DNA of 64,000 bases, taken from the NCBI GenBank assembly GCA_018664485.1, contig JABJOE010000006.1, positions 7,294-71,293 on the forward strand. Reading direction: 5' to 3'. The translations under genes and the position numbers were made by a program. The notes beneath the pieces were generated by a model, which ran no database searches, was not told the origin of the DNA, and saw only the letters and a program-made list of their open reading frames with translations. Source of the stretch: Candidatus Uhrbacteria bacterium. Its GTDB lineage: Bacteria > Patescibacteriota > Patescibacteriia > UBA9934. Shown in pieces: positions 1-64,000 of this stretch (the stretch's first letter is position 1; each line of letters starts with the position of its first letter).

Positions 1-625
1 CGTTAATCAGTCCAGGAAGTGTGATAATTTCAGAAATTCCCTGTACCCCCTGTCGCAACACATCATCGATAATTTGGAAGGACTCTAGAAGAGAGGTCTT
101 CTTATCAATGATCTGTAGTACACGATCGTTTGGAATAGTAATAATTGTGTCGACGTGCTCTGAAAGCTCGTTGTATGCATCGTCGGCAATACGCTTGCGC
201 TGTGCTCCTTCAAATGAAAATGGCTTGGTAACAACGGCTACTGTAAGCGCTCCTGACTCGCGGGCAATCTTTGCAACTTCAGCGATAGATCCAGATCCAG
301 TCCCTCCGCCTAGTCCAGCCGTGAGGAAAACCATGTCAGTATTTGAAACAGAATTTCGGATATCATTCGCACTCTCTTCTGCTGCACGACGGCCGAGCTC
401 TGGATTCATACCAGCACCAAGTCCACGAGTTACAGTTTTACCAATAGCTAGCTTAGACTTTGCTAGGTTCTGGTGAAGAGCCTGGACATCGGTATTCACT
501 GCCACAAAATCAACGCCCCTTAGGTTCTCTTCAATCATTCTATTGATAGCCGAACCACCACCACCTCCGATACCAAAGACCTTAATCTTGGCGAATGTTT
601 CTATGTCTGGTTTTACCTGTGCCAT
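1..625 (-). CDS. ftsZ: Cell division protein FtsZ. N-terminal ~208 codons are present; the C-terminus runs off the window start.
   Basis: Reverse-complement translation from the ATG at 625 gives MAQVKPDIETFAKIKVFGIGGGGGSAINRM... and the GTP-binding GGGTGSG-type motif further on. The six-frame track misses it because it is truncated by the window edge. Track ORF 21..476(+) is its antisense shadow. Confidence 0.85.
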   Translation of the reverse strand, partial: MAQVKPDIETFAKIKVFGIGGGGGSAINRMIEENLRGVDFVAVNTDVQALHQNLAKSKLAIGKTVTRGLGAGMNPELGRRAAEESANDIRNSVSNTDMVFLTAGLGGGTGSGSIAEVAKIARESGALTVAVVTKPFSFEGAQRKRIADDAYNELSEHVDTIITIPNDRVLQIIDKKTSLLESFQIIDDVLRQGVQGISEIITLPGLIN

Positions 626-1012
626 ATGCGTATACAAAATTTATTTTCCCCCATTCGTGTTGAACACTTATTGTGTTCAATTTAGCTAACTCTAGAACAA
701 TTTTTGTACTCTCAATTTACCACATCTTAGGATCTATTAAAACTAAACGTGGATAAGTAGCTACAGGTAATAATTCAGAAACGCCTTTCTCCTGAGCCTG
801 TGCTGTCTAGGGGTAGGTCGGTCTTCACAATCTGCAGAACCCGGTGTCCGTCGATTACCAATGGTTTCGACGGATAGGTTCTGCTATTCAATTACTCCGC
901 CAAACCGTGACCTTAGACTTGCTCGGAGCGTTTCTGAATTTTATTACCCTTCGCTGTGGTTAAGGGAAATACGACAGCGGCAGCAATGCGTTTACCGTTG
1001 TTCAGTCGGAAT

Positions 1013-1045
1013 CAAAAAAGAACGGTGTCATCAACCGTTCTCTAT
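1013..1045 (-). terminator. Rho-independent terminator downstream of ftsA.
   Basis: On the minus strand: stem gaacggt, loop tgatgac, stem accgttc, followed by TTTTTTG. It lies about 35 nt after the ftsA stop. Confidence 0.5.
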
Positions 1046-1078
1046 TCTGAGAAACATAGCCAGGGAAAATCTGAGAGC

Positions 1079-2329
1079 TTATGGCACTAACGATTTCAAC
1101 CATGTTCGGATCTGCTCCCCAACCTGCCCGAAACCATCCCATTTAAGGAAACTTAGTCCTCGTCGCTGTGAACCACGAATGCTGTAACCCCAAATAGCCA
1201 ATCCAACGGCAGTTGCGTAGCTTGGATCCTTAACCTCATCTATAACGCTACTTACACCAACCGTCTGTCCGATAGTAGCTGGAAGACGCAAAACCCGTTT
1301 CGCAACGCTTGATACGCCCTGTAAATTCATCGTAGCTCCAGTAAGTACGATACCGACAGGAAGCATTCCAGATCGATCAATCTTACGCAATTCATCGTCC
1401 ACCGCCTCAAACAACTCTTCAACTCGCGCCTCAATAACCTCTGAGACAAAGCGAGCTTTTACAGGGTCTTCCTCAGACGAACCAAAGTCCTGTAGCGTGA
1501 ACACATCTTTACGATCGACATCATCTGGCGATGCATTTCCAATCCGCATCTTAATATCCTCCGCAACCTCAAGTGAAGTTTTCAACCCGATAGCAATATC
1601 ATTTGTAATGTGATCACCTCCAACTGGCAGAACAGCCGTATGGAGAATATCTCCCTCCTCGAAAACCGCCATGGTAGTGGTAGAAGCTCCGATATCAATC
1701 ACGCATACTCCCAACTCCTTTTGCCGGTTTGTGAGCACTGCCTCGGCAGTAGCAAGTGGCGTGAACACCAAGTCGTCGATATTCAAACCTGTCCTGTATA
1801 CACTTTTTGTAAGATTCTTAATGTGAGACGACAGTGTCTGGATAATAACTGCATCAACCTCTAAACGGATCCCATTCATGCCTACAGGGTCTTTAATACC
1901 CTGCTGACCGTCCACTGTGAAGCTTTTAGGGATAACATGGAGTATTTCGTAGTTTGAGGGTGTTGCAACAGTACGGGCGGCCTCAATAGCACGCTCAACG
2001 TCCTCTTCCTTAATCTCACCATCTCCACGGCCGACTCCAACCACACCCCTACTCTCTTGAACAAAAATATGATGCCCTGCGATAGACGTCCAAGCACTGT
2101 TGACTGCAACTCCTGTCATGCGCTCAGCACGCTCTAAAGCCTTTGAAATCGAAGAAACAGCATCTTCCATGCTGGAAATACTACCTTTATGGATCCCCTC
2201 CGACGGTACAGAAACCGCACCAATGATATGTAATTGTGCCTTACCCTCATCTGAAGGGACTGCCTGACCTACAACGACACGAATATGGGATGAACCCAGG
2301 TCAAGACCGGCGATTAAATCATCTGACAT
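1079..2329 (-). CDS. ftsA: Cell division protein FtsA (actin-like ATPase).
   Basis: 416 aa. N-terminus MSDDLIAGLDLGSSHIRVVVGQ... is the actin/HSP70 fold phosphate-1 motif. Lies immediately upstream of ftsZ on the same strand. Confidence 0.9.
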   Translation of the reverse strand: MSDDLIAGLDLGSSHIRVVVGQAVPSDEGKAQLHIIGAVSVPSEGIHKGSISSMEDAVSSISKALERAERMTGVAVNSAWTSIAGHHIFVQESRGVVGVGRGDGEIKEEDVERAIEAARTVATPSNYEILHVIPKSFTVDGQQGIKDPVGMNGIRLEVDAVIIQTLSSHIKNLTKSVYRTGLNIDDLVFTPLATAEAVLTNRQKELGVCVIDIGASTTTMAVFEEGDILHTAVLPVGGDHITNDIAIGLKTSLEVAEDIKMRIGNASPDDVDRKDVFTLQDFGSSEEDPVKARFVSEVIEARVEELFEAVDDELRKIDRSGMLPVGIVLTGATMNLQGVSSVAKRVLRLPATIGQTVGVSSVIDEVKDPSYATAVGLAIWGYSIRGSQRRGLSFLKWDGFGQVGEQIRTWLKSLVP

Positions 2330-2353
2330 AGTAATAGTATAGCCGACATTGCC

Positions 2354-2722
2354 TTATACGAACAGTTCCGCCAAGGCTGGCAGTAAAATCATTAACCCAA
2401 TGATAACTGATGTTATAGATGTAAGTAAAACGGCTCCAGCCATCATATCCTTCACTTCCTTTACCATGGGATTCAATCGAGGCTTTAATCCGTCTGTAAT
2501 TCGCTCTACGATACTGTTTACAACCTCCATTATTAATACGGATGCTGAAAGTAGGATGAGTATGACTTGCTCCCAAGTAGCGAGGTCCAGTAGAAAGATA
2601 AGTATTACAACTACGATCAGTCCTGCCAATTGCAGTCTAAAACTCTGCTCGTGTCGTGCAACATTTTTAAGTCCACGGATAGCGTGACTCAAACTTCTTC
2701 TAAACTGCTTTATTGAAATCAT
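2354..2722 (-). CDS. dgkA: Diacylglycerol kinase / undecaprenol kinase family membrane protein (DgkA-like).
   Basis: 122 aa with 3 predicted TM helices and an ...EVVNSIVERITD... core typical of prokaryotic DAGK. 4-nt overlap with ybeY, the classic ybeY-dgkA arrangement. Confidence 0.7.
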   Translation of the reverse strand: MISIKQFRRSLSHAIRGLKNVARHEQSFRLQLAGLIVVVILIFLLDLATWEQVILILLSASVLIMEVVNSIVERITDGLKPRLNPMVKEVKDMMAGAVLLTSITSVIIGLMILLPALAELFV

Positions 2723-3138
2723 ACTACTAGAACTTTATCGACAATATCATCTTGAATTTGAAACATCTTCTCCGCATCTTCTGACACCTCATGATCGTAT
2801 CCCAACACATGCAATATACCGTGAACGATGAGCATGGACACTTCGTCGCTTGCTCCGTTTGGCGCCTGCCTTTCCGCTTGTGCGTAGCAAATTGCAACGT
2901 CACCCAGAAGCTCTCCCGGGTCATGCATATAGGAAAACGAAAGCACGTCTGTAACTGAGTCCTTCCCTCGATACATCCGGTTTAATTTATGTATCTCACG
3001 TTCATCGACAAATCGCAAAGCGATAACTCCGTCCGCTTTTTGTGAATCGTTCACCAAACGAACAATGTTATCAAATCTACCTTCTGCCAATTGCTGATCA
3101 GAAGTTAAAGCCTCCTGATTCACATCGAGCGTTATCAC
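2719..3138 (-). CDS. ybeY: Endoribonuclease YbeY (rRNA maturation factor).
   Basis: 139 aa. HGILHVLGYDHE metal-binding H3xH5xH motif. Confidence 0.85.
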   Translation of the reverse strand: MITLDVNQEALTSDQQLAEGRFDNIVRLVNDSQKADGVIALRFVDEREIHKLNRMYRGKDSVTDVLSFSYMHDPGELLGDVAICYAQAERQAPNGASDEVSMLIVHGILHVLGYDHEVSEDAEKMFQIQDDIVDKVLVV

Positions 3139-4142
3139 AAAGCGATAATGTAAAAACTATTGATTAGCATCTGGAATGTCTGGAGGAAGTCAACGGTAAC
3201 CTCATCATCCAAATCATACGTGAAAGAATAGAAGAAACTGTCAGTAACCACGACCGATGTCCGCTCATCGCTACTCATATAGACCACATAGCCCTCCTTT
3301 GTAAGGAGTTCAATTGACATTGGGAAAGACGTTTCGATTGCAGGCGTTATAACTATAGAAAAGCTTGCATTTGTATTTGTGCTAACGACTACTTCTTGTA
3401 CTCCTTCGGCTGGATCTACCGCTTCGCTCACATCCCAGCCGGTTGGATGCGTAAATCTAAATACTTCGTCTGAAGACACAAACTCTTCCACGGCTCCGGT
3501 GTCCAAAAGCGTTGCCCCTGAAGTGCTCAATGGACTGTAACGATGGAAAACTTCATTACCATCTAGGAATGAATCACCGTCTGAATCTGGGTTTCGATCA
3601 TCTGTACCGTACAGATCTTCCTCAACATCTGTAAGGCCATCACTGTCGGTATCAACGCCAGGTCCCGGCTCTACAACATCTTCTGGGCGATCATCTTTTG
3701 AATCGCATACGTCACCCTTATCATCGTCGTCTATATCAGATTGGCTGGCGTTTGCATCTTCTGGACAGTTATCTTCACTGTCAATAATTCCATCTCCATC
3801 GATGTCGTCTGTCACCTCCTCTTCTTCTACGTTTAGAGATTGCACTACAAAATACCCAACCACAGCAAGTACAGTGATCAGAACTATTCCAACACCCAAA
3901 ATAATGAAAGGTGCCTTGCTTTTCTTTTTTGGCACAGGCTTTGGTGCAGGTTTCGGTTTTGGAACTGGTTTCGGCTTCGGCACAGGCTTAGGTGCTGGCT
4001 TTGGAAGTTCTTTCACCGTCGCCTTCTTCTGCGCGAATGATGCTGGCATTACATGAATTTCAACATCTGAAAGAAGCGACTTGCGCTCTTTCTCCTGCTT
4101 TGCTAGCTCTTCAGGTTTCATGTTTTTACCAGACTTCTTCAT
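3135..4142 (-). CDS. Membrane-anchored protein with a Pro/Lys-rich spacer and thrombospondin-type-3-like Ca-binding Asp repeats.
   Basis: 335 aa. PKPAPKPVPKPKPVPKPKP low-complexity segment, one TM helix (FIILGVGIVLITVLAVVGYFVV), then DGDGIIDSEDNCPED / DTDSDGLTDVEED / DSDGDSFLDGNEV DxDxDG repeats. Confidence 0.6.
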   Translation of the reverse strand: MKKSGKNMKPEELAKQEKERKSLLSDVEIHVMPASFAQKKATVKELPKPAPKPVPKPKPVPKPKPAPKPVPKKKSKAPFIILGVGIVLITVLAVVGYFVVQSLNVEEEEVTDDIDGDGIIDSEDNCPEDANASQSDIDDDDKGDVCDSKDDRPEDVVEPGPGVDTDSDGLTDVEEDLYGTDDRNPDSDGDSFLDGNEVFHRYSPLSTSGATLLDTGAVEEFVSSDEVFRFTHPTGWDVSEAVDPAEGVQEVVVSTNTNASFSIVITPAIETSFPMSIELLTKEGYVVYMSSDERTSVVVTDSFFYSFTYDLDDEVTVDFLQTFQMLINSFYIIAL

Positions 4143-4151
4143 AAAAAACGT

Positions 4152-4883
4152 CTATGGTTGATCAGGAATCTCGAACAGTTTTCCGTCACCATTTGGATTA
4201 AATCCACCTGCTACTTCTTGACCATCTAAATATCCATCTCCATCTGTATCAGCTTCAAGAGGATCTGTTCCGTAAACCTGAACCTCTTCACGATCTCCAA
4301 GTCCGTCTTTGTCTGTATCTAACTCGGAAGGGTCGGTACCCGCTACGATTTCTTCTGCGTCCGTTAGACCGTCACCATCGGAATCTACTTCCTCGGTTTC
4401 TTCCTCCGGATCTTCATCTTCAATAACCTCATCGTCCACAACTTCGTCATCTACCACCTCATCGGCAACCACTTCGTCATCTACTACCTCTACTGTTTCT
4501 TCATCGATAATCTCATCATCGATTGTAGATGGGCCAAAAATCAATGCATACGCAAGCCACCCTGCAACACTAATAATTACAAGAGCAACAATAACGATTA
4601 ATAGAATCTTACCAAACCCTGACTTACGTTTTGGCATCATTGGTGGTGCTACCGGGGACCCACCTGCGGACGGTGGGACTGGTACTGGCGCGCCCGTTGG
4701 TGCCTGTGCCACGGGAGCTGGTGCCGGAGTTGGCACGGGAGTAGGTACTGGCGCCGGTGCCGGGGTTGGCGCAGGTGCTGCGGCCGCTACTGGCAAATTC
4801 ACCGGAGCATCAAACATATCTTCAACGGGTGGTTGAGGTGCCGCTCCTGGTTTTGGTGTCTGGTCATCGAACATAATTAACAA
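4152..4883 (-). CDS. Membrane-anchored protein with a Pro/Ala-rich N-terminus, an acidic (DEVV)n spacer and a C-terminal thrombospondin-type-3-like repeat module.
   Basis: 243 aa. TM helix ILLIVIVALVIISVAGWLAYALIF. C-terminus DSDGDGLTDAEE...DTDKDGLGDREE...DTDGDGYLDGQEVAGGFNPNGDG. Confidence 0.6.
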   Translation of the reverse strand: MLIMFDDQTPKPGAAPQPPVEDMFDAPVNLPVAAAAPAPTPAPAPVPTPVPTPAPAPVAQAPTGAPVPVPPSAGGSPVAPPMMPKRKSGFGKILLIVIVALVIISVAGWLAYALIFGPSTIDDEIIDEETVEVVDDEVVADEVVDDEVVDDEVIEDEDPEEETEEVDSDGDGLTDAEEIVAGTDPSELDTDKDGLGDREEVQVYGTDPLEADTDGDGYLDGQEVAGGFNPNGDGKLFEIPDQP

Positions 4884-4907
4884 TAACAGTAACTATTTAC
4901 ATTAACA

Positions 4908-5852
4908 CTACTCGACTTCCGCTTCGGCCAAAGGATCAAACCCACCAGCGACTTCGTCTCCATCGGAGTAACCGTCACCATCTGTGTCAGCATTCGTTGG
5001 ATCAGTCTCATAATCGCGCAATTCATCATAGTCAGTCAGACCATCTGAATCTGTATCAACCATATCATCGCTCGTGCCGGCCTCACCTTCTTGAAGTAAA
5101 TTCAGTCCGTCACCGTCTTCATCGATTGATGAAAACATGTCCTTACATGACTCAATTGCAGAAGATGTAGCCAGCCAATTGCAAGCAGTTATATTACCAA
5201 CAATTACAGCTTCTTCCAGATCATTTTGGTCATTACACAGTGTGACATCTACTCCGCTCTTATTACAATTTCCGGATGAAGCTGCGTTAGCGCTTATAGC
5301 TAGCTGACAGCGACCAACCACACTCTCGTCATTCATTTTACTGCAGTCATCATACTCAAGCGAATCAACGATCGACTCAAACGAAACTGAATCGAAACAA
5401 TCATCTTGAGACTCACCTTCTAATAACTGACACACATCCGTATCGTCAGTTTCTTTCGCGATAAATAGAATACAATTCTCTGCAGCATCATCACTCGCGG
5501 ACTCAAGACACACAGACGGCTCCATGAGTTCTCGAGCGATGTCCGTCCAAACATGATCTACACAATACTGTTCATCCTCTTCCTCCTCGCATTCCTTAAG
5601 GTCTGCCTTAATCAATTCGTATACCTCTGAAATCTCATCGTTCGTCATCTCTTGTACGCTTGACCCGAGAAGTGCGCGAACACCCCAAACTGCCAACAAT
5701 GCAACTAGTATCAATATAAGAATTACAACAATGTACCGGACCAAAGGTCTATGAACTGGAGGTTGCGACTCACCCGTTCCCGATACCTCTACCGGCGCAA
5801 CTGGCTGTCCAGATGCATCAAGTTCATAAAATTGTTGATCTTTTGATTCCAT
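4908..5852 (-). CDS. Membrane-anchored Cys-containing protein with a C-terminal thrombospondin-type-3-like repeat module.
   Basis: 314 aa. TM helix YIVVILILILVALLAVWGV. C-terminus DEDGDGLN...DTDSDGLTDYDE...DTDGDGYSDGDEVAGGFDPL, the same terminal motif as 4152..4883. Confidence 0.6.
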   Translation of the reverse strand: MESKDQQFYELDASGQPVAPVEVSGTGESQPPVHRPLVRYIVVILILILVALLAVWGVRALLGSSVQEMTNDEISEVYELIKADLKECEEEEDEQYCVDHVWTDIARELMEPSVCLESASDDAAENCILFIAKETDDTDVCQLLEGESQDDCFDSVSFESIVDSLEYDDCSKMNDESVVGRCQLAISANAASSGNCNKSGVDVTLCNDQNDLEEAVIVGNITACNWLATSSAIESCKDMFSSIDEDGDGLNLLQEGEAGTSDDMVDTDSDGLTDYDELRDYETDPTNADTDGDGYSDGDEVAGGFDPLAEAEVE

Positions 5853-6032
5853 GTGATGTATTTACTCAACTTATAGTCTCGTTATTGAACTGCTAGCAAA
5901 CTTTTTGGACGTATGTATTTTAGATCAATTTCACCTGTGCAGATACCCTAGTAAAACTAACCGGGGACCGCCTGTCCTTCGTAGCTTTAGCGCAGAATGG
6001 ATAAGTTGAAAATGGTCCAAATACATAGTCCA

Positions 6033-9000
6033 TTACGGTTCGCAATACCTGAATCTCATATCATCAAGCGAGACCGTTCCACCGCTATCATTGTCATCAA
6101 ATGAAATTCGAATTGGAATCTCCTGTGAGTTCTCGCCGTCACACGCAAACCCTGCGGGCCACGGAATCTCTACGTCGTCCCCCTCTGTAACGTTTCCACT
6201 TACAGCCTCACCGTCAATTACGTACGTGAAACGAATCGATACGATTGAATTTACAATCTCTTCATAGATCTCCTCCAACTCATCGGCTGATGAACCGTTA
6301 TGAGCATAGTCAACATCATTGTCATCATTCGGGTTACCAGAAGACCAACATGCCATTTGATCGATCAAATCAAGATCAACATAATCAGCGGCACAAGTTT
6401 CAGATGTAGCCGCACGCGCTACTGGGATCTCGACTAATTCAAGCGCGAAGTCGGCGACAGACTCAGCTATAGACATAACTTTCCATTCCTTGATATTCCA
6501 GGAGATACGTACAGGTGAAATCCATGGAGAGTATAACGTCTCTGCTGGACAGTCGAACGGACAGTCCGCGTATGTCTCTCCCACATCACAACTCCCATCA
6601 TTATTACATGAAGACGTACCGGAACCACTACCTGGGTTACATGTAGCATCACAGCCACCGCATGTCGTTATGTCAGCTACACCCCCTTCAGCATAACAGT
6701 CATACGTAGACACGCCATAGTATCCCGAACAACACTCCCATGAAATAACGCAGCTACTACTACAGCTAGATATATCTGAGCCGGTATCACCATCACAAGT
6801 TTCACCGTCTGCAGTATTTGTATATTCGTCACCACACTCGGATTCCTGACAGTCGGTAGCAGGATGATCATCTTCATCAGCTTCTTCGTCATAATTACAG
6901 TCTGCAGTTTCCGTTCCGCCTGAATCACACTCCTCTTCGCCATTAATTACTCCATCTCCACAAACCGGAGAGGTACACTCGTTGGTACAATCATCTTCGT
7001 CTACATCATTTCCATCATCACACTGTTCATCTGCAACATCATCGACTACTCCGTTTCCACACAAGGAATCCATCCACTCCTCCTCGTCCATCCAACCATC
7101 CTCCGTTCGATAATCATCGCAGAATGCATCTTCTACTGGCGACACTTCACTGTCAGACCCTGAATATAGGGCGACTGTGTAAATCTCGACCCCGTCATCC
7201 TTTAGCTGACATGCCATGAGTGCCGGGTCGATCTGTGACGCACCACAACTCTCACAACTCCATAAACCATCCGTCATCAATACAACAATTTGACGATCAT
7301 CGGTGCTAGAATAAGTAGTAAACGCTGTCTGAGCAGCCTTAAGTCCGTAGTAAGTATAAGTACCACTGCGTGCAATGTATGAAGCGACCTCAGACTGTGC
7401 ATATACGCTATTGTCTGCATCATAGAAGAAGCCATCGTCGACATTTGAAGCGTATGTATATTCAACTTCCTCAACCGCTCCACACGTCTCCGTATCTGGA
7501 TCACAATCAGAGTCTTCCATATAGTTGGTGAATCCAATGAACCCAATTTCTACGCCACTACCGAGACCTTCAAAGATTCCGTCAACCGAAGTCTGTAGAG
7601 AGTCGATCGTCGTATCCATTCGAGTTTCACCTTCACATTCAACAGACTCATCCTCTTCACATGTTGAGTCATAATGACAGCTTGTACCGTCGTCAGCACA
7701 AGTACCATCCCAGACGTATGCCATTGATCCAGACATATCCGTTGAGAAGATAATCTTTGTGTCTGGAATATCGAATTCGTAATCAACGTCGGCAGTTAAC
7801 CTTGTAGCTACAGTACACGCTGGGAAATAGACAGTCGCTGAGTTTCCGTAAGTAAGCAATGTTCCACTGACATCAGCATCGTATGAAATCATTTCGATTT
7901 CATTACTTCGTCTTGCGCCCAGCTCGTTAGTCTTCATCAAGAGTTGGTCGTTCTCGTAGGTAAACGGACAAGTAGACTCGCAACCATCTGCACAACTCGG
8001 AAGAATACATTCGCCATCTCCGTCGTCGTCTTCGCAGCCACTATCATTAAGGCACATCAGCCCATTATTATCACCACCATTACAGACACCCACATTGGAA
8101 CATCCATAATATGCCAAACTGTCAGGCCCCACGATTACAGCACCTTCGTCTTCTCGATCACACATTCCATACACGTTACCCTCGGGATATAACGATCCGT
8201 CCAACTGAGCGTACCAATAAGGTAGGTCGGTTCCATCACAAACTTCTTCATCTTCTATTATTGTATCTCCACAAAATGCTCCGGAGTACGTTACTTGAAC
8301 ACATGAATCGTTACAGTAAGAACATGTTGAGTCGTATTGAGAATCGCAAACCACTCCATTATCTGACCCTTCATCACATTGCTCTTCGCCATCATAAAGA
8401 TATCCATCTCCACAAACATTTAACTGACACTCGGTAGTACAGTCATCTGTAGAGTCATCGTTTCCGTCGTCACACTCCTCACCATCATCAACAACTCCAT
8501 CTCCACAATCGGATGATGCCACACAGCTAACACCCTGCCAGAATGCCGTTGTAGACCAAGGACTATTCCATCCACAAGTCTCACCACCTTCACCGTCATC
8601 GGCACAAGTGATAGTTCTAGTTGTTGGGAATGTTGAAGTTGAGCATACTCCGTCGTCCGTTCCACAATATGAGTTAGAAGTACACGGATAACCGATCAGA
8701 CTTTCAGTACCGGCCAAACATACTGTTGTTATCTCACATGCCTCAGACCATGACGAAGAACTATCTCCACATACCGCGCTGTCGCAGTCGGCATCGTCTT
8801 CACAAGCAGCACCTTCGTCAGTACCACCTACACATAATTCACCATCCCATGAGTCACTATTTCCATCACATACCTCTCCCTCACCATCATCAACTTCTCC
8901 GTCTCCACAGAATGAAGCGGCTCCTGAACAATCCCAGGCACAACTGCTATTAGGGTTTGAATTGTATGTTGAGTTTAAGTCAGTACATGCTGAACCTCCG

Positions 9001-12000
9001 TAGTTTAATCCTGACACTGAGCTTGATCCACAGTCACAAAGCTCTCCACCTGCAAGCGACCCATCTCCACAACTAAATGTAGAAGCATAAGTACAGTCAT
9101 TGTCACAGAATCCATATCTTCCGTTATATGAACCGTCGTCACATGTTTCACCAGTATCAATCACTCCGTTTCCACACTCAAACGCTTCGCATGTTGCGCC
9201 GTCTAGATCTTCACCGCCCAAACAGTCACTTGCACATGTCTGCGAGATTGAACCGTCAATATCATTTGTAGCGTCTCCGTCTCCGTCTGAGTCAACCGAA
9301 GCATCAGAGTCACAAGTAGCAGCGTCCATCTCCTGTCCGATTTCACAAATCTCAGTACCACCTATGACGCCATCTCCACAGATCGTCTCATCACCCCACC
9401 TTGTATTTGCACAGAAATACGATGGCGATGCGAAACCGTCACCACTTCCAGTCTTTGCATAAACCTGGAAGTTGTAGCTGTCAGATGTGTCCTGATCAAG
9501 ATCTTCTGTCCACGGAGTTCCGTGGAATTCCAACTCAGCACCCATGTAATATCCACCCTTACCATAAGCGCGGTAGTGGTAAACATTAGTCTCACGGTTA
9601 GGACAGAGATATTCTCCGTTAGTCTGATTCACACATGTATCTGCATCGTAATCAGTGTAATGACCATCTTCTCCACAGTTCACATATGCGTTTAGCGGAT
9701 CTGAAGGAGGCTCTTCTCCAAGTTCAGATCGGAGCTGTTCATTCCAAGAGCTCCACGCGGAAGAACTTAATGAAGCCACAAACGTTCCAGACTCAAGCTG
9801 AGGCGTTGCAGGAACACATTCTTCTGAATCTGGGCATTGACTATCACTTGTACATGTTTGAGAAGTTGTGTCGGAACAATATCCGTTTACATCTCCGTAG
9901 TCTTCGATCATTGCCGCGAGATCAGTAAGGTCAGTCAAACGAGTCATGTCACGCATGACCTTTGCAGCCTGATCGTCACATCTCTCACTATTCGCCCAAT
10001 CACAATCCTGGTCAGATACACATGTGTCATCCGTATATGAACCACCTGAGTCCATGCACAATGCCGTATCATCAAAGTTAGTATTAAATTCAAGGTTTGA
10101 AATCAACTGATTGTAGACTTCAACAGTCTCAGATGAAGCCCCCGAGTTGTAAGAGATAACAAACATATCCGAATACAACACAGAAGATGTCCTGTTCGGG
10201 AACGACACATAAGTAGTACGCCCATCTTGAACCGCCTTATATCCGCCAGCTACTGCAATTTCTGAAGGTGAACCAGCAAAACCTTGCTCCGTGTACCACG
10301 CCATTGGGCTTAGGTACTCTGAGTTTGAAGCAATACGAATTCCGATAGCGTCTCCCGTTGACTCGCCGTCAGCAAGTAGACGGAAGAAGTACTCTTTAAT
10401 GACATCATCAGTTTCAGTGTCTTCTGTCAGAACAACATCAACCTCTGGGAGATCATCATCTTCTGTTTCAGCTCCACTGTCCATACAATAGTATGTGGAG
10501 AAGTTCATCCAACCGATACCAGCTCTTGCACCATTTCCAGTACCAGTACTGTCATCAATGAATGGGAAGTCAGTAATTGCTGGCCATGGATTTTCACAAA
10601 CCATAGCTGTAGCAGATGTCGTTCCACTATGAGACTCGCCTTCAGTCTCTGACTGTACATCAACAGTAATAGTTGCAGTAGCGGTGATATTCACCTCTCC
10701 GTTTTCACCGGCCGCCGCATAGTTGGAGTCAGCCGTTCCGTCAGTGCTTGAACTCTCACTTTGCTGCGCTAGAATCTCCTCACCGGCGTCATCAGAACTC
10801 CAAGTAGACCACGTCCAATCATAGACGCTGCTAATAGGTTCAATTTGCTGTTTGATTCCAGTCTGATAAGAGAAACCGGCAGCCGTGTAGTCATGATCTT
10901 CTGAAACCTGCGTATAAACCCCAGGACTATCTTCGTCTGAGTCGGTTACCTCAACTACATCCATCAAACAAAGTTCATCATATGTTGTGAAATCAACATG
11001 ATCACTTTCCATTTCCACTCCATAGAATGACAACGCGCCCTCCTTATCTACATCAGTGTCAGACAAATCATCACCAACTACATATATTGTGTAGTCAGAA
11101 AGAGCTTCAAGGACAGTATCGTAATGGAATAAAACCTTGTAATCTCCGCTCTCCTCTAGGCTTTGAGATACGCTCGTAATTTCAACTGCACAATCTCCGC
11201 TTGACTGAGCTTGTACAACTCCAGTTCCAAATAGAGCACCAACACGGAAGAATGCACGCGCGAGCCAGCTATTTCCAACAGTTGCAGTTTCGGCATGTGC
11301 AATAGATGTATGTGTTTCCGGACAAGAACCGGAACCTATATCTAGAACAAGATACATGTTCTGTATATCCTCACCATCATCCAAATCGGTATAGAAGAAA
11401 CTTCCTAAGTCCATCTTTTCACTGAACAATCCGTAAATTGCAGCGTTACGGCAAGCGTCTGATCCGTTTGGATAAAGGCTTACCTCTGGACGCGCCATAC
11501 AACATGAGTTGTCCGCAGGTCCGTAATCACTTTCACAATCACTATCAACTTCCGCTACACATGAAAGATAAAGCGCAGTGCTGTCTGAAACGTCCTCATA
11601 CGTAACTTCAATCAAAGTTTCTGCCAATCGGCTATCTGTATCAACCTGCTCGGCAGCAGATGTCATGATCTCAACAAGCTGAAGAGGATCGATTATACCG
11701 TCACCTCCAGTTGCGTCATAAGTAGGATCTTCACATGATTCGAACTCTCCGGTACCAGCCTCACCGTCTCCACAGACTGACGGACTTGCATATGAGGTTG
11801 ATGCACCCTCCCAAAGACATTCATCACTACACCCTTCTGTTCCGTCACAATCCTCTCCCTCACCATATGCCCCTTGGTCAACGGCGTTATCTCCACAATC
11901 TCCATAATCTCCATCTGCACCTTCACGCAAACATATTGATGAACAACCGTCTTCGTCTTCAACTCCCCAGTCATCGCAGGTTTCGTAAGGTGTATCAATT

Positions 12001-15000
12001 ACTCCATCTCCACACTCGGCAGCGACTGACGTAAGTGCTGTAGAGCCTTCATTTAAACAAATTGCAGAACAACCATCACCAGATGAAGTACCTCCGTCAT
12101 CGCAATCCTCACCACCAACACTGTCGGAATGACCAACGCTTCCGTTTCCACAAGTAGCGCCCGCAGCTGCAGACCCTTCGTTGATACAAGATGAAGAACA
12201 TCCATCTCCGTCGGTAATATTACTGTCATCACACTCTTCTCCCGCATATGAGGAGTCCACGTCTACAACGCCATCTCCACAACAACCAGATCCAACGGCA
12301 TCACATGTGTCAGCGTAGGTACAGTCTGCATCAATAGCACAAACATCTCCACTCACAGAACACACACCTTCCTCTGAATCATCCGCGATTTCACATGTCT
12401 CGGCACAATCTTCATCGTCTGAACATGAGTCACCGCTTGAAGCACAGGTAAATGAACAGCTATTAGTTCCTTCCGCTAAACACTCTGAAGAGCATCCGTC
12501 TCCGTTTGTAACGTTTCCGTCATCACAGTCTTCTCCAGTTTCAATATCACCATCTCCACAAATTGCAGTGTAGACCTCGGAACCACCAGCAAGACACGAC
12601 TCGGTACAACCAGGCGCTATACCGTCTAAATCAACATCAAATAGTGAGGAGTTTATTTCAGTCCACTCTGCAACATCAACGTCATCAATAGGAACTGACC
12701 ATTCATAGTCATAGCTATAAGCAGATAACTGCTGACCAGTGGATGAACATTCATCCTGCTGACCATATGGCTGTACAAAATATTCAACAGTTTCACCAAT
12801 TGCCTCGGCTGTATAATTCTCAGGTGAAACTTCGAGCCGATCAACAGTACACAGAGACTCATCATCTTTTGTTGAAAATACCCAAGAGAAATCATCACCG
12901 TAGTTAGTGTCAGTTAGAGCAACCCCACTACTAGACTCAACGTCTCCGGAAATAATCACACGGAAATATGTATCAGCTGTCAGCTGGGCGTCCCATCCAG
13001 ATTCAGTAATTGTAAGTACAAATTCCTCACACTCAGACGATGTACAGCCAGCAGTGACGTCTACCTGAGTCAGTCCGACACACAACTCATTAGAACACTC
13101 GTACATGGTCACCATACCTGTGTCCTGAATTGAGCTGTCCATGTCGATATTGAAAGATGCACCGATCCCACTGTTAACACAAGCAGTATTACAGTTCGGA
13201 TAGTAGCTTGTTACATACGGATCTCTGTAGTCAATCTCAAGATCAGCGTCATCACCAATTCCGCTATCGTCTTCAATGGCATTTACAACACTCTCCCCTT
13301 CCGCAAGAGCTTCCGCTACAGCACAGGAGTCGTTCAAACTTGTATCATCACAGATTCCTTCCGTAAGTGACGCGTATGAAGATGTGTCTAAACTCCATGT
13401 CCATGCATATGTAGCACCACTTAACACCTGACAATCAGCAACAGGAAGCGCTTCATATTCAGTTGTTTCACCCTGCTCCTCAAGCAATTCAGAACTAGGG
13501 CTCACGATAACTCGCTCAATTTCACAATCGGCTGAGCTGTCATCTGTTAGGAACTCCCAGGTAACATCGCTATCCATCTGCACACCTTCTTCTGATTCAA
13601 CATCGCTTGAAACGGTTACTAAGTACCGTGTCTCGGTTGAAAAGCCACTGTGATCAATAGTGAAAGACGTAGCTGTTGAGCTTGATGTAATAGTTGGGGC
13701 GTCCATTGTGAATGTAGAGACGTCTTCACATGAAGAATCCGCACACTCTTCCACCGTAATATATTCAGATGTGAGGAAGTCTTCGTCCATAAGCTCCGTA
13801 AACGTTGCGCGAATCACAGCGTCAACACATACCTCATCTGTAAATCTCTCGTTTGGAACAGCTGAAATATCATCATCAGAACACTCAACTACGATTCCTG
13901 GCGTCTCAGGGATTGATCCTGTTCCAAAATACCAACTATAACCACCGTCCACAGTAGCCTCTTCGTCTTCCTCATCATCAGCACCAATCTCAAAATTTGA
14001 AGAGTTACTATCCTCCCCTTCATTATTCGTTATAAAAACTGGACCTGTTACCGCATCTGACGGAACAGATGTAACTATTTCGTCGTTTGACCAATCGTCA
14101 TCCTCAACGCTCGCGCTTGAACCGTCGTAGAATTCAATTGACCCTGTGCTTGATCCGAAATTGTCTCCATAGATAGTTACTGTGTCTCCAGACTCGCCGT
14201 CGTCTGGATCAATAGCACAAATACCAGGGGTTGGATCATCTTCTGTTACTTCAAAATCTACAGCATCGGACTCACCGCCGCTCCGCTTTTCAATATACAA
14301 CTCATAATCCCCAGCCTCCACGTCGTCTTCATTTGAAAATTCTTCCGGAACGATAATGACGATCTCAGAAGCACTCCAAAAACTTTCAGAACATGCGTCC
14401 GGGAACTCAATACTTCCCTGTGCTGCACCTAACGTTGGATGTTCAAACCAAACACTTCCAACGGAAGTTCCAAATCCAGAACCTGAAATGGTTACGTATT
14501 GTCCGATACCTCCCTCTTCCGGATCGATTGCGGAAATGATTGGTGAGTCATCATCCGTATCTTCCACTCCAAAACTGACAGTATTAGATTCAACTCCGTC
14601 AACCGTAATTGAAACGTCATAATAATCATTCACAGTAACAGACGGAACCGTTGCAGCTACATCAGTTGCGGACCATGACGTGTAAGAACCAGCCTCAGTC
14701 TCATCCTCATCTTCAGCTGTAAAAGTAATAACTGAATCACTCTGCGAATCTCCGAAATTCGTTCCCTCGATCGCAAATGCATCATTCACTTCAGCCTCGT
14801 TCGGCGAAATATCACACAAATTAGGACGAACGGTAGTATTCACGTCAAAGTCATCAATGATAGCACCGTTATCGTCGTCAGTTGTTTCCTCGTAGTCATT
14901 GCGAGTTACGATTGTAATTGGACCGTCTCCAGCACCTTCTGGCACCTCAACAATCACTTCATCATCACTCCAACCGTCTCCACATGAAGGAATCGTAGCC

Positions 15001-16385
15001 TCAACAGTTGAGCCGGCTCCATCGTCAAAATATACAGTACCTTCAACACTACCGAATCCGTCACCAGAGATAGTAACGAATGTTCCTTCAATTCCGTTAT
15101 CAGGTGACACGCTTTCAATTTCTGGATAGGACACACAAGTTCCTTCCAAACATGTACCCGACTCACAATCGCTATCTTCTTCACAACTTGAACCGTCACA
15201 AGACCCGCAATCCTCACCTCCACAATCCTCACCCTCTTCGTCTTCATCCTCTGTATCGTTGAAACAGTGAGCTGCAGTTGCCAAAATGCTGATTGAGTCA
15301 GTATCTGTGTTTCCTGCAATATCCGTCGCAGTCACTTCAAGCGTATATCTTGTTCCAGCCTCTAAATCTTCTGTAGAGTATGTCGTTTCAATAGTTACGT
15401 CCGACAAATCATCACCTTCAGCCGGAACACTATCAAACAGTACCTCTTCATCATCGTAGAAGTCAGCGGTTGCAACCTCGCTGTCATCTGTCGCTGTAAC
15501 CTGAACAAGAGTAGATGAATCTATTGAAATACGTTCACCGCTGTCTGGATATGTGAGTTCAACTTCAGGATCTTCAGTGTCTACTAATTCACCACTTGTG
15601 AAGCTTGAAGTACAACTATCATCCGAACATACGAGTGAGCTTCCTGAAGTACTTTCAATGTCATCACCAACCTCAACCGTGAATGCAGTATTTTCGTCGA
15701 AACAGTATCGATCATCGTTTGGCTCAGGGCATGCTGCGTCTGGTACAAACGTAATCTTGTTAGACGTAACGCTCAATGTTCCATCTACCTCTTCGCCAGT
15801 TTCATCATTTGTAATTGTAACGTTACCTGCGACCGTATCTTCATCAACTGATCGAGAGAAAGTAATTTGAACTTGAATATTTCTAATAACAACCTCGCCT
15901 TCTGGCGAGAAGTCGGTAACTGCAAAAGAAGTAACGCTCGATCCAGAACATCCTCCCAAACAGCTATCGCTACCGCTATCACTGCCAGAACCTGATCCCG
16001 ATCCACCACTTCCAGCTTCCAAAATAGACCCCAATATAAAGGATGTGATCGCAAATGAAAGCATTATAATGGTAAGTCCGACAATACCATTGAGCAATAT
16101 CTTTTTAGCGCTTTCAACCTTACTCGCATCACCACCGGCTGTCATCCAAACAAATCCACCCCATATAATAATGAGCACCGCAATGATTCCGAGCGTTCCT
16201 AAGAAAATTCGGATTATATTTGCAATGGTAACTTCCAGAGATTGGGTTGCAAGCCCTGACGCATCGCCTAACTCATCTAATGAGTCCTGTTGTGCATGCG
16301 TTACCTGCGGTATAGCCAAAAGCCCTCCCGTCATTATAAACAAGATGGCAAAGGCCGCGAATAAATTACGAAGTTTTGAGATCAT
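6033..16385 (-). CDS. Giant (3450 aa) cell-surface adhesin-like protein. Architecture: signal peptide plus two-helix membrane hairpin anchor, Gly-Ser linker, bacterial Ig-like domain, about 4 IPT/TIG-like domains, arrays of Myxococcus-type Cys-rich repeats, and a vWA domain with MIDAS.
   Basis: Single uninterrupted ORF. N-terminus MISKLRNLFAAFAILFIMTGGLLAIPQVTHA, then IIRIFLGTLGIIAVLIIIWGGFVWMTAGGDASKVESAKKILLNGIVGLTIIMLSFAITSFIL, then GSGGSGSGSGSDSGSDS. Repeated P..G..GT.VTI.G.GFG motifs (IPT/TIG). More than 15 copies of CGDG(V/S)(I/V)D.GE.CDDGN....DGC...C (Myxococcus cysteine-rich repeat). DMSGSM (DxSxS MIDAS) ...VVLMTDG (vWA) near nt 7180-7790. Confidence 0.85.
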   Translation of the reverse strand: MISKLRNLFAAFAILFIMTGGLLAIPQVTHAQQDSLDELGDASGLATQSLEVTIANIIRIFLGTLGIIAVLIIIWGGFVWMTAGGDASKVESAKKILLNGIVGLTIIMLSFAITSFILGSILEAGSGGSGSGSGSDSGSDSCLGGCSGSSVTSFAVTDFSPEGEVVIRNIQVQITFSRSVDEDTVAGNVTITNDETGEEVDGTLSVTSNKITFVPDAACPEPNDDRYCFDENTAFTVEVGDDIESTSGSSLVCSDDSCTSSFTSGELVDTEDPEVELTYPDSGERISIDSSTLVQVTATDDSEVATADFYDDEEVLFDSVPAEGDDLSDVTIETTYSTEDLEAGTRYTLEVTATDIAGNTDTDSISILATAAHCFNDTEDEDEEGEDCGGEDCGSCDGSSCEEDSDCESGTCLEGTCVSYPEIESVSPDNGIEGTFVTISGDGFGSVEGTVYFDDGAGSTVEATIPSCGDGWSDDEVIVEVPEGAGDGPITIVTRNDYEETTDDDNGAIIDDFDVNTTVRPNLCDISPNEAEVNDAFAIEGTNFGDSQSDSVITFTAEDEDETEAGSYTSWSATDVAATVPSVTVNDYYDVSITVDGVESNTVSFGVEDTDDDSPIISAIDPEEGGIGQYVTISGSGFGTSVGSVWFEHPTLGAAQGSIEFPDACSESFWSASEIVIIVPEEFSNEDDVEAGDYELYIEKRSGGESDAVDFEVTEDDPTPGICAIDPDDGESGDTVTIYGDNFGSSTGSIEFYDGSSASVEDDDWSNDEIVTSVPSDAVTGPVFITNNEGEDSNSSNFEIGADDEEDEEATVDGGYSWYFGTGSIPETPGIVVECSDDDISAVPNERFTDEVCVDAVIRATFTELMDEDFLTSEYITVEECADSSCEDVSTFTMDAPTITSSSTATSFTIDHSGFSTETRYLVTVSSDVESEEGVQMDSDVTWEFLTDDSSADCEIERVIVSPSSELLEEQGETTEYEALPVADCQVLSGATYAWTWSLDTSSYASLTEGICDDTSLNDSCAVAEALAEGESVVNAIEDDSGIGDDADLEIDYRDPYVTSYYPNCNTACVNSGIGASFNIDMDSSIQDTGMVTMYECSNELCVGLTQVDVTAGCTSSECEEFVLTITESGWDAQLTADTYFRVIISGDVESSSGVALTDTNYGDDFSWVFSTKDDESLCTVDRLEVSPENYTAEAIGETVEYFVQPYGQQDECSSTGQQLSAYSYDYEWSVPIDDVDVAEWTEINSSLFDVDLDGIAPGCTESCLAGGSEVYTAICGDGDIETGEDCDDGNVTNGDGCSSECLAEGTNSCSFTCASSGDSCSDDEDCAETCEIADDSEEGVCSVSGDVCAIDADCTYADTCDAVGSGCCGDGVVDVDSSYAGEECDDSNITDGDGCSSSCINEGSAAAGATCGNGSVGHSDSVGGEDCDDGGTSSGDGCSAICLNEGSTALTSVAAECGDGVIDTPYETCDDWGVEDEDGCSSICLREGADGDYGDCGDNAVDQGAYGEGEDCDGTEGCSDECLWEGASTSYASPSVCGDGEAGTGEFESCEDPTYDATGGDGIIDPLQLVEIMTSAAEQVDTDSRLAETLIEVTYEDVSDSTALYLSCVAEVDSDCESDYGPADNSCCMARPEVSLYPNGSDACRNAAIYGLFSEKMDLGSFFYTDLDDGEDIQNMYLVLDIGSGSCPETHTSIAHAETATVGNSWLARAFFRVGALFGTGVVQAQSSGDCAVEITSVSQSLEESGDYKVLFHYDTVLEALSDYTIYVVGDDLSDTDVDKEGALSFYGVEMESDHVDFTTYDELCLMDVVEVTDSDEDSPGVYTQVSEDHDYTAAGFSYQTGIKQQIEPISSVYDWTWSTWSSDDAGEEILAQQSESSSTDGTADSNYAAAGENGEVNITATATITVDVQSETEGESHSGTTSATAMVCENPWPAITDFPFIDDSTGTGNGARAGIGWMNFSTYYCMDSGAETEDDDLPEVDVVLTEDTETDDVIKEYFFRLLADGESTGDAIGIRIASNSEYLSPMAWYTEQGFAGSPSEIAVAGGYKAVQDGRTTYVSFPNRTSSVLYSDMFVISYNSGASSETVEVYNQLISNLEFNTNFDDTALCMDSGGSYTDDTCVSDQDCDWANSERCDDQAAKVMRDMTRLTDLTDLAAMIEDYGDVNGYCSDTTSQTCTSDSQCPDSEECVPATPQLESGTFVASLSSSAWSSWNEQLRSELGEEPPSDPLNAYVNCGEDGHYTDYDADTCVNQTNGEYLCPNRETNVYHYRAYGKGGYYMGAELEFHGTPWTEDLDQDTSDSYNFQVYAKTGSGDGFASPSYFCANTRWGDETICGDGVIGGTEICEIGQEMDAATCDSDASVDSDGDGDATNDIDGSISQTCASDCLGGEDLDGATCEAFECGNGVIDTGETCDDGSYNGRYGFCDNDCTYASTFSCGDGSLAGGELCDCGSSSVSGLNYGGSACTDLNSTYNSNPNSSCAWDCSGAASFCGDGEVDDGEGEVCDGNSDSWDGELCVGGTDEGAACEDDADCDSAVCGDSSSSWSEACEITTVCLAGTESLIGYPCTSNSYCGTDDGVCSTSTFPTTRTITCADDGEGGETCGWNSPWSTTAFWQGVSCVASSDCGDGVVDDGEECDDGNDDSTDDCTTECQLNVCGDGYLYDGEEQCDEGSDNGVVCDSQYDSTCSYCNDSCVQVTYSGAFCGDTIIEDEEVCDGTDLPYWYAQLDGSLYPEGNVYGMCDREDEGAVIVGPDSLAYYGCSNVGVCNGGDNNGLMCLNDSGCEDDDGDGECILPSCADGCESTCPFTYENDQLLMKTNELGARRSNEIEMISYDADVSGTLLTYGNSATVYFPACTVATRLTADVDYEFDIPDTKIIFSTDMSGSMAYVWDGTCADDGTSCHYDSTCEEDESVECEGETRMDTTIDSLQTSVDGIFEGLGSGVEIGFIGFTNYMEDSDCDPDTETCGAVEEVEYTYASNVDDGFFYDADNSVYAQSEVASYIARSGTYTYYGLKAAQTAFTTYSSTDDRQIVVLMTDGLWSCESCGASQIDPALMACQLKDDGVEIYTVALYSGSDSEVSPVEDAFCDDYRTEDGWMDEEEWMDSLCGNGVVDDVADEQCDDGNDVDEDDCTNECTSPVCGDGVINGEEECDSGGTETADCNYDEEADEDDHPATDCQESECGDEYTNTADGETCDGDTGSDISSCSSSCVISWECCSGYYGVSTYDCYAEGGVADITTCGGCDATCNPGSGSGTSSCNNDGSCDVGETYADCPFDCPAETLYSPWISPVRISWNIKEWKVMSIAESVADFALELVEIPVARAATSETCAADYVDLDLIDQMACWSSGNPNDDNDVDYAHNGSSADELEEIYEEIVNSIVSIRFTYVIDGEAVSGNVTEGDDVEIPWPAGFACDGENSQEIPIRISFDDNDSGGTVSLDDMRFRYCEP

Positions 16386-16423
16386 GATATTAGGGAGGAG
16401 TTGGAATGAAAATTACATTTAAG

Positions 16424-18319
16424 CTAACTACTGAAGTAGGAACAGTCAGTTGATTGAGCCTCACCGTTACAACAGAAAGGTTCTGTGTCACTCGTTCCAC
16501 AAGAACCACCCGAATCATCCGGCCCTTCTCCTGGAACGTAACAGTTTTGATATTGATTCCTCACTCCTTCCGTTACATCCACTGAGTAAAGATAGCTAGT
16601 TCCGTCGGTGTAACACTGCAGATCAGTATTACATGCCTCGCCCGACTCACAATCACCGTCTACAGCACAACTCTCACCCGTAAGTGCATCGTCGGTGGAA
16701 GCGAGGAATACTCCGTGCCGGATACCTGCCTGAGTTGCAACTGCAGTCTGCTCGGACGATACAACTTCATCGCCGTACTCATCGATTGAGTCAGTGCTAA
16801 CTACGTACCACATTTCGTGTGACGGGTTTGGTGTCGCGACAATATATTCACTCGACATTGTGTTACTCATCATGATGGAGTCAAACAAAACCGTAATCTC
16901 CTGATCCAACTCGACATTCTCCTCTAAAATATCTGGACCAATTGATTCAATCTCCGGCGCTTCCAAATTTACGTCGTCAGATGTTGAAAATGACCAGTCA
17001 TAGTCGTCTCCAGCTTCACCATCACCGTCACCGTCCAATGCATTTGCTGATACATCAACGATTCCGTCATATGGTGTCTCGGCCTGCGGCGCCGCATCTT
17101 CGTCAACGGTAGCGGCAATAACATCGACCGTAATATCTTCAAGTCCAGGCAAACAATAAATGAGTTCACCACACGAGTTTTCTCCACATTCATCGTCGGT
17201 AGTGTACGTAACAGTTTTGTAACCATTTGAAATAGCGTACTCACCAGTTAGCGGAACTGAGTCACCAATATGCGTTTGGATATTGCTAAATCCACTACCA
17301 CTCTCACGAGTTCCGGTTGACACTGTCGGATCCACAGCTTCTGAGAATGTAATTTGCACAACAATGTTTCTGTCATACTCGTCACCTGCTTCAGGCGACA
17401 CGCTCACAACATATGGCGGCGTTAGGTCAATTTCAGTTCCAACTTCGAATGACCACTCATACCCGCCAGTGTTTACCACCTGGTCGCCATCCTTATCTCC
17501 AACATCCTCCGAAATGAATACCGTGTACGAAGTATCTTCTGTTGAAGATCCAAGATAATCCTCTGGTGAGAAGCTAAACGTCTTTAGATCTTCCGTAAAC
17601 GTCACGCTCACTTCTTCAGATGTCAGGATACCTTCTTCTCCGTCCTCAGATCGATAAATCAAAATGTTGTCTGTATTTAATGTTGTCGCAACCGTATCGT
17701 CACTCGTATCATCCGGTGTACCGTTGGTGTCGTAGCCATCGATAAGCCCCTCAATGTCCATCGCACTCTTAAACGTAACTAGAATATTGATATTTCTCGC
17801 AGCACCAGTCGCATTGCGCGCTGGGAAGTGGTCGCGGATTCCACCCTGCCCAAGAGATCCAGAACTTCGCTCGATTGATGCCGAGCTATCACTTCCGCTT
17901 CCAGAACCGCTTCCGCCACCTCCACCGATCAATGCACCCGTAAGCGCGCTAATGATAAAAGCTGTGATCGCATAAGATGCCATAACTATCACAAGTCCGA
18001 CAACTCCGTTGATCATCCACTTCTTTGCTTTTTCAACTTTGTCAGCATCACCACCGGCTGTCATCCAAAGGAAACCAGCGTAGATGATAATGATCAGAAG
18101 AACGATTCCAAGTGCACTCAAGAATACACTTACTAACGTCCCTATAACTTCTGGCAGGCTTGCGGTACTAAGACCTGACGCACCTCCGGCTACAGCGAGC
18201 TCCGACGATTGCGCAAGAACAGCGCTCGGAATAAACGCAAAAATACCGGTGACCAGAGTGATCCCGAATAGGAGAACAAGCGCTTTTGATAAACGCATCG
18301 TTATTTGATTCACATGCAT
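16424..18319 (-). CDS. Paralog (631 aa) of the giant surface protein, with the same N-terminal anchor module and Ig-like domain but a short Cys-containing ectodomain.
   Basis: N-terminus MRLSKALVLLFGITLVTGIFAFIPSAVLA, then ...YAGFLWMTAGGDADKVEKAKKWMINGVVGLVIVMASYAITAFII, then GGGGGSGSGSGSDSS. A 25-nt identical stretch (18045-18069 vs 16126-16150) encodes the WMTAGGDA loop. The TPPYVVSVSPEAGDEYDRNIVVQITFSEAVD bacterial Ig-like motif matches the giant's ISPEGEVVIRNIQVQITFSRSVD. Confidence 0.8.
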   Translation of the reverse strand: MHVNQITMRLSKALVLLFGITLVTGIFAFIPSAVLAQSSELAVAGGASGLSTASLPEVIGTLVSVFLSALGIVLLIIIIYAGFLWMTAGGDADKVEKAKKWMINGVVGLVIVMASYAITAFIISALTGALIGGGGGSGSGSGSDSSASIERSSGSLGQGGIRDHFPARNATGAARNINILVTFKSAMDIEGLIDGYDTNGTPDDTSDDTVATTLNTDNILIYRSEDGEEGILTSEEVSVTFTEDLKTFSFSPEDYLGSSTEDTSYTVFISEDVGDKDGDQVVNTGGYEWSFEVGTEIDLTPPYVVSVSPEAGDEYDRNIVVQITFSEAVDPTVSTGTRESGSGFSNIQTHIGDSVPLTGEYAISNGYKTVTYTTDDECGENSCGELIYCLPGLEDITVDVIAATVDEDAAPQAETPYDGIVDVSANALDGDGDGEAGDDYDWSFSTSDDVNLEAPEIESIGPDILEENVELDQEITVLFDSIMMSNTMSSEYIVATPNPSHEMWYVVSTDSIDEYGDEVVSSEQTAVATQAGIRHGVFLASTDDALTGESCAVDGDCESGEACNTDLQCYTDGTSYLYSVDVTEGVRNQYQNCYVPGEGPDDSGGSCGTSDTEPFCCNGEAQSTDCSYFSS

Positions 18320-18465
18320 GTTGCTATATAGGTTGTACGAAGTTGTTCCCTCGCACCTACATTATAAAGGAACGCGAGTATGAACGCGAACGGGGTGTGG
18401 AATAAACTCAACACCCGTCCAACCACACAGATCAGACGGGTGAGAATATATAGATTTTTTAAAAA

Positions 18466-18837
18466 CTATTTTGTTCGCTTTCGAACAGCGCCATGAATAA
18501 TTCCAGCGATTACAAGGTCGATCAACACGAACCAAAGGAATGAATCTCCGCTAATTCCCCAGTACGAAATTTCAGCGATCCATGAATAAAGTCCGATCGC
18601 CGCGTCAAGCAACACGAGTACAAAGAAGAACCATAGAAGATCCGACTTGCTATGTTTTCCAACTGCCTGCCAGTTTAAAAGCGCAAGCGCCGCTGTACCA
18701 ACGAGTGCTACAGCTGAAATCCATAACTCAACTTCGAATGCACCAATAGTAGCTGGCGCCTGAAACGCTAAACGCATTGCGTGTAGCGCTGCCACGGAAG
18801 TGAAAACCGCCGTGTTAACGATATGTATTTTTTTCAT
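18466..18837 (-). CDS. Hypothetical small integral membrane protein (about 4 TM helices).
   Basis: 123 aa, highly hydrophobic segments. No recognisable family. Confidence 0.5.
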   Translation of the reverse strand: MKKIHIVNTAVFTSVAALHAMRLAFQAPATIGAFEVELWISAVALVGTAALALLNWQAVGKHSKSDLLWFFFVLVLLDAAIGLYSWIAEISYWGISGDSFLWFVLIDLVIAGIIHGAVRKRTK

Positions 18838-18904
18838 ATGTTTTTAGTATACAAAACAACAGCAACTTCTCCCAGAAATTACTGCACAGCTTGATCTCTA
18901 GGGT

Positions 18905-18933
18905 TGACAAAAAGGCAATATTGCACTATGGTC
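18905..18933 (+). promoter_or_regulatory. Sigma70-like promoter for the 18949 gene.
   Basis: TTGACA, 17-nt spacer aaaaggcaatattgcac, then TATGGT. Sits just upstream of 18949. Confidence 0.4.
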
Positions 18934-18948
18934 CACGCAGAACTTTAA

Positions 18949-19299
18949 TTGGAGTCCAAATTGACCACAGCAGCAATCGCAATGATCTCTATGTATAGCG
19001 GCGTGATGATCTCAGCTTTCGGGATTGTGTTGTCGCTTTGTTCCTCCACCTCCGCAATCCGCGATTTTGTAGGTCGGCTGCTGATTACCATCGGCTGCGT
19101 GATCATGACGACCGGCTATCTAGCTGTAGGCGTCGTAGATTTTGTTCACACCCCTCCACAAGACCTGCAACCTCTTCCAATCTTCTTCACATCATTCCTT
19201 GGAGTGGCCCTCATCTTTCTCTGCTTCTCTACAGCGTCCGATGCCATGTCCATGATTCGCGGCAAATGGGTAAAACGGCGCGAACTACCGACACCCTAG
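18949..19299 (+). CDS. Hypothetical membrane protein.
   Basis: 116 aa with 3 hydrophobic helices. Preceded by the promoter above. An alternative overlapping frame 19038..19376 is less protein-like (Arg/Ser-rich). Confidence 0.4.
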   Translation: MESKLTTAAIAMISMYSGVMISAFGIVLSLCSSTSAIRDFVGRLLITIGCVIMTTGYLAVGVVDFVHTPPQDLQPLPIFFTSFLGVALIFLCFSTASDAMSMIRGKWVKRRELPTP

Positions 19300-19352
19300 A
19301 CTGCGTACACCTCGTAACACCTCCCTACCACTGGTCGGGGGGTGTTGAACGT

Positions 19353-19826
19353 TTAATAGCTGTAATCAATTTCTGAATCCTTCCAACCAATGTCGCTGTA
19401 TGGCTCGTTCTTATTTACGAGCGTAAACATATATTTGTAATAATCGATAACGTCGTCAGGGATATTGTCTAGCGGAGCCCAAACGAGCTCACTACACTTA
19501 TGCGGCTCGGCGTTTGTAGGCTCCCCCTCCAACTCTTTGCACATGAAAAAGAAATCAACACGCTCGTGATCATCGCATTGACGATGCATCGTGTGTGCCA
19601 ACTTTAAATTCTTTGGATCTAAATTAAGCCCCGCTTCTTCTTTTGCTTCTCGGCACATTGCGTCAACCATCCTCTCACCTCCGTCTACATGTCCTGCAGG
19701 AAGTCCAAGTTCACCATCTTTAAATCCGGTGTTATGTCGTCTAAGTAGCAAAACTTCGTCCTTGTCATTAATGAGAAGAAGATACACCGACGCTATCATG
19801 CGGAACTTATCTTTCCAGTTCGCCAT
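19353..19826 (-). CDS. NUDIX hydrolase.
   Basis: 157 aa. Nudix box GHVDGGERMVDAMCREAKEEAGL (Gx5Ex7REUxEExGU). Confidence 0.8.
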   Translation of the reverse strand: MANWKDKFRMIASVYLLLINDKDEVLLLRRHNTGFKDGELGLPAGHVDGGERMVDAMCREAKEEAGLNLDPKNLKLAHTMHRQCDDHERVDFFFMCKELEGEPTNAEPHKCSELVWAPLDNIPDDVIDYYKYMFTLVNKNEPYSDIGWKDSEIDYSY

Positions 19827-19827
19827 A

Positions 19828-20445
19828 CTAGTTAAGCTGCAATGTAATCTCGCCAGAAACCGTATTTACTCTCACGGCAAAAGAAAACTCGTCGTCAACA
19901 CATTCATTCGTGCAGTACGAGTGCACACCTTCATACGTTGCAATGTACAAACCGTCTACCGTCTCTTCCGCTACCAAACACGCACTACCATCTAGGTGAG
20001 CGTACAGTCCTATGATTTGCGTACGCAGCAAAGCGTCAACAATCTCGCTTGGAGAAACTTTTTCGAGCAACTCTTGAGTCGCTGTCGTAATTACAACTTC
20101 ATCTTCCCCTTCACCAAAACCAGTAGCACTATGAACTGAAACATCACCAAACATCTGCTCATCAACGAAAATTTCCCCCGTCGAATCCTGCCACAGTACT
20201 TGCTCATCGCCGAGTGTCCAATCATTTAAAATATTTAACGGCGCCAGATCGGTACCACTAATTTCCCGCGCCGTAATTAATGTCTGCTCGTAACGGTCGA
20301 AAGAGTCTTGTGTAATTGATTCTGCTAAGCACTCACCTTCCCCAGACAACACAACATCCCCAGATTTATTGTCCGAGTAATAAACAGCTAGCCCGATAAT
20401 GAGAATAAAAGCTAGAACGCCGATTGCTAAAATCATTTTTTTCAT
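19828..20445 (-). CDS. Hypothetical secreted or membrane-anchored protein.
   Basis: 205 aa. N-terminal signal/anchor MKKMILAIGVLAFILIIGLAVYY. Start is 1 nt from the Nudix gene's end. Confidence 0.55.
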   Translation of the reverse strand: MKKMILAIGVLAFILIIGLAVYYSDNKSGDVVLSGEGECLAESITQDSFDRYEQTLITAREISGTDLAPLNILNDWTLGDEQVLWQDSTGEIFVDEQMFGDVSVHSATGFGEGEDEVVITTATQELLEKVSPSEIVDALLRTQIIGLYAHLDGSACLVAEETVDGLYIATYEGVHSYCTNECVDDEFSFAVRVNTVSGEITLQLN

Positions 20446-20462
20446 ATTTATTTCAAAACTTT

Positions 20463-20996
20463 TTAAACAAACTCAGTTAGCCTTCTCTCAACCATCTCGA
20501 CAACTTCATCGATAGACAAATTACTTGTATCAATTCTTTCGACTGAAGAGTCATCGACTCTATGTTCGTGATACCACGCGATGTTACGTTCCACACGAGA
20601 GCGAGGACTTGGTGGATTCGGGCTACTTTTCTGACGCGCGAGGACACGTCTCATCGCCGTCTCATCGTCGGTGAATAGTTCAATATGCAAAAACTTATAG
20701 CCAAACTCTTCTGCGATCTTTCGAAACTGTGCAGGTTCTTCGGGCCTCAACGTTTGTGGAAGAACGATACTTATTCCATGCTTACAGTAATTTCTGGTAA
20801 GTGATCGCACACCATCACGAACGATAGCGTTATCGCCGTCGCCACGTACAAAGTCTGAAATCTGCCACTTAATATCATCCATATCAAAGACAGCTACACG
20901 CGAAAGCTTTTCCTTAAGCTTCCTACCGACCGTAGTTTTTCCAGCACCAACCATGCCGGAGATGAGTAATATGAATTGTGTATTGAGTGCAATCAT
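20463..20996 (-). CDS. P-loop NTPase / small-molecule kinase-like protein (AAA_33 / zeta-toxin-like fold).
   Basis: 177 aa. Walker A LISGMVGAGKTTVGRKL at the N-terminus. Confidence 0.65.
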   Translation of the reverse strand: MIALNTQFILLISGMVGAGKTTVGRKLKEKLSRVAVFDMDDIKWQISDFVRGDGDNAIVRDGVRSLTRNYCKHGISIVLPQTLRPEEPAQFRKIAEEFGYKFLHIELFTDDETAMRRVLARQKSSPNPPSPRSRVERNIAWYHEHRVDDSSVERIDTSNLSIDEVVEMVERRLTEFV

Positions 20997-21532
20997 GCGT
21001 CGATACTATCCTCAGGTGAGCCATCTACTATTCCCAACTCTTTCAAAACTTTTGGATTCATAATTGCCGGAAGAGCCTGATCGCTCCCCTGAACTAAACC
21101 GGACATAACAGCAGCCCTATCAAGGACGTCCTCATATACCTCCAGTTCCTTCAACCTTTTTGACAAAAGATTGAATTCTGTTTTGGCGTTTGCAAAAACA
21201 GGATCCTTCATTGCCCTCTCTAACAATGAATACATGCGTATAGCCCTCTCACTCATTTTGTCTTTATATAAATCGCTTACTCCAGGCTCATCTACAATAT
21301 CCTGTATTTCCTTTATGACTGCTCGTATATCCGTAATAGTATCCGGCTCAATACCATCCCTCCACTCTAAAGGTTTTTCTTTTTGCCGTTTTAGAATATC
21401 GAGTAACTCAGCGATCCTATCCACTACAGCCTTCATCTCAACACGAGCATGAGAGAAGTCTCTAATATCCTCACTCCCATCTGGTTTTACACGAAAACCT
21501 CTTTCTGAAAATCCCGGTGAGCCAACCCCCAT
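20993..21532 (-). CDS. Hypothetical protein.
   Basis: 179 aa. 4-nt overlap with the downstream kinase gene and 2-nt spacing from the GatB/YqeY gene (operonic). No known motif. Confidence 0.55.
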   Translation of the reverse strand: MGVGSPGFSERGFRVKPDGSEDIRDFSHARVEMKAVVDRIAELLDILKRQKEKPLEWRDGIEPDTITDIRAVIKEIQDIVDEPGVSDLYKDKMSERAIRMYSLLERAMKDPVFANAKTEFNLLSKRLKELEVYEDVLDRAAVMSGLVQGSDQALPAIMNPKVLKELGIVDGSPEDSIDA

Positions 21533-21534
21533 AT

Positions 21535-22008
21535 TTATTCCTTCGGTGCAATTAACCGCGCAACAATCTCGCGAACACGATTACCGTCAACGTTACCTTT
21601 TAATTCCTTCATTACAGCTCCCATTGCTTTCCCCATTCCACCGGCGTCCCCATCTTCCATTTCATCCACAACTTTTTGCACAGCAGCCTCCAAATCCTCG
21701 TCACTCATCTCGGGTGGCAAGTACTTCTTTAAAACTTCAATCTCTACGCGAGCTGCCGCAGCTAAATCCTCACGCTCCCCTTTTACAAACTCCCCAAGAG
21801 CATCGTTCATCTTTTTAACATCAGAACGCACAACGGAAATCACATCCGCATCTTCGAGCTCGCGCTTAAACTCAATCACCTGATTCTTCAAAGAAGCCAT
21901 CAGCATGCGAAGTATGCTAAGCGTCTGCGTGTCCTTAGCTTTCATCGCGACAACTAGGTCGGCTTGAATATCTTTAAATAAACTCATATTGCAATGGTTA
22001 TAGTACAC
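21535..22008 (-). CDS. GatB/YqeY domain protein.
   Basis: Central ...LKKYLPPEMSDEDLEAAVQKVVDEM...GMGKAMGAVMKELKGNVDGNRVREIV... is typical of the YqeY/GatB C-terminal domain. The true start may be the internal Met (MSLFKD, nt 21987). Confidence 0.8.
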   Translation of the reverse strand: MYYNHCNMSLFKDIQADLVVAMKAKDTQTLSILRMLMASLKNQVIEFKRELEDADVISVVRSDVKKMNDALGEFVKGEREDLAAAARVEIEVLKKYLPPEMSDEDLEAAVQKVVDEMEDGDAGGMGKAMGAVMKELKGNVDGNRVREIVARLIAPKE

Positions 22009-22183
22009 CTCTAATGGTAAGAGTTGATCGACTGCGGGTCAAGTAACATGTGGCCAAGGCTCTGCAGAAAATAAAGCGATGCGTGGGCATAGTCCTTACA
22101 AGTAACCGTATTTTGCGTTAACTTTAATGAGTGAAGGGAAGATAAATTTAAAACAGGTTTACGGATCGAGTCCTTATACGACC

Positions 22184-22343
22184 AGACCTCTACATACGCA
22201 CATGTTCTGCATTCATTTCATATGGATGTTTGAGCGAAACGAATGACGACCGAGGAGGCATAGTAGAACTATACCGACGAGGTTGGAGTTTGTTGTAGCC
22301 AAATCATACAATGAATGCAGAACATGGGCGTCTGTAGAGGTCT
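22184..22343. repeat. 160-bp element bounded by 34-nt terminal inverted repeats (2 mismatches) with a 91-nt spacer. Candidate MITE-like element or long-hairpin structured RNA.
   Basis: Left arm agacctctacatacgcacatgttctgcattcatt (22184-22217). Right arm caatgaatgcagaacatgggcgtctgtagaggtct (22309-22343) is its reverse complement apart from 2 substitutions. Located in a 370-bp non-coding gap. Confidence 0.5.
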
Positions 22344-22344
22344 A

Positions 22345-22380
22345 AAAACAAAACGAGGCCGTTAGGCCTCATTTGTTTTT
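22345..22380 (-). terminator. Rho-independent (bidirectional) terminator after rpsU.
   Basis: gaggcc-gtta-ggcctc hairpin flanked by an A-run and a T-run, immediately after the rpsU stop. Confidence 0.6.
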
Positions 22381-22627
22381 AACGACGACGTCCTCGGCGC
22401 TTGTCCTCTACAAGCTTACCGATACGAACGAGCCATTCACGCTTCTCCGCTTTTTTGAGCGATCGAAGCTTAGAAGCTTTACGCTTGTTACTTGCATCCT
22501 TGGTCTTATGAAATCGACCAGACTGCAAAGTAAAGCGTTTTCCGCTTCGTTGGTAGCGACGAGTCCATCGGCGGAATGCCGCTTCAAAACTCTCACCTTT
22601 CTTTCTTTTTACGTATATATCAGACAT
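22379..22627 (-). CDS. rpsU: 30S ribosomal protein S21.
   Basis: 82 aa. MSDIYVKRKKGESFEAAFRRWTRRYQRSGK... and a basic C-terminus. Confidence 0.85.
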   Translation of the reverse strand: MSDIYVKRKKGESFEAAFRRWTRRYQRSGKRFTLQSGRFHKTKDASNKRKASKLRSLKKAEKREWLVRIGKLVEDKRRGRRR

Positions 22628-22759
22628 AGAATTTGTGCCAAGATAATAGCTAATTGCAATAATTATGTCAAGCCAAAAACCCTAGATTATTTATAAATTT
22701 GTAGTATTAGCAGCTAGTATGTGTATACTCTACCTATTATCAAGTTTTAATTACTTTCT

Positions 22760-24820
22760 ATGACGCTTCGTATTTCATCAATTTCGCTGCTATTTGCAGC
22801 TTTTATACTCGCACCCTTCAGTCAGGCGCTTGCCATTGCAGGCTCAGACTCCTGGTATGACACCTATTCTGACGGTACAAATTTCGTATATTACGGGATA
22901 ACTTCAGATGACGATACTATCTATGCAGTTGGATACACAGGTGCCATTGCAACTTCAACAAATGGAGATGATTGGGATTTGCAAAATATAACAACCGAAA
23001 GCCTCTACGACGTAGCGGAAAGTGACTACGGAATAGTTGCTGTCGGAGGGGGTGGAGAAATTTATACATCAATAGATAGCGGAGACTCGTGGCAAAGCCA
23101 AACATCTCCGACTACAGCTGACTTATTGGCTGTTGAATTCCGTGGTAACAAAGGATATGCAGCCGGAAGCAGTGGAATATTAATCACAACGATTGACGGT
23201 GGTCAAAGTTGGTCAACGGCTCTTGCGACCTCATCAAACAGTTTTCACGGTATGCATGTTGGTGTTGGTGAATCATGGATGGTCGGATCATCTGGAACTA
23301 TCAATAACAACGGAGCATTCGCAGGATTATTCGGAGCACAAACAAGCGGCGTTGGAAATAACTTATTCGATGTATATTTCCAAGATGATGATTTGACAGG
23401 TTGGGTAGTTGGAACAACTGGAACACTTCTTGCAACTACGGACGGTGGGTCAACGTGGTCAGCTGCCACATCTGGTACCTCTGAGCACCTATACTATATT
23501 GTTGGCGACGATGAAGATGATGACCACTTCTACATCGTGGGGGAAAATATTCTCATGGAAACGACAGACGCTGGTGCAAGTTTCGACACAGTAACTTTCA
23601 GTACCTTGTCTTTATACCAGATGATTGCCGGTACAGTTTTTGAAGACAAGATGTACCTCGCCGGACTCGATTCAGGCGGAGGCGTCGTAGTAACTACGGA
23701 TACAAACGCACCAACAGCGCCCGCTATTATTGGCGTAGACCCAACCTCCCCAACCGCTGAAACTGACATTACCTTGAGCTGGCATACAACTTCAGACGAT
23801 GAAACAAGCATTGACGAGTATCTTGTATACCTAGACGGTGTATATGTAGATTCACCAATTGTATTTCTTTCCGGTAGCTACGAATTCACAGGCCTCGCTG
23901 AAGGAAGCTACGAACTTGGAGTGAGCGCTAAAGATGATGCCGGCAACGAAAGCGCGATCAGTACAGAAACGGTTGTAGTTGATCAGTCAGGTCCATCTAT
24001 TACAAGCGAGAGTCCAACGGAAGCTACTGTCGACACAGCGGTTAGTGTATCTGCAACAGTTACAGACTCACTATCAACTATCGACGGTTGTGCCTTGTAC
24101 ATCGATTCAGTATCGAGCGGAAGCATGAGTGCAAGCGGAAGCACATACTCACTAAGCCAGACATTCACTTCTACCGGTGATTACAGTGCATACGTTGCAT
24201 GTGACGACACTGTTGGAAACATCTCGGTTGGATCTACCTGGACAATCACCGTAAGTGAAGATAGCGGATCAGGTTCTGGTTCGGGTGACAGTGGCTCAGG
24301 AGATTCCGGCGATAGCGGGGACTCTGATGATAGTGGAGACGTTGAAGAGTCAGCAGATACAAGCACACTTATTAAGATGCAGTGTGAAGGTGGCGAAGCT
24401 GCAGACGATCCATGTAAAGCTGTTTACTACTACGGATCAGACGAAATGCGTCACGCATTTACAAACGAAAAAGTTTACTTCACTTGGTACGAAGACTTCG
24501 ATGATGTGATCGTTGTAACAGACGAATTCATGTCTTCAATTAGTCTCGGACCAAATGTTACTTATCATCCAGGAACCAAGATGGTTAAGTTCCTGACTGT
24601 AAACACGGTGTACGTTGTGGAGCAAGGTGGTGTGCTTCGTGGAATTACAAGCGAAGATGTTGCAACTGACCTTTACGGATCAGACTGGAATACAAAGATT
24701 GATGATATCTCAGATGCATTCTTTGGAAACTATTCCTTTGGAGATGATGTGGACGACGCATCCGATTATGACGTCGATGATGCGTTAGACTCCGTAAGCT
24801 CTCTCGACGACAACTTCTAA
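22760..24820 (+). CDS. Secreted protein with BNR/Asp-box (Ycf48/sortilin-like) beta-propeller repeats, an Ig/FN3-like middle, a Gly-Ser-Asp linker and a C-terminal domain of unknown function.
   Basis: 686 aa. Signal peptide MTLRISSISLLFAAFILAPFSQALA. Repeated S/TxDxGxxW motifs (TSIDSGDSWQS, TTIDGGQSWST, TTDGGSTWSA, TTDAGASF). Linker GSGSGSGDSGSGDSGDSGDSDDSGD. Confidence 0.75.
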   Translation: MTLRISSISLLFAAFILAPFSQALAIAGSDSWYDTYSDGTNFVYYGITSDDDTIYAVGYTGAIATSTNGDDWDLQNITTESLYDVAESDYGIVAVGGGGEIYTSIDSGDSWQSQTSPTTADLLAVEFRGNKGYAAGSSGILITTIDGGQSWSTALATSSNSFHGMHVGVGESWMVGSSGTINNNGAFAGLFGAQTSGVGNNLFDVYFQDDDLTGWVVGTTGTLLATTDGGSTWSAATSGTSEHLYYIVGDDEDDDHFYIVGENILMETTDAGASFDTVTFSTLSLYQMIAGTVFEDKMYLAGLDSGGGVVVTTDTNAPTAPAIIGVDPTSPTAETDITLSWHTTSDDETSIDEYLVYLDGVYVDSPIVFLSGSYEFTGLAEGSYELGVSAKDDAGNESAISTETVVVDQSGPSITSESPTEATVDTAVSVSATVTDSLSTIDGCALYIDSVSSGSMSASGSTYSLSQTFTSTGDYSAYVACDDTVGNISVGSTWTITVSEDSGSGSGSGDSGSGDSGDSGDSDDSGDVEESADTSTLIKMQCEGGEAADDPCKAVYYYGSDEMRHAFTNEKVYFTWYEDFDDVIVVTDEFMSSISLGPNVTYHPGTKMVKFLTVNTVYVVEQGGVLRGITSEDVATDLYGSDWNTKIDDISDAFFGNYSFGDDVDDASDYDVDDALDSVSSLDDNF

Positions 24821-24844
24821 ACCACAACAACGAAGACAAACAAA

Positions 24845-24880
24845 AAAACCGCCGGCTAACGCTGGTGGTTTTTACTTTAA
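24845..24880 (+). terminator. Rho-independent terminator after the 22760..24820 gene.
   Basis: aaaaaaccgcc...ggtggttttt stem with one G·U pair, followed by a T-run. Lies between convergent genes. Confidence 0.5.
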
Positions 24881-24929
24881 ATGCGAAACGCCACTCAGTC
24901 CACGATGGAACCGAGCGGCATGAGTTGCC

Positions 24930-25748
24930 TCAGACTAGAATAGCTACATTCTGTACTGAAAGACTTCGCAGATAGCGATCTGCAAGCAACAGAGCTGTAA
25001 GCGTGTGCATATCACACAAAGTTGAACCGATCATTCCGGGCACATCGGCGATAGGAACGAGGCGAGACTTGTGATCAACCTCTCCATCATAGCGACCGAG
25101 ACTAGGCATATCTTGTTCCGGCGGGAATACTACGCTCACCAGAAAGATATCCGGCGCCGCACTATCTGTTCCCGTGTTCTGAAAAACCTTTCCAAGAGAA
25201 GCTACGGAGCGGATACCTACAACCGCATCATCGCCAATCTCCTCAGACATCTCGCGAAGAAGCACCCTTACTCCAGGTACTCTCAGGTCTTCAAGCGAGC
25301 CTAACGAGCTACCTCCGCTCGAATACTGAACATCTTCATCTTCAGTGAAGCCACGAGGAAGTCCCGTGACCCAATCACCAACACTATGACGCCACTCCTT
25401 GACTAGTGCCAGGTACTGCACCCCTCTATGCTCGATAATGACAACGAACACCGCACCGTCACTCACAGCGCCGTTTGCGTTGTAACGCATCGGCAGTTCT
25501 ATGATGCGACCATCCTTCAGGCACACCGCACAGTAGATAGTCCGGTGAAACCTAGGTGTACGTTCATCGACATGGTAGATGCCGAGAATCAACTGCTCGC
25601 CATCATTCCCACCAATACTTTCACGCGGCTTGAGACCACGATCTGACAACCAGAGATTGAGCGCAGCAAGGCGTTCATCTGGATCCTTGATCATCGCCTC
25701 CAGCTCATGACCTTTCTCAACGAACAAAGAATGAATATTCACTGTCAT
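24930..25748 (-). CDS. Hypothetical protein with a possible degenerate Nudix-like segment. By eye its GC is higher than the flanking genes.
   Basis: 272 aa. ...GLPRGFTEDEDV...VRVLLREMSEEIGDD resembles a split Nudix box. No confident family. Confidence 0.5.
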   Translation of the reverse strand: MTVNIHSLFVEKGHELEAMIKDPDERLAALNLWLSDRGLKPRESIGGNDGEQLILGIYHVDERTPRFHRTIYCAVCLKDGRIIELPMRYNANGAVSDGAVFVVIIEHRGVQYLALVKEWRHSVGDWVTGLPRGFTEDEDVQYSSGGSSLGSLEDLRVPGVRVLLREMSEEIGDDAVVGIRSVASLGKVFQNTGTDSAAPDIFLVSVVFPPEQDMPSLGRYDGEVDHKSRLVPIADVPGMIGSTLCDMHTLTALLLADRYLRSLSVQNVAILV

Positions 25749-25972
25749 ATCCCTCCATGAACACTGTTCCGAATATCCAGCCTGCTAGCCGAATTTCCTT
25801 TTCTCATCGACCTACCGGCAAACAAGAAGGGTCTAAACGTAAAAACGACCCCAGCCGCAGAGAGCTACATGCCCCAAGCGAGAAATCTTTTTAACACAAA
25901 AAAGCATGCGCGTCAACGTATAACCATTGTATTTGCGGCTTTTCTGCAATACCACCCACACTACTCCCAGAA

Positions 25973-25996
25973 CAAAAAAATCCCACTTTGGGATCT
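25973..25996 (-). terminator. Candidate terminator in the long gap downstream of hisS.
   Basis: atccca-ctt-tgggat hairpin followed on the minus strand by TTTTTTTG. About 135 nt after the hisS stop. Confidence 0.4.
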
Positions 25997-26130
25997 ATTC
26001 GCTCGTTTCGAAGGGTGTACTCATTTGAGACTAGCTCTAGGCGTAGGGAAAATGGTGAGAAGCCGTACTAACTGTACGGTGACGAACCATAGGGGCCCTA
26101 GAACAACGAGATAGTCCAAATGAGCAGCCC

Positions 26131-27456
26131 TTATTTCAACATCTTTTTTACTATCTCTACTACCTTGGCCGAATCCACAATCTCCTGACCACCTGACTCC
26201 ATATCGCGGATAATAATCGTACCGTCTAGAACCTCTTTCTGACCAAGGATCAAGGCAACACGAGCACCCTGCTTATCAGCAAGCTCGAGCTGAGCTTTTA
26301 GCGACCCCTTTCCAAATGCTTCTGCAATCGGAATCCCTTGTGTTCTAAAGTTATCAAATACACGAAGACCCGTTCGACGCGCAGCATCACCTAACTGACA
26401 GAAGAAAACTTGTACCTGTCGTGTATTAGGCAACTCAACCTCCTGGTGCTTCATGGCAAGAACGATTCTCTCGATTCCCATCGCCATTCCCATCGCAGGA
26501 GTCCCTTCACGTCCACCTAGAAGTTCAATCAAACCGTCATAACGTCCACCACCACCGATGGCGTTCGCATTCTTTCCTTCAAACTTCGTTGGCAAAATCT
26601 CAAATACTGTTTTGTTGTAATAATCGAGTCCACGCACCAAGAACGGATTAAGCTCATATGGCACCTCCATTTCATCCAAGTACTCAAGCACCTTCATGAA
26701 GTGTTCTTTTGAATTGTCATCCAACCAATCGACAATCTGAGGAGCGTCAATCTTCAACTCATCCATTCCCTCCGCCTTAGAATCAAGAAGTCGAAGTGGA
26801 TTCTTTGTAAGTCGCTTCTTATCAATGTCAGAAAGCTGCTTTCGGAACTGCTTGAAGTACGCAACCAACTCCATTTCATATTCACGACGGATCTCAGGTG
26901 TACCAATAGAGTTAATCTGGAACACAACTTCCAAACCAAGCTCTTTTAGAATCTGGTGACACATGATGATAATCTGTGCATCAATGATCGGTTCCTTTGA
27001 ACCAACAGCCTCCAATCCAAACTGCCAAAACTGTCTGTAGCGACCGGCCTGTGGGCGATCGTGTCTGAACATTGGCCCTTCGTACCACATCTTTACTGGC
27101 TGTGGACGATCAATCATTCCGTGCTCAATATATGCACGTGCAACAGACGCCGTTGCCTCTGGCCGAAGAACAACTTTGTTATTGCTCTGATCAACGAAAG
27201 AAAACATTTCTTTATCAATGATATCAGTTCCCTTTCCAACAGAACGTTCAAACAAACTAGTCTGCTCCAAAATCGGAAGACGAATACGGTTGAAGCTGTA
27301 GTCCTGTGCAATTCGAGTGATAACTTCCTCGATGCGCGCCCAGTACAACTCCTCTTCAGGCATAATGTCACGGAACCCTCGCAAGAGCTGTGGCACTTTA
27401 ATCTTCTTTTTCGGTACCTCCTCTTCTACCTTTTTTGCTGCTTTCTTTGGGGGCAT
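26131..27456 (-). CDS. hisS: Histidine--tRNA ligase.
   Basis: 441 aa. Class-II motifs ...RGFRDIMPEE..., ...VVLRPEATASVARAY..., ...GGGRYDGLIELLGG... Has a Lys-rich N-terminal extension. Confidence 0.9.
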   Translation of the reverse strand: MPPKKAAKKVEEEVPKKKIKVPQLLRGFRDIMPEEELYWARIEEVITRIAQDYSFNRIRLPILEQTSLFERSVGKGTDIIDKEMFSFVDQSNNKVVLRPEATASVARAYIEHGMIDRPQPVKMWYEGPMFRHDRPQAGRYRQFWQFGLEAVGSKEPIIDAQIIIMCHQILKELGLEVVFQINSIGTPEIRREYEMELVAYFKQFRKQLSDIDKKRLTKNPLRLLDSKAEGMDELKIDAPQIVDWLDDNSKEHFMKVLEYLDEMEVPYELNPFLVRGLDYYNKTVFEILPTKFEGKNANAIGGGGRYDGLIELLGGREGTPAMGMAMGIERIVLAMKHQEVELPNTRQVQVFFCQLGDAARRTGLRVFDNFRTQGIPIAEAFGKGSLKAQLELADKQGARVALILGQKEVLDGTIIIRDMESGGQEIVDSAKVVEIVKKMLK

Positions 27457-27505
27457 AGTAATTGTTTATATTTCTTGAGACTCTCTCCTAACTTATCTTG
27501 ATCTC

Positions 27506-28111
27506 CTAGTCATTGTAAGAATAATATGGCAAGTCTATCGTTCCAATCCGATCAAACGGCAATCCGCGAATCCACACTTTTCCGACAATCAGATCCTCGT
27601 TAACCGCTCCGAATTTTCGCGAGTCCAAACTTTCATCACGATTGTCGCCAAGAACGAAATACTCATTCAAGCTCAGTGTCACACGTTGATGGCCTGACGT
27701 GTAGTCCTCAATGTAATCCTCTCGAAGCTCTACACCATTTGGATACTCATCATTGAAAACACTAATCACTCCATCTTTTATTTCTACCGTCTCACCTGGA
27801 AGACCAATTATGCGCTTGATGTAATGATCGTTAACTCCTGTTGGTGGCCGGAATACAACGACATCTCCGCGATTGGCATCGTTAAATCTGTAAGAGATCT
27901 CGTCAACGATCAAATATTCATTCTCGAAAAAGTTTGGCTCCATTGAAGCTCCCTTTACGATAAATGGCTGTACAAGAAAAAAGCGTACAGGAATGATAAT
28001 CGCTGCCGCAATAATCACAATCTGTACTACTTCCAAAAGAAACATTACCACCGCTCCAAGCGTGGCACCGAATATCTTATATACAAAGGGGATCTTCTCT
28101 TCCTTATTCAT
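27506..28111 (-). CDS. lepB: Signal peptidase I.
   Basis: 201 aa. N-terminal TM, catalytic VKGASMEPNF (Ser box) and VLGDNRDESLDSR (box E). Confidence 0.85.
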   Translation of the reverse strand: MNKEEKIPFVYKIFGATLGAVVMFLLEVVQIVIIAAAIIIPVRFFLVQPFIVKGASMEPNFFENEYLIVDEISYRFNDANRGDVVVFRPPTGVNDHYIKRIIGLPGETVEIKDGVISVFNDEYPNGVELREDYIEDYTSGHQRVTLSLNEYFVLGDNRDESLDSRKFGAVNEDLIVGKVWIRGLPFDRIGTIDLPYYSYND

Positions 28112-28409
28112 AATTCAATGACAATACTTGACCTCTAGATGCGCCTACTATACACGAAAATAAGAAAAAAGCAACAGAAAAAAGCCAGTAAATACGTAAA
28201 AAAACAACCCCATTCACTATTTCTAATTTGCCGTATTCCCGAACCCTACCTATTTGATCTAAGCCACAATAAAATATGTTTTACGCGCCAAAACAGCGCC
28301 TCGACTTGGCGGCCCCGTAACTCGGGGTCGTTTGTGCACTTAAGCTCAAAAAGTATAAAAACACCGTACTTCACAAACCCATGCAAAAACTGTAGTATAC
28401 AATCGTCTT

Positions 28410-29879
28410 ATGGAAGAACATTCAGTAGATTTTTTAAAGAAGAAGTACGACCTTGCCCCATCGCGAAAAAAGGCCCGTCGTCTGCGCTCAACGATGAAAA
28501 TCGTCGGCACAGCACTGGGTCTGATTGCTATCGTGGGTGTGGTCTTTTCTTACAACCTCTCTTCAAACGTAGAAACAACTCCAAACGAAGTCGAAGGATT
28601 TTCCTTATTCTCTTCATTTCGAAACCTTGTTGGCTCTGACGAAAAAGGTCTTATCGGTGAAAATGATGATCGCATCAACCTACTTCTTTTAGGTATCGGT
28701 GGATCAGGACATGCCGGACCGGAGCTAACTGACACTATTATTTTCTCAAGTTTGCAACCGTCAACAAGCGACGTTGCGATGCTATCAATCCCCCGCGACC
28801 TCGCCGTTCCAATCCCAGGATACGGATATCGCAAAATCAACTCAGCGAACGCCTACGGTGAACTCGAAGAAAAAGGACAGGGACCAGAATGGCTATCTAC
28901 CATAATCGAAGATCTTCTCAATCAAGAAGTTCATTACTACGTCAAAGTCGACTTTGATGGATTCGTTGACTTGATCGATGCCGTTGACGGAGTCGATGTC
29001 TACGTAGAAACAGCTTTCACAGACTATACATACCCAACTGATGACTACCTAGTAAAGACCGTAAGCTTCGAGCAGGGCTGGACACATATGGACGGAGAGA
29101 CTGCACTAATGTTTTCACGATCACGACATGGAACTAATGGCGAAGGATCTGACTTTGCACGCGCAGCACGTCAGCAGAAAATTCTTCTCTCGGTAAAAGA
29201 CCAGGTTCTTTCAACTTCAACACTACTTAACCCCGGACGATTAGATCGCGTGATTGAAACTTTCCAAGATAACGTGACTACCAACATGTCATTCTGGGAA
29301 ATGATTAAGCTCGCTCGTTACGCGCCAGACATCGAACTTGAAAATGTTCACTTGAGCGTTCTGGACTCCGGACCAGATAGTCCACTATATTCGACAACGA
29401 TAAACGGCTCATACGTTCTTCTACCAAAACAGGATGATTGGTCTGGGCTCGAAGAAGTTGCAAACAATATATTTGAAGCAGATTCACAGTCTAGTCCAGT
29501 TATCGAAGTGACACCGGAGCTAGAAACAGCACGTGTAGAAATCCAAAATGGTACTGCAGTCTCTGGGCTCGCCTTTCAAGCATCACAAATGCTAACCGGT
29601 ACATCATTTGAAGTTGTCTCAATTGGAAACGCTGACAGCAAAGAATACGAAACTACCATCATTTACGACCTTTCAGGTGGTGAAAAGGATGCAGAACTAG
29701 CTATTTTAAAAGAATTCCTTGAAGCAGACGTATCGATGACCGCGTCAGGTTGGGCCTTCTCAGATGAAGTTGTGCCACGCGAATTGACAGTTATTAGTGA
29801 CGAAGACCAAATCGAAGACGAGGAGGTTGACTTTTTGATCATTTTAGGGCAAAATGCCGAAAATCTTGTATTACGATAG
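28410..29879 (+). CDS. LytR-CpsA-Psr (LCP) family cell-envelope phosphotransferase with a C-terminal LytR_C-like domain.
   Basis: 489 aa. N-terminal TM, then LLLGIGGSGHAGPELTDTIIFSSL...MLSIPRDL...V..KIN.A LCP core. Confidence 0.85.
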   Translation: MEEHSVDFLKKKYDLAPSRKKARRLRSTMKIVGTALGLIAIVGVVFSYNLSSNVETTPNEVEGFSLFSSFRNLVGSDEKGLIGENDDRINLLLLGIGGSGHAGPELTDTIIFSSLQPSTSDVAMLSIPRDLAVPIPGYGYRKINSANAYGELEEKGQGPEWLSTIIEDLLNQEVHYYVKVDFDGFVDLIDAVDGVDVYVETAFTDYTYPTDDYLVKTVSFEQGWTHMDGETALMFSRSRHGTNGEGSDFARAARQQKILLSVKDQVLSTSTLLNPGRLDRVIETFQDNVTTNMSFWEMIKLARYAPDIELENVHLSVLDSGPDSPLYSTTINGSYVLLPKQDDWSGLEEVANNIFEADSQSSPVIEVTPELETARVEIQNGTAVSGLAFQASQMLTGTSFEVVSIGNADSKEYETTIIYDLSGGEKDAELAILKEFLEADVSMTASGWAFSDEVVPRELTVISDEDQIEDEEVDFLIILGQNAENLVLR

Positions 29880-29972
29880 ATACGCCATTTACCAACATCT
29901 TTTAGTCTATTCGACTAAGGTTGGACTAAAATCGCAAAACGTATAACCAGCCACTAATCTGGCGAAAATTCT

Positions 29973-31403
29973 ATGCACGTAACACCTCCAAAGGTAGTCA
30001 TCGTTGGTCGAACTAACGTTGGTAAGTCTACCCTCTTCAACAAATTGATTGAGGAAAAGAAATCTCTCGTATCCAATATTCCTGGAACGACCCGTGATCG
30101 CTATGAGGCAGATTGTATCTGGCGAGCGGAAGTGACTCGGATAATCGATACAGGTGGACTCGACCGCGAAGCTGTCGACGAAGTTGAAGAGCAGATCGCA
30201 AAACAGGCACGCCTTGCTATTGAGCAAGCTGACCTGTTACTTTTTGTTGTGGACTTGCAGACTGGACTACTTCCGGAAGATCGCTTGCTTGCAAAGGAAT
30301 TGATGGAAGCAAAACAGCCAATTATCGTTGTTGGAAACAAAGCAGATAACTTGGAGATTATCCGTTCAGTAAACGAAAAGGAATGGCATAGCTGGCCACT
30401 TGGAGTGCCCCTCGCAGTTTCTGCATCTCGTGGAACAGGTACCGGAGATTTATTGGATGAAGTTTATAGCGAGTTGAATAAAATCAACAAGCCGCCCGTA
30501 TCCATTTCAGACGTTGCCGCGACGCGAGTAGCTGTGATCGGACGACCGAATGTTGGTAAGTCTTCACTTTTAAATGCGGCACTTGGAGAAACTCGTTTCA
30601 TTACATCTGCAAAAGCCCACACAACTCGTGAGCCTAACGACACACATGTATCCGTCGACGGTCGTGACTACATCCTCGTTGATACTGCTGGTATAAGAAA
30701 GATGGGTCGGATCTACAAAGGAAAATCAAAGCTAGAAATTTCAGGAGTTGAACGATCTAAACGTGCAGCTAAAAAGGCAGACGTAATTCTGTTCGTTGTA
30801 GACGTAGCAAAGAAAATCTCTACACAGGATCGGCACCTTGCAGGAATGGTTCAGGCATCTGGAGCAAGTGCGATCATCATCGCAAACAAATGGGACGTAA
30901 TTCCGGACAAAGAAACAAACACAATCAACGACTACGAAGAAAACTTGCGCGCTCAACTCCCAATGCTTTCATGGGCTCCGATCGTTTTCACAAGTGCCCA
31001 CACTGGTAAACGAGTTCCACACGTATTTGACGTAATCGACACTGTTTTCCAAAACCGATTCACACAGCTTAACAACTTGGAGGCAAAAACATTTATCAGT
31101 CGAGCTATCTCACGACACAAGCCTAGTCGAGGAAAGGGAGTTGCCCATCCACAGGTCAAGTCATTCGTTCAGGCTCATGTGAATCCCCCATCGTTTGAAC
31201 TTCGCATCAACCAGAAACGAGTAGACACTCTGAACATTTCATACTTACGATTCTTGGAAAACCTTCTTCGTAAGTTCTACTCCTTTGACGGAACGCCAAT
31301 TCGTATTAAAATTATTGCAAAGAAGAAGTCACACACAACCACGGCACCAATTGAATCAAATAAACCAAAACGACATGCCGGCACTTATCGTGGGAATCGG
31401 TAA
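29973..31403 (+). CDS. der: Ribosome-biogenesis GTPase Der (EngA).
   Basis: 476 aa. Tandem GTPase domains VVIVGRTNVGKSTLFN and VAVIGRPNVGKSSLLN, each with DTAG/NKxD, plus a KH-like C-terminus. Confidence 0.9.
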   Translation: MHVTPPKVVIVGRTNVGKSTLFNKLIEEKKSLVSNIPGTTRDRYEADCIWRAEVTRIIDTGGLDREAVDEVEEQIAKQARLAIEQADLLLFVVDLQTGLLPEDRLLAKELMEAKQPIIVVGNKADNLEIIRSVNEKEWHSWPLGVPLAVSASRGTGTGDLLDEVYSELNKINKPPVSISDVAATRVAVIGRPNVGKSSLLNAALGETRFITSAKAHTTREPNDTHVSVDGRDYILVDTAGIRKMGRIYKGKSKLEISGVERSKRAAKKADVILFVVDVAKKISTQDRHLAGMVQASGASAIIIANKWDVIPDKETNTINDYEENLRAQLPMLSWAPIVFTSAHTGKRVPHVFDVIDTVFQNRFTQLNNLEAKTFISRAISRHKPSRGKGVAHPQVKSFVQAHVNPPSFELRINQKRVDTLNISYLRFLENLLRKFYSFDGTPIRIKIIAKKKSHTTTAPIESNKPKRHAGTYRGNR

Positions 31404-31899
31404 CCCTGGAAAAAAATACGAGAACACGCGACATAACGCGGGGTTCATGGTTGTTGATGCGCTCGCACAACAGTTAGGATGGAATTGGTCAAAAAAGTTT
31501 CTTATAAACGCACTGGTCACTGAGGGAAATATCGACGGACAAAAAGTGATCCTCGCAAAGCCGCAAGCGTTCATGAATCTGTCCGGTCAAGCTACCGGAA
31601 AGTTAGCTAAGAAATATAAAGTTGATCCATCAGACATTGTCGTCGTGTACGATGACGTTGATATAGACCTCGGAAAGCTCCGATGGCGAGACACCGGGTC
31701 AGCCGGAGGGCATAACGGAATGAAGTCGATCATCTCAGTACTCGGCACTCAAGATTTTGGAAGACTGCGAGTAGGAATAGGCGCCGCTGCCGAACATGTA
31801 CCACTCGAAGATCACGTACTTGGAAAGCTATCAAAGAAAGAAAAAGAACAGTTGCCAATTGATGAAGCGACAGCAATGCTTCTAGAGAAAGCCGCCTAA
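31375..31899 (+). CDS. pth: Peptidyl-tRNA hydrolase.
   Basis: N-terminus MPALIVGIGNPGKKYENTRHNAGFMVVD. Start chosen at the conserved ATG at 31375 (track ORF starts at an upstream TTG). 29-nt overlap with der. Confidence 0.9.
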   Translation: MPALIVGIGNPGKKYENTRHNAGFMVVDALAQQLGWNWSKKFLINALVTEGNIDGQKVILAKPQAFMNLSGQATGKLAKKYKVDPSDIVVVYDDVDIDLGKLRWRDTGSAGGHNGMKSIISVLGTQDFGRLRVGIGAAAEHVPLEDHVLGKLSKKEKEQLPIDEATAMLLEKAA

Positions 31900-31916
31900 G
31901 TGGCGGTTTTTTCTTT
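31888..31916 (+). terminator. Rho-independent terminator overlapping the pth stop codon.
   Basis: gccgcc-taagt-ggcgg hairpin, then TTTTTTCTTTTG. Confidence 0.6.
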
Positions 31917-32010
31917 TGCATAAACGTCACCACCCTTGACACAAAGCCAGCGAGTCAGTTTTTCTCCATGATACAATTAACATACAGTAAAAATTTATTA
32001 AGTCCTCCCT

Positions 32011-32038
32011 ACAGCTACCCAGCTGTATTTTTTATTTC
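32011..32038 (+). promoter_or_regulatory. Second terminator-like hairpin, 16 nt upstream of the dprA start. Possible attenuator or end of a small leader transcript.
   Basis: acagct-accc-agctgt perfect 6-bp stem followed by ATTTTTTATTT. An extended -10-like TGATACAAT sits at about 31969-31977. Confidence 0.35.
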
Positions 32039-32053
32039 AAACACCCTCATAGT

Positions 32054-32923
32054 ATGAACTCAGAAAAAAAGTTTAAAACAGTTAACCTTAATGACAATAC
32101 ATACCCAGCCCTTTTAAAAGAAATATTCGACCCGCCTCCGACATTAATGACGAAAGGCGTAATGCCCGATATAAAACGACCACATCTTGCAGTCGTCGGG
32201 TCTCGCAAAGCAAGCCCCTACGGCAAAGAAGCTACTAGATCACTCGTAGGTGCTCTGGCTCGAGCCGGCGTCGTTATTGTGAGCGGTCTTGCATATGGAA
32301 TCGATCAGGCAGCCCACAAAGCTACAATGGACGCAGGTGGAACAACAGTCGCAGTCCTTGGGTTTGGTATAGATTTTAAATGCACTTACCGAGAACAGAA
32401 ACTTCGTGACAACATAATAAAATCAAACGGCGCGATCATAAGCGAGTTTCAACCAAAAGAACCTGGTCACAAATCAAACTTTCCAAAACGTAATCGAGTT
32501 ATATCCGGAATATGCCAAGGTACTCTAATCATAGAAGCGGCCGAGCGAAGTGGATCACTTATTACAGCACGCATGGCAATGCAACAAAATCGTGATGTTT
32601 TTGCAGTACCGGGCCCAATTACCTCCCAGACATCAAAAGGAACCAACAACTTACTAAAAGACGGCGCCTTCCCAGTTACATGTGCAAAAGACATATTACG
32701 AATACTAGGAGTCGAAGTATCAGACAAAAAACCATCACAGGTGCCAAACCTATCCGCGCCGGAAAACACAATCCTAAACACTCTTTCAGACAAACCTACA
32801 CATATCGACGATATTGCACGCGCGAATAATAGCCCAATTAACGTTATAGCCGTACTACTCACAAGCCTTGAAATAGCTGGACATATTAAAGATATCGGCG
32901 GAGGCAACTTTGTGATAAAATGA
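32054..32923 (+). CDS. dprA: DNA processing protein DprA (Smf).
   Basis: 289 aa. ...LAVVGSRKASPYGKEATRSLVGALARAGVVIVSGLAYGIDQAAHKA... Rossmann-like DprA core. Confidence 0.85.
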   Translation: MNSEKKFKTVNLNDNTYPALLKEIFDPPPTLMTKGVMPDIKRPHLAVVGSRKASPYGKEATRSLVGALARAGVVIVSGLAYGIDQAAHKATMDAGGTTVAVLGFGIDFKCTYREQKLRDNIIKSNGAIISEFQPKEPGHKSNFPKRNRVISGICQGTLIIEAAERSGSLITARMAMQQNRDVFAVPGPITSQTSKGTNNLLKDGAFPVTCAKDILRILGVEVSDKKPSQVPNLSAPENTILNTLSDKPTHIDDIARANNSPINVIAVLLTSLEIAGHIKDIGGGNFVIK

Positions 32924-32950
32924 ACTGGTAAATGATACGTTTAAGAAGTT

Positions 32951-34228
32951 ATGGATCCCTACCAAGCAGCCTACGAGCGGCTTCTTTCGCTCAACAACCT
33001 GGTCTTAAAGCCTTATACAGACTCACCAAAAGAACTACGCGCATCGCTCAAACGCATGCGTGCCTTTTTAGACCATATAGGCGCACCAGACGAAAAGATG
33101 CAGATCATCCATGTTGCCGGTACAAGCGGAAAAGGATCTGTCACCTCTATGCTTCGCTCAATCCTACATACAAGCGGACAGACTGTCGGAAGCTACATCT
33201 CCCCACATACAACCACATACCTGGAACGCTTCTCAGTTGGCGACAAATTAATAAGTCCAGACACACTAACGGAAGCCATCAATAACGTTTTAGATCTATA
33301 CACAACATTCTTAAAAAAAGAACCGGTACCGCTTTCATTCTTTGAACTATCCACAGCAATAGCACTATACGCATTTGCTTCGAACAAAATAAAATGGTGC
33401 GTACTTGAAACTGGTTGCGGCGGACGTTTTGATGCTACCAATGTCATTTCCACCCCTCGCGTTGCTATCATTACAAATATCGGCAAAGATCATACTCATA
33501 TTTTAGGCAACTCACTCACACATATTGCGCGAGCAAAAGCTGGAATCATAAAAAAGAACGGTGTAGTTTTCTGTGGAGAAATGCGGCCAGCTATTCGTAA
33601 GGTTTTCATGAAAGAAGCGATCAAACACTCAGCAGCGCTATTCTTCGTTCACCCCCCTTATCAAAATCTACTGCCAGAAAGTTTTGGCGCACACCAGCAG
33701 CACAATGCAGCGATCGCAATGTCAGCGGCAGAAGAAATCGGTATCCCCCAAGACACAATACAAAAAGCATTTTCTTCTCTCATGCTCCCGCCTTGTCGAT
33801 ATGAGACAATTCAAGATAGCCCACGCGTTATAATAGACGGCGCCCACTCCCCCGTGAAGGTAAAGGCGCTCGTTAAACAACTCGAAAAAATCGAAGGACC
33901 GATCCATGTTCTTTTTGCATGCACCGGAACAAAGGAATGTAAGCCAATGATCGAACAGCTAGCGAAGGTAGCAGACCGCGTCACAACAACCCGTTTCACA
34001 ACAGGGTTCCGAAAAGTCGCGAATCCGTTTGAACTTATTAAACTCGTTGGAAAGAGAAAACGAGCGGGTTCATACCTTGAGCCGTTCGAAGCTCTTGGTG
34101 AAGCTCTCAAATCTACAAAAAAGGGAGAAACATTAGTAATCACTGGATCCCTATATCTATGTGGAGAACTGCGTCAATACTGGATTTCAGAAAGTGATAT
34201 TTTAAAACACCAGACATCAAGGCCATAA
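32951..34228 (+). CDS. folC: Folylpolyglutamate synthase / dihydrofolate synthase (Mur ligase family).
   Basis: 425 aa. ATP-binding IHVAGTSGKGSVTSML and Mur-ligase middle and C-terminal domains. Confidence 0.85.
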   Translation: MDPYQAAYERLLSLNNLVLKPYTDSPKELRASLKRMRAFLDHIGAPDEKMQIIHVAGTSGKGSVTSMLRSILHTSGQTVGSYISPHTTTYLERFSVGDKLISPDTLTEAINNVLDLYTTFLKKEPVPLSFFELSTAIALYAFASNKIKWCVLETGCGGRFDATNVISTPRVAIITNIGKDHTHILGNSLTHIARAKAGIIKKNGVVFCGEMRPAIRKVFMKEAIKHSAALFFVHPPYQNLLPESFGAHQQHNAAIAMSAAEEIGIPQDTIQKAFSSLMLPPCRYETIQDSPRVIIDGAHSPVKVKALVKQLEKIEGPIHVLFACTGTKECKPMIEQLAKVADRVTTTRFTTGFRKVANPFELIKLVGKRKRAGSYLEPFEALGEALKSTKKGETLVITGSLYLCGELRQYWISESDILKHQTSRP

Positions 34229-34314
34229 TCTCAGCGTTTGACAACTATATAGGGTCTACTGCATTATGCGCCCCATAATCCTAAAAGTGCTGAATTGAGC
34301 CAAATACGCCCGAT

Positions 34315-36660
34315 ATGAAACGTCTCCTTATTGTAGAGTCGCCTACCAAGGCCAAAACAATCAAAAAGTTCCTCGGGTCAGATTACGAGGTAACTTCTTC
34401 TTTTGGGCATATTCGTGATCTTCCTCGAAAGGAGATGGGAGTAGACATGGATAACAAATTTGAGCCTACATACGTTGTTCCAGACAATAAGAAGAAACGA
34501 GTAGCTGATCTAAAACGAGCCGCAAAAGGAGTAGACGAAATCTATCTAGCGACTGATGAAGACCGGGAAGGAGAAGCGATCGCTTGGCATATTGCTGAGA
34601 TTTTGAAAATCAAAACAGAAGACATTAAGCGCATCACATTCCACGAAATTACAAAGCACGCGATTGAGCACGCACTGACAGAAGCTAAGGGGCTGGCGAT
34701 GCCTGTTGTTGAAGCCCAGCAAACTCGCCGCATCCTAGACCGTCTCGTTGGATACGAGTTGTCTCCATTCCTATGGAGCAAGGTACGTCGTGGTCTTTCT
34801 GCTGGTCGTGTGCAATCTGTATGTGTACGCCTTGTTGTAGAACGTGAACGTGAACGAAATGCTTTTGACCAAGATGAGTACTGGACTATAGAAGGACTAT
34901 TTGAGACAGGTACGGCTGTCATGGAAGGAAAGCTTAATGCTGTCGATGGTGAAAAGTTGAAGAAACTTTCAATCGGGACTGAAGCTGCTGCGGCAAAGAT
35001 AATTGACGACCTTAAAGGTGCTAGTTTTACAGTTGATGCAATCACAAAAAAGCAGGCATCTCGAAAACCACCTAAACCTCTCACAACATCTTCCCTTCAG
35101 CAGGAAGCGAACAACAAACTTGGTTTCTCTGCAAAACAAACAATGACGCTAGCGCAGAAACTATATGAAACAGGTCGCATCACTTACATGCGTACCGACT
35201 CTTTGAACCTAGCTGACAAATTCCTAGGCGAAGCACAGAGCTACATCAAAGCAACTTTTGGAGATAACTACGCAACCGGTGCGCAAACATACAAAACAAA
35301 AAAGAAAGGGGCACAGGAAGCTCATGAAGCTATCCGCCCAACAGACCCAAGCTTGCATCCGGACAAACTACAAGCTGAGCTTGAAGCTGGTCAGTGGAAA
35401 CTTTACAACCTTATTTGGCGCCGAACGCTCGCAACACAATTCCCTCCAGCAAAGCTCGAAAGTACTGCAATCGACCTTCTTGCAAAGACATATAACTTCC
35501 GAGCAAATGGTAGCGTTATCGTGTTCGACGGATTCATGAAGATCTATAAGAGCGCAAAGGAAACCATCCTGCCAGAGCTTAAAAAAGGTGATGATGTAAA
35601 AGCTCAGTCTATTACGCCAGAGCAGCACTTCACACAGCCACCAGGTCGCTATTCAGACGCGACACTTGTCAAAGTACTTGAAGAGCATGGTATTGGTCGG
35701 CCGTCTACCTACGCCCCAACAATCAGTACGGTGATTGATCGTGGTTACGTAGATCGTGATGACAATAAAAAGCTCTTCCCTACTGACACGGCATATATCG
35801 TGACAGATCTTTTAGTGGAGCACTTTCCAAATATCGTAAACCTGGAATTTACTGCAACAATGGAACGAACGCTCGATGAAATTGCTGAGGGAACCGTTCA
35901 CCGTGTTCCAACGCTCGAAGCATTCTACGGACCATTCCACAAAAACCTACAAAGCAAAACAAAAGAAATTACATATGCTGACGTTGTAAAAGAACGTGAG
36001 CTTGGAGCCGACCCTGAATCAGGAAAAATGATCGTTGTAAAAACCGGACGTTTCGGTCCATACGTTCAACTTGGAGAATGGTCTGAGGAAGATAGAAAAG
36101 AAAAGATCAACAAGCCGAAGATGGCCTCTCTCATGAAAGACATGGATATGGAGACCGTGAAGCTTGAAGAAGTTCTAAAACTCTTTACCCTTCCACGTAC
36201 TGTCGGACAATTGGAAGATGGTACACCAATCACTGCACAAACCGGACCTTACGGACCATATCTGAAAGCCGGGAAAACAAATGCATCAATCGAAGAACCC
36301 CAGCTATTTAGTCTCGATGAAAAAGAAGCACGAGAGCTCATTATCGAAACTGCAAAAAAGAAAGCGGAGATGATGAAACCTTTGGCTGAACTTGGAGCAG
36401 ATACCGTGAGTGGCGAACCAATCGTCGTTAAAAACGGTCGTTTTGGCCCGTACGTAACTGACGGAAAAACAAACGCATCTATCTCAAAAAAGATTGACCC
36501 CATGACGGTCACACTTGAGATGGCGACTGAAATGCTTATCAAAAAACGTGAGCGGCAAGCAAAGAAAGGTGGTGCTAAAAAAGGAGAACCGAAAGCCAAA
36601 CCACTAAAGAAGAAAACTACAAAGAAAAAATCTACAGCAAAGAAAAAGAAGAAGGCCTAA
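34315..36660 (+). CDS. topA: DNA topoisomerase I with a Lys-rich C-terminal tail instead of Zn-ribbon repeats.
   Basis: 781 aa. Toprim N-terminus MKRLLIVESPTKAKTIKKFLG...EVTSSFGHIRDL. Active-site Tyr region ...RITYMRTDS... C-terminus KKGGAKKGEPKAKPLKKKTTKKKSTAKKKKKA. Confidence 0.9.
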   Translation: MKRLLIVESPTKAKTIKKFLGSDYEVTSSFGHIRDLPRKEMGVDMDNKFEPTYVVPDNKKKRVADLKRAAKGVDEIYLATDEDREGEAIAWHIAEILKIKTEDIKRITFHEITKHAIEHALTEAKGLAMPVVEAQQTRRILDRLVGYELSPFLWSKVRRGLSAGRVQSVCVRLVVERERERNAFDQDEYWTIEGLFETGTAVMEGKLNAVDGEKLKKLSIGTEAAAAKIIDDLKGASFTVDAITKKQASRKPPKPLTTSSLQQEANNKLGFSAKQTMTLAQKLYETGRITYMRTDSLNLADKFLGEAQSYIKATFGDNYATGAQTYKTKKKGAQEAHEAIRPTDPSLHPDKLQAELEAGQWKLYNLIWRRTLATQFPPAKLESTAIDLLAKTYNFRANGSVIVFDGFMKIYKSAKETILPELKKGDDVKAQSITPEQHFTQPPGRYSDATLVKVLEEHGIGRPSTYAPTISTVIDRGYVDRDDNKKLFPTDTAYIVTDLLVEHFPNIVNLEFTATMERTLDEIAEGTVHRVPTLEAFYGPFHKNLQSKTKEITYADVVKERELGADPESGKMIVVKTGRFGPYVQLGEWSEEDRKEKINKPKMASLMKDMDMETVKLEEVLKLFTLPRTVGQLEDGTPITAQTGPYGPYLKAGKTNASIEEPQLFSLDEKEARELIIETAKKKAEMMKPLAELGADTVSGEPIVVKNGRFGPYVTDGKTNASISKKIDPMTVTLEMATEMLIKKRERQAKKGGAKKGEPKAKPLKKKTTKKKSTAKKKKKA

Positions 36661-36690
36661 GCGGCCTTCTTCTTTTTTGCAGGTTTTTTA
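36640..36690. terminator. Bidirectional terminator shared by the convergent topA and 36657..39140 genes.
   Basis: aagaaggcc-taagc-ggccttctt perfect hairpin flanked by an A-run and a T-run. Both stop codons lie within or next to it. Confidence 0.5.
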
Positions 36691-39140
36691 TCAACTTTCT
36701 TTACCGGTTTCTTCTTAGGCTTCTTACCCCATCTCGCATTACGAGCGTCATCGCGTGACTCTTTCGCCCCCTTACCGTCATCGCGTATCTCTTTCGCCTC
36801 CTTACCTTCACCAGATACGCTACCCAACAGATCAGCGCCAATGTCGGTGGCACCGCCCAACAGATCAGCACCTATATCAGCAATATCTTCCTGTACATTG
36901 CCCCAGTTTTTATCTATTTCTTCATTACCCTTTGAAACAGCTGTAATACTTTTATCTTGTTGACCTACAAGCTCCAGAGCGCCTTCTTTCAAGAAATTCC
37001 ACATGGACTTAGCAGCCATTCTAGTAGAGTTCAATCCAATTTTTACAGAATTATAGGCAGCACTCAAACCTACTCTTGCCCCTTTAACACCGCTCTTGAG
37101 AACAAATCCTGAACCCGCTAAACCAACTGTAGCTACCGCCGGAATCCTACCTACAGCCTTAACAGCCGTCTCTTCACCTGATTCATTTAGTTTTTTTAAT
37201 TTATCATAATGAATAGACGCTTCCAACTGCTTAATTGCGCCTCGCGGATCTTGCTCATATAAATCCCTACGAGATTCCATCCATGACTCTGCATCATCCT
37301 CCGACATACCCGACTCAATCATCATAGCAACCGCCATAACGCCAAGAGCCTCAAGCCGTTTAGGTCCCGTAATATCTCCAAGTTCACGAATATTCTCATC
37401 ATTACTCTCTTTTTCCAATGCCGCATCACGATCCTCTTTACTTAATCCACGCATCCTCTCTCTGAAATTTTGAAGTCTATCAGCGTCAATACCACGAGCC
37501 TCCTTACGATCGGTCAACTCCATCATCTTTAATTCAAATTTGCTATCTTCATCATCTGGGTTAAAAAGTGAACGTTCACCACCCCTCTCAATAACACCGG
37601 GTGCAACCTCATCAAGTCCAAGCGCCAAAGGAATATCCCCTCCGGACGTACCATCAGGAGATTGTAAATATGAAGGCACCTCAGGCTCCTCATCACTGGT
37701 CAATGCTTCCCAATCATCTGCAAGATCTTGTTCATCAAGTGAGAAACTCTCGGCCTCAGGCTTAGCAACGGGTTTCTCACTATTCCTCTCTAACGCCTCT
37801 ATCCGGTCAAGTGCCTCTTGCTCGTTATCAGGGCTGGTATTTACTTCCAACGCATTCCATTGATCAAGGATATCGTTCCCACTCGAATTAGTGGAAGTGC
37901 TAGCAACGGCCACATCGCCCGAACCGGTCGATGGTTCATCTTCATCTATGTCGTCTATTGTGTCATCACCACCCTCGATATCATCCATTGTCTCATAATC
38001 TTCGTCATCAAGAGAATCCTGAGATAACCCACCTTCCTCACCATCTAAAATATCATCATTAATCTCCTCGCTAGGTGAGGGATCAGTTCCTTCATCTATA
38101 TCATCCAATATATCGTCATTTGATGTTTCCCCACCTTCAATATCATCGCCCTCATCGTCAAGGATGTCATCATTTGAAAACTCGCCATTACCTACCGACA
38201 CTTCAGTGCCACTAGTAACCGCCTCGGCAATGTCAGAAGCCGCTTCGCCTCCCGTAGGTACTGACGATTCAACGCCAGAATCAACCGGCTCGCCACTAGG
38301 ATTCGATATTTCATTCATACTCTCAATTTTTGCAGCTAAATCAGCTCCCGCGCTAACTGCTTCGGCGACTATCTCAGCTGTACCTGAAGCTGCCGCTACC
38401 TCAACGACTCCCGCGCCAAGAACCTCACTTGCGACGTCCGCGCCAGCCCCGCCACCTTCAACTACAATACCCTCCTTAGCTCCACTAGTCCCCGATCCCA
38501 AAACACTGTCGATCACAACATCTGCGCCCGTCTCGATATTTTCTATACTAGCGCTAGGTTCCGGAGTGGCATCAACACCTTTATTCCTACCAGTAATCCT
38601 TACGGGAGGATCTTCCGATCCCGCAGGAGCTCTATTCTCTTCTCGTTGTGCTACGGCTACATGACCTTCATCCTCTCGCAAACCCTTAACAGAATCTTTA
38701 CGATGAGCCTCTTGAACATTAGAACCACGATCAGAATCTTGAGCCATCACGTCAGCTACATCCTGGTTACTATCCGCCCCCTCTTCCTGCTCTTCTTGCG
38801 CGTCAAGCTTAACAAACTCTGCCTCGCGAGCCTCGCCAATTCTATCTTTCTCATCCAATTCGTCTGAGCTTCTCGTATCCTCGTAAACACCTTTCATAAG
38901 GTCTTCATGAGAAGGAGGATTGCCCCAGTTTTCAACAATTTTTCCTTTTATTTTTCTTACCACAACTAAATCAACAGCTTTCGATGCGGCGACCTCCTCT
39001 CCAAGCACAGCAAGCTGTTCACTTATTTGCTTCTCTTGCTCAGCAAGCTCGCCAGCGCTAACCTCAGGTTGCTCTCTACCACCCTCAATTTTTTTCACCG
39101 CTTCAATTGTACCGTCTTCAGATCCTTCTACCATATACAT
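36657..39140 (-). CDS. Large (827 aa) highly acidic, low-complexity (probably disordered) protein with NDDILDD repeats and a Lys-rich C-terminal tail.
   Basis: No TM or signal peptide. Three SNDDILDDEGDDIEGG-like repeats. Ala/Gly/Ser/Glu-rich throughout. C-terminus WGKKPKKKPVKKVDKKPAKKKKAA. No catalytic motif seen. Confidence 0.6.
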   Translation of the reverse strand: MYMVEGSEDGTIEAVKKIEGGREQPEVSAGELAEQEKQISEQLAVLGEEVAASKAVDLVVVRKIKGKIVENWGNPPSHEDLMKGVYEDTRSSDELDEKDRIGEAREAEFVKLDAQEEQEEGADSNQDVADVMAQDSDRGSNVQEAHRKDSVKGLREDEGHVAVAQREENRAPAGSEDPPVRITGRNKGVDATPEPSASIENIETGADVVIDSVLGSGTSGAKEGIVVEGGGAGADVASEVLGAGVVEVAAASGTAEIVAEAVSAGADLAAKIESMNEISNPSGEPVDSGVESSVPTGGEAASDIAEAVTSGTEVSVGNGEFSNDDILDDEGDDIEGGETSNDDILDDIDEGTDPSPSEEINDDILDGEEGGLSQDSLDDEDYETMDDIEGGDDTIDDIDEDEPSTGSGDVAVASTSTNSSGNDILDQWNALEVNTSPDNEQEALDRIEALERNSEKPVAKPEAESFSLDEQDLADDWEALTSDEEPEVPSYLQSPDGTSGGDIPLALGLDEVAPGVIERGGERSLFNPDDEDSKFELKMMELTDRKEARGIDADRLQNFRERMRGLSKEDRDAALEKESNDENIRELGDITGPKRLEALGVMAVAMMIESGMSEDDAESWMESRRDLYEQDPRGAIKQLEASIHYDKLKKLNESGEETAVKAVGRIPAVATVGLAGSGFVLKSGVKGARVGLSAAYNSVKIGLNSTRMAAKSMWNFLKEGALELVGQQDKSITAVSKGNEEIDKNWGNVQEDIADIGADLLGGATDIGADLLGSVSGEGKEAKEIRDDGKGAKESRDDARNARWGKKPKKKPVKKVDKKPAKKKKAA

Positions 39141-39238
39141 ACATTCTATCTGATCTTGCCCACCTCGACAATCTCTCAGTACCCCATGCCATACCCTAAA
39201 AACTTGTCCGAGAATGTCCTTAGGGTTACTCTATTAGT

Positions 39239-40723
39239 ATGCCTGAAACGCTAGATTTCCTACCGCTTGCGCAAAAGCTCAAAAACTCTGGTCCATACAC
39301 GGACGAAGATGTTGTTTTTACGAAACGAGCGTTTGAAATGGCAAAGGCCGCTCACAAAGGTCAGATGAGAAAAACCGGTGAGCCATATGTCATCCATCCG
39401 TTTGCAGTTGCGATGAAATTAGTAGACATGCAGTTGCCTATAGAGGTTGTAGCTGCAGGTCTTCTCCATGACGTTCCAGAAGATACAGATGTAACAGTTG
39501 AGGAGATTCAGCATGCTTTTGGTGACGAAGTTGCCACCATGGTAAATGGTGTTACGAAATTGGGGCATGTTCGCTACACGGGACTTGAGCGATATGTGGA
39601 AAACTTGCGGAAGATGTTCCTTGCAATGGCGCAAGACGTGCGAGTTATCTTCATTAAATTCGCCGACCGGATGCACAACATGGAAACCCTCTATGTTATT
39701 CCCGAAAGCAAACGAATTCGAATCGCGCGTGAGGTCATGGAAATCTACGCACCAATCGCTAACCGTCTTGGAATGGGAGAATACCGCGGGCTGTTTGAAG
39801 ATTACGCATTCCGCTACCTGAGCCCAAAAGAGTACAACTGGACAAAACACCTTCTAGAGCAGAGCGTTAAGAAAGCCGGACCTGCGATGGAGCGTGCCCT
39901 TCGTGACGTTGAAGATGCGCTTCGTGATAACGGATTAAGACTCGCCAATGTTCATGGGCGAATTAAGTTCTGCCACAGTCTTTACAAGAAATTAAAGAAG
40001 TACGACAAAGACATCAATAAGGTGTACGACCTCATGGCTCTTCGCATCATTGTAAACGATGTAAGCGAGTGCTACGGGGCGCTTGGGATCCTCCACAGCA
40101 TGTATACGCCGCTTTCAGGACGTATCAAAGATTATATTGCACAACCAAAACCAAATGGTTATCAATCCCTTCACACAACGGTGTTTGATGAAGATGGATC
40201 TATTTTGGAATTCCAAATTCGTACAACGGAAATGCACGAAGAGGCTGAGTACGGTATTGCAGCCCACTGGAGATACAAAGAATTCAAGAGCAAAGATAAG
40301 AAAGTTCGCTGGATGAATGATTTGGTTCGTATTCAAAAAGAGCTTAATGAAACTGACTTCATGGATCGGCTTGATGAACTTAAGCTCGACATGTTCCACG
40401 ACCGTATTTTCGTCTTCTCTCCAAACGGAGATGTGTTCGACCTACCAGAAAACTCAACACCAATCGATTTTGCCTACGCAATTCATACAGATATCGGAAA
40501 CAAAGCGTCTACAGCAAAAATTAACCACCAAGTAGTAAACCTTGGATCCCCTCTTAAGTCAGGAGACATGTGTGAGATAATTGTCGACAAAAACCGTAAG
40601 GGGCCAAGTGCAGATTGGCTTAAATTTGTAAAAACACATCACGCTCGATCAAAAATTAAAGATGCAGTTAAAAAGAACAAGCGTTCATTCCTAGCCTCTT
40701 TCAAAGACCGATCAAAACGATAG
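39239..40723 (+). CDS. rel: Short bifunctional RelA/SpoT-family (p)ppGpp synthetase/hydrolase: HD, synthetase and TGS domains, no ACT/RRM domain.
   Basis: 494 aa. HD motif LLHDVPEDT. Synthetase region ...YQSLHTTV... TGS-like ...IFVFSPNGDVFDLPENSTPIDFAYAIHTDIGNK... Confidence 0.85.
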   Translation: MPETLDFLPLAQKLKNSGPYTDEDVVFTKRAFEMAKAAHKGQMRKTGEPYVIHPFAVAMKLVDMQLPIEVVAAGLLHDVPEDTDVTVEEIQHAFGDEVATMVNGVTKLGHVRYTGLERYVENLRKMFLAMAQDVRVIFIKFADRMHNMETLYVIPESKRIRIAREVMEIYAPIANRLGMGEYRGLFEDYAFRYLSPKEYNWTKHLLEQSVKKAGPAMERALRDVEDALRDNGLRLANVHGRIKFCHSLYKKLKKYDKDINKVYDLMALRIIVNDVSECYGALGILHSMYTPLSGRIKDYIAQPKPNGYQSLHTTVFDEDGSILEFQIRTTEMHEEAEYGIAAHWRYKEFKSKDKKVRWMNDLVRIQKELNETDFMDRLDELKLDMFHDRIFVFSPNGDVFDLPENSTPIDFAYAIHTDIGNKASTAKINHQVVNLGSPLKSGDMCEIIVDKNRKGPSADWLKFVKTHHARSKIKDAVKKNKRSFLASFKDRSKR

Positions 40724-40761
40724 CGTTACATACTCAGAAGCAAAAACGTGCCTCACTTGGA

Positions 40762-40797
40762 GACACGTTATTGTTTTATATAAATCGTAGGGGCTAG
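40762..40797. terminator. Hairpin terminator between convergent rel and parB.
   Basis: aacgtg...cacgtt 6-bp stem with a 13-nt loop, then ATTGTTTTA. Confidence 0.4.
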
Positions 40798-40804
40798 ATC
40801 CAAA

Positions 40805-41671
40805 CTAATCAATCAAGCGCTTAACCAAATTCCTTAGATCGTCTTTAGAATAAAAGTGGATCACCATCTTTCCAGAAGTACCTGACATTTTTAGCTCTAC
40901 CTTTGTTTCAAGTGCATCTCGGAGTTCATCCTCAATAGCTCTTATATTCGCATCTTGTGGCCGCTTCTTGGACCCTGGCCGTGCACCCGATGCCTTAGCC
41001 TCTGCCTGACGAACGGTAAGCTTCCCGGCAAGCATCTGGCGGAACATCTCCAGCCGCCTTACCTGATCGACCTCTGAAAGCAATGTCCTTGCATGCGATC
41101 GAGTGATCTTACCCTCCATCAAAGCTTGCTGGATCTCAGTCTCCAAATCTAAAAGACGAATGATATTTGCAACATATGAACGACTCTTCCCGATTCTTTG
41201 TGCAACCTGCTCCTGCGTTAGAGAAAACAATTCAACAAAAGAATTATATGCCTGAGCTTCTTCAACGGCATTAAGATCAGCACGCTGGATATTCTCAATC
41301 AATGCCAACTCCAACTTTTGCTGTTCTGAAACATCTGCACGAACAACTGCCGGCACAGTTTGTAAACCAAGCAGTCGAGCACTACGCAAACGACGCTCAC
41401 CTGCAATAAGCTCATAGTTCCCATCGTCCTTCTTGGTAACTAAAAGTGGCTGCAGAATTCCGTGTTCTTTAATCGAACCGACCAAATCCTCTAAATCCGC
41501 CGGCGCAAAATAAGTACGCGGCTGATGTGGATTCTCCACGATCATATCTATTTTGATCTCGGATTCAGGGGTCGCTGCCACAACCGCCTCCTGCGTTCCA
41601 ACTATTGGCGCAATCTTCGGCGGAATCAACGAACTTAAACCACGACCTAATCCTCCTTTTGCCTTTGCCAT
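40805..41671 (-). CDS. parB: Chromosome partitioning protein ParB.
   Basis: 288 aa. ParB-box ...LIAGERRLRSARLLGL... and an HTH region. Confidence 0.9.
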   Translation of the reverse strand: MAKAKGGLGRGLSSLIPPKIAPIVGTQEAVVAATPESEIKIDMIVENPHQPRTYFAPADLEDLVGSIKEHGILQPLLVTKKDDGNYELIAGERRLRSARLLGLQTVPAVVRADVSEQQKLELALIENIQRADLNAVEEAQAYNSFVELFSLTQEQVAQRIGKSRSYVANIIRLLDLETEIQQALMEGKITRSHARTLLSEVDQVRRLEMFRQMLAGKLTVRQAEAKASGARPGSKKRPQDANIRAIEDELRDALETKVELKMSGTSGKMVIHFYSKDDLRNLVKRLID

Positions 41672-41680
41672 ATTAATATT

Positions 41681-42478
41681 CTAAACAACAGTATCTTTTT
41701 GTGTAATAGCGATCGGTGTGTCTTCCCGCATCAAAAACTCCTTTGCTAGCCGCTCATATGCACGTCCAGCCTTACACGTTGGATCAAATTGCAAAATAGA
41801 CTGACCATAACTTGGAGCCTCAGCAAGTCGAACACTTCGTGGAATAACGGATCTGAAAATCTTTTCTGGAAAATGTGCGTACAGCTCTTCCAAGACCTGA
41901 CGAGAAAGTTTTGTACGCGTATCAAACATAGTAATGACTGCTCCCATAATTTCCAACTCCGGCTTGATCGACTGGCGAACCATATCGACCGTCTGCATAA
42001 GTTGCCCGAGCCCTTCAAGCGAGTAGTACTCAGCCTGCACTGGAATAAGTACGCTGTCAGCAGCCACCAAACCATTAACAGTCAAAAGTCCGAGCGTTGG
42101 TGGATTGTCGATAATGATGTAATCGTAGTCATTGCGCACCTCAAGAAGTGCTTCGTGCAATTTTCGCTCACGTCCCATCTCACTTACAAGCTCTACCGAT
42201 GCACCTGCGAGGTCTGGACCACCTGCTAGTAAAAATAGCCCCTCGTGTGCCGTTGGTAAAATAATATCCTTAGCCTTACCGTTTCCAGATAGGGCATGAT
42301 ACGTCCCTTGCACCTCATGACTGACAACGTTAAGTCCACTTGAGGCATTACCCTGTGGATCAAGGTCAACCAACAAAACATACTTCCCGAAATGGGCCAA
42401 GTATGAGGCAAGATTGACGGCAGTCGTTGACTTACCAACACCACCCTTCTGATTTACGATTGAAACTATATGAGCCAT
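41681..42478 (-). CDS. parA: Chromosome partitioning ATPase ParA/Soj.
   Basis: 265 aa. Deviant Walker A KGGVGKSTTAVNLA. Confidence 0.9.
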   Translation of the reverse strand: MAHIVSIVNQKGGVGKSTTAVNLASYLAHFGKYVLLVDLDPQGNASSGLNVVSHEVQGTYHALSGNGKAKDIILPTAHEGLFLLAGGPDLAGASVELVSEMGRERKLHEALLEVRNDYDYIIIDNPPTLGLLTVNGLVAADSVLIPVQAEYYSLEGLGQLMQTVDMVRQSIKPELEIMGAVITMFDTRTKLSRQVLEELYAHFPEKIFRSVIPRSVRLAEAPSYGQSILQFDPTCKAGRAYERLAKEFLMREDTPIAITQKDTVV

Positions 42479-42493
42479 AACGGCCTCAGTATA

Positions 42494-43702
42494 TCATTTC
42501 TTAGCCACCCTTGCGACCGCGCTTGAAACGCTCTTTACAACCATAGGATCAAACGCATCTGGAATAATATTTGTAGGATGAGGCTCCTTAACCACCCCCG
42601 CCAATGCCTGCGCTGCCGCCAGTTTCATATCTTCCGTGATTTCTTTGGCCTTTGCGTCAAATGCACCTCGAAATACTCCAGGGAAAGCGAGCACATTATT
42701 TATTTGGTTTGGAAAGTCTGATCGACCAGATGCTACAACTGCAGCTCCAGCATCAAGCGCATCTTGCGGCATAATCTCTGGATCAGGATTAGCCATAGCA
42801 AACACGATTGCATCTTTTGCCATAGATTTCACCATCTCCGATGAAACGATTCCACCAACACTCACTCCAATGAATACATCAGCACCTTCGAGCGCATCAG
42901 CTAAAGTTCCACCTTTCTCATTAGGGTTGGTAAAACTGAGCAGATCTTTCTTTGCACCGTTTAGATTGTCACGATCTGGTGAAATAATTCCTTTTGAATC
43001 ACACATAACAATGTCTGCAACACCTTGAGATGAAAGTAACTTCGCAATTGCAGTGCCTGCGGCTCCAGCCCCACTCATAACAACCTTCAATCCATCAAAC
43101 GTTCTATTTGTAACCTTGAGTGCGTTGATAAGGCCTGCAACCGTAACGATTGCAGTACCATGTTGGTCGTCGTGAAAAACTGGTATATCCAGTCGTTCCC
43201 GAAGACGCCGCTCAATCTCAAAACACCGAGGAGCAGCAATATCTTCTAAATTAATCCCACCAAAGCTCGGTGCTAATCGAACAACCGTTTCAACAATCTC
43301 ATCTACGTCTTGCGTTGCAAGGCAGATCGGAAAAGCATCCACGTTAGCAAAAGTCTTAAATAGCACAGCCTTCCCTTCCATTACCGGGTACGCAGCTTCG
43401 GGTCCAATATTTCCAAGCCCCAAAACAGAAGAACCATCAGTTACAACAGCAACCCAGTTACCTCGTGGCGTATATTTCCAAACATTCTGCACGTCCTTTG
43501 CGATCTCACGGCAAGGCTCTGCAACGCCCGGCGTATAGTAAGTTGAAAGATCATCACGATTCTCCAAAGGTACTTTTAATCCAAGTTCAATCTTCCCCTT
43601 ATTCTCCGCATGACGCTTAAGCGACTCTTTATTGTAATCCATACCGGCACAGGGTAACACGGTTGATTGCGGATGTTCAAGATGACCTGTATACATTGAC
43701 AA
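42494..43702 (-). CDS. NAD(P)-dependent malic enzyme (short, about 400-aa form).
   Basis: 402 aa. ...DLSTYYTPGVAEPCREI..., Rossmann GAGAAGTAIAKLL, ...FANVDAFPICL... Confidence 0.85.
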   Translation of the reverse strand: MSMYTGHLEHPQSTVLPCAGMDYNKESLKRHAENKGKIELGLKVPLENRDDLSTYYTPGVAEPCREIAKDVQNVWKYTPRGNWVAVVTDGSSVLGLGNIGPEAAYPVMEGKAVLFKTFANVDAFPICLATQDVDEIVETVVRLAPSFGGINLEDIAAPRCFEIERRLRERLDIPVFHDDQHGTAIVTVAGLINALKVTNRTFDGLKVVMSGAGAAGTAIAKLLSSQGVADIVMCDSKGIISPDRDNLNGAKKDLLSFTNPNEKGGTLADALEGADVFIGVSVGGIVSSEMVKSMAKDAIVFAMANPDPEIMPQDALDAGAAVVASGRSDFPNQINNVLAFPGVFRGAFDAKAKEITEDMKLAAAQALAGVVKEPHPTNIIPDAFDPMVVKSVSSAVARVAKK

Positions 43703-43906
43703 AAGGCCATTTTTGTGATATTCTTGTGCGTCAGATAAAGACGTTTTCTCATCATTTTGTGGTGATTTAACGCCTTTATCTGCATATTTAGCCGATCGCG
43801 AAAATCATCTGCCTATAGTGGTGGGTGTGGGGTAAATTAGCCTATTCGTGTTAGGGAATATGTCTCGCCGTTCCTGGTGAGTTTAAGATGAGGAGAGAAG
43901 AAGACC

Positions 43907-44905
43907 ATGTCAGACGGAAAAGAGTCCGAAAACGAAGAGTCCACGAACGAAGGGTCCAGCAAGTTTCGCCTGTCCTCCCTCGCCTTCATGTTCGTCATGT
44001 CGAACCTCGGCATTATGATCGCTGCGGCAAAGGGTGACTGGTTTAATATCTTTGGCGTAGTCGGTAGCCTTACCTTGGGATACGTTATCGTGTCTCAGTG
44101 GCATGCGCTGCGGGACCTACGCAAAGAGTTCAAGATCAAGGAGGTCGATCTCCAGAAAATAGTTGTCGATCTCGCCATGGAAAAAACTACGGTCAGAGTC
44201 CTCACACAACAAAGAGACGATGCAATCGAGCATGAGAGAGCTCTCCAAACGAAGGTCCATGACCTCGAGGCCGCGAATGCGGTGCTCAAAGAAGAGAAGA
44301 GTGAGGCAGAAGGCGAAAGCGCACGGCTCAAGGGTCGGAACGACCGCCTGACAGAGAGCGAGAAGCGCGACCGCAAAGCGCTTCTCACGTTCCTGAGCTT
44401 CGTCCTCAAGCAGATGCAGATCATCCGGTCTGCAAAAGCCAAGGACATGGATGGAACCTGGGCCTCCGAATTGCGACAGCGTCTAGCGCATGAAGTGATG
44501 CGATTGGCGACGACGCAGGAGCTGGAGCCAGACTTCTTCGCGACCAAAGACAGAGCGGAACTGGTCTTCGATGTCATGACAGAGATGGCAGAAGCCCTTC
44601 ACAGTCGCAATAGGCTGCGCTTTGGTTCAATCTTCAGGCGTCAGCATGAAAGCGAACTGTGGGACCTCGGAATTCCCCGCATCTTGTTGGTGTCTCACAT
44701 GACCCGTATCGACAAGGGGAACGATCAGGATGTGGCCACACAGCACCTTCTTGATGGCAATGGAGCGATCCGCCCCATGTACTTCAGAGCAGCACATGAC
44801 CTGGCCCGAGAAATTCGGGAATCCAAGACGATGGAGATCCTTTCGGTAACGGAATCCGCCGGCTTCCTCTGGCTTACCGGACTCTTCGAGAAAAAATCAA
44901 ACTGA
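43907..44905 (+). CDS. Hypothetical TM plus coiled-coil protein. By eye it is markedly GC-rich compared with the genome.
   Basis: 332 aa. One TM helix (LAFMFVMSNLGIMIAAA...VVGSLTLGYVIV), then a heptad-rich coiled-coil (VHDLEAANAVLKEEKSEAEGESARLKGRNDRLTESEKRD). Confidence 0.5.
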   Translation: MSDGKESENEESTNEGSSKFRLSSLAFMFVMSNLGIMIAAAKGDWFNIFGVVGSLTLGYVIVSQWHALRDLRKEFKIKEVDLQKIVVDLAMEKTTVRVLTQQRDDAIEHERALQTKVHDLEAANAVLKEEKSEAEGESARLKGRNDRLTESEKRDRKALLTFLSFVLKQMQIIRSAKAKDMDGTWASELRQRLAHEVMRLATTQELEPDFFATKDRAELVFDVMTEMAEALHSRNRLRFGSIFRRQHESELWDLGIPRILLVSHMTRIDKGNDQDVATQHLLDGNGAIRPMYFRAAHDLAREIRESKTMEILSVTESAGFLWLTGLFEKKSN

Positions 44906-45015
44906 GCATTACGCCTGTAGCCATGCGACCGAGTGGTCCTTGAGCACAGCCGTCAATTCCCACACCTCGTCTAACGGGGGGTGGGAATTTACATTTAAAA
45001 AAACATCTGCATTGG

Positions 45016-45045
45016 TTGACGTTTTGAGCGATTTATGATAGTATC
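45016..45045 (+). promoter_or_regulatory. Near-consensus sigma70 promoter upstream of 45114.
   Basis: TTGACG, 17-nt spacer, TAGTAT. Downstream AAAGAGGAG Shine-Dalgarno sits 7 nt before the ATG at 45114. Confidence 0.45.
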
Positions 45046-45113
45046 TACAGTCGTATCTTCGGCAAACAATACACGCGCAGCAAATCGAATTACCCTACAA
45101 AGAGGAGCCTGCA

Positions 45114-45833
45114 ATGACACAAGATCCATCTGATGCCGTTACCCTTGAAGAGGCCGCAGCGCTACTTGCTGCCGTGATGAAAAGGCTCGTCGGTAAAGAT
45201 GGCCGCGCCTGGCTCACAACCATTGAGCGCCTTTCACTAGCTGATGATCCACAACATACGGAAGCTGTCAGCGCAGGTACTCCAGCACTCTCCGTTCCCA
45301 ATGGACTGACAGTCGACGATGCCTGGGCGCGATCAGTAATCCATCGATCAGGATTCGACGCCGCGATTGCAGAGTGGGAGAAAGCATACACCCAAGCAGA
45401 GAGCCTGGGGCTCCCGCTACGCATCCCTCGCAACGCGCGAATCCTACACTCCTACCTCGCCTCCGATCACAGCACACGGTTGCCGAAAGACAAGCCTGGG
45501 AGGAAGTTTGCCGTATGGCTCGTAGATCAGATCTATGAAGCTACGATGACAGGACTCACTCGCGACACATACAGCAGGCGGCGAGAGGCGTCCGTGATCA
45601 TGTTCCGCGCAGCCGTGCTCGTACTGAAGGTAGTGTCAGAAGAAGTAGAGGTAGTCACAGATATGCCTAGGTCCACATCATCAGCCGACACAAATTGGAC
45701 CATTCAAGGTGGCATCGCTCAGAAAATTGGAAGCGAAATGCGTCCGGACGAAAGCTGGCTCCAAATCGGCATTTTGCTTCGACCGCAGCTCAAGTTCAGC
45801 GACGGCACGTCCATACCCGGCGACGTCGCATGA
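45114..45833 (+). CDS. Hypothetical protein, GC-rich by eye.
   Basis: 239 aa. Good RBS. No recognisable motif. Confidence 0.45.
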   Translation: MTQDPSDAVTLEEAAALLAAVMKRLVGKDGRAWLTTIERLSLADDPQHTEAVSAGTPALSVPNGLTVDDAWARSVIHRSGFDAAIAEWEKAYTQAESLGLPLRIPRNARILHSYLASDHSTRLPKDKPGRKFAVWLVDQIYEATMTGLTRDTYSRRREASVIMFRAAVLVLKVVSEEVEVVTDMPRSTSSADTNWTIQGGIAQKIGSEMRPDESWLQIGILLRPQLKFSDGTSIPGDVA

Positions 45834-45948
45834 AACCACCGCCAACTCCTCGGCAAACAGACTGCCCCGTATCGACCCCTGGTCTTTGCGGGGATTCGTG
45901 CATCAATAAACAATAAAAATAGAAATCTCCAAATAAACCTTGAAGCAA

Positions 45949-46230
45949 CTACTTCCAGCGCTCCAACCTTGGGATACCTCGCGTTAAAATCCAGGCAAGA
46001 ATACCATTCATACCTTTCTCTTTCATTTTTTCAATACAGAGTATTTGCATTTGTTTTGGGTCTGTAATTTCAGGGCTTAAAAATGGTCCGTCTTTAAAAC
46101 AGTACGAGCAGTACATATCACTCTTCGCCCCATCTTTTTCAGATCCCCCTCCCTTAGGATCACCACTAAATGGCATCCCGCAACTCTGACAAAATTTATT
46201 CTTTTTCATATACGCAAAGTATATCAGCAC
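45949..46230 (-). CDS. Zinc-ribbon domain protein.
   Basis: 93 aa. CQSCGMP...CSYCF Cys pairs (C-x2-C ... C-x2-C). Confidence 0.6.
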   Translation of the reverse strand: MLIYFAYMKKNKFCQSCGMPFSGDPKGGGSEKDGAKSDMYCSYCFKDGPFLSPEITDPKQMQILCIEKMKEKGMNGILAWILTRGIPRLERWK

Positions 46231-46263
46231 GGTTCAAAATCATGAATTCTGCGTTTCTAAATT

Positions 46264-46551
46264 CTATAAGTGTTTGTATCCAAGTCTCTTTAATTCATGT
46301 TGATGCTGTCGCTTAAATTCTCTGTGTCCACCTCCACTCTTCAAATAGACTTCACGAGCCATTGCATCATTCTTATTCTTATAATTTTCATAATAGAATA
46401 TTTTCGCAGGCAATCTGTGCTTTGTAGATTTTACAGAGCCTGATTCGTGAGCCCTTAACCGATCTTTAAGATTTGTAGAGTAACCGATATACAGCTGATC
46501 ATCTGAACAAAATAAAACGTAAACAAAATACATACATATACATCCTAGCAT
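46264..46551 (-). CDS. GIY-YIG nuclease-superfamily small protein.
   Basis: ...YFVYVLFCSDDQLYIGYSTNLKDRLRAHESG... GIY-YIG core with a conserved Arg and Glu. The true start is probably the internal MYFVYVL. Confidence 0.7.
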   Translation of the reverse strand: MLGCICMYFVYVLFCSDDQLYIGYSTNLKDRLRAHESGSVKSTKHRLPAKIFYYENYKNKNDAMAREVYLKSGGGHREFKRQHQHELKRLGYKHL

Positions 46552-46606
46552 TAGCGACGTCGGACGTCGCTTTTGGACCCGTCAAACGGGTCTCAGGCCT
46601 TCACAG

Positions 46607-46645
46607 CAAAAGACCCACGACGTAATGTCAGTGGGTCTTTTTGGT
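46607..46645 (-). terminator. Terminator downstream of tRNA-fMet.
   Basis: gacccac...gtgggtc stem followed by TTTTG on the minus strand. Additional palindromes cgacgtcggacgtcg and gacccgtcaaacgggtc lie at 46555-46597. Confidence 0.45.
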
Positions 46646-46676
46646 TGCCCGAACGGCTTTAGGCCGTCCGACGGCC

Positions 46677-46753
<77 letters not shown>

Positions 46754-46758
46754 GGCGC

Positions 46759-46787
46759 ATAATAGGTAAAATATGGGTTTATGTCAA
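46759..46787 (-). promoter_or_regulatory. Consensus sigma70 promoter for tRNA-fMet.
   Basis: On the minus strand: TTGACA, 17 nt, TATTAT. The -10 ends about 6 nt before the tRNA 5' end. Confidence 0.55.
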
Positions 46788-46810
46788 GCAAACGTCCTTT
46801 GAGCGCACCG

Positions 46811-46839
46811 TTGACTAACCTGCAGTAATCTGGTAATAT
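46811..46839 (+). promoter_or_regulatory. Sigma70 promoter for tRNA-Leu.
   Basis: TTGACT, 17 nt, TAATAT. About 20 nt upstream of the tRNA 5' end. Confidence 0.55.
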
Positions 46840-46859
46840 TCGCATCGCAAAACAAGTTT

Positions 46860-46946
46860 GCCGCGATGGCGGAACTGGTAGACGCGCGGGACTCAAAATC
46901 CCGTGATGGCAACATTGTGAGGGTTCAAGTCCCTCTCGCGGCACCA
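46860..46946 (+). tRNA. tRNA-Leu (anticodon CAA), type II with a long variable arm.
   Basis: GCCGCGATGGCGGAACTGGTAGACGCGCGGGACTCAAAATCCCGTGATGGCAACATTGTGAGGGTTCAAGTCCCTCTCGCGGCACCA. Anticodon loop CTCAAAA. Encoded CCA. Confidence 0.85.
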
Positions 46947-47131
46947 CTGAATTCATATACTTACTACTTCTCAATAAAGAGGAAGACAGTATATCTAGAT
47001 CGGTTGCGATTACAACGCAGTCAGTTTGGTATAGTTTCGATGAAAGGGTGGCACGCAAGGAAACGTACTCAATGTACGTAGACGAAGCGTGTCGGGCCCC
47101 TTGAGTCGAAAATAGCCCAAAATGACAAGTT

Positions 47132-47208
47132 GGCTGGGTAGCTCAGTTGGTTAGAGCGCGGGACTCATAAGCCTGAGGTCGAGAGTTCAAGTCTCTCTCC
47201 AGCCACCA
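47132..47208 (+). tRNA. tRNA-Met (anticodon CAU), elongator type. tRNA-Ile2 (lysidine) cannot be excluded from sequence alone.
   Basis: GGCTGGGTAGCTCAGTTGGTTAGAGCGCGGGACTCATAAGCCTGAGGTCGAGAGTTCAAGTCTCTCTCCAGCCACCA. D-loop and T-arm resemble elongator tRNA-Met. Confidence 0.8.
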
Positions 47209-47240
47209 AAAACACACCTGAAACAGGTGTGTTTTTGTAT
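47209..47240 (+). terminator. Rho-independent terminator after the tRNA-Met.
   Basis: acacacctg-aaa-caggtgtgt 9-bp stem followed by TTTTTG. Confidence 0.6.
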
Positions 47241-47281
47241 TGACAAAACCCATTAAATAGTATAAGTTCACTCCTCGGCAT

Positions 47282-47809
47282 TTGATTCCTGTCGAGACAC
47301 CCCACTCCGGAGACTGTATGCCCGATCTCATCCTCGCCCATGCAACTAGCTTGGCACAGGCAATTCAGAAGGTGAGCGCTCCGAACGTCACCCATAAAGG
47401 CTCCGGCTGTGAAAACTACAACCCCAATAGCCACTACATAGAACACTCTCCAATCCGTCCGCGAGGTGGCCAGTGGCTGATCGTGACTGCAAGAAGCAGT
47501 TTCAAAAATAACGATAAGAGGTTTGAAGCGTATGTGACGGCCTGCATCGTCGCCCCCTCCCTCTGCCATGAAGAAACGAGAGGTGACCCCACCGCCTTCT
47601 TCCGGATCTACTACCACGACAACCGGAAACTCGTCTGGCATGTCACCTGGCGCCTTGAGCCAACGAAAGGTCAATGGCGTCTGGATGAAGCGCACACTAC
47701 GCTTGATACCATTCCTGAGTCCTGCAAAGAGGATATCAAGACCGGCGTCTACGACAACATCGAGGACCTCGCGAAAATGCTCGGCACATTCGCAACAGCA
47801 ATGAGCTGA
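47282..47809 (+). CDS. Hypothetical protein, GC-rich by eye.
   Basis: 175 aa. The start may be the internal MPDLILAH (47318). No motif. A degenerate terminator hairpin and T-run follow the stop at about 47833-47870. Confidence 0.45.
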   Translation: MIPVETPHSGDCMPDLILAHATSLAQAIQKVSAPNVTHKGSGCENYNPNSHYIEHSPIRPRGGQWLIVTARSSFKNNDKRFEAYVTACIVAPSLCHEETRGDPTAFFRIYYHDNRKLVWHVTWRLEPTKGQWRLDEAHTTLDTIPESCKEDIKTGVYDNIEDLAKMLGTFATAMS

Positions 47810-47862
47810 CTCGAAAGCTCGACTCCGTCAGAGCGCCTCCACTAGGGGGCGTTCCTTGCTTT

Positions 47863-48360
47863 TTGCAAAACTATGCTATACTCCCGCACACTATGACTTT
47901 GACCACACATACTGCAATTGGCGCTGCTATTGGCTCATCTGTCGGAAACCCCATCATCGGGTTTCTTCTTGGATTTGCATCTCACTTCCTGGTAGACATG
48001 ATTCCACATGGTGACAGTAAAATGTCTGACTCATTCCGACTACTCCACAAAAAAGGACCCGTGGCGTATGCATCAATCGATGGAGCTATCGCTCTATACC
48101 TTGTCCTCACCCTTTCAAACATTATTCCGTCAGCACAACTATTTGCATTCTCCCTGGCTGTCGCAGGATCTGTACTCCCTGACCTTCTAATCGGATTACA
48201 AGACCTGACTCACTGGAGAATACTAAAACCTTTCTTTAGATTTCACTTTTTCTTCCACGACTTTTTTACAAAAAAATACGGCGATGTAAAACTTACATAC
48301 GCCCTTGCAGGACAAGCTGCTGTTATTATTTTTATCCTTCTCCCGCTTGTTAACGGCTAG
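47863..48360 (+). CDS. Hypothetical integral membrane protein, possibly DUF457 / YdjM-like membrane-bound metal-dependent hydrolase.
   Basis: 165 aa with about 4 TM helices. LVDMIPHGD His-containing motif near the first helix. Confidence 0.45.
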   Translation: MQNYAILPHTMTLTTHTAIGAAIGSSVGNPIIGFLLGFASHFLVDMIPHGDSKMSDSFRLLHKKGPVAYASIDGAIALYLVLTLSNIIPSAQLFAFSLAVAGSVLPDLLIGLQDLTHWRILKPFFRFHFFFHDFFTKKYGDVKLTYALAGQAAVIIFILLPLVNG

Positions 48361-48366
48361 TTCCCG

Positions 48367-48858
48367 CTAAAAATAAACATCGGCGCTTACACTCAATATA
48401 CTCACAATGATACCGGCAGTTATCACACCAGGAATAATACCCCGTATCGCATAACGAAAAGGTACTTTCAATGCTACAGCTGCCAGAGTAGCAGTCCACA
48501 GGCCGGTCATAGGAAGCGGTAATGCCGTAAAGAGAAATAATGCAAACGCCCCATAACGGGCGTATTTATGTTTTACTTTTCCCTTCGCTCTCTGGATTGA
48601 AAGCTCCATAATACGCCCAAACCACGGCCAATGTTTCGTCGCCAATCCATGCAAGGCGTCTAGTCCGAAATATAATGGAACAAGTGGAACAAGGTTTCCA
48701 ATCACGGCGTACCCGAATGCCTCGAGCGGTTGCAGCAGCCAAACATGCGCCGCTACAGGAATCGCAAGCCGCAATTCAAAAATAGGCATGGCAGCCAAGA
48801 TCATCGTGGCGATCGGTCGCGGAACCTCACTTAGAAATAATATTACAGACTCAATCAT
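48367..48858 (-). CDS. Small integral membrane protein. The family call is uncertain (I recalled a possible match to putative small multidrug export proteins, but this was unverified).
   Basis: 163 aa with 4-5 TM helices. ...PIFELRLAIPVA... motif. Confidence 0.5.
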   Translation of the reverse strand: MIESVILFLSEVPRPIATMILAAMPIFELRLAIPVAAHVWLLQPLEAFGYAVIGNLVPLVPLYFGLDALHGLATKHWPWFGRIMELSIQRAKGKVKHKYARYGAFALFLFTALPLPMTGLWTATLAAVALKVPFRYAIRGIIPGVITAGIIVSILSVSADVYF

Positions 48859-48864
48859 ATAAAG

Positions 48865-49842
48865 TTACTCGTCCCAACTAAAAGTTTTAAATGCCCAGGC
48901 TGCCAATCCCTTTGCTTCATCTGCGCGAGCGTCCTTGCTTTCAGCCCCCATTACGATCACATGGACAGCATGATCACCCTCCTGCACGGTTGTTGCAAGA
49001 ACATACCCTGCTTCTGGCAAAAACCCCGTCTTCCCACCCAGTACATCATAGTTCCCATTATTCAGGAAGCTTGTTAGTAACACATTCGTATTATTAACCG
49101 TAATACTGTTACCGCTTTGCGAAAGAGTAGTGCTCGACGACTGCATAAACGACTTTATAATCTCATTCTCGTCAGCCACCTCAAGTAGAGTTACCAAATC
49201 ACGAGCGGTCGACAGATTATCAGGATCAACCCCTGTAGGATCTGCAAACATGGAATTCGTCATCTCAAGCTCCACCGCTTTTTCGTTCATGCGAGCAATG
49301 AAATCCTCTATATCCAATCCTGAAAATCGAGCTAATGATTGTGTTGCAGTATTATCTGACCCTACAAGACTGGCAGCTAACACATCTTCCAGTAAAACCG
49401 GCTCATAGAAAGCAACGTAATGTCGCCCTCCCCCTACGTAATCTTGCTTTGGATCAAGTGTAACGTATTGCGATAAGTCAGGCTCCGTGTCCAAAAATAC
49501 CAGAGCACTCATCAACTTTGTAACACTGCCGATCGCTCGAAGCTGGTCAGGTTGTTTAGCGAATAATATCGCACCACTGTCGCGGTCTACCACCAACGCA
49601 CTCCGCGCCGACGTTACAATACCGAAAGAATCTGTATCAACTTTAACAGGTGCATCGTATCTTGCCTGCGCCTCAGGCAAAACCTCCATAGCAAGGCGTA
49701 ACTCTTGCGAACTCCACGCGGGTCGATCTATATCAACGGCAGCATCCGCCTGCCACTGATAATAGCCCGCATCAACTGGAAACAAGTTAACTAAAGTTGT
49801 TGCAAAAACAAGTTGTGTGATCGCCTTGAAAATCATAGCCAC
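48865..49842 (-). CDS. D-alanyl-D-alanine carboxypeptidase (peptidase S11, PBP5/6-like).
   Basis: 325 aa. Signal peptide. SxxK (IGSVTKLM), SxN (VGSDNTA) and KTG (GGKTGFL) active-site triad motifs. Confidence 0.8.
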   Translation of the reverse strand: MAMIFKAITQLVFATTLVNLFPVDAGYYQWQADAAVDIDRPAWSSQELRLAMEVLPEAQARYDAPVKVDTDSFGIVTSARSALVVDRDSGAILFAKQPDQLRAIGSVTKLMSALVFLDTEPDLSQYVTLDPKQDYVGGGRHYVAFYEPVLLEDVLAASLVGSDNTATQSLARFSGLDIEDFIARMNEKAVELEMTNSMFADPTGVDPDNLSTARDLVTLLEVADENEIIKSFMQSSSTTLSQSGNSITVNNTNVLLTSFLNNGNYDVLGGKTGFLPEAGYVLATTVQEGDHAVHVIVMGAESKDARADEAKGLAAWAFKTFSWDE

Positions 49843-50387
49843 TATCCATCGAGCGAATGAAGCATCTGATCGATCTTGGAATGCTTGTGAAGATCTTCAA
49901 AGTCCGGCAACTCATCAGCCTTATGAATTCCGAGATGACGGAGCATGTCTGTTGTTAATGAGAACACTGGAAGTAGCTTAATGTCATCATCACGTTCATC
50001 AATCAAACCGCGCATCAAAAGATTTCTAATAATCAGAGAGCAATTAACACCTCGGATATGCTCTACTTCTGCCTTTGTAATAGGGCCGCGGTATGCAATG
50101 ATCGTTAAGGTCTCAAGCTGAGGTCGTGTGAGCTCAGACTTCATCTCATCTTTCGTTTGAGTCTTTAACTCTTCTCCGAATATTGGATTTGTAACAAGAG
50201 CTACGCCATCTACAGTAGATAATATGTGGATACCAGACGCATCTACATTTCTGAGTTTCATCAAAGTCTCTACCGACTCCTGAACCTGCTCGCTTTTAAC
50301 AGACAAAATACGCGCAATAGCCTTAAACGTCATTGGCTTTGTGCGAAGGAATAATATAGCTTCGATTTTTGCTGCAAGATTTTCCAT
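49842..50387 (-). CDS. scpB: Segregation and condensation protein B.
   Basis: 181 aa. Winged-helix ...IEAILFLRTKPMTFKAIARIL... and ...TIIAYRGPITKAEVEHIRGV... Confidence 0.85.
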   Translation of the reverse strand: MENLAAKIEAILFLRTKPMTFKAIARILSVKSEQVQESVETLMKLRNVDASGIHILSTVDGVALVTNPIFGEELKTQTKDEMKSELTRPQLETLTIIAYRGPITKAEVEHIRGVNCSLIIRNLLMRGLIDERDDDIKLLPVFSLTTDMLRHLGIHKADELPDFEDLHKHSKIDQMLHSLDG

Positions 50388-50435
50388 AATAATTTTATAC
50401 GACTACGTAAACGATTCAGATATATCTATCAAACT

Positions 50436-51134
50436 CTACATCCTTTCAATTAAGACATCCTGCCCCGACTGCCGCACAGACACATGCTGTCGCCGTGCCA
50501 ACTCGAGCAACGCAAGAAAGCTTACGACCACATCCATCTTTCGCTTAGCGCCAGACACCACATCTTGAAACTTCATCGAAGCACGAGATTGAAGTACTGT
50601 CGTTAATTCTGAAATACGCTCCTCCACAGACTTCACACGCTCCATTGAAACCTGTTGCAAAGTAAAGAACGGTTGAAGACGTTTTAGCAATCCTGCAAAT
50701 GCTGTACGTAGATTATCTGATGTCAGATTTTCTGCCGGTGCAAATGCTGGTTTCTGATCAATTTTAATACGAGTGAAGGGCCGCTCAAAGGAACGTTCTG
50801 TATTTGAAAACTGTTCATTGATCTTCTCTGCCGCATTAACAAACAAACGATACAATCTCAACTGCTCCTCGAGCTCGCCAATCTCTTCCTCCTCTTCATC
50901 CATGCGAAGATAAGGCATCAACTCACGACTTTTCAAATAAATAAGTCGAGAAGCGATTAACAAAAAATCAGCCAGCTCCTCTGGAAGAACGTCGGCCGAT
51001 TCTAAACGCAATAAATATTCGTCAGCAATGTCGGCAAGAGCAACATCTGTAATCTCAAGCTCTCTCTTGTCTAGCAATTCCAAAAGAAGCCCAAGTGGGC
51101 CTGAAAACGCATCTTGCTTAACTGAAAACTCCAT
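50436..51134 (-). CDS. scpA: Segregation and condensation protein A.
   Basis: 232 aa. ...LELLDKRELEITDVALADIADEYL... kleisin N-terminus. Adjacent to scpB. Confidence 0.8.
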   Translation of the reverse strand: MEFSVKQDAFSGPLGLLLELLDKRELEITDVALADIADEYLLRLESADVLPEELADFLLIASRLIYLKSRELMPYLRMDEEEEEIGELEEQLRLYRLFVNAAEKINEQFSNTERSFERPFTRIKIDQKPAFAPAENLTSDNLRTAFAGLLKRLQPFFTLQQVSMERVKSVEERISELTTVLQSRASMKFQDVVSGAKRKMDVVVSFLALLELARRQHVSVRQSGQDVLIERM

Positions 51135-51290
51135 AACCCCTACATTTTAACACATTTCGTCCTTCCACTCACGAAAACTATAAGATCATCAAAACACTAT
51201 ACTGCAGGCAAAAAGCTGACATAGATAACATGGAATTCTATCTGTTTTAAAGGCTGATTTTAGCTATCCACAGAAACTGACGAAAAATGT

Positions 51291-51318
51291 TTGTCAGAAT
51301 TTCCGCGGCTCATATACT
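51291..51318 (+). promoter_or_regulatory. Sigma70-like promoter for glmS.
   Basis: TTGTCA, 16 nt, TATACT. About 65-nt leader. No glmS-ribozyme core motifs seen in the leader. Confidence 0.4.
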
Positions 51319-51388
51319 ACTCAACGTAGTCACAAGTCACCGTACCACTACAAATAAACAACGTCTTACAAACTACTTCATAAAGTCT

Positions 51389-53221
51389 ATGTGTGGAATC
51401 ATTGGTTATACCGGAACACAGGAAGCCTCCCCTTTTCTGCTCGCAGGGCTTAAGCGATTAGAATATCGAGGATACGACTCTGCAGGCATCGGCGTGTTAA
51501 ACAAAGAAATAAATATTGTACGTGCACAAGGCCCGATCTGTGAGCTCGAAAAAACTCTAGTGAAAAATACACCCGACGGTTCTTGCGGTATTGCGCACAC
51601 TCGCTGGGCAACACATGGGGTTCCCTCAGAAGCCAACGCCCATCCCCACCGTGACTGTTCAGGTGACATTGCCATCATTCACAACGGGATAATCGAGAAC
51701 CACTTAGTTCTCCGTCGTGCACTAACGCTACGGGGCCACGTATTTAAATCTCAGACAGACAGCGAAGTTATATCTCACTTACTCGAAGAGACCATCGCCG
51801 ACACTGACTCCCTACAAGATGCGTTTGAGCAATTATTAGGACAGCTCACTGGCGCGTATGGAATTGTGGCGATGATTAAAAGTAGTCCTGGCACCTTATT
51901 TGTAGCGCGTATGGGTAGTCCTATCGTGCTTGGCAGACGAGATGGAGATCGGTTTGTTTGTTCAGATGCGACAGCGATGGCGGACTGGGTGGATGATGTG
52001 ATTTATTTGGATGACGGGGAACGCGCACTCCTACAACCCAATAACGAACCCATCATATGGACAAAAGAATCCGAGAACATCTCAAAGCAACATCACACTA
52101 TCAGCTGGGATACATCCGTTGCGTCCAAGAAACGCTACGCCCACTTCATGCTCAAGGAGATGATGGAACAGCCCAAGGTAGTAGAGGATACGATGCGCGG
52201 CAGACTGATCGCGCAGAAAGGTATTGCCCACTTTGGTGGCTTGGAGGATGTTCGCGAACGCCTCCGAGAAATAGATCGTCTGATTATCGTTGCCTGCGGC
52301 ACGGCGTACTACGCAGGATGCGTCGGTGAATACATGCTCGAGCACTACGCAGGCATTCCCGTCGAGGTTGAGCTCGCAAGCGAATTCCGCTATCGCCACC
52401 CAGTTATAAATAGACACACTGCGGTACTTGCGATCACCCAGTCTGGTGAAACCGCCGATACACTCGCTGCAATACGCGAGGCGAAAACACAAGGGGCCCT
52501 CACGCTTGGAATAGTTAATGTTCCGGGGTCAACAATCGCTCGCGAAACAGATGCTGGAATATATACAAGAGCGGGCTCTGAGATCGGCGTAGCTTCAACT
52601 AAGGCGTTTATAACACAGGTTACAGCACTCGCAATGCTCACTCTCTTTTTTGGACGTGACCGTAACCTCGAAGAAACAGAAGCAATCAAAATCGCAAAAG
52701 AGTTGGAACTTATACCAGACAAGATAGAAAGTATTTTAAAACTTCGCCCGCAAATAAAAGCGTTGGCAGATAAATATCAATGGATGCAAAACGCATTCTT
52801 CCTGGGTCGAACATACCAAGCCCCTATCGCATATGAGGGAGCTCTAAAGCTAAAAGAGATTAGCTTGATTCATGCTGAAGGATATAGTGCCGGTGAATTG
52901 AAACATGGGCCGCTCGCCCTTATCGATGAGAGGTTTCCAAGCATTGTAATATGCCCACGCGATGAAGTGTACGAAAAGACGCTTTCAAACATTGCAGAAA
53001 TTAAAGCGCGCAAAGGACCCGTTATTGCAATTACGGACATTGGTAATACCGATATCGTAGAGCTTGTTGACGACGTTATCCACATTCCAAGCACACATGA
53101 AATGCTCTCACCACTTCTCACGGCAATCCCAACGCAGCTATTCGCATATGAAATGTCGCTTCTTCAAGGCTATGACCCTGACAAACCTCGCAACCTTGCA
53201 AAGAGTGTTACTGTCGAATGA
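51389..53221 (+). CDS. glmS: Glutamine--fructose-6-phosphate aminotransferase.
   Basis: Starts MCGIIGYTG (Ntn Cys2). Two SIS domains. The track ORF begins 34 codons upstream at a non-conserved Met. Confidence 0.9.
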   Translation: MCGIIGYTGTQEASPFLLAGLKRLEYRGYDSAGIGVLNKEINIVRAQGPICELEKTLVKNTPDGSCGIAHTRWATHGVPSEANAHPHRDCSGDIAIIHNGIIENHLVLRRALTLRGHVFKSQTDSEVISHLLEETIADTDSLQDAFEQLLGQLTGAYGIVAMIKSSPGTLFVARMGSPIVLGRRDGDRFVCSDATAMADWVDDVIYLDDGERALLQPNNEPIIWTKESENISKQHHTISWDTSVASKKRYAHFMLKEMMEQPKVVEDTMRGRLIAQKGIAHFGGLEDVRERLREIDRLIIVACGTAYYAGCVGEYMLEHYAGIPVEVELASEFRYRHPVINRHTAVLAITQSGETADTLAAIREAKTQGALTLGIVNVPGSTIARETDAGIYTRAGSEIGVASTKAFITQVTALAMLTLFFGRDRNLEETEAIKIAKELELIPDKIESILKLRPQIKALADKYQWMQNAFFLGRTYQAPIAYEGALKLKEISLIHAEGYSAGELKHGPLALIDERFPSIVICPRDEVYEKTLSNIAEIKARKGPVIAITDIGNTDIVELVDDVIHIPSTHEMLSPLLTAIPTQLFAYEMSLLQGYDPDKPRNLAKSVTVE

Positions 53222-53263
53222 TGCAAACAAAAAACCGAGCACAGCGCCCGGTTTTTTACTTTT

Positions 53264-54658
53264 TTAGATATCTAGCTTGATATGTGCTTCTTGAAGTGAA
53301 GCTCCAGTTACTTCAGACGGTGCATCCATGATTGATGTCGTGGCTCGACCAGTCATTGGGAAGGCCTGTGTCTCACGTAGAGACTCCTCGCCAGTCATAG
53401 TCATCAATGTCCGCTCAACACCAAGTGCAATACCTCCATGAGGCGGAGCGCCGTACTCAAAGGCTTCTATCATATGCCCAACGGACTCCACAGTCTCTTC
53501 TTCTGTATAGCCCATATTCTTGTACGTAGCCTTCAAAACTTCCGGCTCATGCGCACGAATACTTCCTCCGCCGGCCTCATATCCATTACAAACAAGGTCG
53601 TACTGAGAGGTCAAAATCTTTTCAATGTTCGTACCGGCAAGATGGTCTTCTCTCCACTCTGGCAGAGGATTTGAGAACGGATTATGTGTAAACGTCCATT
53701 GTCCATCTGCAGCTTTCTCAAAGAAAGGAAAGTCTACCACCCAAGAATATGCCAATACGTCGCCAGCTTCTTTCTCTTCCTCTGTTCGAAGGTCAAACTT
53801 ATCTGCTCCAAACTTCTCCATAGCCTCCGCGTACGTAAATCGTGGGAAAGGCTTCTCCTTGATCTTCATTCCCATTCCTTCTGCAACCTCAATCATCATA
53901 GCCTCAACTAGCTCCATGACATCAGCCTGCTCCACAAAACTCATCTCCAAGTCAATCTGACTATGCTCAAATCCACGATCTGCTCGAGGGTCTTCGTCAC
54001 GGAAGCAACGCGCAATCTGGAAATAACGTTCAAAACCACCAACCATCAACAACTGCTTGTACTGTTGTGGGCTTTGTGGAAGAGCAAAGAACTTTCCTGG
54101 CTGCAAACGAGCCGGCACAATAAAGTCACGTGACCCTTCTGCTGTAGCCTTTGTAAGATATGGTGTTTCAATTTCGGTAAATCCCTTTGTGTAAAGATGA
54201 TCTCGAACTCCGCGTACCATCTCGGATCGCATCTTCATGTTTTTGTTCAAACGATCTGAACGCAAGTCCAAGTAACGATATTTCAAACGAACTTCTTCAT
54301 TCACACCGATAGTGTCTTTATCGATCTCAAACGGAGGTGTCTTTGATTCATTTAAAACCGTAATCTTTGTAGCTAGAATTTCAACTGTTCCGCTTAGCAT
54401 GTCTGGATTTATCTGCTTCTCGCTACGCTTCTGTACAACACCCTCAATCTGTACAACCCATTCATTACGAAGCTTTCCGGCAACCTCAGCAAACTCGCCA
54501 AGTTCAGAAGGCACAGCAACAATCTGTAAAAGACCATCCTTATCTCGAAGGTCAAAAAACTTTACTTTCCCCATGTCTCGTCTGGCATGGATCCAACCAG
54601 CAACCATAACAGTCTCCTCTGCGTGATTTGGTGTCTCTGATGTCAATATTCGTTTCAT
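53264..54658 (-). CDS. aspS: Aspartate--tRNA ligase, bacterial-type core but lacking the GAD insertion domain (464 aa).
   Basis: N-terminal OB fold. Motif 2 CFRDEDPRADRGFEHSQIDLEMSF. ...PFPRFTYAEAMEKFGADKFDLR is followed directly by ...WVVDFPFFE... where the GAD domain normally sits. Motif 3 GGGSIRAHE. Confidence 0.85.
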   Translation of the reverse strand: MKRILTSETPNHAEETVMVAGWIHARRDMGKVKFFDLRDKDGLLQIVAVPSELGEFAEVAGKLRNEWVVQIEGVVQKRSEKQINPDMLSGTVEILATKITVLNESKTPPFEIDKDTIGVNEEVRLKYRYLDLRSDRLNKNMKMRSEMVRGVRDHLYTKGFTEIETPYLTKATAEGSRDFIVPARLQPGKFFALPQSPQQYKQLLMVGGFERYFQIARCFRDEDPRADRGFEHSQIDLEMSFVEQADVMELVEAMMIEVAEGMGMKIKEKPFPRFTYAEAMEKFGADKFDLRTEEEKEAGDVLAYSWVVDFPFFEKAADGQWTFTHNPFSNPLPEWREDHLAGTNIEKILTSQYDLVCNGYEAGGGSIRAHEPEVLKATYKNMGYTEEETVESVGHMIEAFEYGAPPHGGIALGVERTLMTMTGEESLRETQAFPMTGRATTSIMDAPSEVTGASLQEAHIKLDI

Positions 54659-54670
54659 ATGGGGTGTATA

Positions 54671-55471
54671 TTACACGTTTGTAGGTACGGAATCAAGTGT
54701 CAAAACCCCTTGCCAAAAGGGTATTTCTGAAGCAAAAGGTACGTGATATTGCATTAGTTCATGAGTAATGTCGAGCATTTGTCGAAGATGATCTAATGGC
54801 AATCTAGCCGCCAAGAGGTCATTGAACTGATTTTCGCGAGCCATGCGAAGCAACATCACCATCTCCTGGGTAACAGACTTCGTATCTATCCACTCCTGTT
54901 TTTCGTCTTTCACGCAGTCGGTACAAACCAGTCCTCCCTTACCCGTATGCCAGCGAAAAGAAAGCGGCATGATCTGCTCTTGGCAACTAAGGCAATTCCG
55001 CAACTCCACCTTATAGCCCAGTCGCTCCATGAATCTTAATGTGAACGCACTGAGCAAAAATCTGTAGCGCCATGTTGAAAAAGCCTCTACGTTATCCAAA
55101 AATTTTAACCACGCATATAAATCCTCGTACAAGTCTCGATCAGGATCTTCCACGTGTGTGTGCCTATCTATAATTCTCATCATCGACTGGGCAAACAGTC
55201 TATGCTCAACAACGTTTGCAACATTTGAAAATGACTCTTCCCGTTCAACGGAAATAACAGTCATACTTCTGCGGCCTCTGACAATTTCTAAATCGACAAC
55301 AGCGAACGGTTCGAGATGTGCCGCTAGTTTTGCCTTTGATTTACGTGCCCCCCGCCCCATGAATGACACCTTTCCGTATTCCGGAGTGAGTGCACGATAC
55401 AAACGATCAACCTCGCGAATAGGTTGCGAGGTGATTACAATAGCTTTAGTTTTAAGCGTAGACCAGCTCAT
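54671..55471 (-). CDS. recO: DNA repair protein RecO.
   Basis: 266 aa. N-terminal OB ...KAIVITSQPIREVDRLYRALTPEYGKVSFMGRGARKSK... C-terminal Zn finger CLSCQEQ...CTDC. Confidence 0.8.
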   Translation of the reverse strand: MSWSTLKTKAIVITSQPIREVDRLYRALTPEYGKVSFMGRGARKSKAKLAAHLEPFAVVDLEIVRGRRSMTVISVEREESFSNVANVVEHRLFAQSMMRIIDRHTHVEDPDRDLYEDLYAWLKFLDNVEAFSTWRYRFLLSAFTLRFMERLGYKVELRNCLSCQEQIMPLSFRWHTGKGGLVCTDCVKDEKQEWIDTKSVTQEMVMLLRMARENQFNDLLAARLPLDHLRQMLDITHELMQYHVPFASEIPFWQGVLTLDSVPTNV

Positions 55472-55875
55472 TTATTTTCATCAATCCAAGCCTGAAGCAA
55501 AATCATGGCAGCTAAAGAATCCTCATCTGCAAGTGCACCTTCTTCTTTTTGTAAACGTTGAGCTTCACGGGAAGTGTGACTCTCATCTATCTCGTGAATT
55601 TCAATAGAAAGACGATCAGCGAGATCATCAATAAATGCTCGAATTTCTTTTAGCTGGTCGCCAGAATGAAATGAACCGACAGCTAACGGCACACCGACAA
55701 CTAGCAACTCAGGCTCTTCTTGTGCAACCATTTTTTCAACTACATCCGATGGTGACTGACCGTCAGCAACATAAACAACCTCAAGAGGTGCAGCGACCCT
55801 GCTTTGTTTATCACCAAGAGCAAAACCAATCTTTGCTCGTCCATAATCAACACCCATTATTCGCATACTATTCAA
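55468..55875 (-). CDS. ruvX: Holliday-junction resolvase-like RNase RuvX/YqgF.
   Basis: 135 aa. MRIMGVDYGRAKIGFALGD... RNase-H-like N-terminus. Confidence 0.85.
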   Translation of the reverse strand: MNSMRIMGVDYGRAKIGFALGDKQSRVAAPLEVVYVADGQSPSDVVEKMVAQEEPELLVVGVPLAVGSFHSGDQLKEIRAFIDDLADRLSIEIHEIDESHTSREAQRLQKEEGALADEDSLAAMILLQAWIDENK

Positions 55876-56332
55876 CCGTTATCTCATCGCTTATCTCACT
55901 CGGAAAAGAAACGAATGATGGCCGAACTACCTCACCATTTACGGACACTGGCAGGTCATCTTCAATGTCGAAAACTTGATCACCATTATCAACATGTAGA
56001 AGTGTAATGTAGCGCCACCCCTTTGTCATCTCTTCATCTAGATTGATTACCATATCGTCATAAGCGCCAGCCTCAAGATACTCAGACACACCAACGACTT
56101 CCGCTGGAGCTCCGCTCATAGAAAAGTGAACAGTAATCCAACCCGGCTCTGAAAGTTCTGCATCGAGAGTTACCGTTTCTGTAGCATCCTGATCTTCAAC
56201 AAGGATCGAACCCCCATCAAGATCTACCGGCTTATAACCGATTTGTGGAGCTGATTTCGAAAATGCGAAGTAGGCTGCGAGCAGGATAAGGATCGCTACT
56301 ACTCCGATAACTGATAAGACATCTTTTTTCAT
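55868..56332 (-). CDS. Hypothetical membrane-anchored acidic protein.
   Basis: 154 aa. N-terminal TM VIGVVAILILLAAYFAF. 8-nt overlap with ruvX. Confidence 0.5.
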   Translation of the reverse strand: MKKDVLSVIGVVAILILLAAYFAFSKSAPQIGYKPVDLDGGSILVEDQDATETVTLDAELSEPGWITVHFSMSGAPAEVVGVSEYLEAGAYDDMVINLDEEMTKGWRYITLLHVDNGDQVFDIEDDLPVSVNGEVVRPSFVSFPSEISDEITVE

Positions 56333-56370
56333 ATTTTGATGGTAATCTTTTACAGATATATTCTATCACG

Positions 56371-56400
56371 AATAAAAAAATGGCTAAAATAAGCCATCTT
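56371..56400 (-). terminator. Rho-independent terminator after map.
   Basis: atggc-ttatttta-gccat hairpin followed by TTTTTTT on the minus strand. Confidence 0.55.
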
Positions 56401-56411
56401 TTCATCTAACT

Positions 56412-57194
56412 TTAAATTCCAACTTCGGGTTGTGGTGTTAGAATCTCGGGACCATTCTTGGTTACCGCAAGAGTTACCTCGAAATGACCAGCATCTGAAC
56501 CATCCTCTGTAACGATGGTCCAACCGTCATCCGCTGTTTCAATCTCATGAGTTCCCGTTGTAAGCATCGGCTCAATAGCCAAACACATCCCCTCTTTGAT
56601 TTTCACCTTTGGAAATGACCCACCTCTGAAGTTCGGAACATGTGGCTTTTCATGAACCTTATGGCCAACACCGTGACCAACAAGCGCGCGAACGATTCCA
56701 TAAGTCTTCATATCGATGGCGTCCTCCACAGCTCCTGAAATATCTGAGATCATATTACCAGCCTTGGCATTTTCGACACCGGCATACATAGAATCACGCG
56801 TTGCGCGCAATAGCGCCATACGTTCCTTTGAAATATTCCCGATAGGAATTGTAACAGCCATATCTGTACACAGATCCTTGTACCAACAACCAATATCTAG
56901 CCCCAAAATGTCTCCATCTTCGAGAACAATATCTCGGCTGCCGACACCGTGAACCACCTCATCATTTTTTGATATACAAACAGTTGATGGGAATGGGATA
57001 TCACCCCCACCCTTATACCCCTTAAAAGATGGCGTACCTCCCCCTTCTTCAATTACGCTGGTTGCTATCTCATCCAAATGACGCATAGTCACACCAGGTT
57101 TTGCTACGTCTACCGCAGCTTGCAAGGCACGCGAAAGCAATGCACCACCTTGGCGCATTATCTCTATTTCATCCTCTGTTTTAATCAAGGCCAT
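56412..57194 (-). CDS. map: Methionine aminopeptidase type I.
   Basis: 260 aa. ...FPSTVCISKNDEVVHGV..., metal ligands D...D...H...E...E. Confidence 0.9.
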   Translation of the reverse strand: MALIKTEDEIEIMRQGGALLSRALQAAVDVAKPGVTMRHLDEIATSVIEEGGGTPSFKGYKGGGDIPFPSTVCISKNDEVVHGVGSRDIVLEDGDILGLDIGCWYKDLCTDMAVTIPIGNISKERMALLRATRDSMYAGVENAKAGNMISDISGAVEDAIDMKTYGIVRALVGHGVGHKVHEKPHVPNFRGGSFPKVKIKEGMCLAIEPMLTTGTHEIETADDGWTIVTEDGSDAGHFEVTLAVTKNGPEILTPQPEVGI

Positions 57195-57196
57195 AT

Positions 57197-57748
57197 CTAA
57201 AGTCCTAGGGCGTTGTTAATATTTTCTGAAATTTCTTCGATCGTACCAATACCATCAATATCATGCACGACGCCACTGTCACGATAAGAATCAATGATCG
57301 GCTTTGTTTCACCCTCGTAAATATCTAAACGTCTGTTGATAGCCTCAGGCGTATCATCCACACGTTGTTCCACCTTAGCTCGCTCCAAAATACGGTTCAC
57401 TGACTCCTCTCGTGGAACGGTGATGATCAACATAGCCGTTGGCTGATCAAAGGTTTTGTACGTCTCGTTCTGCGCCGCATTTCTTGGATACCCATCTAAA
57501 ATATATCCGTCCTTTGCATCTTCCTGGTCGAGTCTTTGCTTCAACACTTCCAGAGCCGTTTCATCAGGAACCAACTCACCACGATCGATGATGCCACCAA
57601 TTGTTTTTCCGAGTTCAGAGCCACCACTTTTAACTTCTCGAAGAAGCTGTCCCATTGAGAGTGCTGGAATCCCTAATTTGTCTGCGAGGATATTTGCCTG
57701 TGTTCCTTTTCCGCTTCCCTGTGGTCCTAGAATTAAGATCTTATGCAT
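57197..57748 (-). CDS. adk: Adenylate kinase (short form).
   Basis: 183 aa. P-loop ILILGPQGSGKGTQA. No Zn-lid cysteines. Confidence 0.9.
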   Translation of the reverse strand: MHKILILGPQGSGKGTQANILADKLGIPALSMGQLLREVKSGGSELGKTIGGIIDRGELVPDETALEVLKQRLDQEDAKDGYILDGYPRNAAQNETYKTFDQPTAMLIITVPREESVNRILERAKVEQRVDDTPEAINRRLDIYEGETKPIIDSYRDSGVVHDIDGIGTIEEISENINNALGL

Positions 57749-57750
57749 AT

Positions 57751-57978
57751 TTAAAATATCTTTGATAATAGACTCTTTACAGCTCCGTCACTAATCAGTC
57801 CGGCGTTTGCAAGATCTCGTAACATCTCTTTTGTATGAGCTTCACTTAATCCACTATGTTTCTCTTGTAGAACCCTCAGAGCAGCGCTCACGAGGTCTCT
57901 TTTTGCGCCAGAGACATAAGAAACACGCCCAGTGAGTTCGCGAATTTGATATTCAGTTAGTTTTTGTTTTTCACTCAT
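57751..57978 (-). CDS. Hypothetical small protein (75 aa) inserted between secY and adk.
   Basis: Reading frame is tightly packed, 2 nt before adk. Helical and basic. No recognisable family, and it is not L36 or IF-1. Confidence 0.4.
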   Translation of the reverse strand: MSEKQKLTEYQIRELTGRVSYVSGAKRDLVSAALRVLQEKHSGLSEAHTKEMLRDLANAGLISDGAVKSLLSKIF

Positions 57979-58015
57979 ACCGTGTCTAGAGTACCGTTGA
58001 TTACCCTTTTCTGCA

Positions 58016-58046
58016 ACTAAAAGACCCGCCTTATGGCGAGTCTTTT
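58016..58046 (-). terminator. Hairpin terminator after secY.
   Basis: gactcgcc-ataa-ggcgggtc stem with one G·U, followed by TTTTAG on the minus strand. A stronger T-run lies on the opposite strand. Confidence 0.45.
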
Positions 58047-58062
58047 TATTTGGAAATTTTAA

Positions 58063-59355
58063 CTAAATCTCGTAATTTCGCATTGCAACCTGAGCTTCGA
58101 TCTGTTTCACCATATCGATTAACACAGCAACTACGATCAAGATTGACGCTCCTCCAACTGCTAGATTCGGGCTTCCAGTAGCTGCCTGCACAAAGAGTGG
58201 AAGAACAGCGATAATCGACAGGAACAGCGCTCCACCAAGCAGAATACGGTTTCGCAACCATTCCAAATAGCTCTGAGTCTGCTCACCCGGTCGAACACCT
58301 GGAATGAATCCACCCTGCTTCTGCAGATTCTCGGCAACCTGGTCAGGCCGGAAAATGATAGCTGCGTAGAAGAATGTGAAAGAAAATACTAGTAGGAAGA
58401 ACACTACTCCGTAGAACAGGTTATCAGCAAAGATAACGATCACCCAGTTAGCAGCCTTCTGCACTATCTCTGAGCGAGCATCTGCGAAGAACTGAGCTAG
58501 AAGTGGTGGGAATACAATAATTGAAATAGCGAAGATGATCGGAATCATTCCACCCATATTCACTCGCAATGGCAGATGTGACTGTACCTTTTGACTAGTA
58601 CCACCACGAATTCCACGAGCATACTGAACAGGAACGTTTCGCTGACCCTCATTAATCACAACCACCGCAACCACTGTAACGAGTGTCAGAGCTACGTACA
58701 TAATTACGTTGAATAGCTCCGCAGAAGTATAAGTAGCGATGATCTGCTGAACAACAGTAGGAAGTCCAGAGATAATTCCAGCCAAAATGATAACAGAGAT
58801 TCCGTTTCCTACACCCTTTTCAGAGATAAGTTCACCGAGCCACATAAGGAACATTGTTCCAGCCATCATTGATAGAAGTGCTGCCAGGAGGGAAAATCCA
58901 CCCAGATCAAATCCTGTAGACAAGTGACCTCCCTGCTGTTGGATAATAGTAATAAGCCCGTATCCTTGCACAAGTGCGAGAGGAGCCGTAGCATATCGCG
59001 TCCATCGATTGATTTTTTCACGTCCAGTAGCTTCCTTTTGCATCTCTTCAACCTGCGGGAAAATCATTCCCAACAACTGAAAAGTAATTGATGCCGTAAT
59101 GTATGGAGCTACACCGATAGCAACTAGTGAGAAGCTCTCAAGCGTTCCACCGGAAAATACATTAAGGAGTCCAAGGAACTGATTTGAATCCAGGAAAGTC
59201 GCAAGACCCGTCGGATCAATTCCAGGAACCGTAATATGAGCTGCTACACGAAAAACAGTAATCATCGCCATTAGAAATAGCAAACTGTTACGTAGCTCTT
59301 TAATTCGCCAAATGCTTAGGAATTTTTCCCACATATTATGCTTCGATTGTACCAC
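58063..59355 (-). CDS. secY: Preprotein translocase SecY.
   Basis: 430 aa, 10 TM helices. ...GGTLESFSLVAIGVAPYITASI... plug/TM2 region. Confidence 0.9.
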   Translation of the reverse strand: MVQSKHNMWEKFLSIWRIKELRNSLLFLMAMITVFRVAAHITVPGIDPTGLATFLDSNQFLGLLNVFSGGTLESFSLVAIGVAPYITASITFQLLGMIFPQVEEMQKEATGREKINRWTRYATAPLALVQGYGLITIIQQQGGHLSTGFDLGGFSLLAALLSMMAGTMFLMWLGELISEKGVGNGISVIILAGIISGLPTVVQQIIATYTSAELFNVIMYVALTLVTVVAVVVINEGQRNVPVQYARGIRGGTSQKVQSHLPLRVNMGGMIPIIFAISIIVFPPLLAQFFADARSEIVQKAANWVIVIFADNLFYGVVFFLLVFSFTFFYAAIIFRPDQVAENLQKQGGFIPGVRPGEQTQSYLEWLRNRILLGGALFLSIIAVLPLFVQAATGSPNLAVGGASILIVVAVLIDMVKQIEAQVAMRNYEI

Positions 59356-59773
59356 CTGCGGCAGTAATCTTCTCAGCGGCTGACTTTGATACTGAACATC
59401 CTTTTACGGAAACAGTAATTGAGATCTCCCCTTCTCCCAAAATCTTAGCCCCCTTGAGGATAGTTGGGATAAGTCCCTTTTGCTTAAGCGTTCGAGGTGA
59501 AACCACCTCATCTTTAATATAATTTTCAGCAATAACACCAACATTTACCGTTTCAGCTTCTACATGTGGTGATTTGAATCCACGCAATTTAGGCGTAGAA
59601 AGAATCAAACGTCGAAGTCCACGGCGCTTGAATCCAGATGATCCAGAACGAGACTTCTGACCTTTTTGACCACGACCAGAGGTAGTCCCGCGAGATGCCA
59701 AACCACGACCAAGGCGTTTTTTTCCTTTCGCTCTACCCTTTGATGGAGTTAGGTTGTCCAATGAAATTGACAT
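59336..59773 (-). CDS. rplO: 50S ribosomal protein L15.
   Basis: 145 aa. ...GRGLASRGTTSGRGQKGQKSRSG... Confidence 0.9.
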   Translation of the reverse strand: MSISLDNLTPSKGRAKGKKRLGRGLASRGTTSGRGQKGQKSRSGSSGFKRRGLRRLILSTPKLRGFKSPHVEAETVNVGVIAENYIKDEVVSPRTLKQKGLIPTILKGAKILGEGEISITVSVKGCSVSKSAAEKITAAGGTIEA

Positions 59774-59776
59774 AGG

Positions 59777-60388
59777 CTATGCAGCTTGTTTTTCTTTGGT
59801 TTCAGTTTTCTTTGGTACCTCTTTCTTTTCATCCTTTTTCTTCCCAGTACCTTTCTTTGCCTCTACCTCTTTAACACTCTTAAGAGTTCGCAATGCAGCA
59901 AATGTTGCTTTTGCATTGTTGATCTTGTTACTTGATCCAAGAATCTTAGTAACAGCGTTTGGAACTCCACCAAGCTCTAGCACCATACGTACAGCTCCAC
60001 CAGACTTAAGTCCTGTACCCTTTGGAGCAGGCTTCAAGATGATCTTAGCAGCTCCGAACTTCATACGAACCTCGTGTGGAACAGTCTCTTCGATCAAAGG
60101 GATGTGAACCAAGTTCTTTTTTGCCTTTCGGAACGCTTTTTCAATTGACATAGCAACGTCAGCCCCTTTGGCAACGCCCATACCAACACGCCCTTTACGG
60201 TCACCAATAATCAAACAAGTTCGGAATCGCATTCGCTTTCCACCCTTTGTAACACGTGTAACTCGAGCCAACTCCAAAATCTTCTGCTCGAACTCTCGTG
60301 GTTCTCGCTTCTGATCTCGGCGTCGACCACGACCACGTGGCTTACGCATCTGACCTTTATTAGAGCTATTTTGTTGATCGTTATTCAT
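59777..60388 (-). CDS. rpsE: 30S ribosomal protein S5 (with N- and C-terminal Lys-rich extensions).
   Basis: 203 aa. ...VTRVTKGGKRMRFRTCLIIGDRKGRVGMGVAKGADVAMSIEKA... Directly adjacent to L15, with no L30 gene between. Confidence 0.9.
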   Translation of the reverse strand: MNNDQQNSSNKGQMRKPRGRGRRRDQKREPREFEQKILELARVTRVTKGGKRMRFRTCLIIGDRKGRVGMGVAKGADVAMSIEKAFRKAKKNLVHIPLIEETVPHEVRMKFGAAKIILKPAPKGTGLKSGGAVRMVLELGGVPNAVTKILGSSNKINNAKATFAALRTLKSVKEVEAKKGTGKKKDEKKEVPKKTETKEKQAA

Positions 60389-60391
60389 ATA

Positions 60392-60751
60392 CTAAAACTT
60401 CAAACCTCCTTCACGAGCAGCTTCGGCAAGAGCCTTAACACGACCATGATAAAGGTATGGACCGCGATCAAACACAACCACCGTTACTCCAGCAGCTTGT
60501 GCTTTCTTAGCAATATCAGCCCCAACAAGTGCCGCTACCTCTACAGGCTTCTTTCCGGCAGCGTCAACATGGCTGTCAGATGTAGCTACAAGTGTTTTTC
60601 CGGCAACGTCATCAATCATCTGAACTGAAATATGACGCAAAGAACGGTGCACAGACAAGCGAGGTCGCTCTGCTGTACCCTGTACCTTCATTCGCACTCG
60701 CTTTGCCCGTCGCTTCAAGCGCTCGTTTTTATCTTTCATTTTATCAGACAT
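60392..60751 (-). CDS. rplR: 50S ribosomal protein L18.
   Basis: 119 aa. ...[18 protein letters not shown]... Confidence 0.9.
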
Positions 60752-60754
60752 ATA

Positions 60755-61303
60755 CTATTCGGTCTTTGCAGCCTTACCTGCCTTTCGGCGGATGACTTCA
60801 TCGGTGTATCGGAAACCTTTACCCTTGTATGGTTCCGGCTTCTTAAACGCCCGAATCTCTGCCGATGTTTGACCAACACGCTGTCGATCGATACCGGAAA
60901 TAGTCAAAATATTGTTTTCAATTGTTGCAACGATACCCTCTGGAAGGTTGTATTCAATTTCGTGTGAAAATCCTAATCGCATTTTCAACAACGATCCCTT
61001 AACTTCCATCTTGAATCCAACTCCATTGAGTTCTAAAGACTTAGACCAACCAGTTGTCACACCAGCAATCATGTTAGTAAGCAATGCACGGGTAGTCCCC
61101 CACATAGCTGACTGCTCTTCAGTTTCAATAGTAACTGCGAGAACATCTGCTCCCTCATCCGTTTTTCGTTGTTCTGCAACAACACCAGAGACAAGCTTCA
61201 TTGATAGCTCACCCTTTGGTCCTTTGATAGCAACATCACCACCGTCGATGGTAACAATCACTCCTTCAGGAACGGGAATAAGTGTCTTTCCAATACGAGA
61301 CAT
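60755..61303 (-). CDS. rplF: 50S ribosomal protein L6.
   Basis: 182 aa. MSRIGKTLIPVPEGV... Confidence 0.9.
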   Translation of the reverse strand: MSRIGKTLIPVPEGVIVTIDGGDVAIKGPKGELSMKLVSGVVAEQRKTDEGADVLAVTIETEEQSAMWGTTRALLTNMIAGVTTGWSKSLELNGVGFKMEVKGSLLKMRLGFSHEIEYNLPEGIVATIENNILTISGIDRQRVGQTSAEIRAFKKPEPYKGKGFRYTDEVIRRKAGKAAKTE

Positions 61304-61304
61304 A

Positions 61305-61697
61305 CTAGAAAATTTCGCAAATTACTTCTCCGCCTAAACGGCGCTTTCGTGCCTCACGATTAGTCATCAAGCCATTTGGTGTGGAAATTACAGCCATACC
61401 AAGACCAGATTGCACGCGTGGCAAAGAGTCTGTTTTCACATAGACACGGCGTCCAGGTGTACTAACTCGTTTTATCGAGCTAATCTTATTTCTTCCATCT
61501 TCATAATTAAGCACAACGCGAATCAGCGATCGTTTCGCTTCTTCAACGAGCTCAACTACTCCGACGTACCCCTCTTTCTCGAAGATTTTTGCCAAAGCAA
61601 ACTTTACCTTCGACATTGGGATGTCGACTGTTGTTTTCTTGACCATACCCGCATTACGGATTCTGGTCAGCATGTCTGATATTGGATCTGTCATCAT
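61305..61697 (-). CDS. rpsH: 30S ribosomal protein S8.
   Basis: Starts MMTDPISDMLTRIRNA. The track ORF extends upstream into S14, so the start was trimmed to the conserved Met. Confidence 0.9.
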   Translation of the reverse strand: MMTDPISDMLTRIRNAGMVKKTTVDIPMSKVKFALAKIFEKEGYVGVVELVEEAKRSLIRVVLNYEDGRNKISSIKRVSTPGRRVYVKTDSLPRVQSGLGMAVISTPNGLMTNREARKRRLGGEVICEIF

Positions 61698-61698
61698 A

Positions 61699-61884
61699 CT
61701 ACCAACTTGCTTTTCGAATACCTGGAATTTCGCCTTTGTTTGCCAACTCTCGGAAACAGATTCGGCACAAGCCAAATGCTCTCATGAAGTAACGGTTACG
61801 ACCGCACTTCCAACAGCGATTGACCTGTCGGCTCATAAACTTAGGCGTCTTCTTTGACTTAGCGATTTGATTTGTTGTCGCCAT
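61699..61884 (-). CDS. rpsN: 30S ribosomal protein S14, type Z (Zn-ribbon, 61 aa).
   Basis: [24 protein letters not shown]-x2-C...C-x2-C. Confidence 0.9.
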
Positions 61885-61890
61885 ACGAAA

Positions 61891-62427
61891 TTATTTCGTG
61901 AATGGGAAACCGAGCCCCTTAAATAGGGTCAGTCCTTCCTCACGAGAATTTGTTGTTGTGGTTATAACAACCTGTAAACCGTGAAGTGATTCGACCTCGT
62001 TAGCATTGATCTCCGGAAAGGCCGTGTGTTCTTTGAATCCATAGTTGAAGTTTCCGCTTCGATCAATGGACTTTTCACTAATTCCACGGAAGTCGCGGAT
62101 ACGAGGAAAAGCCACATTCACCAATCGGTCAATAAACTCCCACATTCGCTCACCACGAAGAGTCACCATACATCCAACGACAAGATCTTCTCGGATCTTG
62201 AATCCAGCGATAGACTTTCGTGCTTTTGTACGAACAGGCTTCTGTCCTGAAATACGTGTAAGCGTATCTTCGATCACTTCGATGAACTTTGCATCACGCT
62301 TACTTGAGAGGCCTACGTTTAACGTAACCTTCTCGATATGAGCGGCTTGCAAGTCATTCTTGTGACCGTACTGCTCCTTTAGAGCAGCTAGCACAGTCGA
62401 TTTATATGTTTCTTTCAACATCGGCAT
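61891..62427 (-). CDS. rplE: 50S ribosomal protein L5.
   Basis: 178 aa. MPMLKETYKS...KVTLNVGLS... Confidence 0.9.
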   Translation of the reverse strand: MPMLKETYKSTVLAALKEQYGHKNDLQAAHIEKVTLNVGLSSKRDAKFIEVIEDTLTRISGQKPVRTKARKSIAGFKIREDLVVGCMVTLRGERMWEFIDRLVNVAFPRIRDFRGISEKSIDRSGNFNYGFKEHTAFPEINANEVESLHGLQVVITTTTNSREEGLTLFKGLGFPFTK

Positions 62428-62428
62428 A

Positions 62429-62749
62429 TTAAACGTCTAAATCTTCAGTACCTTTTTTGGTTTTTAGAATACGGACTTTTGTACGCTTTCCGTCTTTGTC
62501 GATAAACTTGTATCCAACACGTCCCTCTCCAGTCTTTCCGACTACTCGGACATTGGATGCATTGATAGGTGCTGTGAATTCAACACGCTGTCCTGGCTGA
62601 CCACCTTTTTTCTTCAGGTGCTTAACAGCCTTGTTTACATTTTCAACGACAATTTTACCAACCTTTGGAAAGACCTGTAAAACCTTACCGGTTTTACCCT
62701 TATCTTTACCAGCGGTTACACGTACATTGTCTCCAGCTTTTATCTTCAT
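62429..62749 (-). CDS. rplX: 50S ribosomal protein L24.
   Basis: 106 aa. MKIKAGDNVRVTAGKDKGKTGKV... KOW motif. Confidence 0.9.
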   Translation of the reverse strand: MKIKAGDNVRVTAGKDKGKTGKVLQVFPKVGKIVVENVNKAVKHLKKKGGQPGQRVEFTAPINASNVRVVGKTGEGRVGYKFIDKDGKRTKVRILKTKKGTEDLDV

Positions 62750-62750
62750 A

Positions 62751-63122
62751 CTAAAGTACTTCAGGTGCTAGTGAAACAATTTTCGGATACCCCGCTTCTC
62801 GGAGCTCACGTGGAACCGGTCCAAAGATACGTGTTCCTTTTGGTTCCTTGTTTTCACGGTTGATAATTACGCCGGCATTTTCGCTGAAACGAATGTAAGA
62901 ACCGTCCTTTCGACGCATTTCCTTATTCGAACGAACAATAACAACGTGTACGATGTCACTCTTCTTCACATTACTGTGTGGAACAGCTTCCTTAACAACA
63001 GCAGTAACAACGTCTCCAATACGTGCATAACGTTTCTTGTAACCACCAAGAACACGGATGACCTGCATTTTTTTGGCCCCGGTGTTATCGGCAGAAAGCA
63101 TCATTGATCGATGTTGTAGCAT
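62751..63122 (-). CDS. rplN: 50S ribosomal protein L14.
   Basis: 123 aa. ...[18 protein letters not shown]... Confidence 0.9.
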
Positions 63123-63123
63123 A

Positions 63124-63381
63124 CTATGATTGCTTAGTTACAATACGCCATGTCTTTCCCTTTGAAATTGGGCGAGTTTCTTCAATCGTAACCTTATCAC
63201 CAGTTTTTGCCTGATTTTCCGGATCATGAGCCTTAAACTTCTTGCTCTTCGTGAAACGCTTTAGGTACTTTGAGTGCACCACAGTGTTATCAACACGAAC
63301 AACAACCGTCTTGTCCATTTTATCGGACACTACGACACCAATCAGTCGTCGGCGTTTAGATTGTTTCTTCTGATCAGACAT
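63124..63381 (-). CDS. rpsQ: 30S ribosomal protein S17.
   Basis: 85 aa. ...[20 protein letters not shown]... Confidence 0.9.
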
Positions 63382-63386
63382 ATAGT

Positions 63387-63602
63387 TTATTCAGTAACCT
63401 TAGCAGGTGCTTCGGCGTTTGAAAGCTGTGAGATACGTGTCATAAGTTGCGCAATGCGCTTACGAGTAACACGAACCTGTCTAACTTCCTTGAGCTGATT
63501 GACGGAAATCTTTAATCGCAAATCATAAAGCTTCGCCTTTTCTTCTGAAAGCATCTTTCCGAGCTCGGTAACGCTCTTTTTGTTCAAATCTTTAAACAAC
63601 AT
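63387..63602 (-). CDS. rpmC: 50S ribosomal protein L29.
   Basis: 71 aa. ...[26 protein letters not shown]... Confidence 0.85.
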
Positions 63603-63605
63603 AGG

Positions 63606-64000
63606 CTAGATGCGCTTTATGAACTTCGTTTTAAGCGGAAGCTTGTGCATCGCAAGGCGGAAAGCCTCTCGAGCCTGCTCTTCCGTTACACCGTCTATTT
63701 CAAACATGACAGTTCCAGCACGTACAGGTGTCATGAAGTAATCAACTCCACCTTTACCCTTACCCATCGGAGCTTCAGCACCGTGACTTGTAATAGGGTG
63801 ATCGGGGAAAATACGGATCCAAATCTTACCACCACGCTTTACGTAACGAGTCATCGCACGACGCGCTGCCTCAATCTGACGTGACGTAATCCATGATTCC
63901 GTCATCGCCTTTAATCCGTAAGTACCAAAACATATCGTCGTCTTAGAAGTCGCAATGCGATCTCCTTTTGTGCGACGTTTATGCCACTTTCGAAATTTCA
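63606..64000 (-). CDS. rplP: 50S ribosomal protein L16 (partial; the N-terminus runs past the window end).
   Basis: Reverse-complement translation to the window edge reads [66 protein letters not shown]..., the L16 signature. The track ORF 63606..63905 is only the part from an internal Met. Confidence 0.85.

Follow-up and report, generated by a model that had tools for sequence, protein, structure and literature searches.

A probable MITE-like palindromic element between rpsU and yqeY in a marine Candidatus Uhrbacteria population, with a diverged copy at a second locus

How does a 160-bp palindrome with long terminal inverted repeats come to lie between two housekeeping genes of a Patescibacterium? 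CPR/Patescibacteria genomes are small and gene-dense and are thought to be poor in mobile DNA. The palindrome lies in a 64,000-nt stretch of DNA, here called the window, from a marine Candidatus Uhrbacteria (Patescibacteria) population, and it is flanked by the genes for S21 (rpsU, 22379-22627, - strand) and GatB/YqeY (yqeY, 21535-21987, - strand). Twelve metagenome contigs, from several samples and assemblers, were 99.8 to 100% identical to the window and showed no SNP in the intergenic gap. Since the element is identical in all contigs that cover the region, it is real and not an assembly artefact; the same absence of within-population variation means that constraint is not measurable from population variation. 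The parts of the locus used throughout are given here in window coordinates, with L058 denoting the contig that carries the second copy.

22184-22343, + strand: the 160-bp element, which is the unit of homology; in the polarity used here, the window + strand is equivalent to the L058 - strand
22184-22217, no strand: left terminal inverted repeat, 34 nt, with an AGACC tip that is invariant across both copies
22310-22343, no strand: right terminal inverted repeat, 34 nt, of which 32 pair with the left arm; its GGTCT tip is likewise invariant
22218-22309, + strand: core, 92 nt, a degenerate palindrome that prolongs the hairpin
22201-22240, + strand: best conserved part of the element (alignment columns 18-57), CATGTTCTGCATTCA...ATGTTTGAGCGAAAC, with 36 of its 40 positions identical in the L058 copy
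22344-22381, - strand: rpsU intrinsic terminator, with its stem at 22351-22374, its T-run at 22344-22350 and A and T tracts on both sides; a neighbour and not part of the element
22009-22183, no strand: lineage-specific spacer, 175 nt, from the element to yqeY, unlike the L058 flanks and with no significant fold

A repeat finder recovered the two arms as 34-nt repeats with 94% complementarity (32/34) and 92 nt between them. The arm lengths, the matching and the coordinates of the initial annotation were thus borne out, and its 91-nt core measures 92 nt. A search of the 64-kb window that allowed up to three mismatches found the arm sequence at these two positions only, and 100 shuffled sequences yielded no match. 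Barring a weak 26-nt palindrome, this is the sole inverted repeat of at least 20 nt within 400 nt in the window. Where the arms mismatch, the opposed bases are T.C and A.G, which stay unpaired whichever strand is folded. The whole 160 nt folds into one unbranched hairpin in which pairing is carried on through the core. The fold energy, which had been suggested as a check, came to -83.3 kcal/mol for RNA of the + strand (z -12.3) and -67.3 kcal/mol for the - strand (z -9.7), with none of 200 shuffles as good; folded as DNA, the 160 nt gave -43.1 (+) and -37.6 (-) kcal/mol. A sliding 160-nt scan placed the element as the top fold outlier of the window on the + strand (z -6.2). The core by itself is significantly structured on the + strand only (-30.8 kcal/mol, z -6.0, versus -15.6 kcal/mol, z -1.15, on the - strand).

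No base separates the element from the rpsU terminator: the last position of the right arm is 22343 and the T-run begins at 22344, so the element does abut the terminator as first described. Upstream, rpsU has a near-consensus promoter (TTGACA-17-TATTAT, 11/12), and the spacer on the other side of the element carries a promoter-like yqeY site (TTGACC-17-TACCAT, 22042-22014, - strand, 9/12). Within the extra sequence of the rpsU-yqeY gap, only the 160-nt hairpin is structured, the other 140-175 nt folding no better than shuffles. The initial annotation had seen no ORF, and we found only short ones of 39 and 32 amino acids overlapping the element; a six-frame translation search of the element against 5.8 billion proteins returned no relatives. 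We considered a type I toxin encoded by the 39-aa ORF (22127-22246) and rejected it: a long hydrophobic stretch is missing from its product, and the ORF has no conserved counterpart in L058.

We compared the locus with the same gene pair in relatives. The adjacency of rpsU and yqeY is widespread and conserved across Patescibacteria, with short gaps, as judged from YqeY-based loci of GTDB genomes, and no homologue of the element was found in these loci. In five relatives whose YqeY is 69-82% identical to that of the window (L010, L012, L018, L020 and L021), the gap measures 53-89 nt, versus 391 nt in the window, and consists of the terminator plus a short stretch before the start codon. A similar terminator, including its A tract, stands at the same position in relatives that lack the element. 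The excess in the window, about 335 bases, runs from 22343, right after the terminator T-run, to approximately 22009, where similarity to the relatives resumes. None of these empty sites holds any portion of either arm. In two relatives, L010 and L020, only 18-22 nt separate the T-run from the yqeY ATG; this leaves no room for a yqeY promoter, and read-through of the rpsU terminator therefore probably expresses yqeY there.

A homologue of the element is present at a different locus of another genome. L058 is a 10.4-kb contig of a related Uhrbacterium whose FtsA is 89% identical to that of the window. A covariance model built from the window element alone (R1) matched L058:5241-5403(-) with 109.3 bits (E 5.9e-25). 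This homologue is 163 nt long, with 20-nt arms, AGACCCCACCGAACAACCAT and ATGGTCGTTCGGTGGGGTCT, that are 95% complementary. Over 159 aligned positions it agrees with the window copy at 119 (75%), and the 5-nt tips, AGACC...GGTCT, are the same in both. Beyond the tips, the flanks match at 34/95 and 35/95 positions even in an optimised alignment (36-37%, which is no similarity), and the identity drops exactly at the tips of the inverted repeats. With nhmmer, the L058 copy was found with an E value of 4e-18 in the R1 orientation, compared with 17 bits in the opposite one; the polarity of the element is therefore conserved. The L058 copy lies between ftsZ and nrdR and starts 5 nt past the ftsZ stop codon. 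This site is also empty elsewhere: the ftsZ-nrdR gap, 228 nt in L058, is an element-free 83 nt in L057, which is the window's closest relative. Each copy occupies a gap between co-directional genes, immediately behind a gene end, and both are oriented alike with respect to their neighbours.

The 64-kb window and the 10.4-kb L058 contig each gave a single copy, and a search with a model made from both copies (R2) found no third member in approximately 680 kb (the window plus the loci). The further copies that the initial annotation had proposed to look for are thus represented by one diverged copy, elsewhere than rpsU-yqeY. The target-site duplications it had proposed to look for did not appear. 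No direct repeat flanks the window copy, whose flanks in element orientation read ..TACGACC|el|AAAAACAAA; those of the L058 copy read ..ATCGCAA|el|AACTATTAC and have no more than an AA in common, possibly by chance. No match to a 22-mer of the arm, ACGCMCATGTTCTGCATTCATT, turned up in genome contigs or viral contigs, and the single match in metagenome contigs was the same locus; these negatives carry little weight because the 22-mer is not conserved in the L058 copy, from which it is absent. A scan of viral contigs for the pattern of the conserved block also gave no match, and blastn of the 335-nt insert against plasmids and phages found nothing.

The second copy bears directly on whether the palindrome arose by accident or was made locally, for example by template switching during replication at the terminator, with neither mobility nor function. 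This origin would fit a single copy within the window that has no target-site duplication and adjoins an existing hairpin, the terminator. It does not account for a copy at an unrelated locus of another genome that is 75% identical, of the same length and with the same tips, and the empty sites of the relatives hold no portion of either arm. In symmetry, the arms (32/34) and the core are also too unequal for uniform decay of one inverted duplication. We consider a fortuitous palindrome, which had been named as the alternative should no other copy and no transcript turn up, to be extremely improbable and effectively refuted by the L058 homologue.

We determined how the fold has fared between the two copies by following the 63 base pairs of the + strand structure. 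Of these, 42 are the same in both copies, and 9 differ at both bases but are still pairs. In another 6 a single base differs and pairing persists, through exchange of G-U with G-C or A-U in either direction; 5 pairs are lost and 1 meets a gap. Paired cells made up 96%, versus 31-41% when the partners were slid by 1 to 3 columns, and 1-2 of 500 shuffles reached the observed values. At the level of two sequences only, these covariation counts show a palindrome that has been maintained and do not imply that RNA was the selected molecule; they cannot single out RNA because two inverted repeats that fit one enzyme would co-change too. The fold itself may be under selection, as compensation along the length of the stem together with conserved internal-loop sequences exceeds what end recognition by a transposase needs.

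The two strands do not fold equally well. The RNAalifold consensus is -74.65 kcal/mol on the window + strand versus -52.7 kcal/mol on the other, and the L058 copy gives -97.1 kcal/mol on the L058 - strand versus -85.3 kcal/mol on its complement. The better-folding strand is in both genomes the one antisense to the flanking genes. The element runs opposite to its local background, since the - strand of the window is G-rich and folds better on average. Counting one-sided changes that keep a wobble pair, we found 6 on the window + strand and 2 on its complement, at sites where the copies differ. Among simulated decayed palindromes, the + strand energy advantage of 16 kcal/mol has a two-sided p of approximately 0.085, and the split of 6 versus 2 has a one-sided p of approximately 0.15. 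The strand asymmetry is not statistically significant; the choice leans to the + strand.

These structural results have to be weighed against two explanations in which RNA is the working molecule. For the other proposal of the initial annotation, a long-stem structured RNA, the evidence is mixed: compensatory changes preserve the hairpin, but neither a promoter nor a terminator travels along with it. The first is a functional cis-acting hairpin in read-through transcripts, from rpsU into yqeY and from ftsZ into nrdR, that would serve as an RNase III site, a 3'-end stabiliser or an insulator. Such a role is compatible with a mobile origin and differs in that the fold would be the selected function. 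It is consistent with a hairpin kept through 9 compensatory and 6 wobble-type changes and with the placement of both copies, like-oriented, right after a gene end between co-directional genes. The ftsZ-nrdR interval of L058 contains no further terminator, and its copy must therefore be transcribed along with the two genes; in the relatives with gaps of 53-56 nt the 18-22 nt from T-run to yqeY start make read-through of the rpsU terminator probable. Unrelated hairpins of 100-125 nt also occur in the hisS and rpsU 3' regions of the clade. However, the strand that would be co-transcribed with the genes is the one that folds worse in the window copy (-67.3 versus -83.3 kcal/mol), in the L058 copy (-85.3 versus -97.1) and in the consensus (-52.7 versus -74.65). 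Moreover, the window element sits behind a strong terminator, and most relatives manage without such a hairpin at these sites. We regard a cis-acting hairpin as rather unlikely to be the main explanation.

The second is an independent small RNA gene on the + strand, antisense to its neighbours, whose product of about 200 nt would consist of the long hairpin followed by the terminator, shared as a bidirectional one. The + strand folds better in both copies and, in the consensus, by 22 kcal/mol; the core is structured on that strand only (z -6.0 versus -1.15); the preference is contrary to a background that favours the - strand; and the wobble-keeping changes are likewise more numerous on it (6 versus 2). 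A terminator hairpin and a T-run also follow the element on the + strand. Against this, no promoter-like site of at least 9/12 lies upstream on the + strand, although canonical promoters occur in this organism, and similarity to L058 begins at the first base of the hairpin, so the copies have no promoter in common. Around the L058 copy, out to about 150 nt from each end, both strands lack promoter- and terminator-like sites, and the A tract of the rpsU terminator is also found in relatives without the element. Neither measure of strand asymmetry reaches significance (p approximately 0.085, two-sided, and 0.15, one-sided), and there was no Rfam match. Thus, no promoter or terminator of its own is conserved with the structure; covariation support is present in the two sequences, where co-evolving inverted repeats would look alike. 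A small RNA gene is in our judgment very unlikely.

Based on these results, we conclude that the 160 bp are probably one copy of a small non-coding palindromic element with terminal inverted repeats, MITE-like in nature, that has moved or been moved within the marine Uhrbacteria clade. We favor the MITE-like reading because there is a copy at a different locus, because similarity is confined to the inverted-repeat unit, and because the orthologous sites of sister lineages are empty. Terminal inverted repeats bound a short unit in both copies (34-nt arms in the window and 20-nt arms in L058, with shared AGACC/GGTCT tips). The unit is small and without coding capacity, the copies being 160 and 163 bp long with stop-ridden frames and ORFs of at most 39 aa. 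It occupies non-homologous sites whose orthologues are empty in L010, L012, L018, L020, L021 and L057. A target-site duplication, which is a further mark of a MITE, is found at neither the window nor the L058 copy. The window encodes housekeeping genes only, and Pfam identified no transposase, integrase or reverse transcriptase among its 35 proteins or the 5 proteins of the L058 contig. Membership in the MITE class is therefore incomplete, lacking a target-site duplication, a second copy in the same genome (in the 64 kb and the 10.4 kb read) and a transposase. The MITE-like proposal of the initial annotation has thus gained a second copy, confined similarity and empty sites, and it has to do without these same three marks.

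If the element is MITE-like, a transposase-type enzyme supplied in trans may have inserted it by recognising both ends or the folded hairpin. In the window, the element would have entered the rpsU-yqeY gap immediately behind the terminator T-run. A transcript crossing the element, in practice rpsU read-through, would form a very stable hairpin with a near-perfect stem of 34 bp, which is a plausible RNase III substrate. As a side effect, the element could uncouple the expression of rpsU and yqeY.

In a variant of the mobile reading, what moves or is put to use would be one particular strand of the element in folded form. It would then be a CPR-specific hairpin element nearer to REPINs or attC sites than to classical MITEs and served by a strand-specific enzyme, or else a mobile antisense hairpin RNA. 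This variant is suggested by a stem that drifts with compensation while the fold, the internal-loop sequences that are not palindromic and the five bases at the ends are conserved. It also draws on the missing target duplication, on the identical orientation of both copies to their neighbours and on the fact that the better-folding strand is not the co-transcribed one. We nonetheless hold it to be quite doubtful.

Other long palindromes occur in the window and in its relatives, and none of those examined (window 757-962, window 26018-26126, L011 2637-2758, L012 991-1114, L021 104-449 and the L015 palindromes) is homologous to the element by sequence or by model. The one at window 757-962 is a 206-nt hairpin of -84.4 (+) and -79.4 (-) kcal/mol with a z of about -7 on both strands. 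It has a perfect 13-nt arm pair (772-784 and 928-940) and a 12x12 internal loop below the apical stem, a geometry like that of 6S RNA, and it has no Rfam match. It lies between the ftsA terminator (1043-1017, - strand) and the conserved region upstream of ftsZ, and the corresponding gap of L057 measures 150 nt without it. On the - strand, 26018-26126 forms a hairpin of about 110 nt that directly adjoins the hisS stop codon on its downstream side; a canonical terminator comes next, at approximately 25974-25995. Hairpins of 105-125 nt, different in sequence and flanked by A/T runs, also stand at the end of hisS in L012 (991-1114) and L021 (2396-2500).

At the rpsU locus of L011, a GC-rich 122-nt hairpin (2637-2758) lies between the rpsU stop codon and the terminator and folds much better on the antisense strand (-78.2 versus -52.6 kcal/mol); the N run inside yqeY at this locus, with coding sequence repeated on both sides, is a scaffolding artefact. 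A 346-nt palindromic region in L021 (104-449), with 44-nt arms that are 82% complementary and energies of -157 to -168 kcal/mol, is situated upstream of a signal peptidase gene and overlaps its start. L015, from a related Uhrbacterium, has two AT-rich palindromes of about 55 nt (2357-2420 and 2796-2852; TTTAAA.TGTTTACTTC.AAATAAACA..TTAAACA) that are 86-87% identical to each other and flank rpsU, one upstream of its promoter and one downstream of its terminator. These observations show that long hairpins of unrelated sequence recur in the gene-end gaps of the clade and that the element is one case of a general turnover of palindromes at operon junctions. The L015 pair shows that small palindromic repeats do multiply in this clade. 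Together with the insertion of the unrelated 206-nt hairpin in the window, this pair weakens the initial premise that mobile repeats are rare in CPR genomes.

The window contains further structured or variable sites. Four short GC-rich hairpins cluster at 46540-46680 and give the second strongest fold signal in the window; Rfam identified only tRNAs there, and tRNA genes lie beside the cluster at 46680-46753 (-), 46860-46943 (+) and 47132-47205 (+). A bidirectional terminator at 36607-36716 separates the convergent genes for topoisomerase I and an 827-aa protein. Its perfect 15-bp stem (36643-36677) is nested in a further 21-nt arm pair, so that the complete hairpin, about 110 nt, extends into the ends of both genes. 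The approximately 70 nt upstream of ftsZ (window 640-700, L057 11330-11400) are highly conserved (GTACAAAAATTGTTCTAGAGTTAGCTAAATTGAACACAATA) with paired TTGTTC and GAACA motifs, and this stretch may be a regulatory site of ftsZ. The stretch between hisS and rpsU (22760-25748 in the window) is a rearrangement hotspot: it has no gene in L010, one 300-aa gene in L012 and two genes in L015, and the window has a 272-aa gene and a 686-aa BNR-repeat gene.

The occurrence of the element at rpsU-yqeY and at ftsZ-nrdR in sister lineages indicates that small non-coding elements do move in CPR genomes. Such elements can reshape operon junctions, as a gap of about 55-90 nt is now 391 nt long and includes a promoter-like yqeY site. 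The R1 and R2 models and the blocks CATGTTCTGCATTCA and ATGTTTGAGCGAAAC define a searchable family, which could be used to track strains, to find the enzyme and to test for RNase III processing. The importance of the finding is modest: two copies are known, the mechanism is an inferred one, and the element is a new member of an already known type.

The element can be compared with several known systems. SRP RNA and retron RNA were rejected on structure or context. Rfam gave nothing credible up to an E value of 10 in the surroundings of both copies, and three tRNAs only in the whole window at gathering thresholds. With 6S RNA and other long-hairpin small RNAs the element shares a length of about 160-200 nt and a long closing stem. 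It differs from them in that no promoter was found and conservation stops at the hairpin. We rejected 6S RNA itself: the minimum-energy and consensus folds have small internal loops only and no large central bubble, and RF00013 gave no match.

The attC sites of integrons resemble the element as imperfect palindromes conserved in structure that retain their fold and outermost ends despite a variable stem sequence; the position directly after a stop codon (in L058) and a possible strand preference are also alike. However, 160 nt is longer than usual for attC, and the neighbours rpsU, yqeY, ftsZ and nrdR are core housekeeping genes and not cassettes. An integron attC site was rejected, as the ends AGACC...GGTCT do not match R''/R' (RYYYAAC...GTTRRRY) and neither the window nor the L058 contig has an integrase.

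REPINs are doublets of REP sequences that are mobilised by RAYT (Y1) transposases. Unlike in REPINs, the arms of the element are not short REP palindromes, and a GTAG motif of the window copy is not conserved in L058. Copy number is low, and no RAYT (Y1 transposase) gene was seen in the window or the L058 contig. What the two have in common is an extragenic hairpin whose evolution involves the entire unit, the stem changing by compensation, as well as a position at gene 3' ends and the lack of a target-site duplication.

The element also resembles in build bacterial MITEs that fold into long hairpins, such as the Correia elements of Neisseria and the ERIC/IRU elements of enterobacteria. Correia elements duplicate TA at their target, and the element differs from both groups in having no target-site duplication and in being seen, so far, once per genome rather than in tens to hundreds of copies. 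Its AGACC/GGTCT tips and its host, a reduced CPR genome, also set it apart, as does the absence of similarity in Rfam, plasmids, phages and viral contigs. In common with Correia and ERIC/IRU elements, it is 100-200 bp long, non-coding and bounded by terminal inverted repeats, and the whole forms an imperfect palindrome. It is likewise intergenic near gene ends and present in some and absent from other related genomes and, if transcribed, would yield a long duplex suited to RNase III.

Follow-up and report, generated by a model that had tools for sequence, protein, structure and literature searches.

Two small GC-rich patches of orphan genes flank tRNA genes of a Candidatus Uhrbacteria genome

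Results

Genes and signals of the region

The window, that is, the whole 64-kb stretch of DNA that was analysed, carries to the right of a malic-enzyme gene three + strand ORFs (ORF1 to ORF3), two small − strand genes and three tRNA genes. The intergenic segment between the malic-enzyme gene and ORF1 (43703..43906) has a host-like GC content of 0.42. A sequence scan placed a sigma-70-like site at 43696-43724 on the + strand, and the G-rich motif GGTGGGTGTGGGG was found at 43820-43832, its only occurrence in the window.

ORF1 (43907..44905, + strand) encodes an orphan protein of 332 aa, with a predicted architecture of an acidic N-terminus followed by a membrane hairpin of two helices (residues ~22-66, from hydropathy), a coiled coil of ~100 residues and C-terminal helices. 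The AF2 model has a pLDDT of 70-90 at residues 30-130, and searches with the protein gave no family or fold match. ORF1 most likely encodes a coiled-coil protein anchored in the membrane. It is followed by a terminator-like hairpin with a T/A run (44966..44995, + strand), and then by a consensus-like sigma-70 promoter for ORF2 (45016..45044, + strand; TTGACG, 17 nt, TG-TAGTAT). ORF2 (45114..45833, + strand), which has AGAGGAG as its ribosome-binding site 6 nt 5′ of the ATG, encodes an orphan protein of 239 aa, predicted to be all-helical. Since a terminator and a promoter lie in the 208 nt gap between ORF1 and ORF2, the two do not form an obvious operon.

ORF3 (47318..47809, + strand) encodes 163 aa. 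It had been read previously as 47282..47809, but its start is most likely the ATG at 47318, with GGAG 5 nt upstream, rather than the TTG at 47282; the NCBI and JGI annotations also give 163 aa. An antisense ORF at 47165-47695, which overlaps a tRNA gene, is unlikely to be a real gene. Downstream of ORF3, a hairpin of 10 pairs followed by a T-run (47831..47864, + strand) resembles an intrinsic terminator, and marks the right-hand limit of the atypical composition described below. Stop-free frames as long as those of ORF1 (332 codons) and ORF2 (239 codons) have chance probabilities of ~1e-6 and ~5e-5, respectively, at the given composition. Together with the sequence signals (Shine-Dalgarno motifs, the ORF2 promoter, a terminator-like hairpin after each of the three ORFs), this supports ORF1 to ORF3 as genuine open reading frames. 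The promoters, Shine-Dalgarno sites and intergenic DNA of the region look native.

Each of ORF1 and ORF2 matched only itself among 5.8 billion protein clusters, and a full phmmer search of ORF1 against 1.84 G representatives likewise returned the self match alone. None of the three ORFs had a match in Pfam, NCBIfam, PHROGs, PADLOC or PDB, or in phage, plasmid and viral searches. The description of all three as orphans, given by a model that read the sequence only, therefore holds for ORF1 and ORF2, and with weaker evidence for ORF3, which nevertheless has no detectable relatives.

Between ORF2 and ORF3, the AT-rich zinc-ribbon/GIY-YIG pair noticed in that sequence-only reading was confirmed. 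The Zn_ribbon_2 gene (45949..46230, − strand; PF12674, E 2e-20; GC 0.40) has its annotated start at 46209, giving 86 aa. At position 46085, within this gene, the window has a G and all other assemblies an A, a Pro/Leu difference. The stand-alone GIY-YIG nuclease-domain gene (46264..46551, − strand; PF01541, E 1.2e-14; annotated start 46533, 89 aa) has the lowest GC of any gene in the window (0.347, z −3.3).

A highly structured spacer of 125 nt (46552..46676, − strand; GC 0.58, fold z −6.9) lies 3′ of the first tRNA gene (46677..46753, − strand); it folds into four hairpins, one of them an intrinsic terminator, and matches no Rfam family. The tRNA has the anticodon CAU, and a C1:A72 mismatch together with a GGG/CCC anticodon stem marks it as the initiator tRNA-Met. 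Its CCA is encoded, and its promoter would be TTGACA-17-TATTAT (46787-46759, − strand). A tRNA search also gave tRNA-Leu (CAA) at 46860..46946 on the + strand, preceded by the putative promoter TTGACT-17-TAATAT (46811-46839, + strand), and a tRNA with a CAU anticodon at 47132..47208 (+ strand), followed by a perfect hairpin with 14-nt arms (47207-47237, + strand). The three tRNAs had been proposed as fMet, Leu-CAA and Met-CAU; the first two stand, whereas the third could be either elongator Met or a lysidine-type Ile2. At E ≤ 1, tRNA was the only Rfam family matched in the region.

Composition and codon usage

Over the whole window, GC content is 0.455 (sd 0.029 across 500-nt windows). Of the 16 GC-richest 500-nt windows, 15 lie between 43.9 and 47.9 kb, with a maximum of 0.568 (z +3.9). 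Two-state segmentation returned 43933-45893 (GC 0.542) as the sole long GC-rich segment of the 64 kb, covering ORF1, ORF2 and 60 nt past the ORF2 stop; the only other call was a repeat patch of 209 nt (4642-4850). At the other extreme, GC falls lowest over the zinc-ribbon/GIY-YIG pair, where the two poorest 500-nt windows of the 64 kb, at 45901-46500, have values of 0.364 and 0.368. They adjoin the GC-rich segment, so that composition extremes of both signs abut. Sliding GC and segmentation thus bear out the mosaic of GC-rich and AT-rich DNA around the tRNA cluster that had been suggested by eye. The tetranucleotide signature gave no such support: once normalised for base composition it is host-like over the GC-rich ORFs, in a test that is weak at 1 kb.

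Codon usage was compared with that of the nine other + strand genes in the window, whose GC3 averages 0.40 (sd 0.031, range 0.35-0.46). GC3 was 0.658 for ORF1 (z 8.3; GC 0.538), 0.558 for ORF2 (z 5.1; GC 0.557) and 0.646 for ORF3 (z 7.9; GC ~0.54), and the codon-choice log-likelihood z was −4.3, −4.7 and −2.9, respectively. The three genes thus lie 5-8 sd above the other + strand genes of the window. Relative synonymous codon usage (RSCU) of ORF1 and ORF3 is correlated (0.72), in contrast to their correlation with the host (0.06 and −0.03); ORF2 falls between the two groups. Codons ending in C are favoured (CTC, GTC, ATC, TTC, GCC, GGC, TCC, CCC, CGC). The preference for GCC, CGC and CTC reported from the sequence is part of this bias, whereas GAG, listed with them, is not enriched (fraction 0.48, versus 0.47 in the host). 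GC1 and GC2 of ORF1 are host-like, so the shift is synonymous and does not come from amino-acid content. Nor is it an expression signature, since it is absent from the ribosomal-protein genes of the window. GC3 outliers in the window number four, all on the + strand: ORF1 to ORF3 and 18949-19299.

Integrity of the assembly

Two large contigs, one of 165 kb from NCBI and one of 986 kb from JGI, show the same gene order. Contigs from different samples and assemblers, 99.9-100% identical, bridge the left junction from malic enzyme to ORF1 (L008, 40631-44509), the interior from ORF1 to ORF3 (L001 and L012) and the right junction from ORF3 to the right flank (L101-L107 and L109, 47400-49628). Across all samples that yielded an assembly of the organism, the arrangement is fixed and shows essentially no variation.

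Contig ends form a cluster at 43814-43851, where eight of them, contributed by five samples, were counted. The G-rich motif at 43820-43832 coincides with this cluster and could be a source of coverage dropout. In a low-coverage contig, L108, unrelated DNA is joined inside ORF3. A chimera, contamination or the mis-binning considered in the sequence-only reading might account for the abrupt composition change, for these contig ends and for L108, but with both junctions and the interior bridged independently and the order shared by the two large contigs, an artefact is essentially refuted.

Discussion

The reading that we favour, and regard as probable rather than firm, is that two small, lineage-unique protein-coding patches were acquired laterally outside the tRNA cluster, most likely long ago, and have lost any mobility machinery. 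Patch 1 would consist of ORF1 and ORF2 (~43.93-45.89 kb) and patch 2 of ORF3 (~47.3-47.86 kb). They occupy the two outer sides of the cluster, each downstream of a tRNA gene whose 3′ end faces outward. Neither a donor nor a homologue was found anywhere, so a foreign origin is argued from composition alone. Even the flanking core genes of the lineage had no relatives at a protein identity of at least 90%.

This scarcity of close relatives in databases would suit ORF1 to ORF3 being native, fast-evolving genes, their odd GC3 reflecting a local mutational or selective regime such as that of a lagging strand. All four GC3 outliers are on the + strand, where third-position C is already higher (C3/(C3+T3) ~0.48, versus ~0.31), the normalised tetranucleotide signature, promoters and Shine-Dalgarno sites resemble those of the host, and mobility scars are absent. 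However, the distance of the three genes from a tight set of + strand genes, the near-zero RSCU correlation of ORF1 and ORF3 with the host and a composition shift that starts and stops sharply near gene boundaries make a native origin unlikely. In phages and other mobile elements, tRNA clusters are often mixed with GIY-YIG nucleases of the homing type and with orphan genes, as with T4 segB, a GIY-YIG gene within the phage tRNA cluster. The whole 4-kb block, tRNAs and GIY-YIG included, might accordingly be such a remnant: it joins the same elements in one mosaic, and the GIY-YIG/zinc-ribbon pair is itself atypical in the AT-rich direction. Against this, the five proteins have no PHROG or viral-contig match, phage and plasmid DNA matches only the tRNA genes (77-96% identity among the matches listed), and structural, replication and integration genes are absent. 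In contrast to such phage clusters, the GIY-YIG protein here consists of a minimal catalytic domain (89 aa) and lacks one for DNA binding. The tRNAs, the initiator among them, are preceded by promoters of the host-type consensus, and an initiator tRNA with strong consensus promoters is more simply explained as a host gene. We consider a remnant quite unlikely.

Compatible with lateral acquisition, ORF1 and ORF2, perhaps with ORF3, could be a new cassette that serves in defence, addiction or interaction with a host; a defence or addiction cassette had also been proposed from the sequence. Such systems are typically located among accessory orphan genes beside tRNAs, and the predicted membrane anchor and coiled coil of ORF1 might suit an envelope-associated role. 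Yet ORF1 and ORF2 appear to be separate transcription units, PADLOC, Pfam, NCBIfam and PHROG searches were negative, no enzymatic domain is recognisable and the gene pair is conserved nowhere, so that a cassette is very unlikely. Some large structured non-coding RNAs adjoin tRNA genes, and GC-rich DNA beside tRNAs in an AT-richer genome, with a whole-region fold z of −1.6 to −3.5 (20 shuffles), might suggest such an RNA, or spurious ORFs. But Rfam gave no non-tRNA family at E ≤ 1, the fold z of ORF1 (−1.6) and ORF2 (−0.3) against matched controls is inside the host mRNA range (−1.6 to +1.6), and the long stop-free frames show a coding-type GC1>GC2<GC3 pattern, Shine-Dalgarno motifs and correct starts. 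Non-coding stretches are hardly credible here.

The proposed lateral acquisition of the two patches also invites comparison with known systems. Like tRNA-adjacent islands and islets, which are integrase-mediated integrative elements or their decayed remnants, they have atypical composition and codons, a site directly 3′ of a tRNA gene and a cargo of accessory genes without homologues. In contrast to these, they are very small (~2 kb and ~0.6 kb) and, being fixed in all samples seen, present no evident presence/absence variation. The sequence-only reading had seen no integrase or transposase, and the genes called up to ~10 kb to the left and right include neither these nor any other mobility gene; a tyrosine or serine recombinase is absent. 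A search of the borders for direct repeats of tRNA 3′ halves, as att sites copying a tRNA 3′ end would leave, gave only scores within the shuffled null, and no other flanking repeats were found. The old, decayed integration at a tRNA hotspot that had been suggested from the sequence is thus consistent with the synonymous-site shift and with where both patches lie, but its diagnostic scars, a recombinase and an att-like repeat of a tRNA 3′ half, are absent. Integron cassette arrays share with the region same-strand orphan ORFs of foreign composition, each followed by an imperfect palindrome. They differ in having an IntI integrase and attC core sites (in the region IntI and GTTRRRY are absent and RYYYAAC occurs as two isolated copies), while the ORFs here are served by promoters of their own, with tRNAs and opposite-strand genes interrupting the array.

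The two patches may have recombined into the chromosome at the tRNA genes or close to them. Their source would be a donor or mobile element with a GC content of roughly 55%, and any recombinase and att sites would have been lost thereafter. ORF1 to ORF3 would now act as ordinary chromosomal accessory genes, and the region is an ordinary genomic islet, a common kind of feature.

Results

Base composition and codon usage of the GC-rich genes

The three GC-rich genes, all on the plus strand, are ORF1 (43907–44905), ORF2 (45114–45833) and ORF3 (ending at 47809). They belong to a metagenome-assembled genome of Candidatus Uhrbacteria (Candidate Phyla Radiation, CPR). The left flank encodes, from left to right, TopA, a RelA/SpoT-family protein, ParB, ParA and NADP malic enzyme, and the right flank a 155-aa membrane protein, a small multidrug-export protein, D,D-carboxypeptidase, ScpB, ScpA and GlmS. 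At NCBI, ORF1 is MBT4856983 (HON52_02225) and ORF2 is MBT4856984 (HON52_02230); both proteins are encoded on a 165,089-bp NCBI contig and on a 986,404-bp contig of JGI 3300072015.

The GC content of the window is 0.455, with a standard deviation of 0.029 over 500-nt windows. Fifteen of the 16 GC-richest of these fall within 43.9–47.9 kb, with a peak of 0.568, and a two-state segmentation returned 43933–45893 as the single long GC-rich segment. The two lowest values of the 64 kb (0.364 and 0.368) lie directly to its right, over a pair of adjacent Zn-ribbon and GIY-YIG genes.

Most genes of the window (77%) are on the minus strand, GC skew of the plus strand is negative throughout, and C3/(C3+T3) is about 0.48 in plus strand genes versus about 0.31 in minus strand genes. 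Since plus strand genes are already richer in third-position C, ORF1–3 were compared with plus strand genes only, namely the nine others in the window (third-codon-position GC, GC3, of 0.40, sd 0.031). Codon-usage outlier tests in this genome must be strand-matched. Against this reference, the GC3 values of ORF1, ORF2 and ORF3 (0.658, 0.558 and 0.646) correspond to z scores of 8.3, 5.1 and 7.9, and their synonymous-codon log-likelihoods to z scores of -4.3, -4.7 and -2.9. The mosaic proposed from the sequence alone is therefore real, whether judged by GC windows, segmentation or strand-matched GC3.

The codons preferred in ORF1–3 end in C: CTC (0.42 versus 0.13) and GTC (0.44 versus 0.11), and also GCC, GGC, TCC, CCC and ATC. 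Pairs of A- and G-ending codons, GAG among them, did not change, so that of the bias reported by the sequence-only reading, the rise in GCC and CTC stands and that in GAG does not. As GC1 and GC2 of ORF1 are host-like, the shift is synonymous, and represents a mutational signature rather than a matter of amino-acid content. Nor is it linked to expression, since the ribosomal-protein genes of the window are low in GC3. ORF1 and ORF3, although separated by the tRNA cluster, have a codon dialect in common (RSCU r = 0.72), and neither correlates with the host (r about zero); ORF2 is intermediate. Tetranucleotide usage normalised for base composition flagged the tRNA/GIY-YIG stretch only and left the GC-rich ORFs unflagged. 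This is weak evidence against a foreign origin, the check having low power at 1 kb.

A fourth compositional outlier was observed elsewhere, also on the plus strand. It is a 116-aa hydrophobic ORF (18949–19299) with a GC3 of 0.59 and the poorest codon-usage fit in the window, and for which Pfam offers a single hint, YtpI, matched weakly (E 0.002). Nearby lies a probable cell-surface gene cluster, unrelated to the island, made of a giant minus strand ORF of 3450 aa (6033–16385), an adjoining minus strand gene for a 631-aa protein with T4SS-pilin-like and Big_5 domains (16424–18319), and a gene for a TSP3-repeat protein (4152–4883).

Assembly of the locus and population variation

The mosaic was examined in short contigs of the same organism from other assemblies. 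The left junction is bridged by L008 (40631–44509), the interior is spanned by L001 (43847–47763) and L012 (44491–47572), and the right junction is bridged by L101–L107 and L109 (47400–49628). These bridging contigs come from different samples and assemblers and are 99.9–100% identical to the window. Contig mis-binning, which had been put forward as one origin of the island, is thus refuted: chimerism is essentially excluded, and the mosaic is real and correctly assembled.

All short contigs represent one population (at least 99.8% identity). It is near-clonal, and two single-base differences were noted: G at 46085 in the window against A in every other assembly (Pro/Leu in the Zn-ribbon protein), and C in place of T at 47723 in L103, which changes Cys136 of ORF3 to Arg.

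Two peculiarities of the contigs were recorded. Within 43814–43851, where the GC-rich block has its left border, contigs of five samples, in independent metagenome assemblies, end in a cluster (eight ends in all). This zone coincides with the window's only GGTGGGTGTGGGG motif (43820–43832); two long assemblies and a single short contig run across it. The cluster could reflect G-rich sequencing dropout or population heterogeneity at this border. In L108 (SPAdes, ERZ4201035, 2.6x coverage), positions 1–154 are unrelated GC-rich DNA, fused within ORF3 at 47599; the junction represents a chimera at low coverage or else an uncommon variant.

Coding evidence and products of ORF1–3

The computed chance of a stop-free run of 332 codons (ORF1) or 239 codons (ORF2) at this composition is about 1e-6 or 5e-5, respectively. 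A correctly spaced Shine-Dalgarno motif precedes each of the three ORFs, hairpins follow all of them, and ORF2 has a promoter (TTGACG-17-TG-TAGTAT). The start of ORF3 should be placed at ATG 47318, giving 163 aa as annotated by NCBI and JGI, and not at TTG 47282. An equally long antisense ORF opposite ORF3 overlaps a tRNA gene. A non-coding RNA reading is essentially excluded. Rfam covariance models (E ≤ 1) matched tRNAs only, with no GOLLD, ROOL or other large non-coding RNA family, and the folding z scores of ORF1 and ORF2 are inside the host-mRNA range (matched controls), so that a large structured RNA is unsupported.

The ORF1 protein is predicted to have an acidic N-terminus, a two-helix membrane hairpin and a helix or coiled coil of about 100 residues (pLDDT 70–90), its C-terminal half being unmodelled; in this single-sequence AF2 model (pLDDT 56) only the hairpin and the coiled coil are credible. 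ORF2 is predicted to be all-helical, from a single-sequence AF2 model of unusable confidence (pLDDT 42). Foldseek gave no match at E < 1 in the PDB.

The three proteins had been described as orphans, and the searches bear this out, less firmly for ORF3. ORF1 and ORF2 returned self-matches only among 5.8 G clusters in a word-indexed search, as did ORF1 when phmmer was run exhaustively against 1.84 G representatives. No match for ORF1–3 was found in Pfam (also at E ≤ 10, in alternative frames, and with the island ORFs read in all frames), NCBIfam, PHROGs, PADLOC, PDB sequences or IMG/VR scans. In phages and plasmids, tblastn and blastn hit nothing but tRNA genes. Negatives of the word-indexed search need caution for short proteins: with ORF3 it returned nothing, missing even its own cluster (representative P0004, a 91-aa fragment). 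The orphan status of ORF3 therefore rests on the remaining negative searches. Searches of the literature turned up nothing specific.

The tRNA cluster and the GIY-YIG gene

As the sequence-only reading had it, three tRNA genes and an AT-rich GIY-YIG/zinc-ribbon pair sit between the GC-rich genes, which ARAGORN and Rfam, the PF01541 match and the GC minima all confirm. The minus strand carries, in order, the initiator tRNA, a 125-nt spacer, the gene for a GIY-YIG protein of 89 aa and a Zn_ribbon_2 gene (45949–46230), which encodes 86 aa from its annotated start at 46209. The plus strand carries tRNA-Leu-CAA (46860–46946) and a second CAU tRNA (47132–47208), followed by a perfect hairpin. The tRNAs have divergent consensus promoters.

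The initiator tRNA (46677–46753; CGCGGGG...CCCCGCAACCA) was called by both ARAGORN and Rfam, and its CAU anticodon, C1:A72 mismatch and GGG/CCC anticodon stem (anticodon arm TCGGG-CTCATAA-CCCGA) identify it as such. The GIY-YIG gene (46264–46533) encodes a member of the superfamily (PF01541, E 1.2e-14; 54.8 bits, gathering cutoff 22.6), which also gave a weak partial match to PADLOC PDC-S14 (E 3.5e-4 over 28 residues). Between the two, the minus strand spacer (46552–46676) contains four hairpins, all nearly perfect and one of them a bidirectional terminator, and folds with an MFE of -67.8 kcal/mol (z of -6.9 versus shuffles). It had no Rfam match, and could consist of stacked terminators or be a small structured RNA.

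Search for mobility scars, known systems and relatives

No integrase or transposase had been visible in the sequence, and indeed no recombinase or transposase Pfam domain was detected among the called genes of the roughly 10 kb flanking each side. Direct repeats of the tRNA 3′ ends at the borders, named earlier as something to look for, did not materialise: in local alignments of the 3′ halves of the three tRNAs with every border, all scores were within the shuffled null, and a repeat finder returned short, chance-level pairs only. Between 43.7 and 48.0 kb there is no GTTRRRY, there are two isolated RYYYAAC, and no intergenic repeat is shared. The locus thus differs from integron cassette arrays in having neither an IntI integrase nor attC sites. 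It resembles an integrase-mediated tRNA-targeting genomic island in its host-unlike composition and codon usage, but lacks the recombinase gene and the attL/attR repeat.

ORF1 and ORF2 do not resemble the compact, co-transcribed pair of a toxin-antitoxin or addiction module. ORF1 (332 aa) and ORF2 (239 aa) are 208 nt apart, with a terminator-like hairpin and a promoter between them, and neither has a Pfam or NCBIfam domain.

Among 185,579 species genomes, the best matches of the malic enzyme (42494–43696, minus strand) share 54–65% identity and come from disparate groups (Methanosarcinales, Lachnospiraceae, Aenigmatarchaeota and a few CPR genomes), with no close relative of this organism among them. 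No synteny was found among the 80 malic-enzyme loci listed, all at ≤65% identity. When the D,D-carboxypeptidase was scanned against metagenomes, a self fragment alone came back, and the 90%-identity clusters of the flanking genes have members from this organism only.

Discussion

The most likely explanation, and one we hold to be probable, is that the orphan genes were laterally acquired long ago at a tRNA-adjacent site, and would by now be fixed and immobile. The tRNAs face outward, which places both GC-rich patches downstream of tRNA 3′ ends, the geometry expected for tRNA-targeted integration. ORF1–3 might instead be native to this genome and evolving fast on the lagging strand. Their unflagged tetranucleotide usage, for what it is worth at 1 kb, speaks for this; GC3 z scores of 5–8 relative to the nine plus strand genes, and the lack of correlation of ORF1 and ORF3 codon usage with that of the host, speak against it, and we regard native genes as unlikely. 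We give somewhat less credit to the idea that the locus is the remnant of an element that also brought the tRNAs and the GIY-YIG gene.

A defence or addiction cassette, another suggestion of the sequence-only reading, was not borne out by PADLOC-DB v2 models (no match for ORF1–3 at E ≤ 0.1), by Pfam or NCBIfam, or by the spacing of ORF1 and ORF2. A novel module of this sort would be compatible with acquisition, and appears improbable. Equally speculative is a broader proposal, in which ORF1, as a membrane-anchored coiled-coil protein, would form with ORF2 and ORF3 a new accessory system of an episymbiotic CPR bacterium, serving host-cell attachment or anti-phage defence, obtained from an unsampled host or virus and kept as useful. 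If the three genes were one such system, the codon dialect common to ORF1 and ORF3 would imply a single acquisition, later split.

The locus adds another case to a familiar class of features and is otherwise an ordinary genomic islet. In practice it can serve as a worked example: where the composition of a metagenome-assembled genome changes abruptly, the anomaly can be genuine, and not a binning artefact. If lateral acquisition is the correct explanation, even a streamlined CPR genome of about 1 Mb takes in foreign orphan genes and keeps them beside tRNA genes without mobility machinery, and the codon dialect of the donor (about 55% GC, with a preference for C-ending codons) could hint at the host or the virus of this organism.
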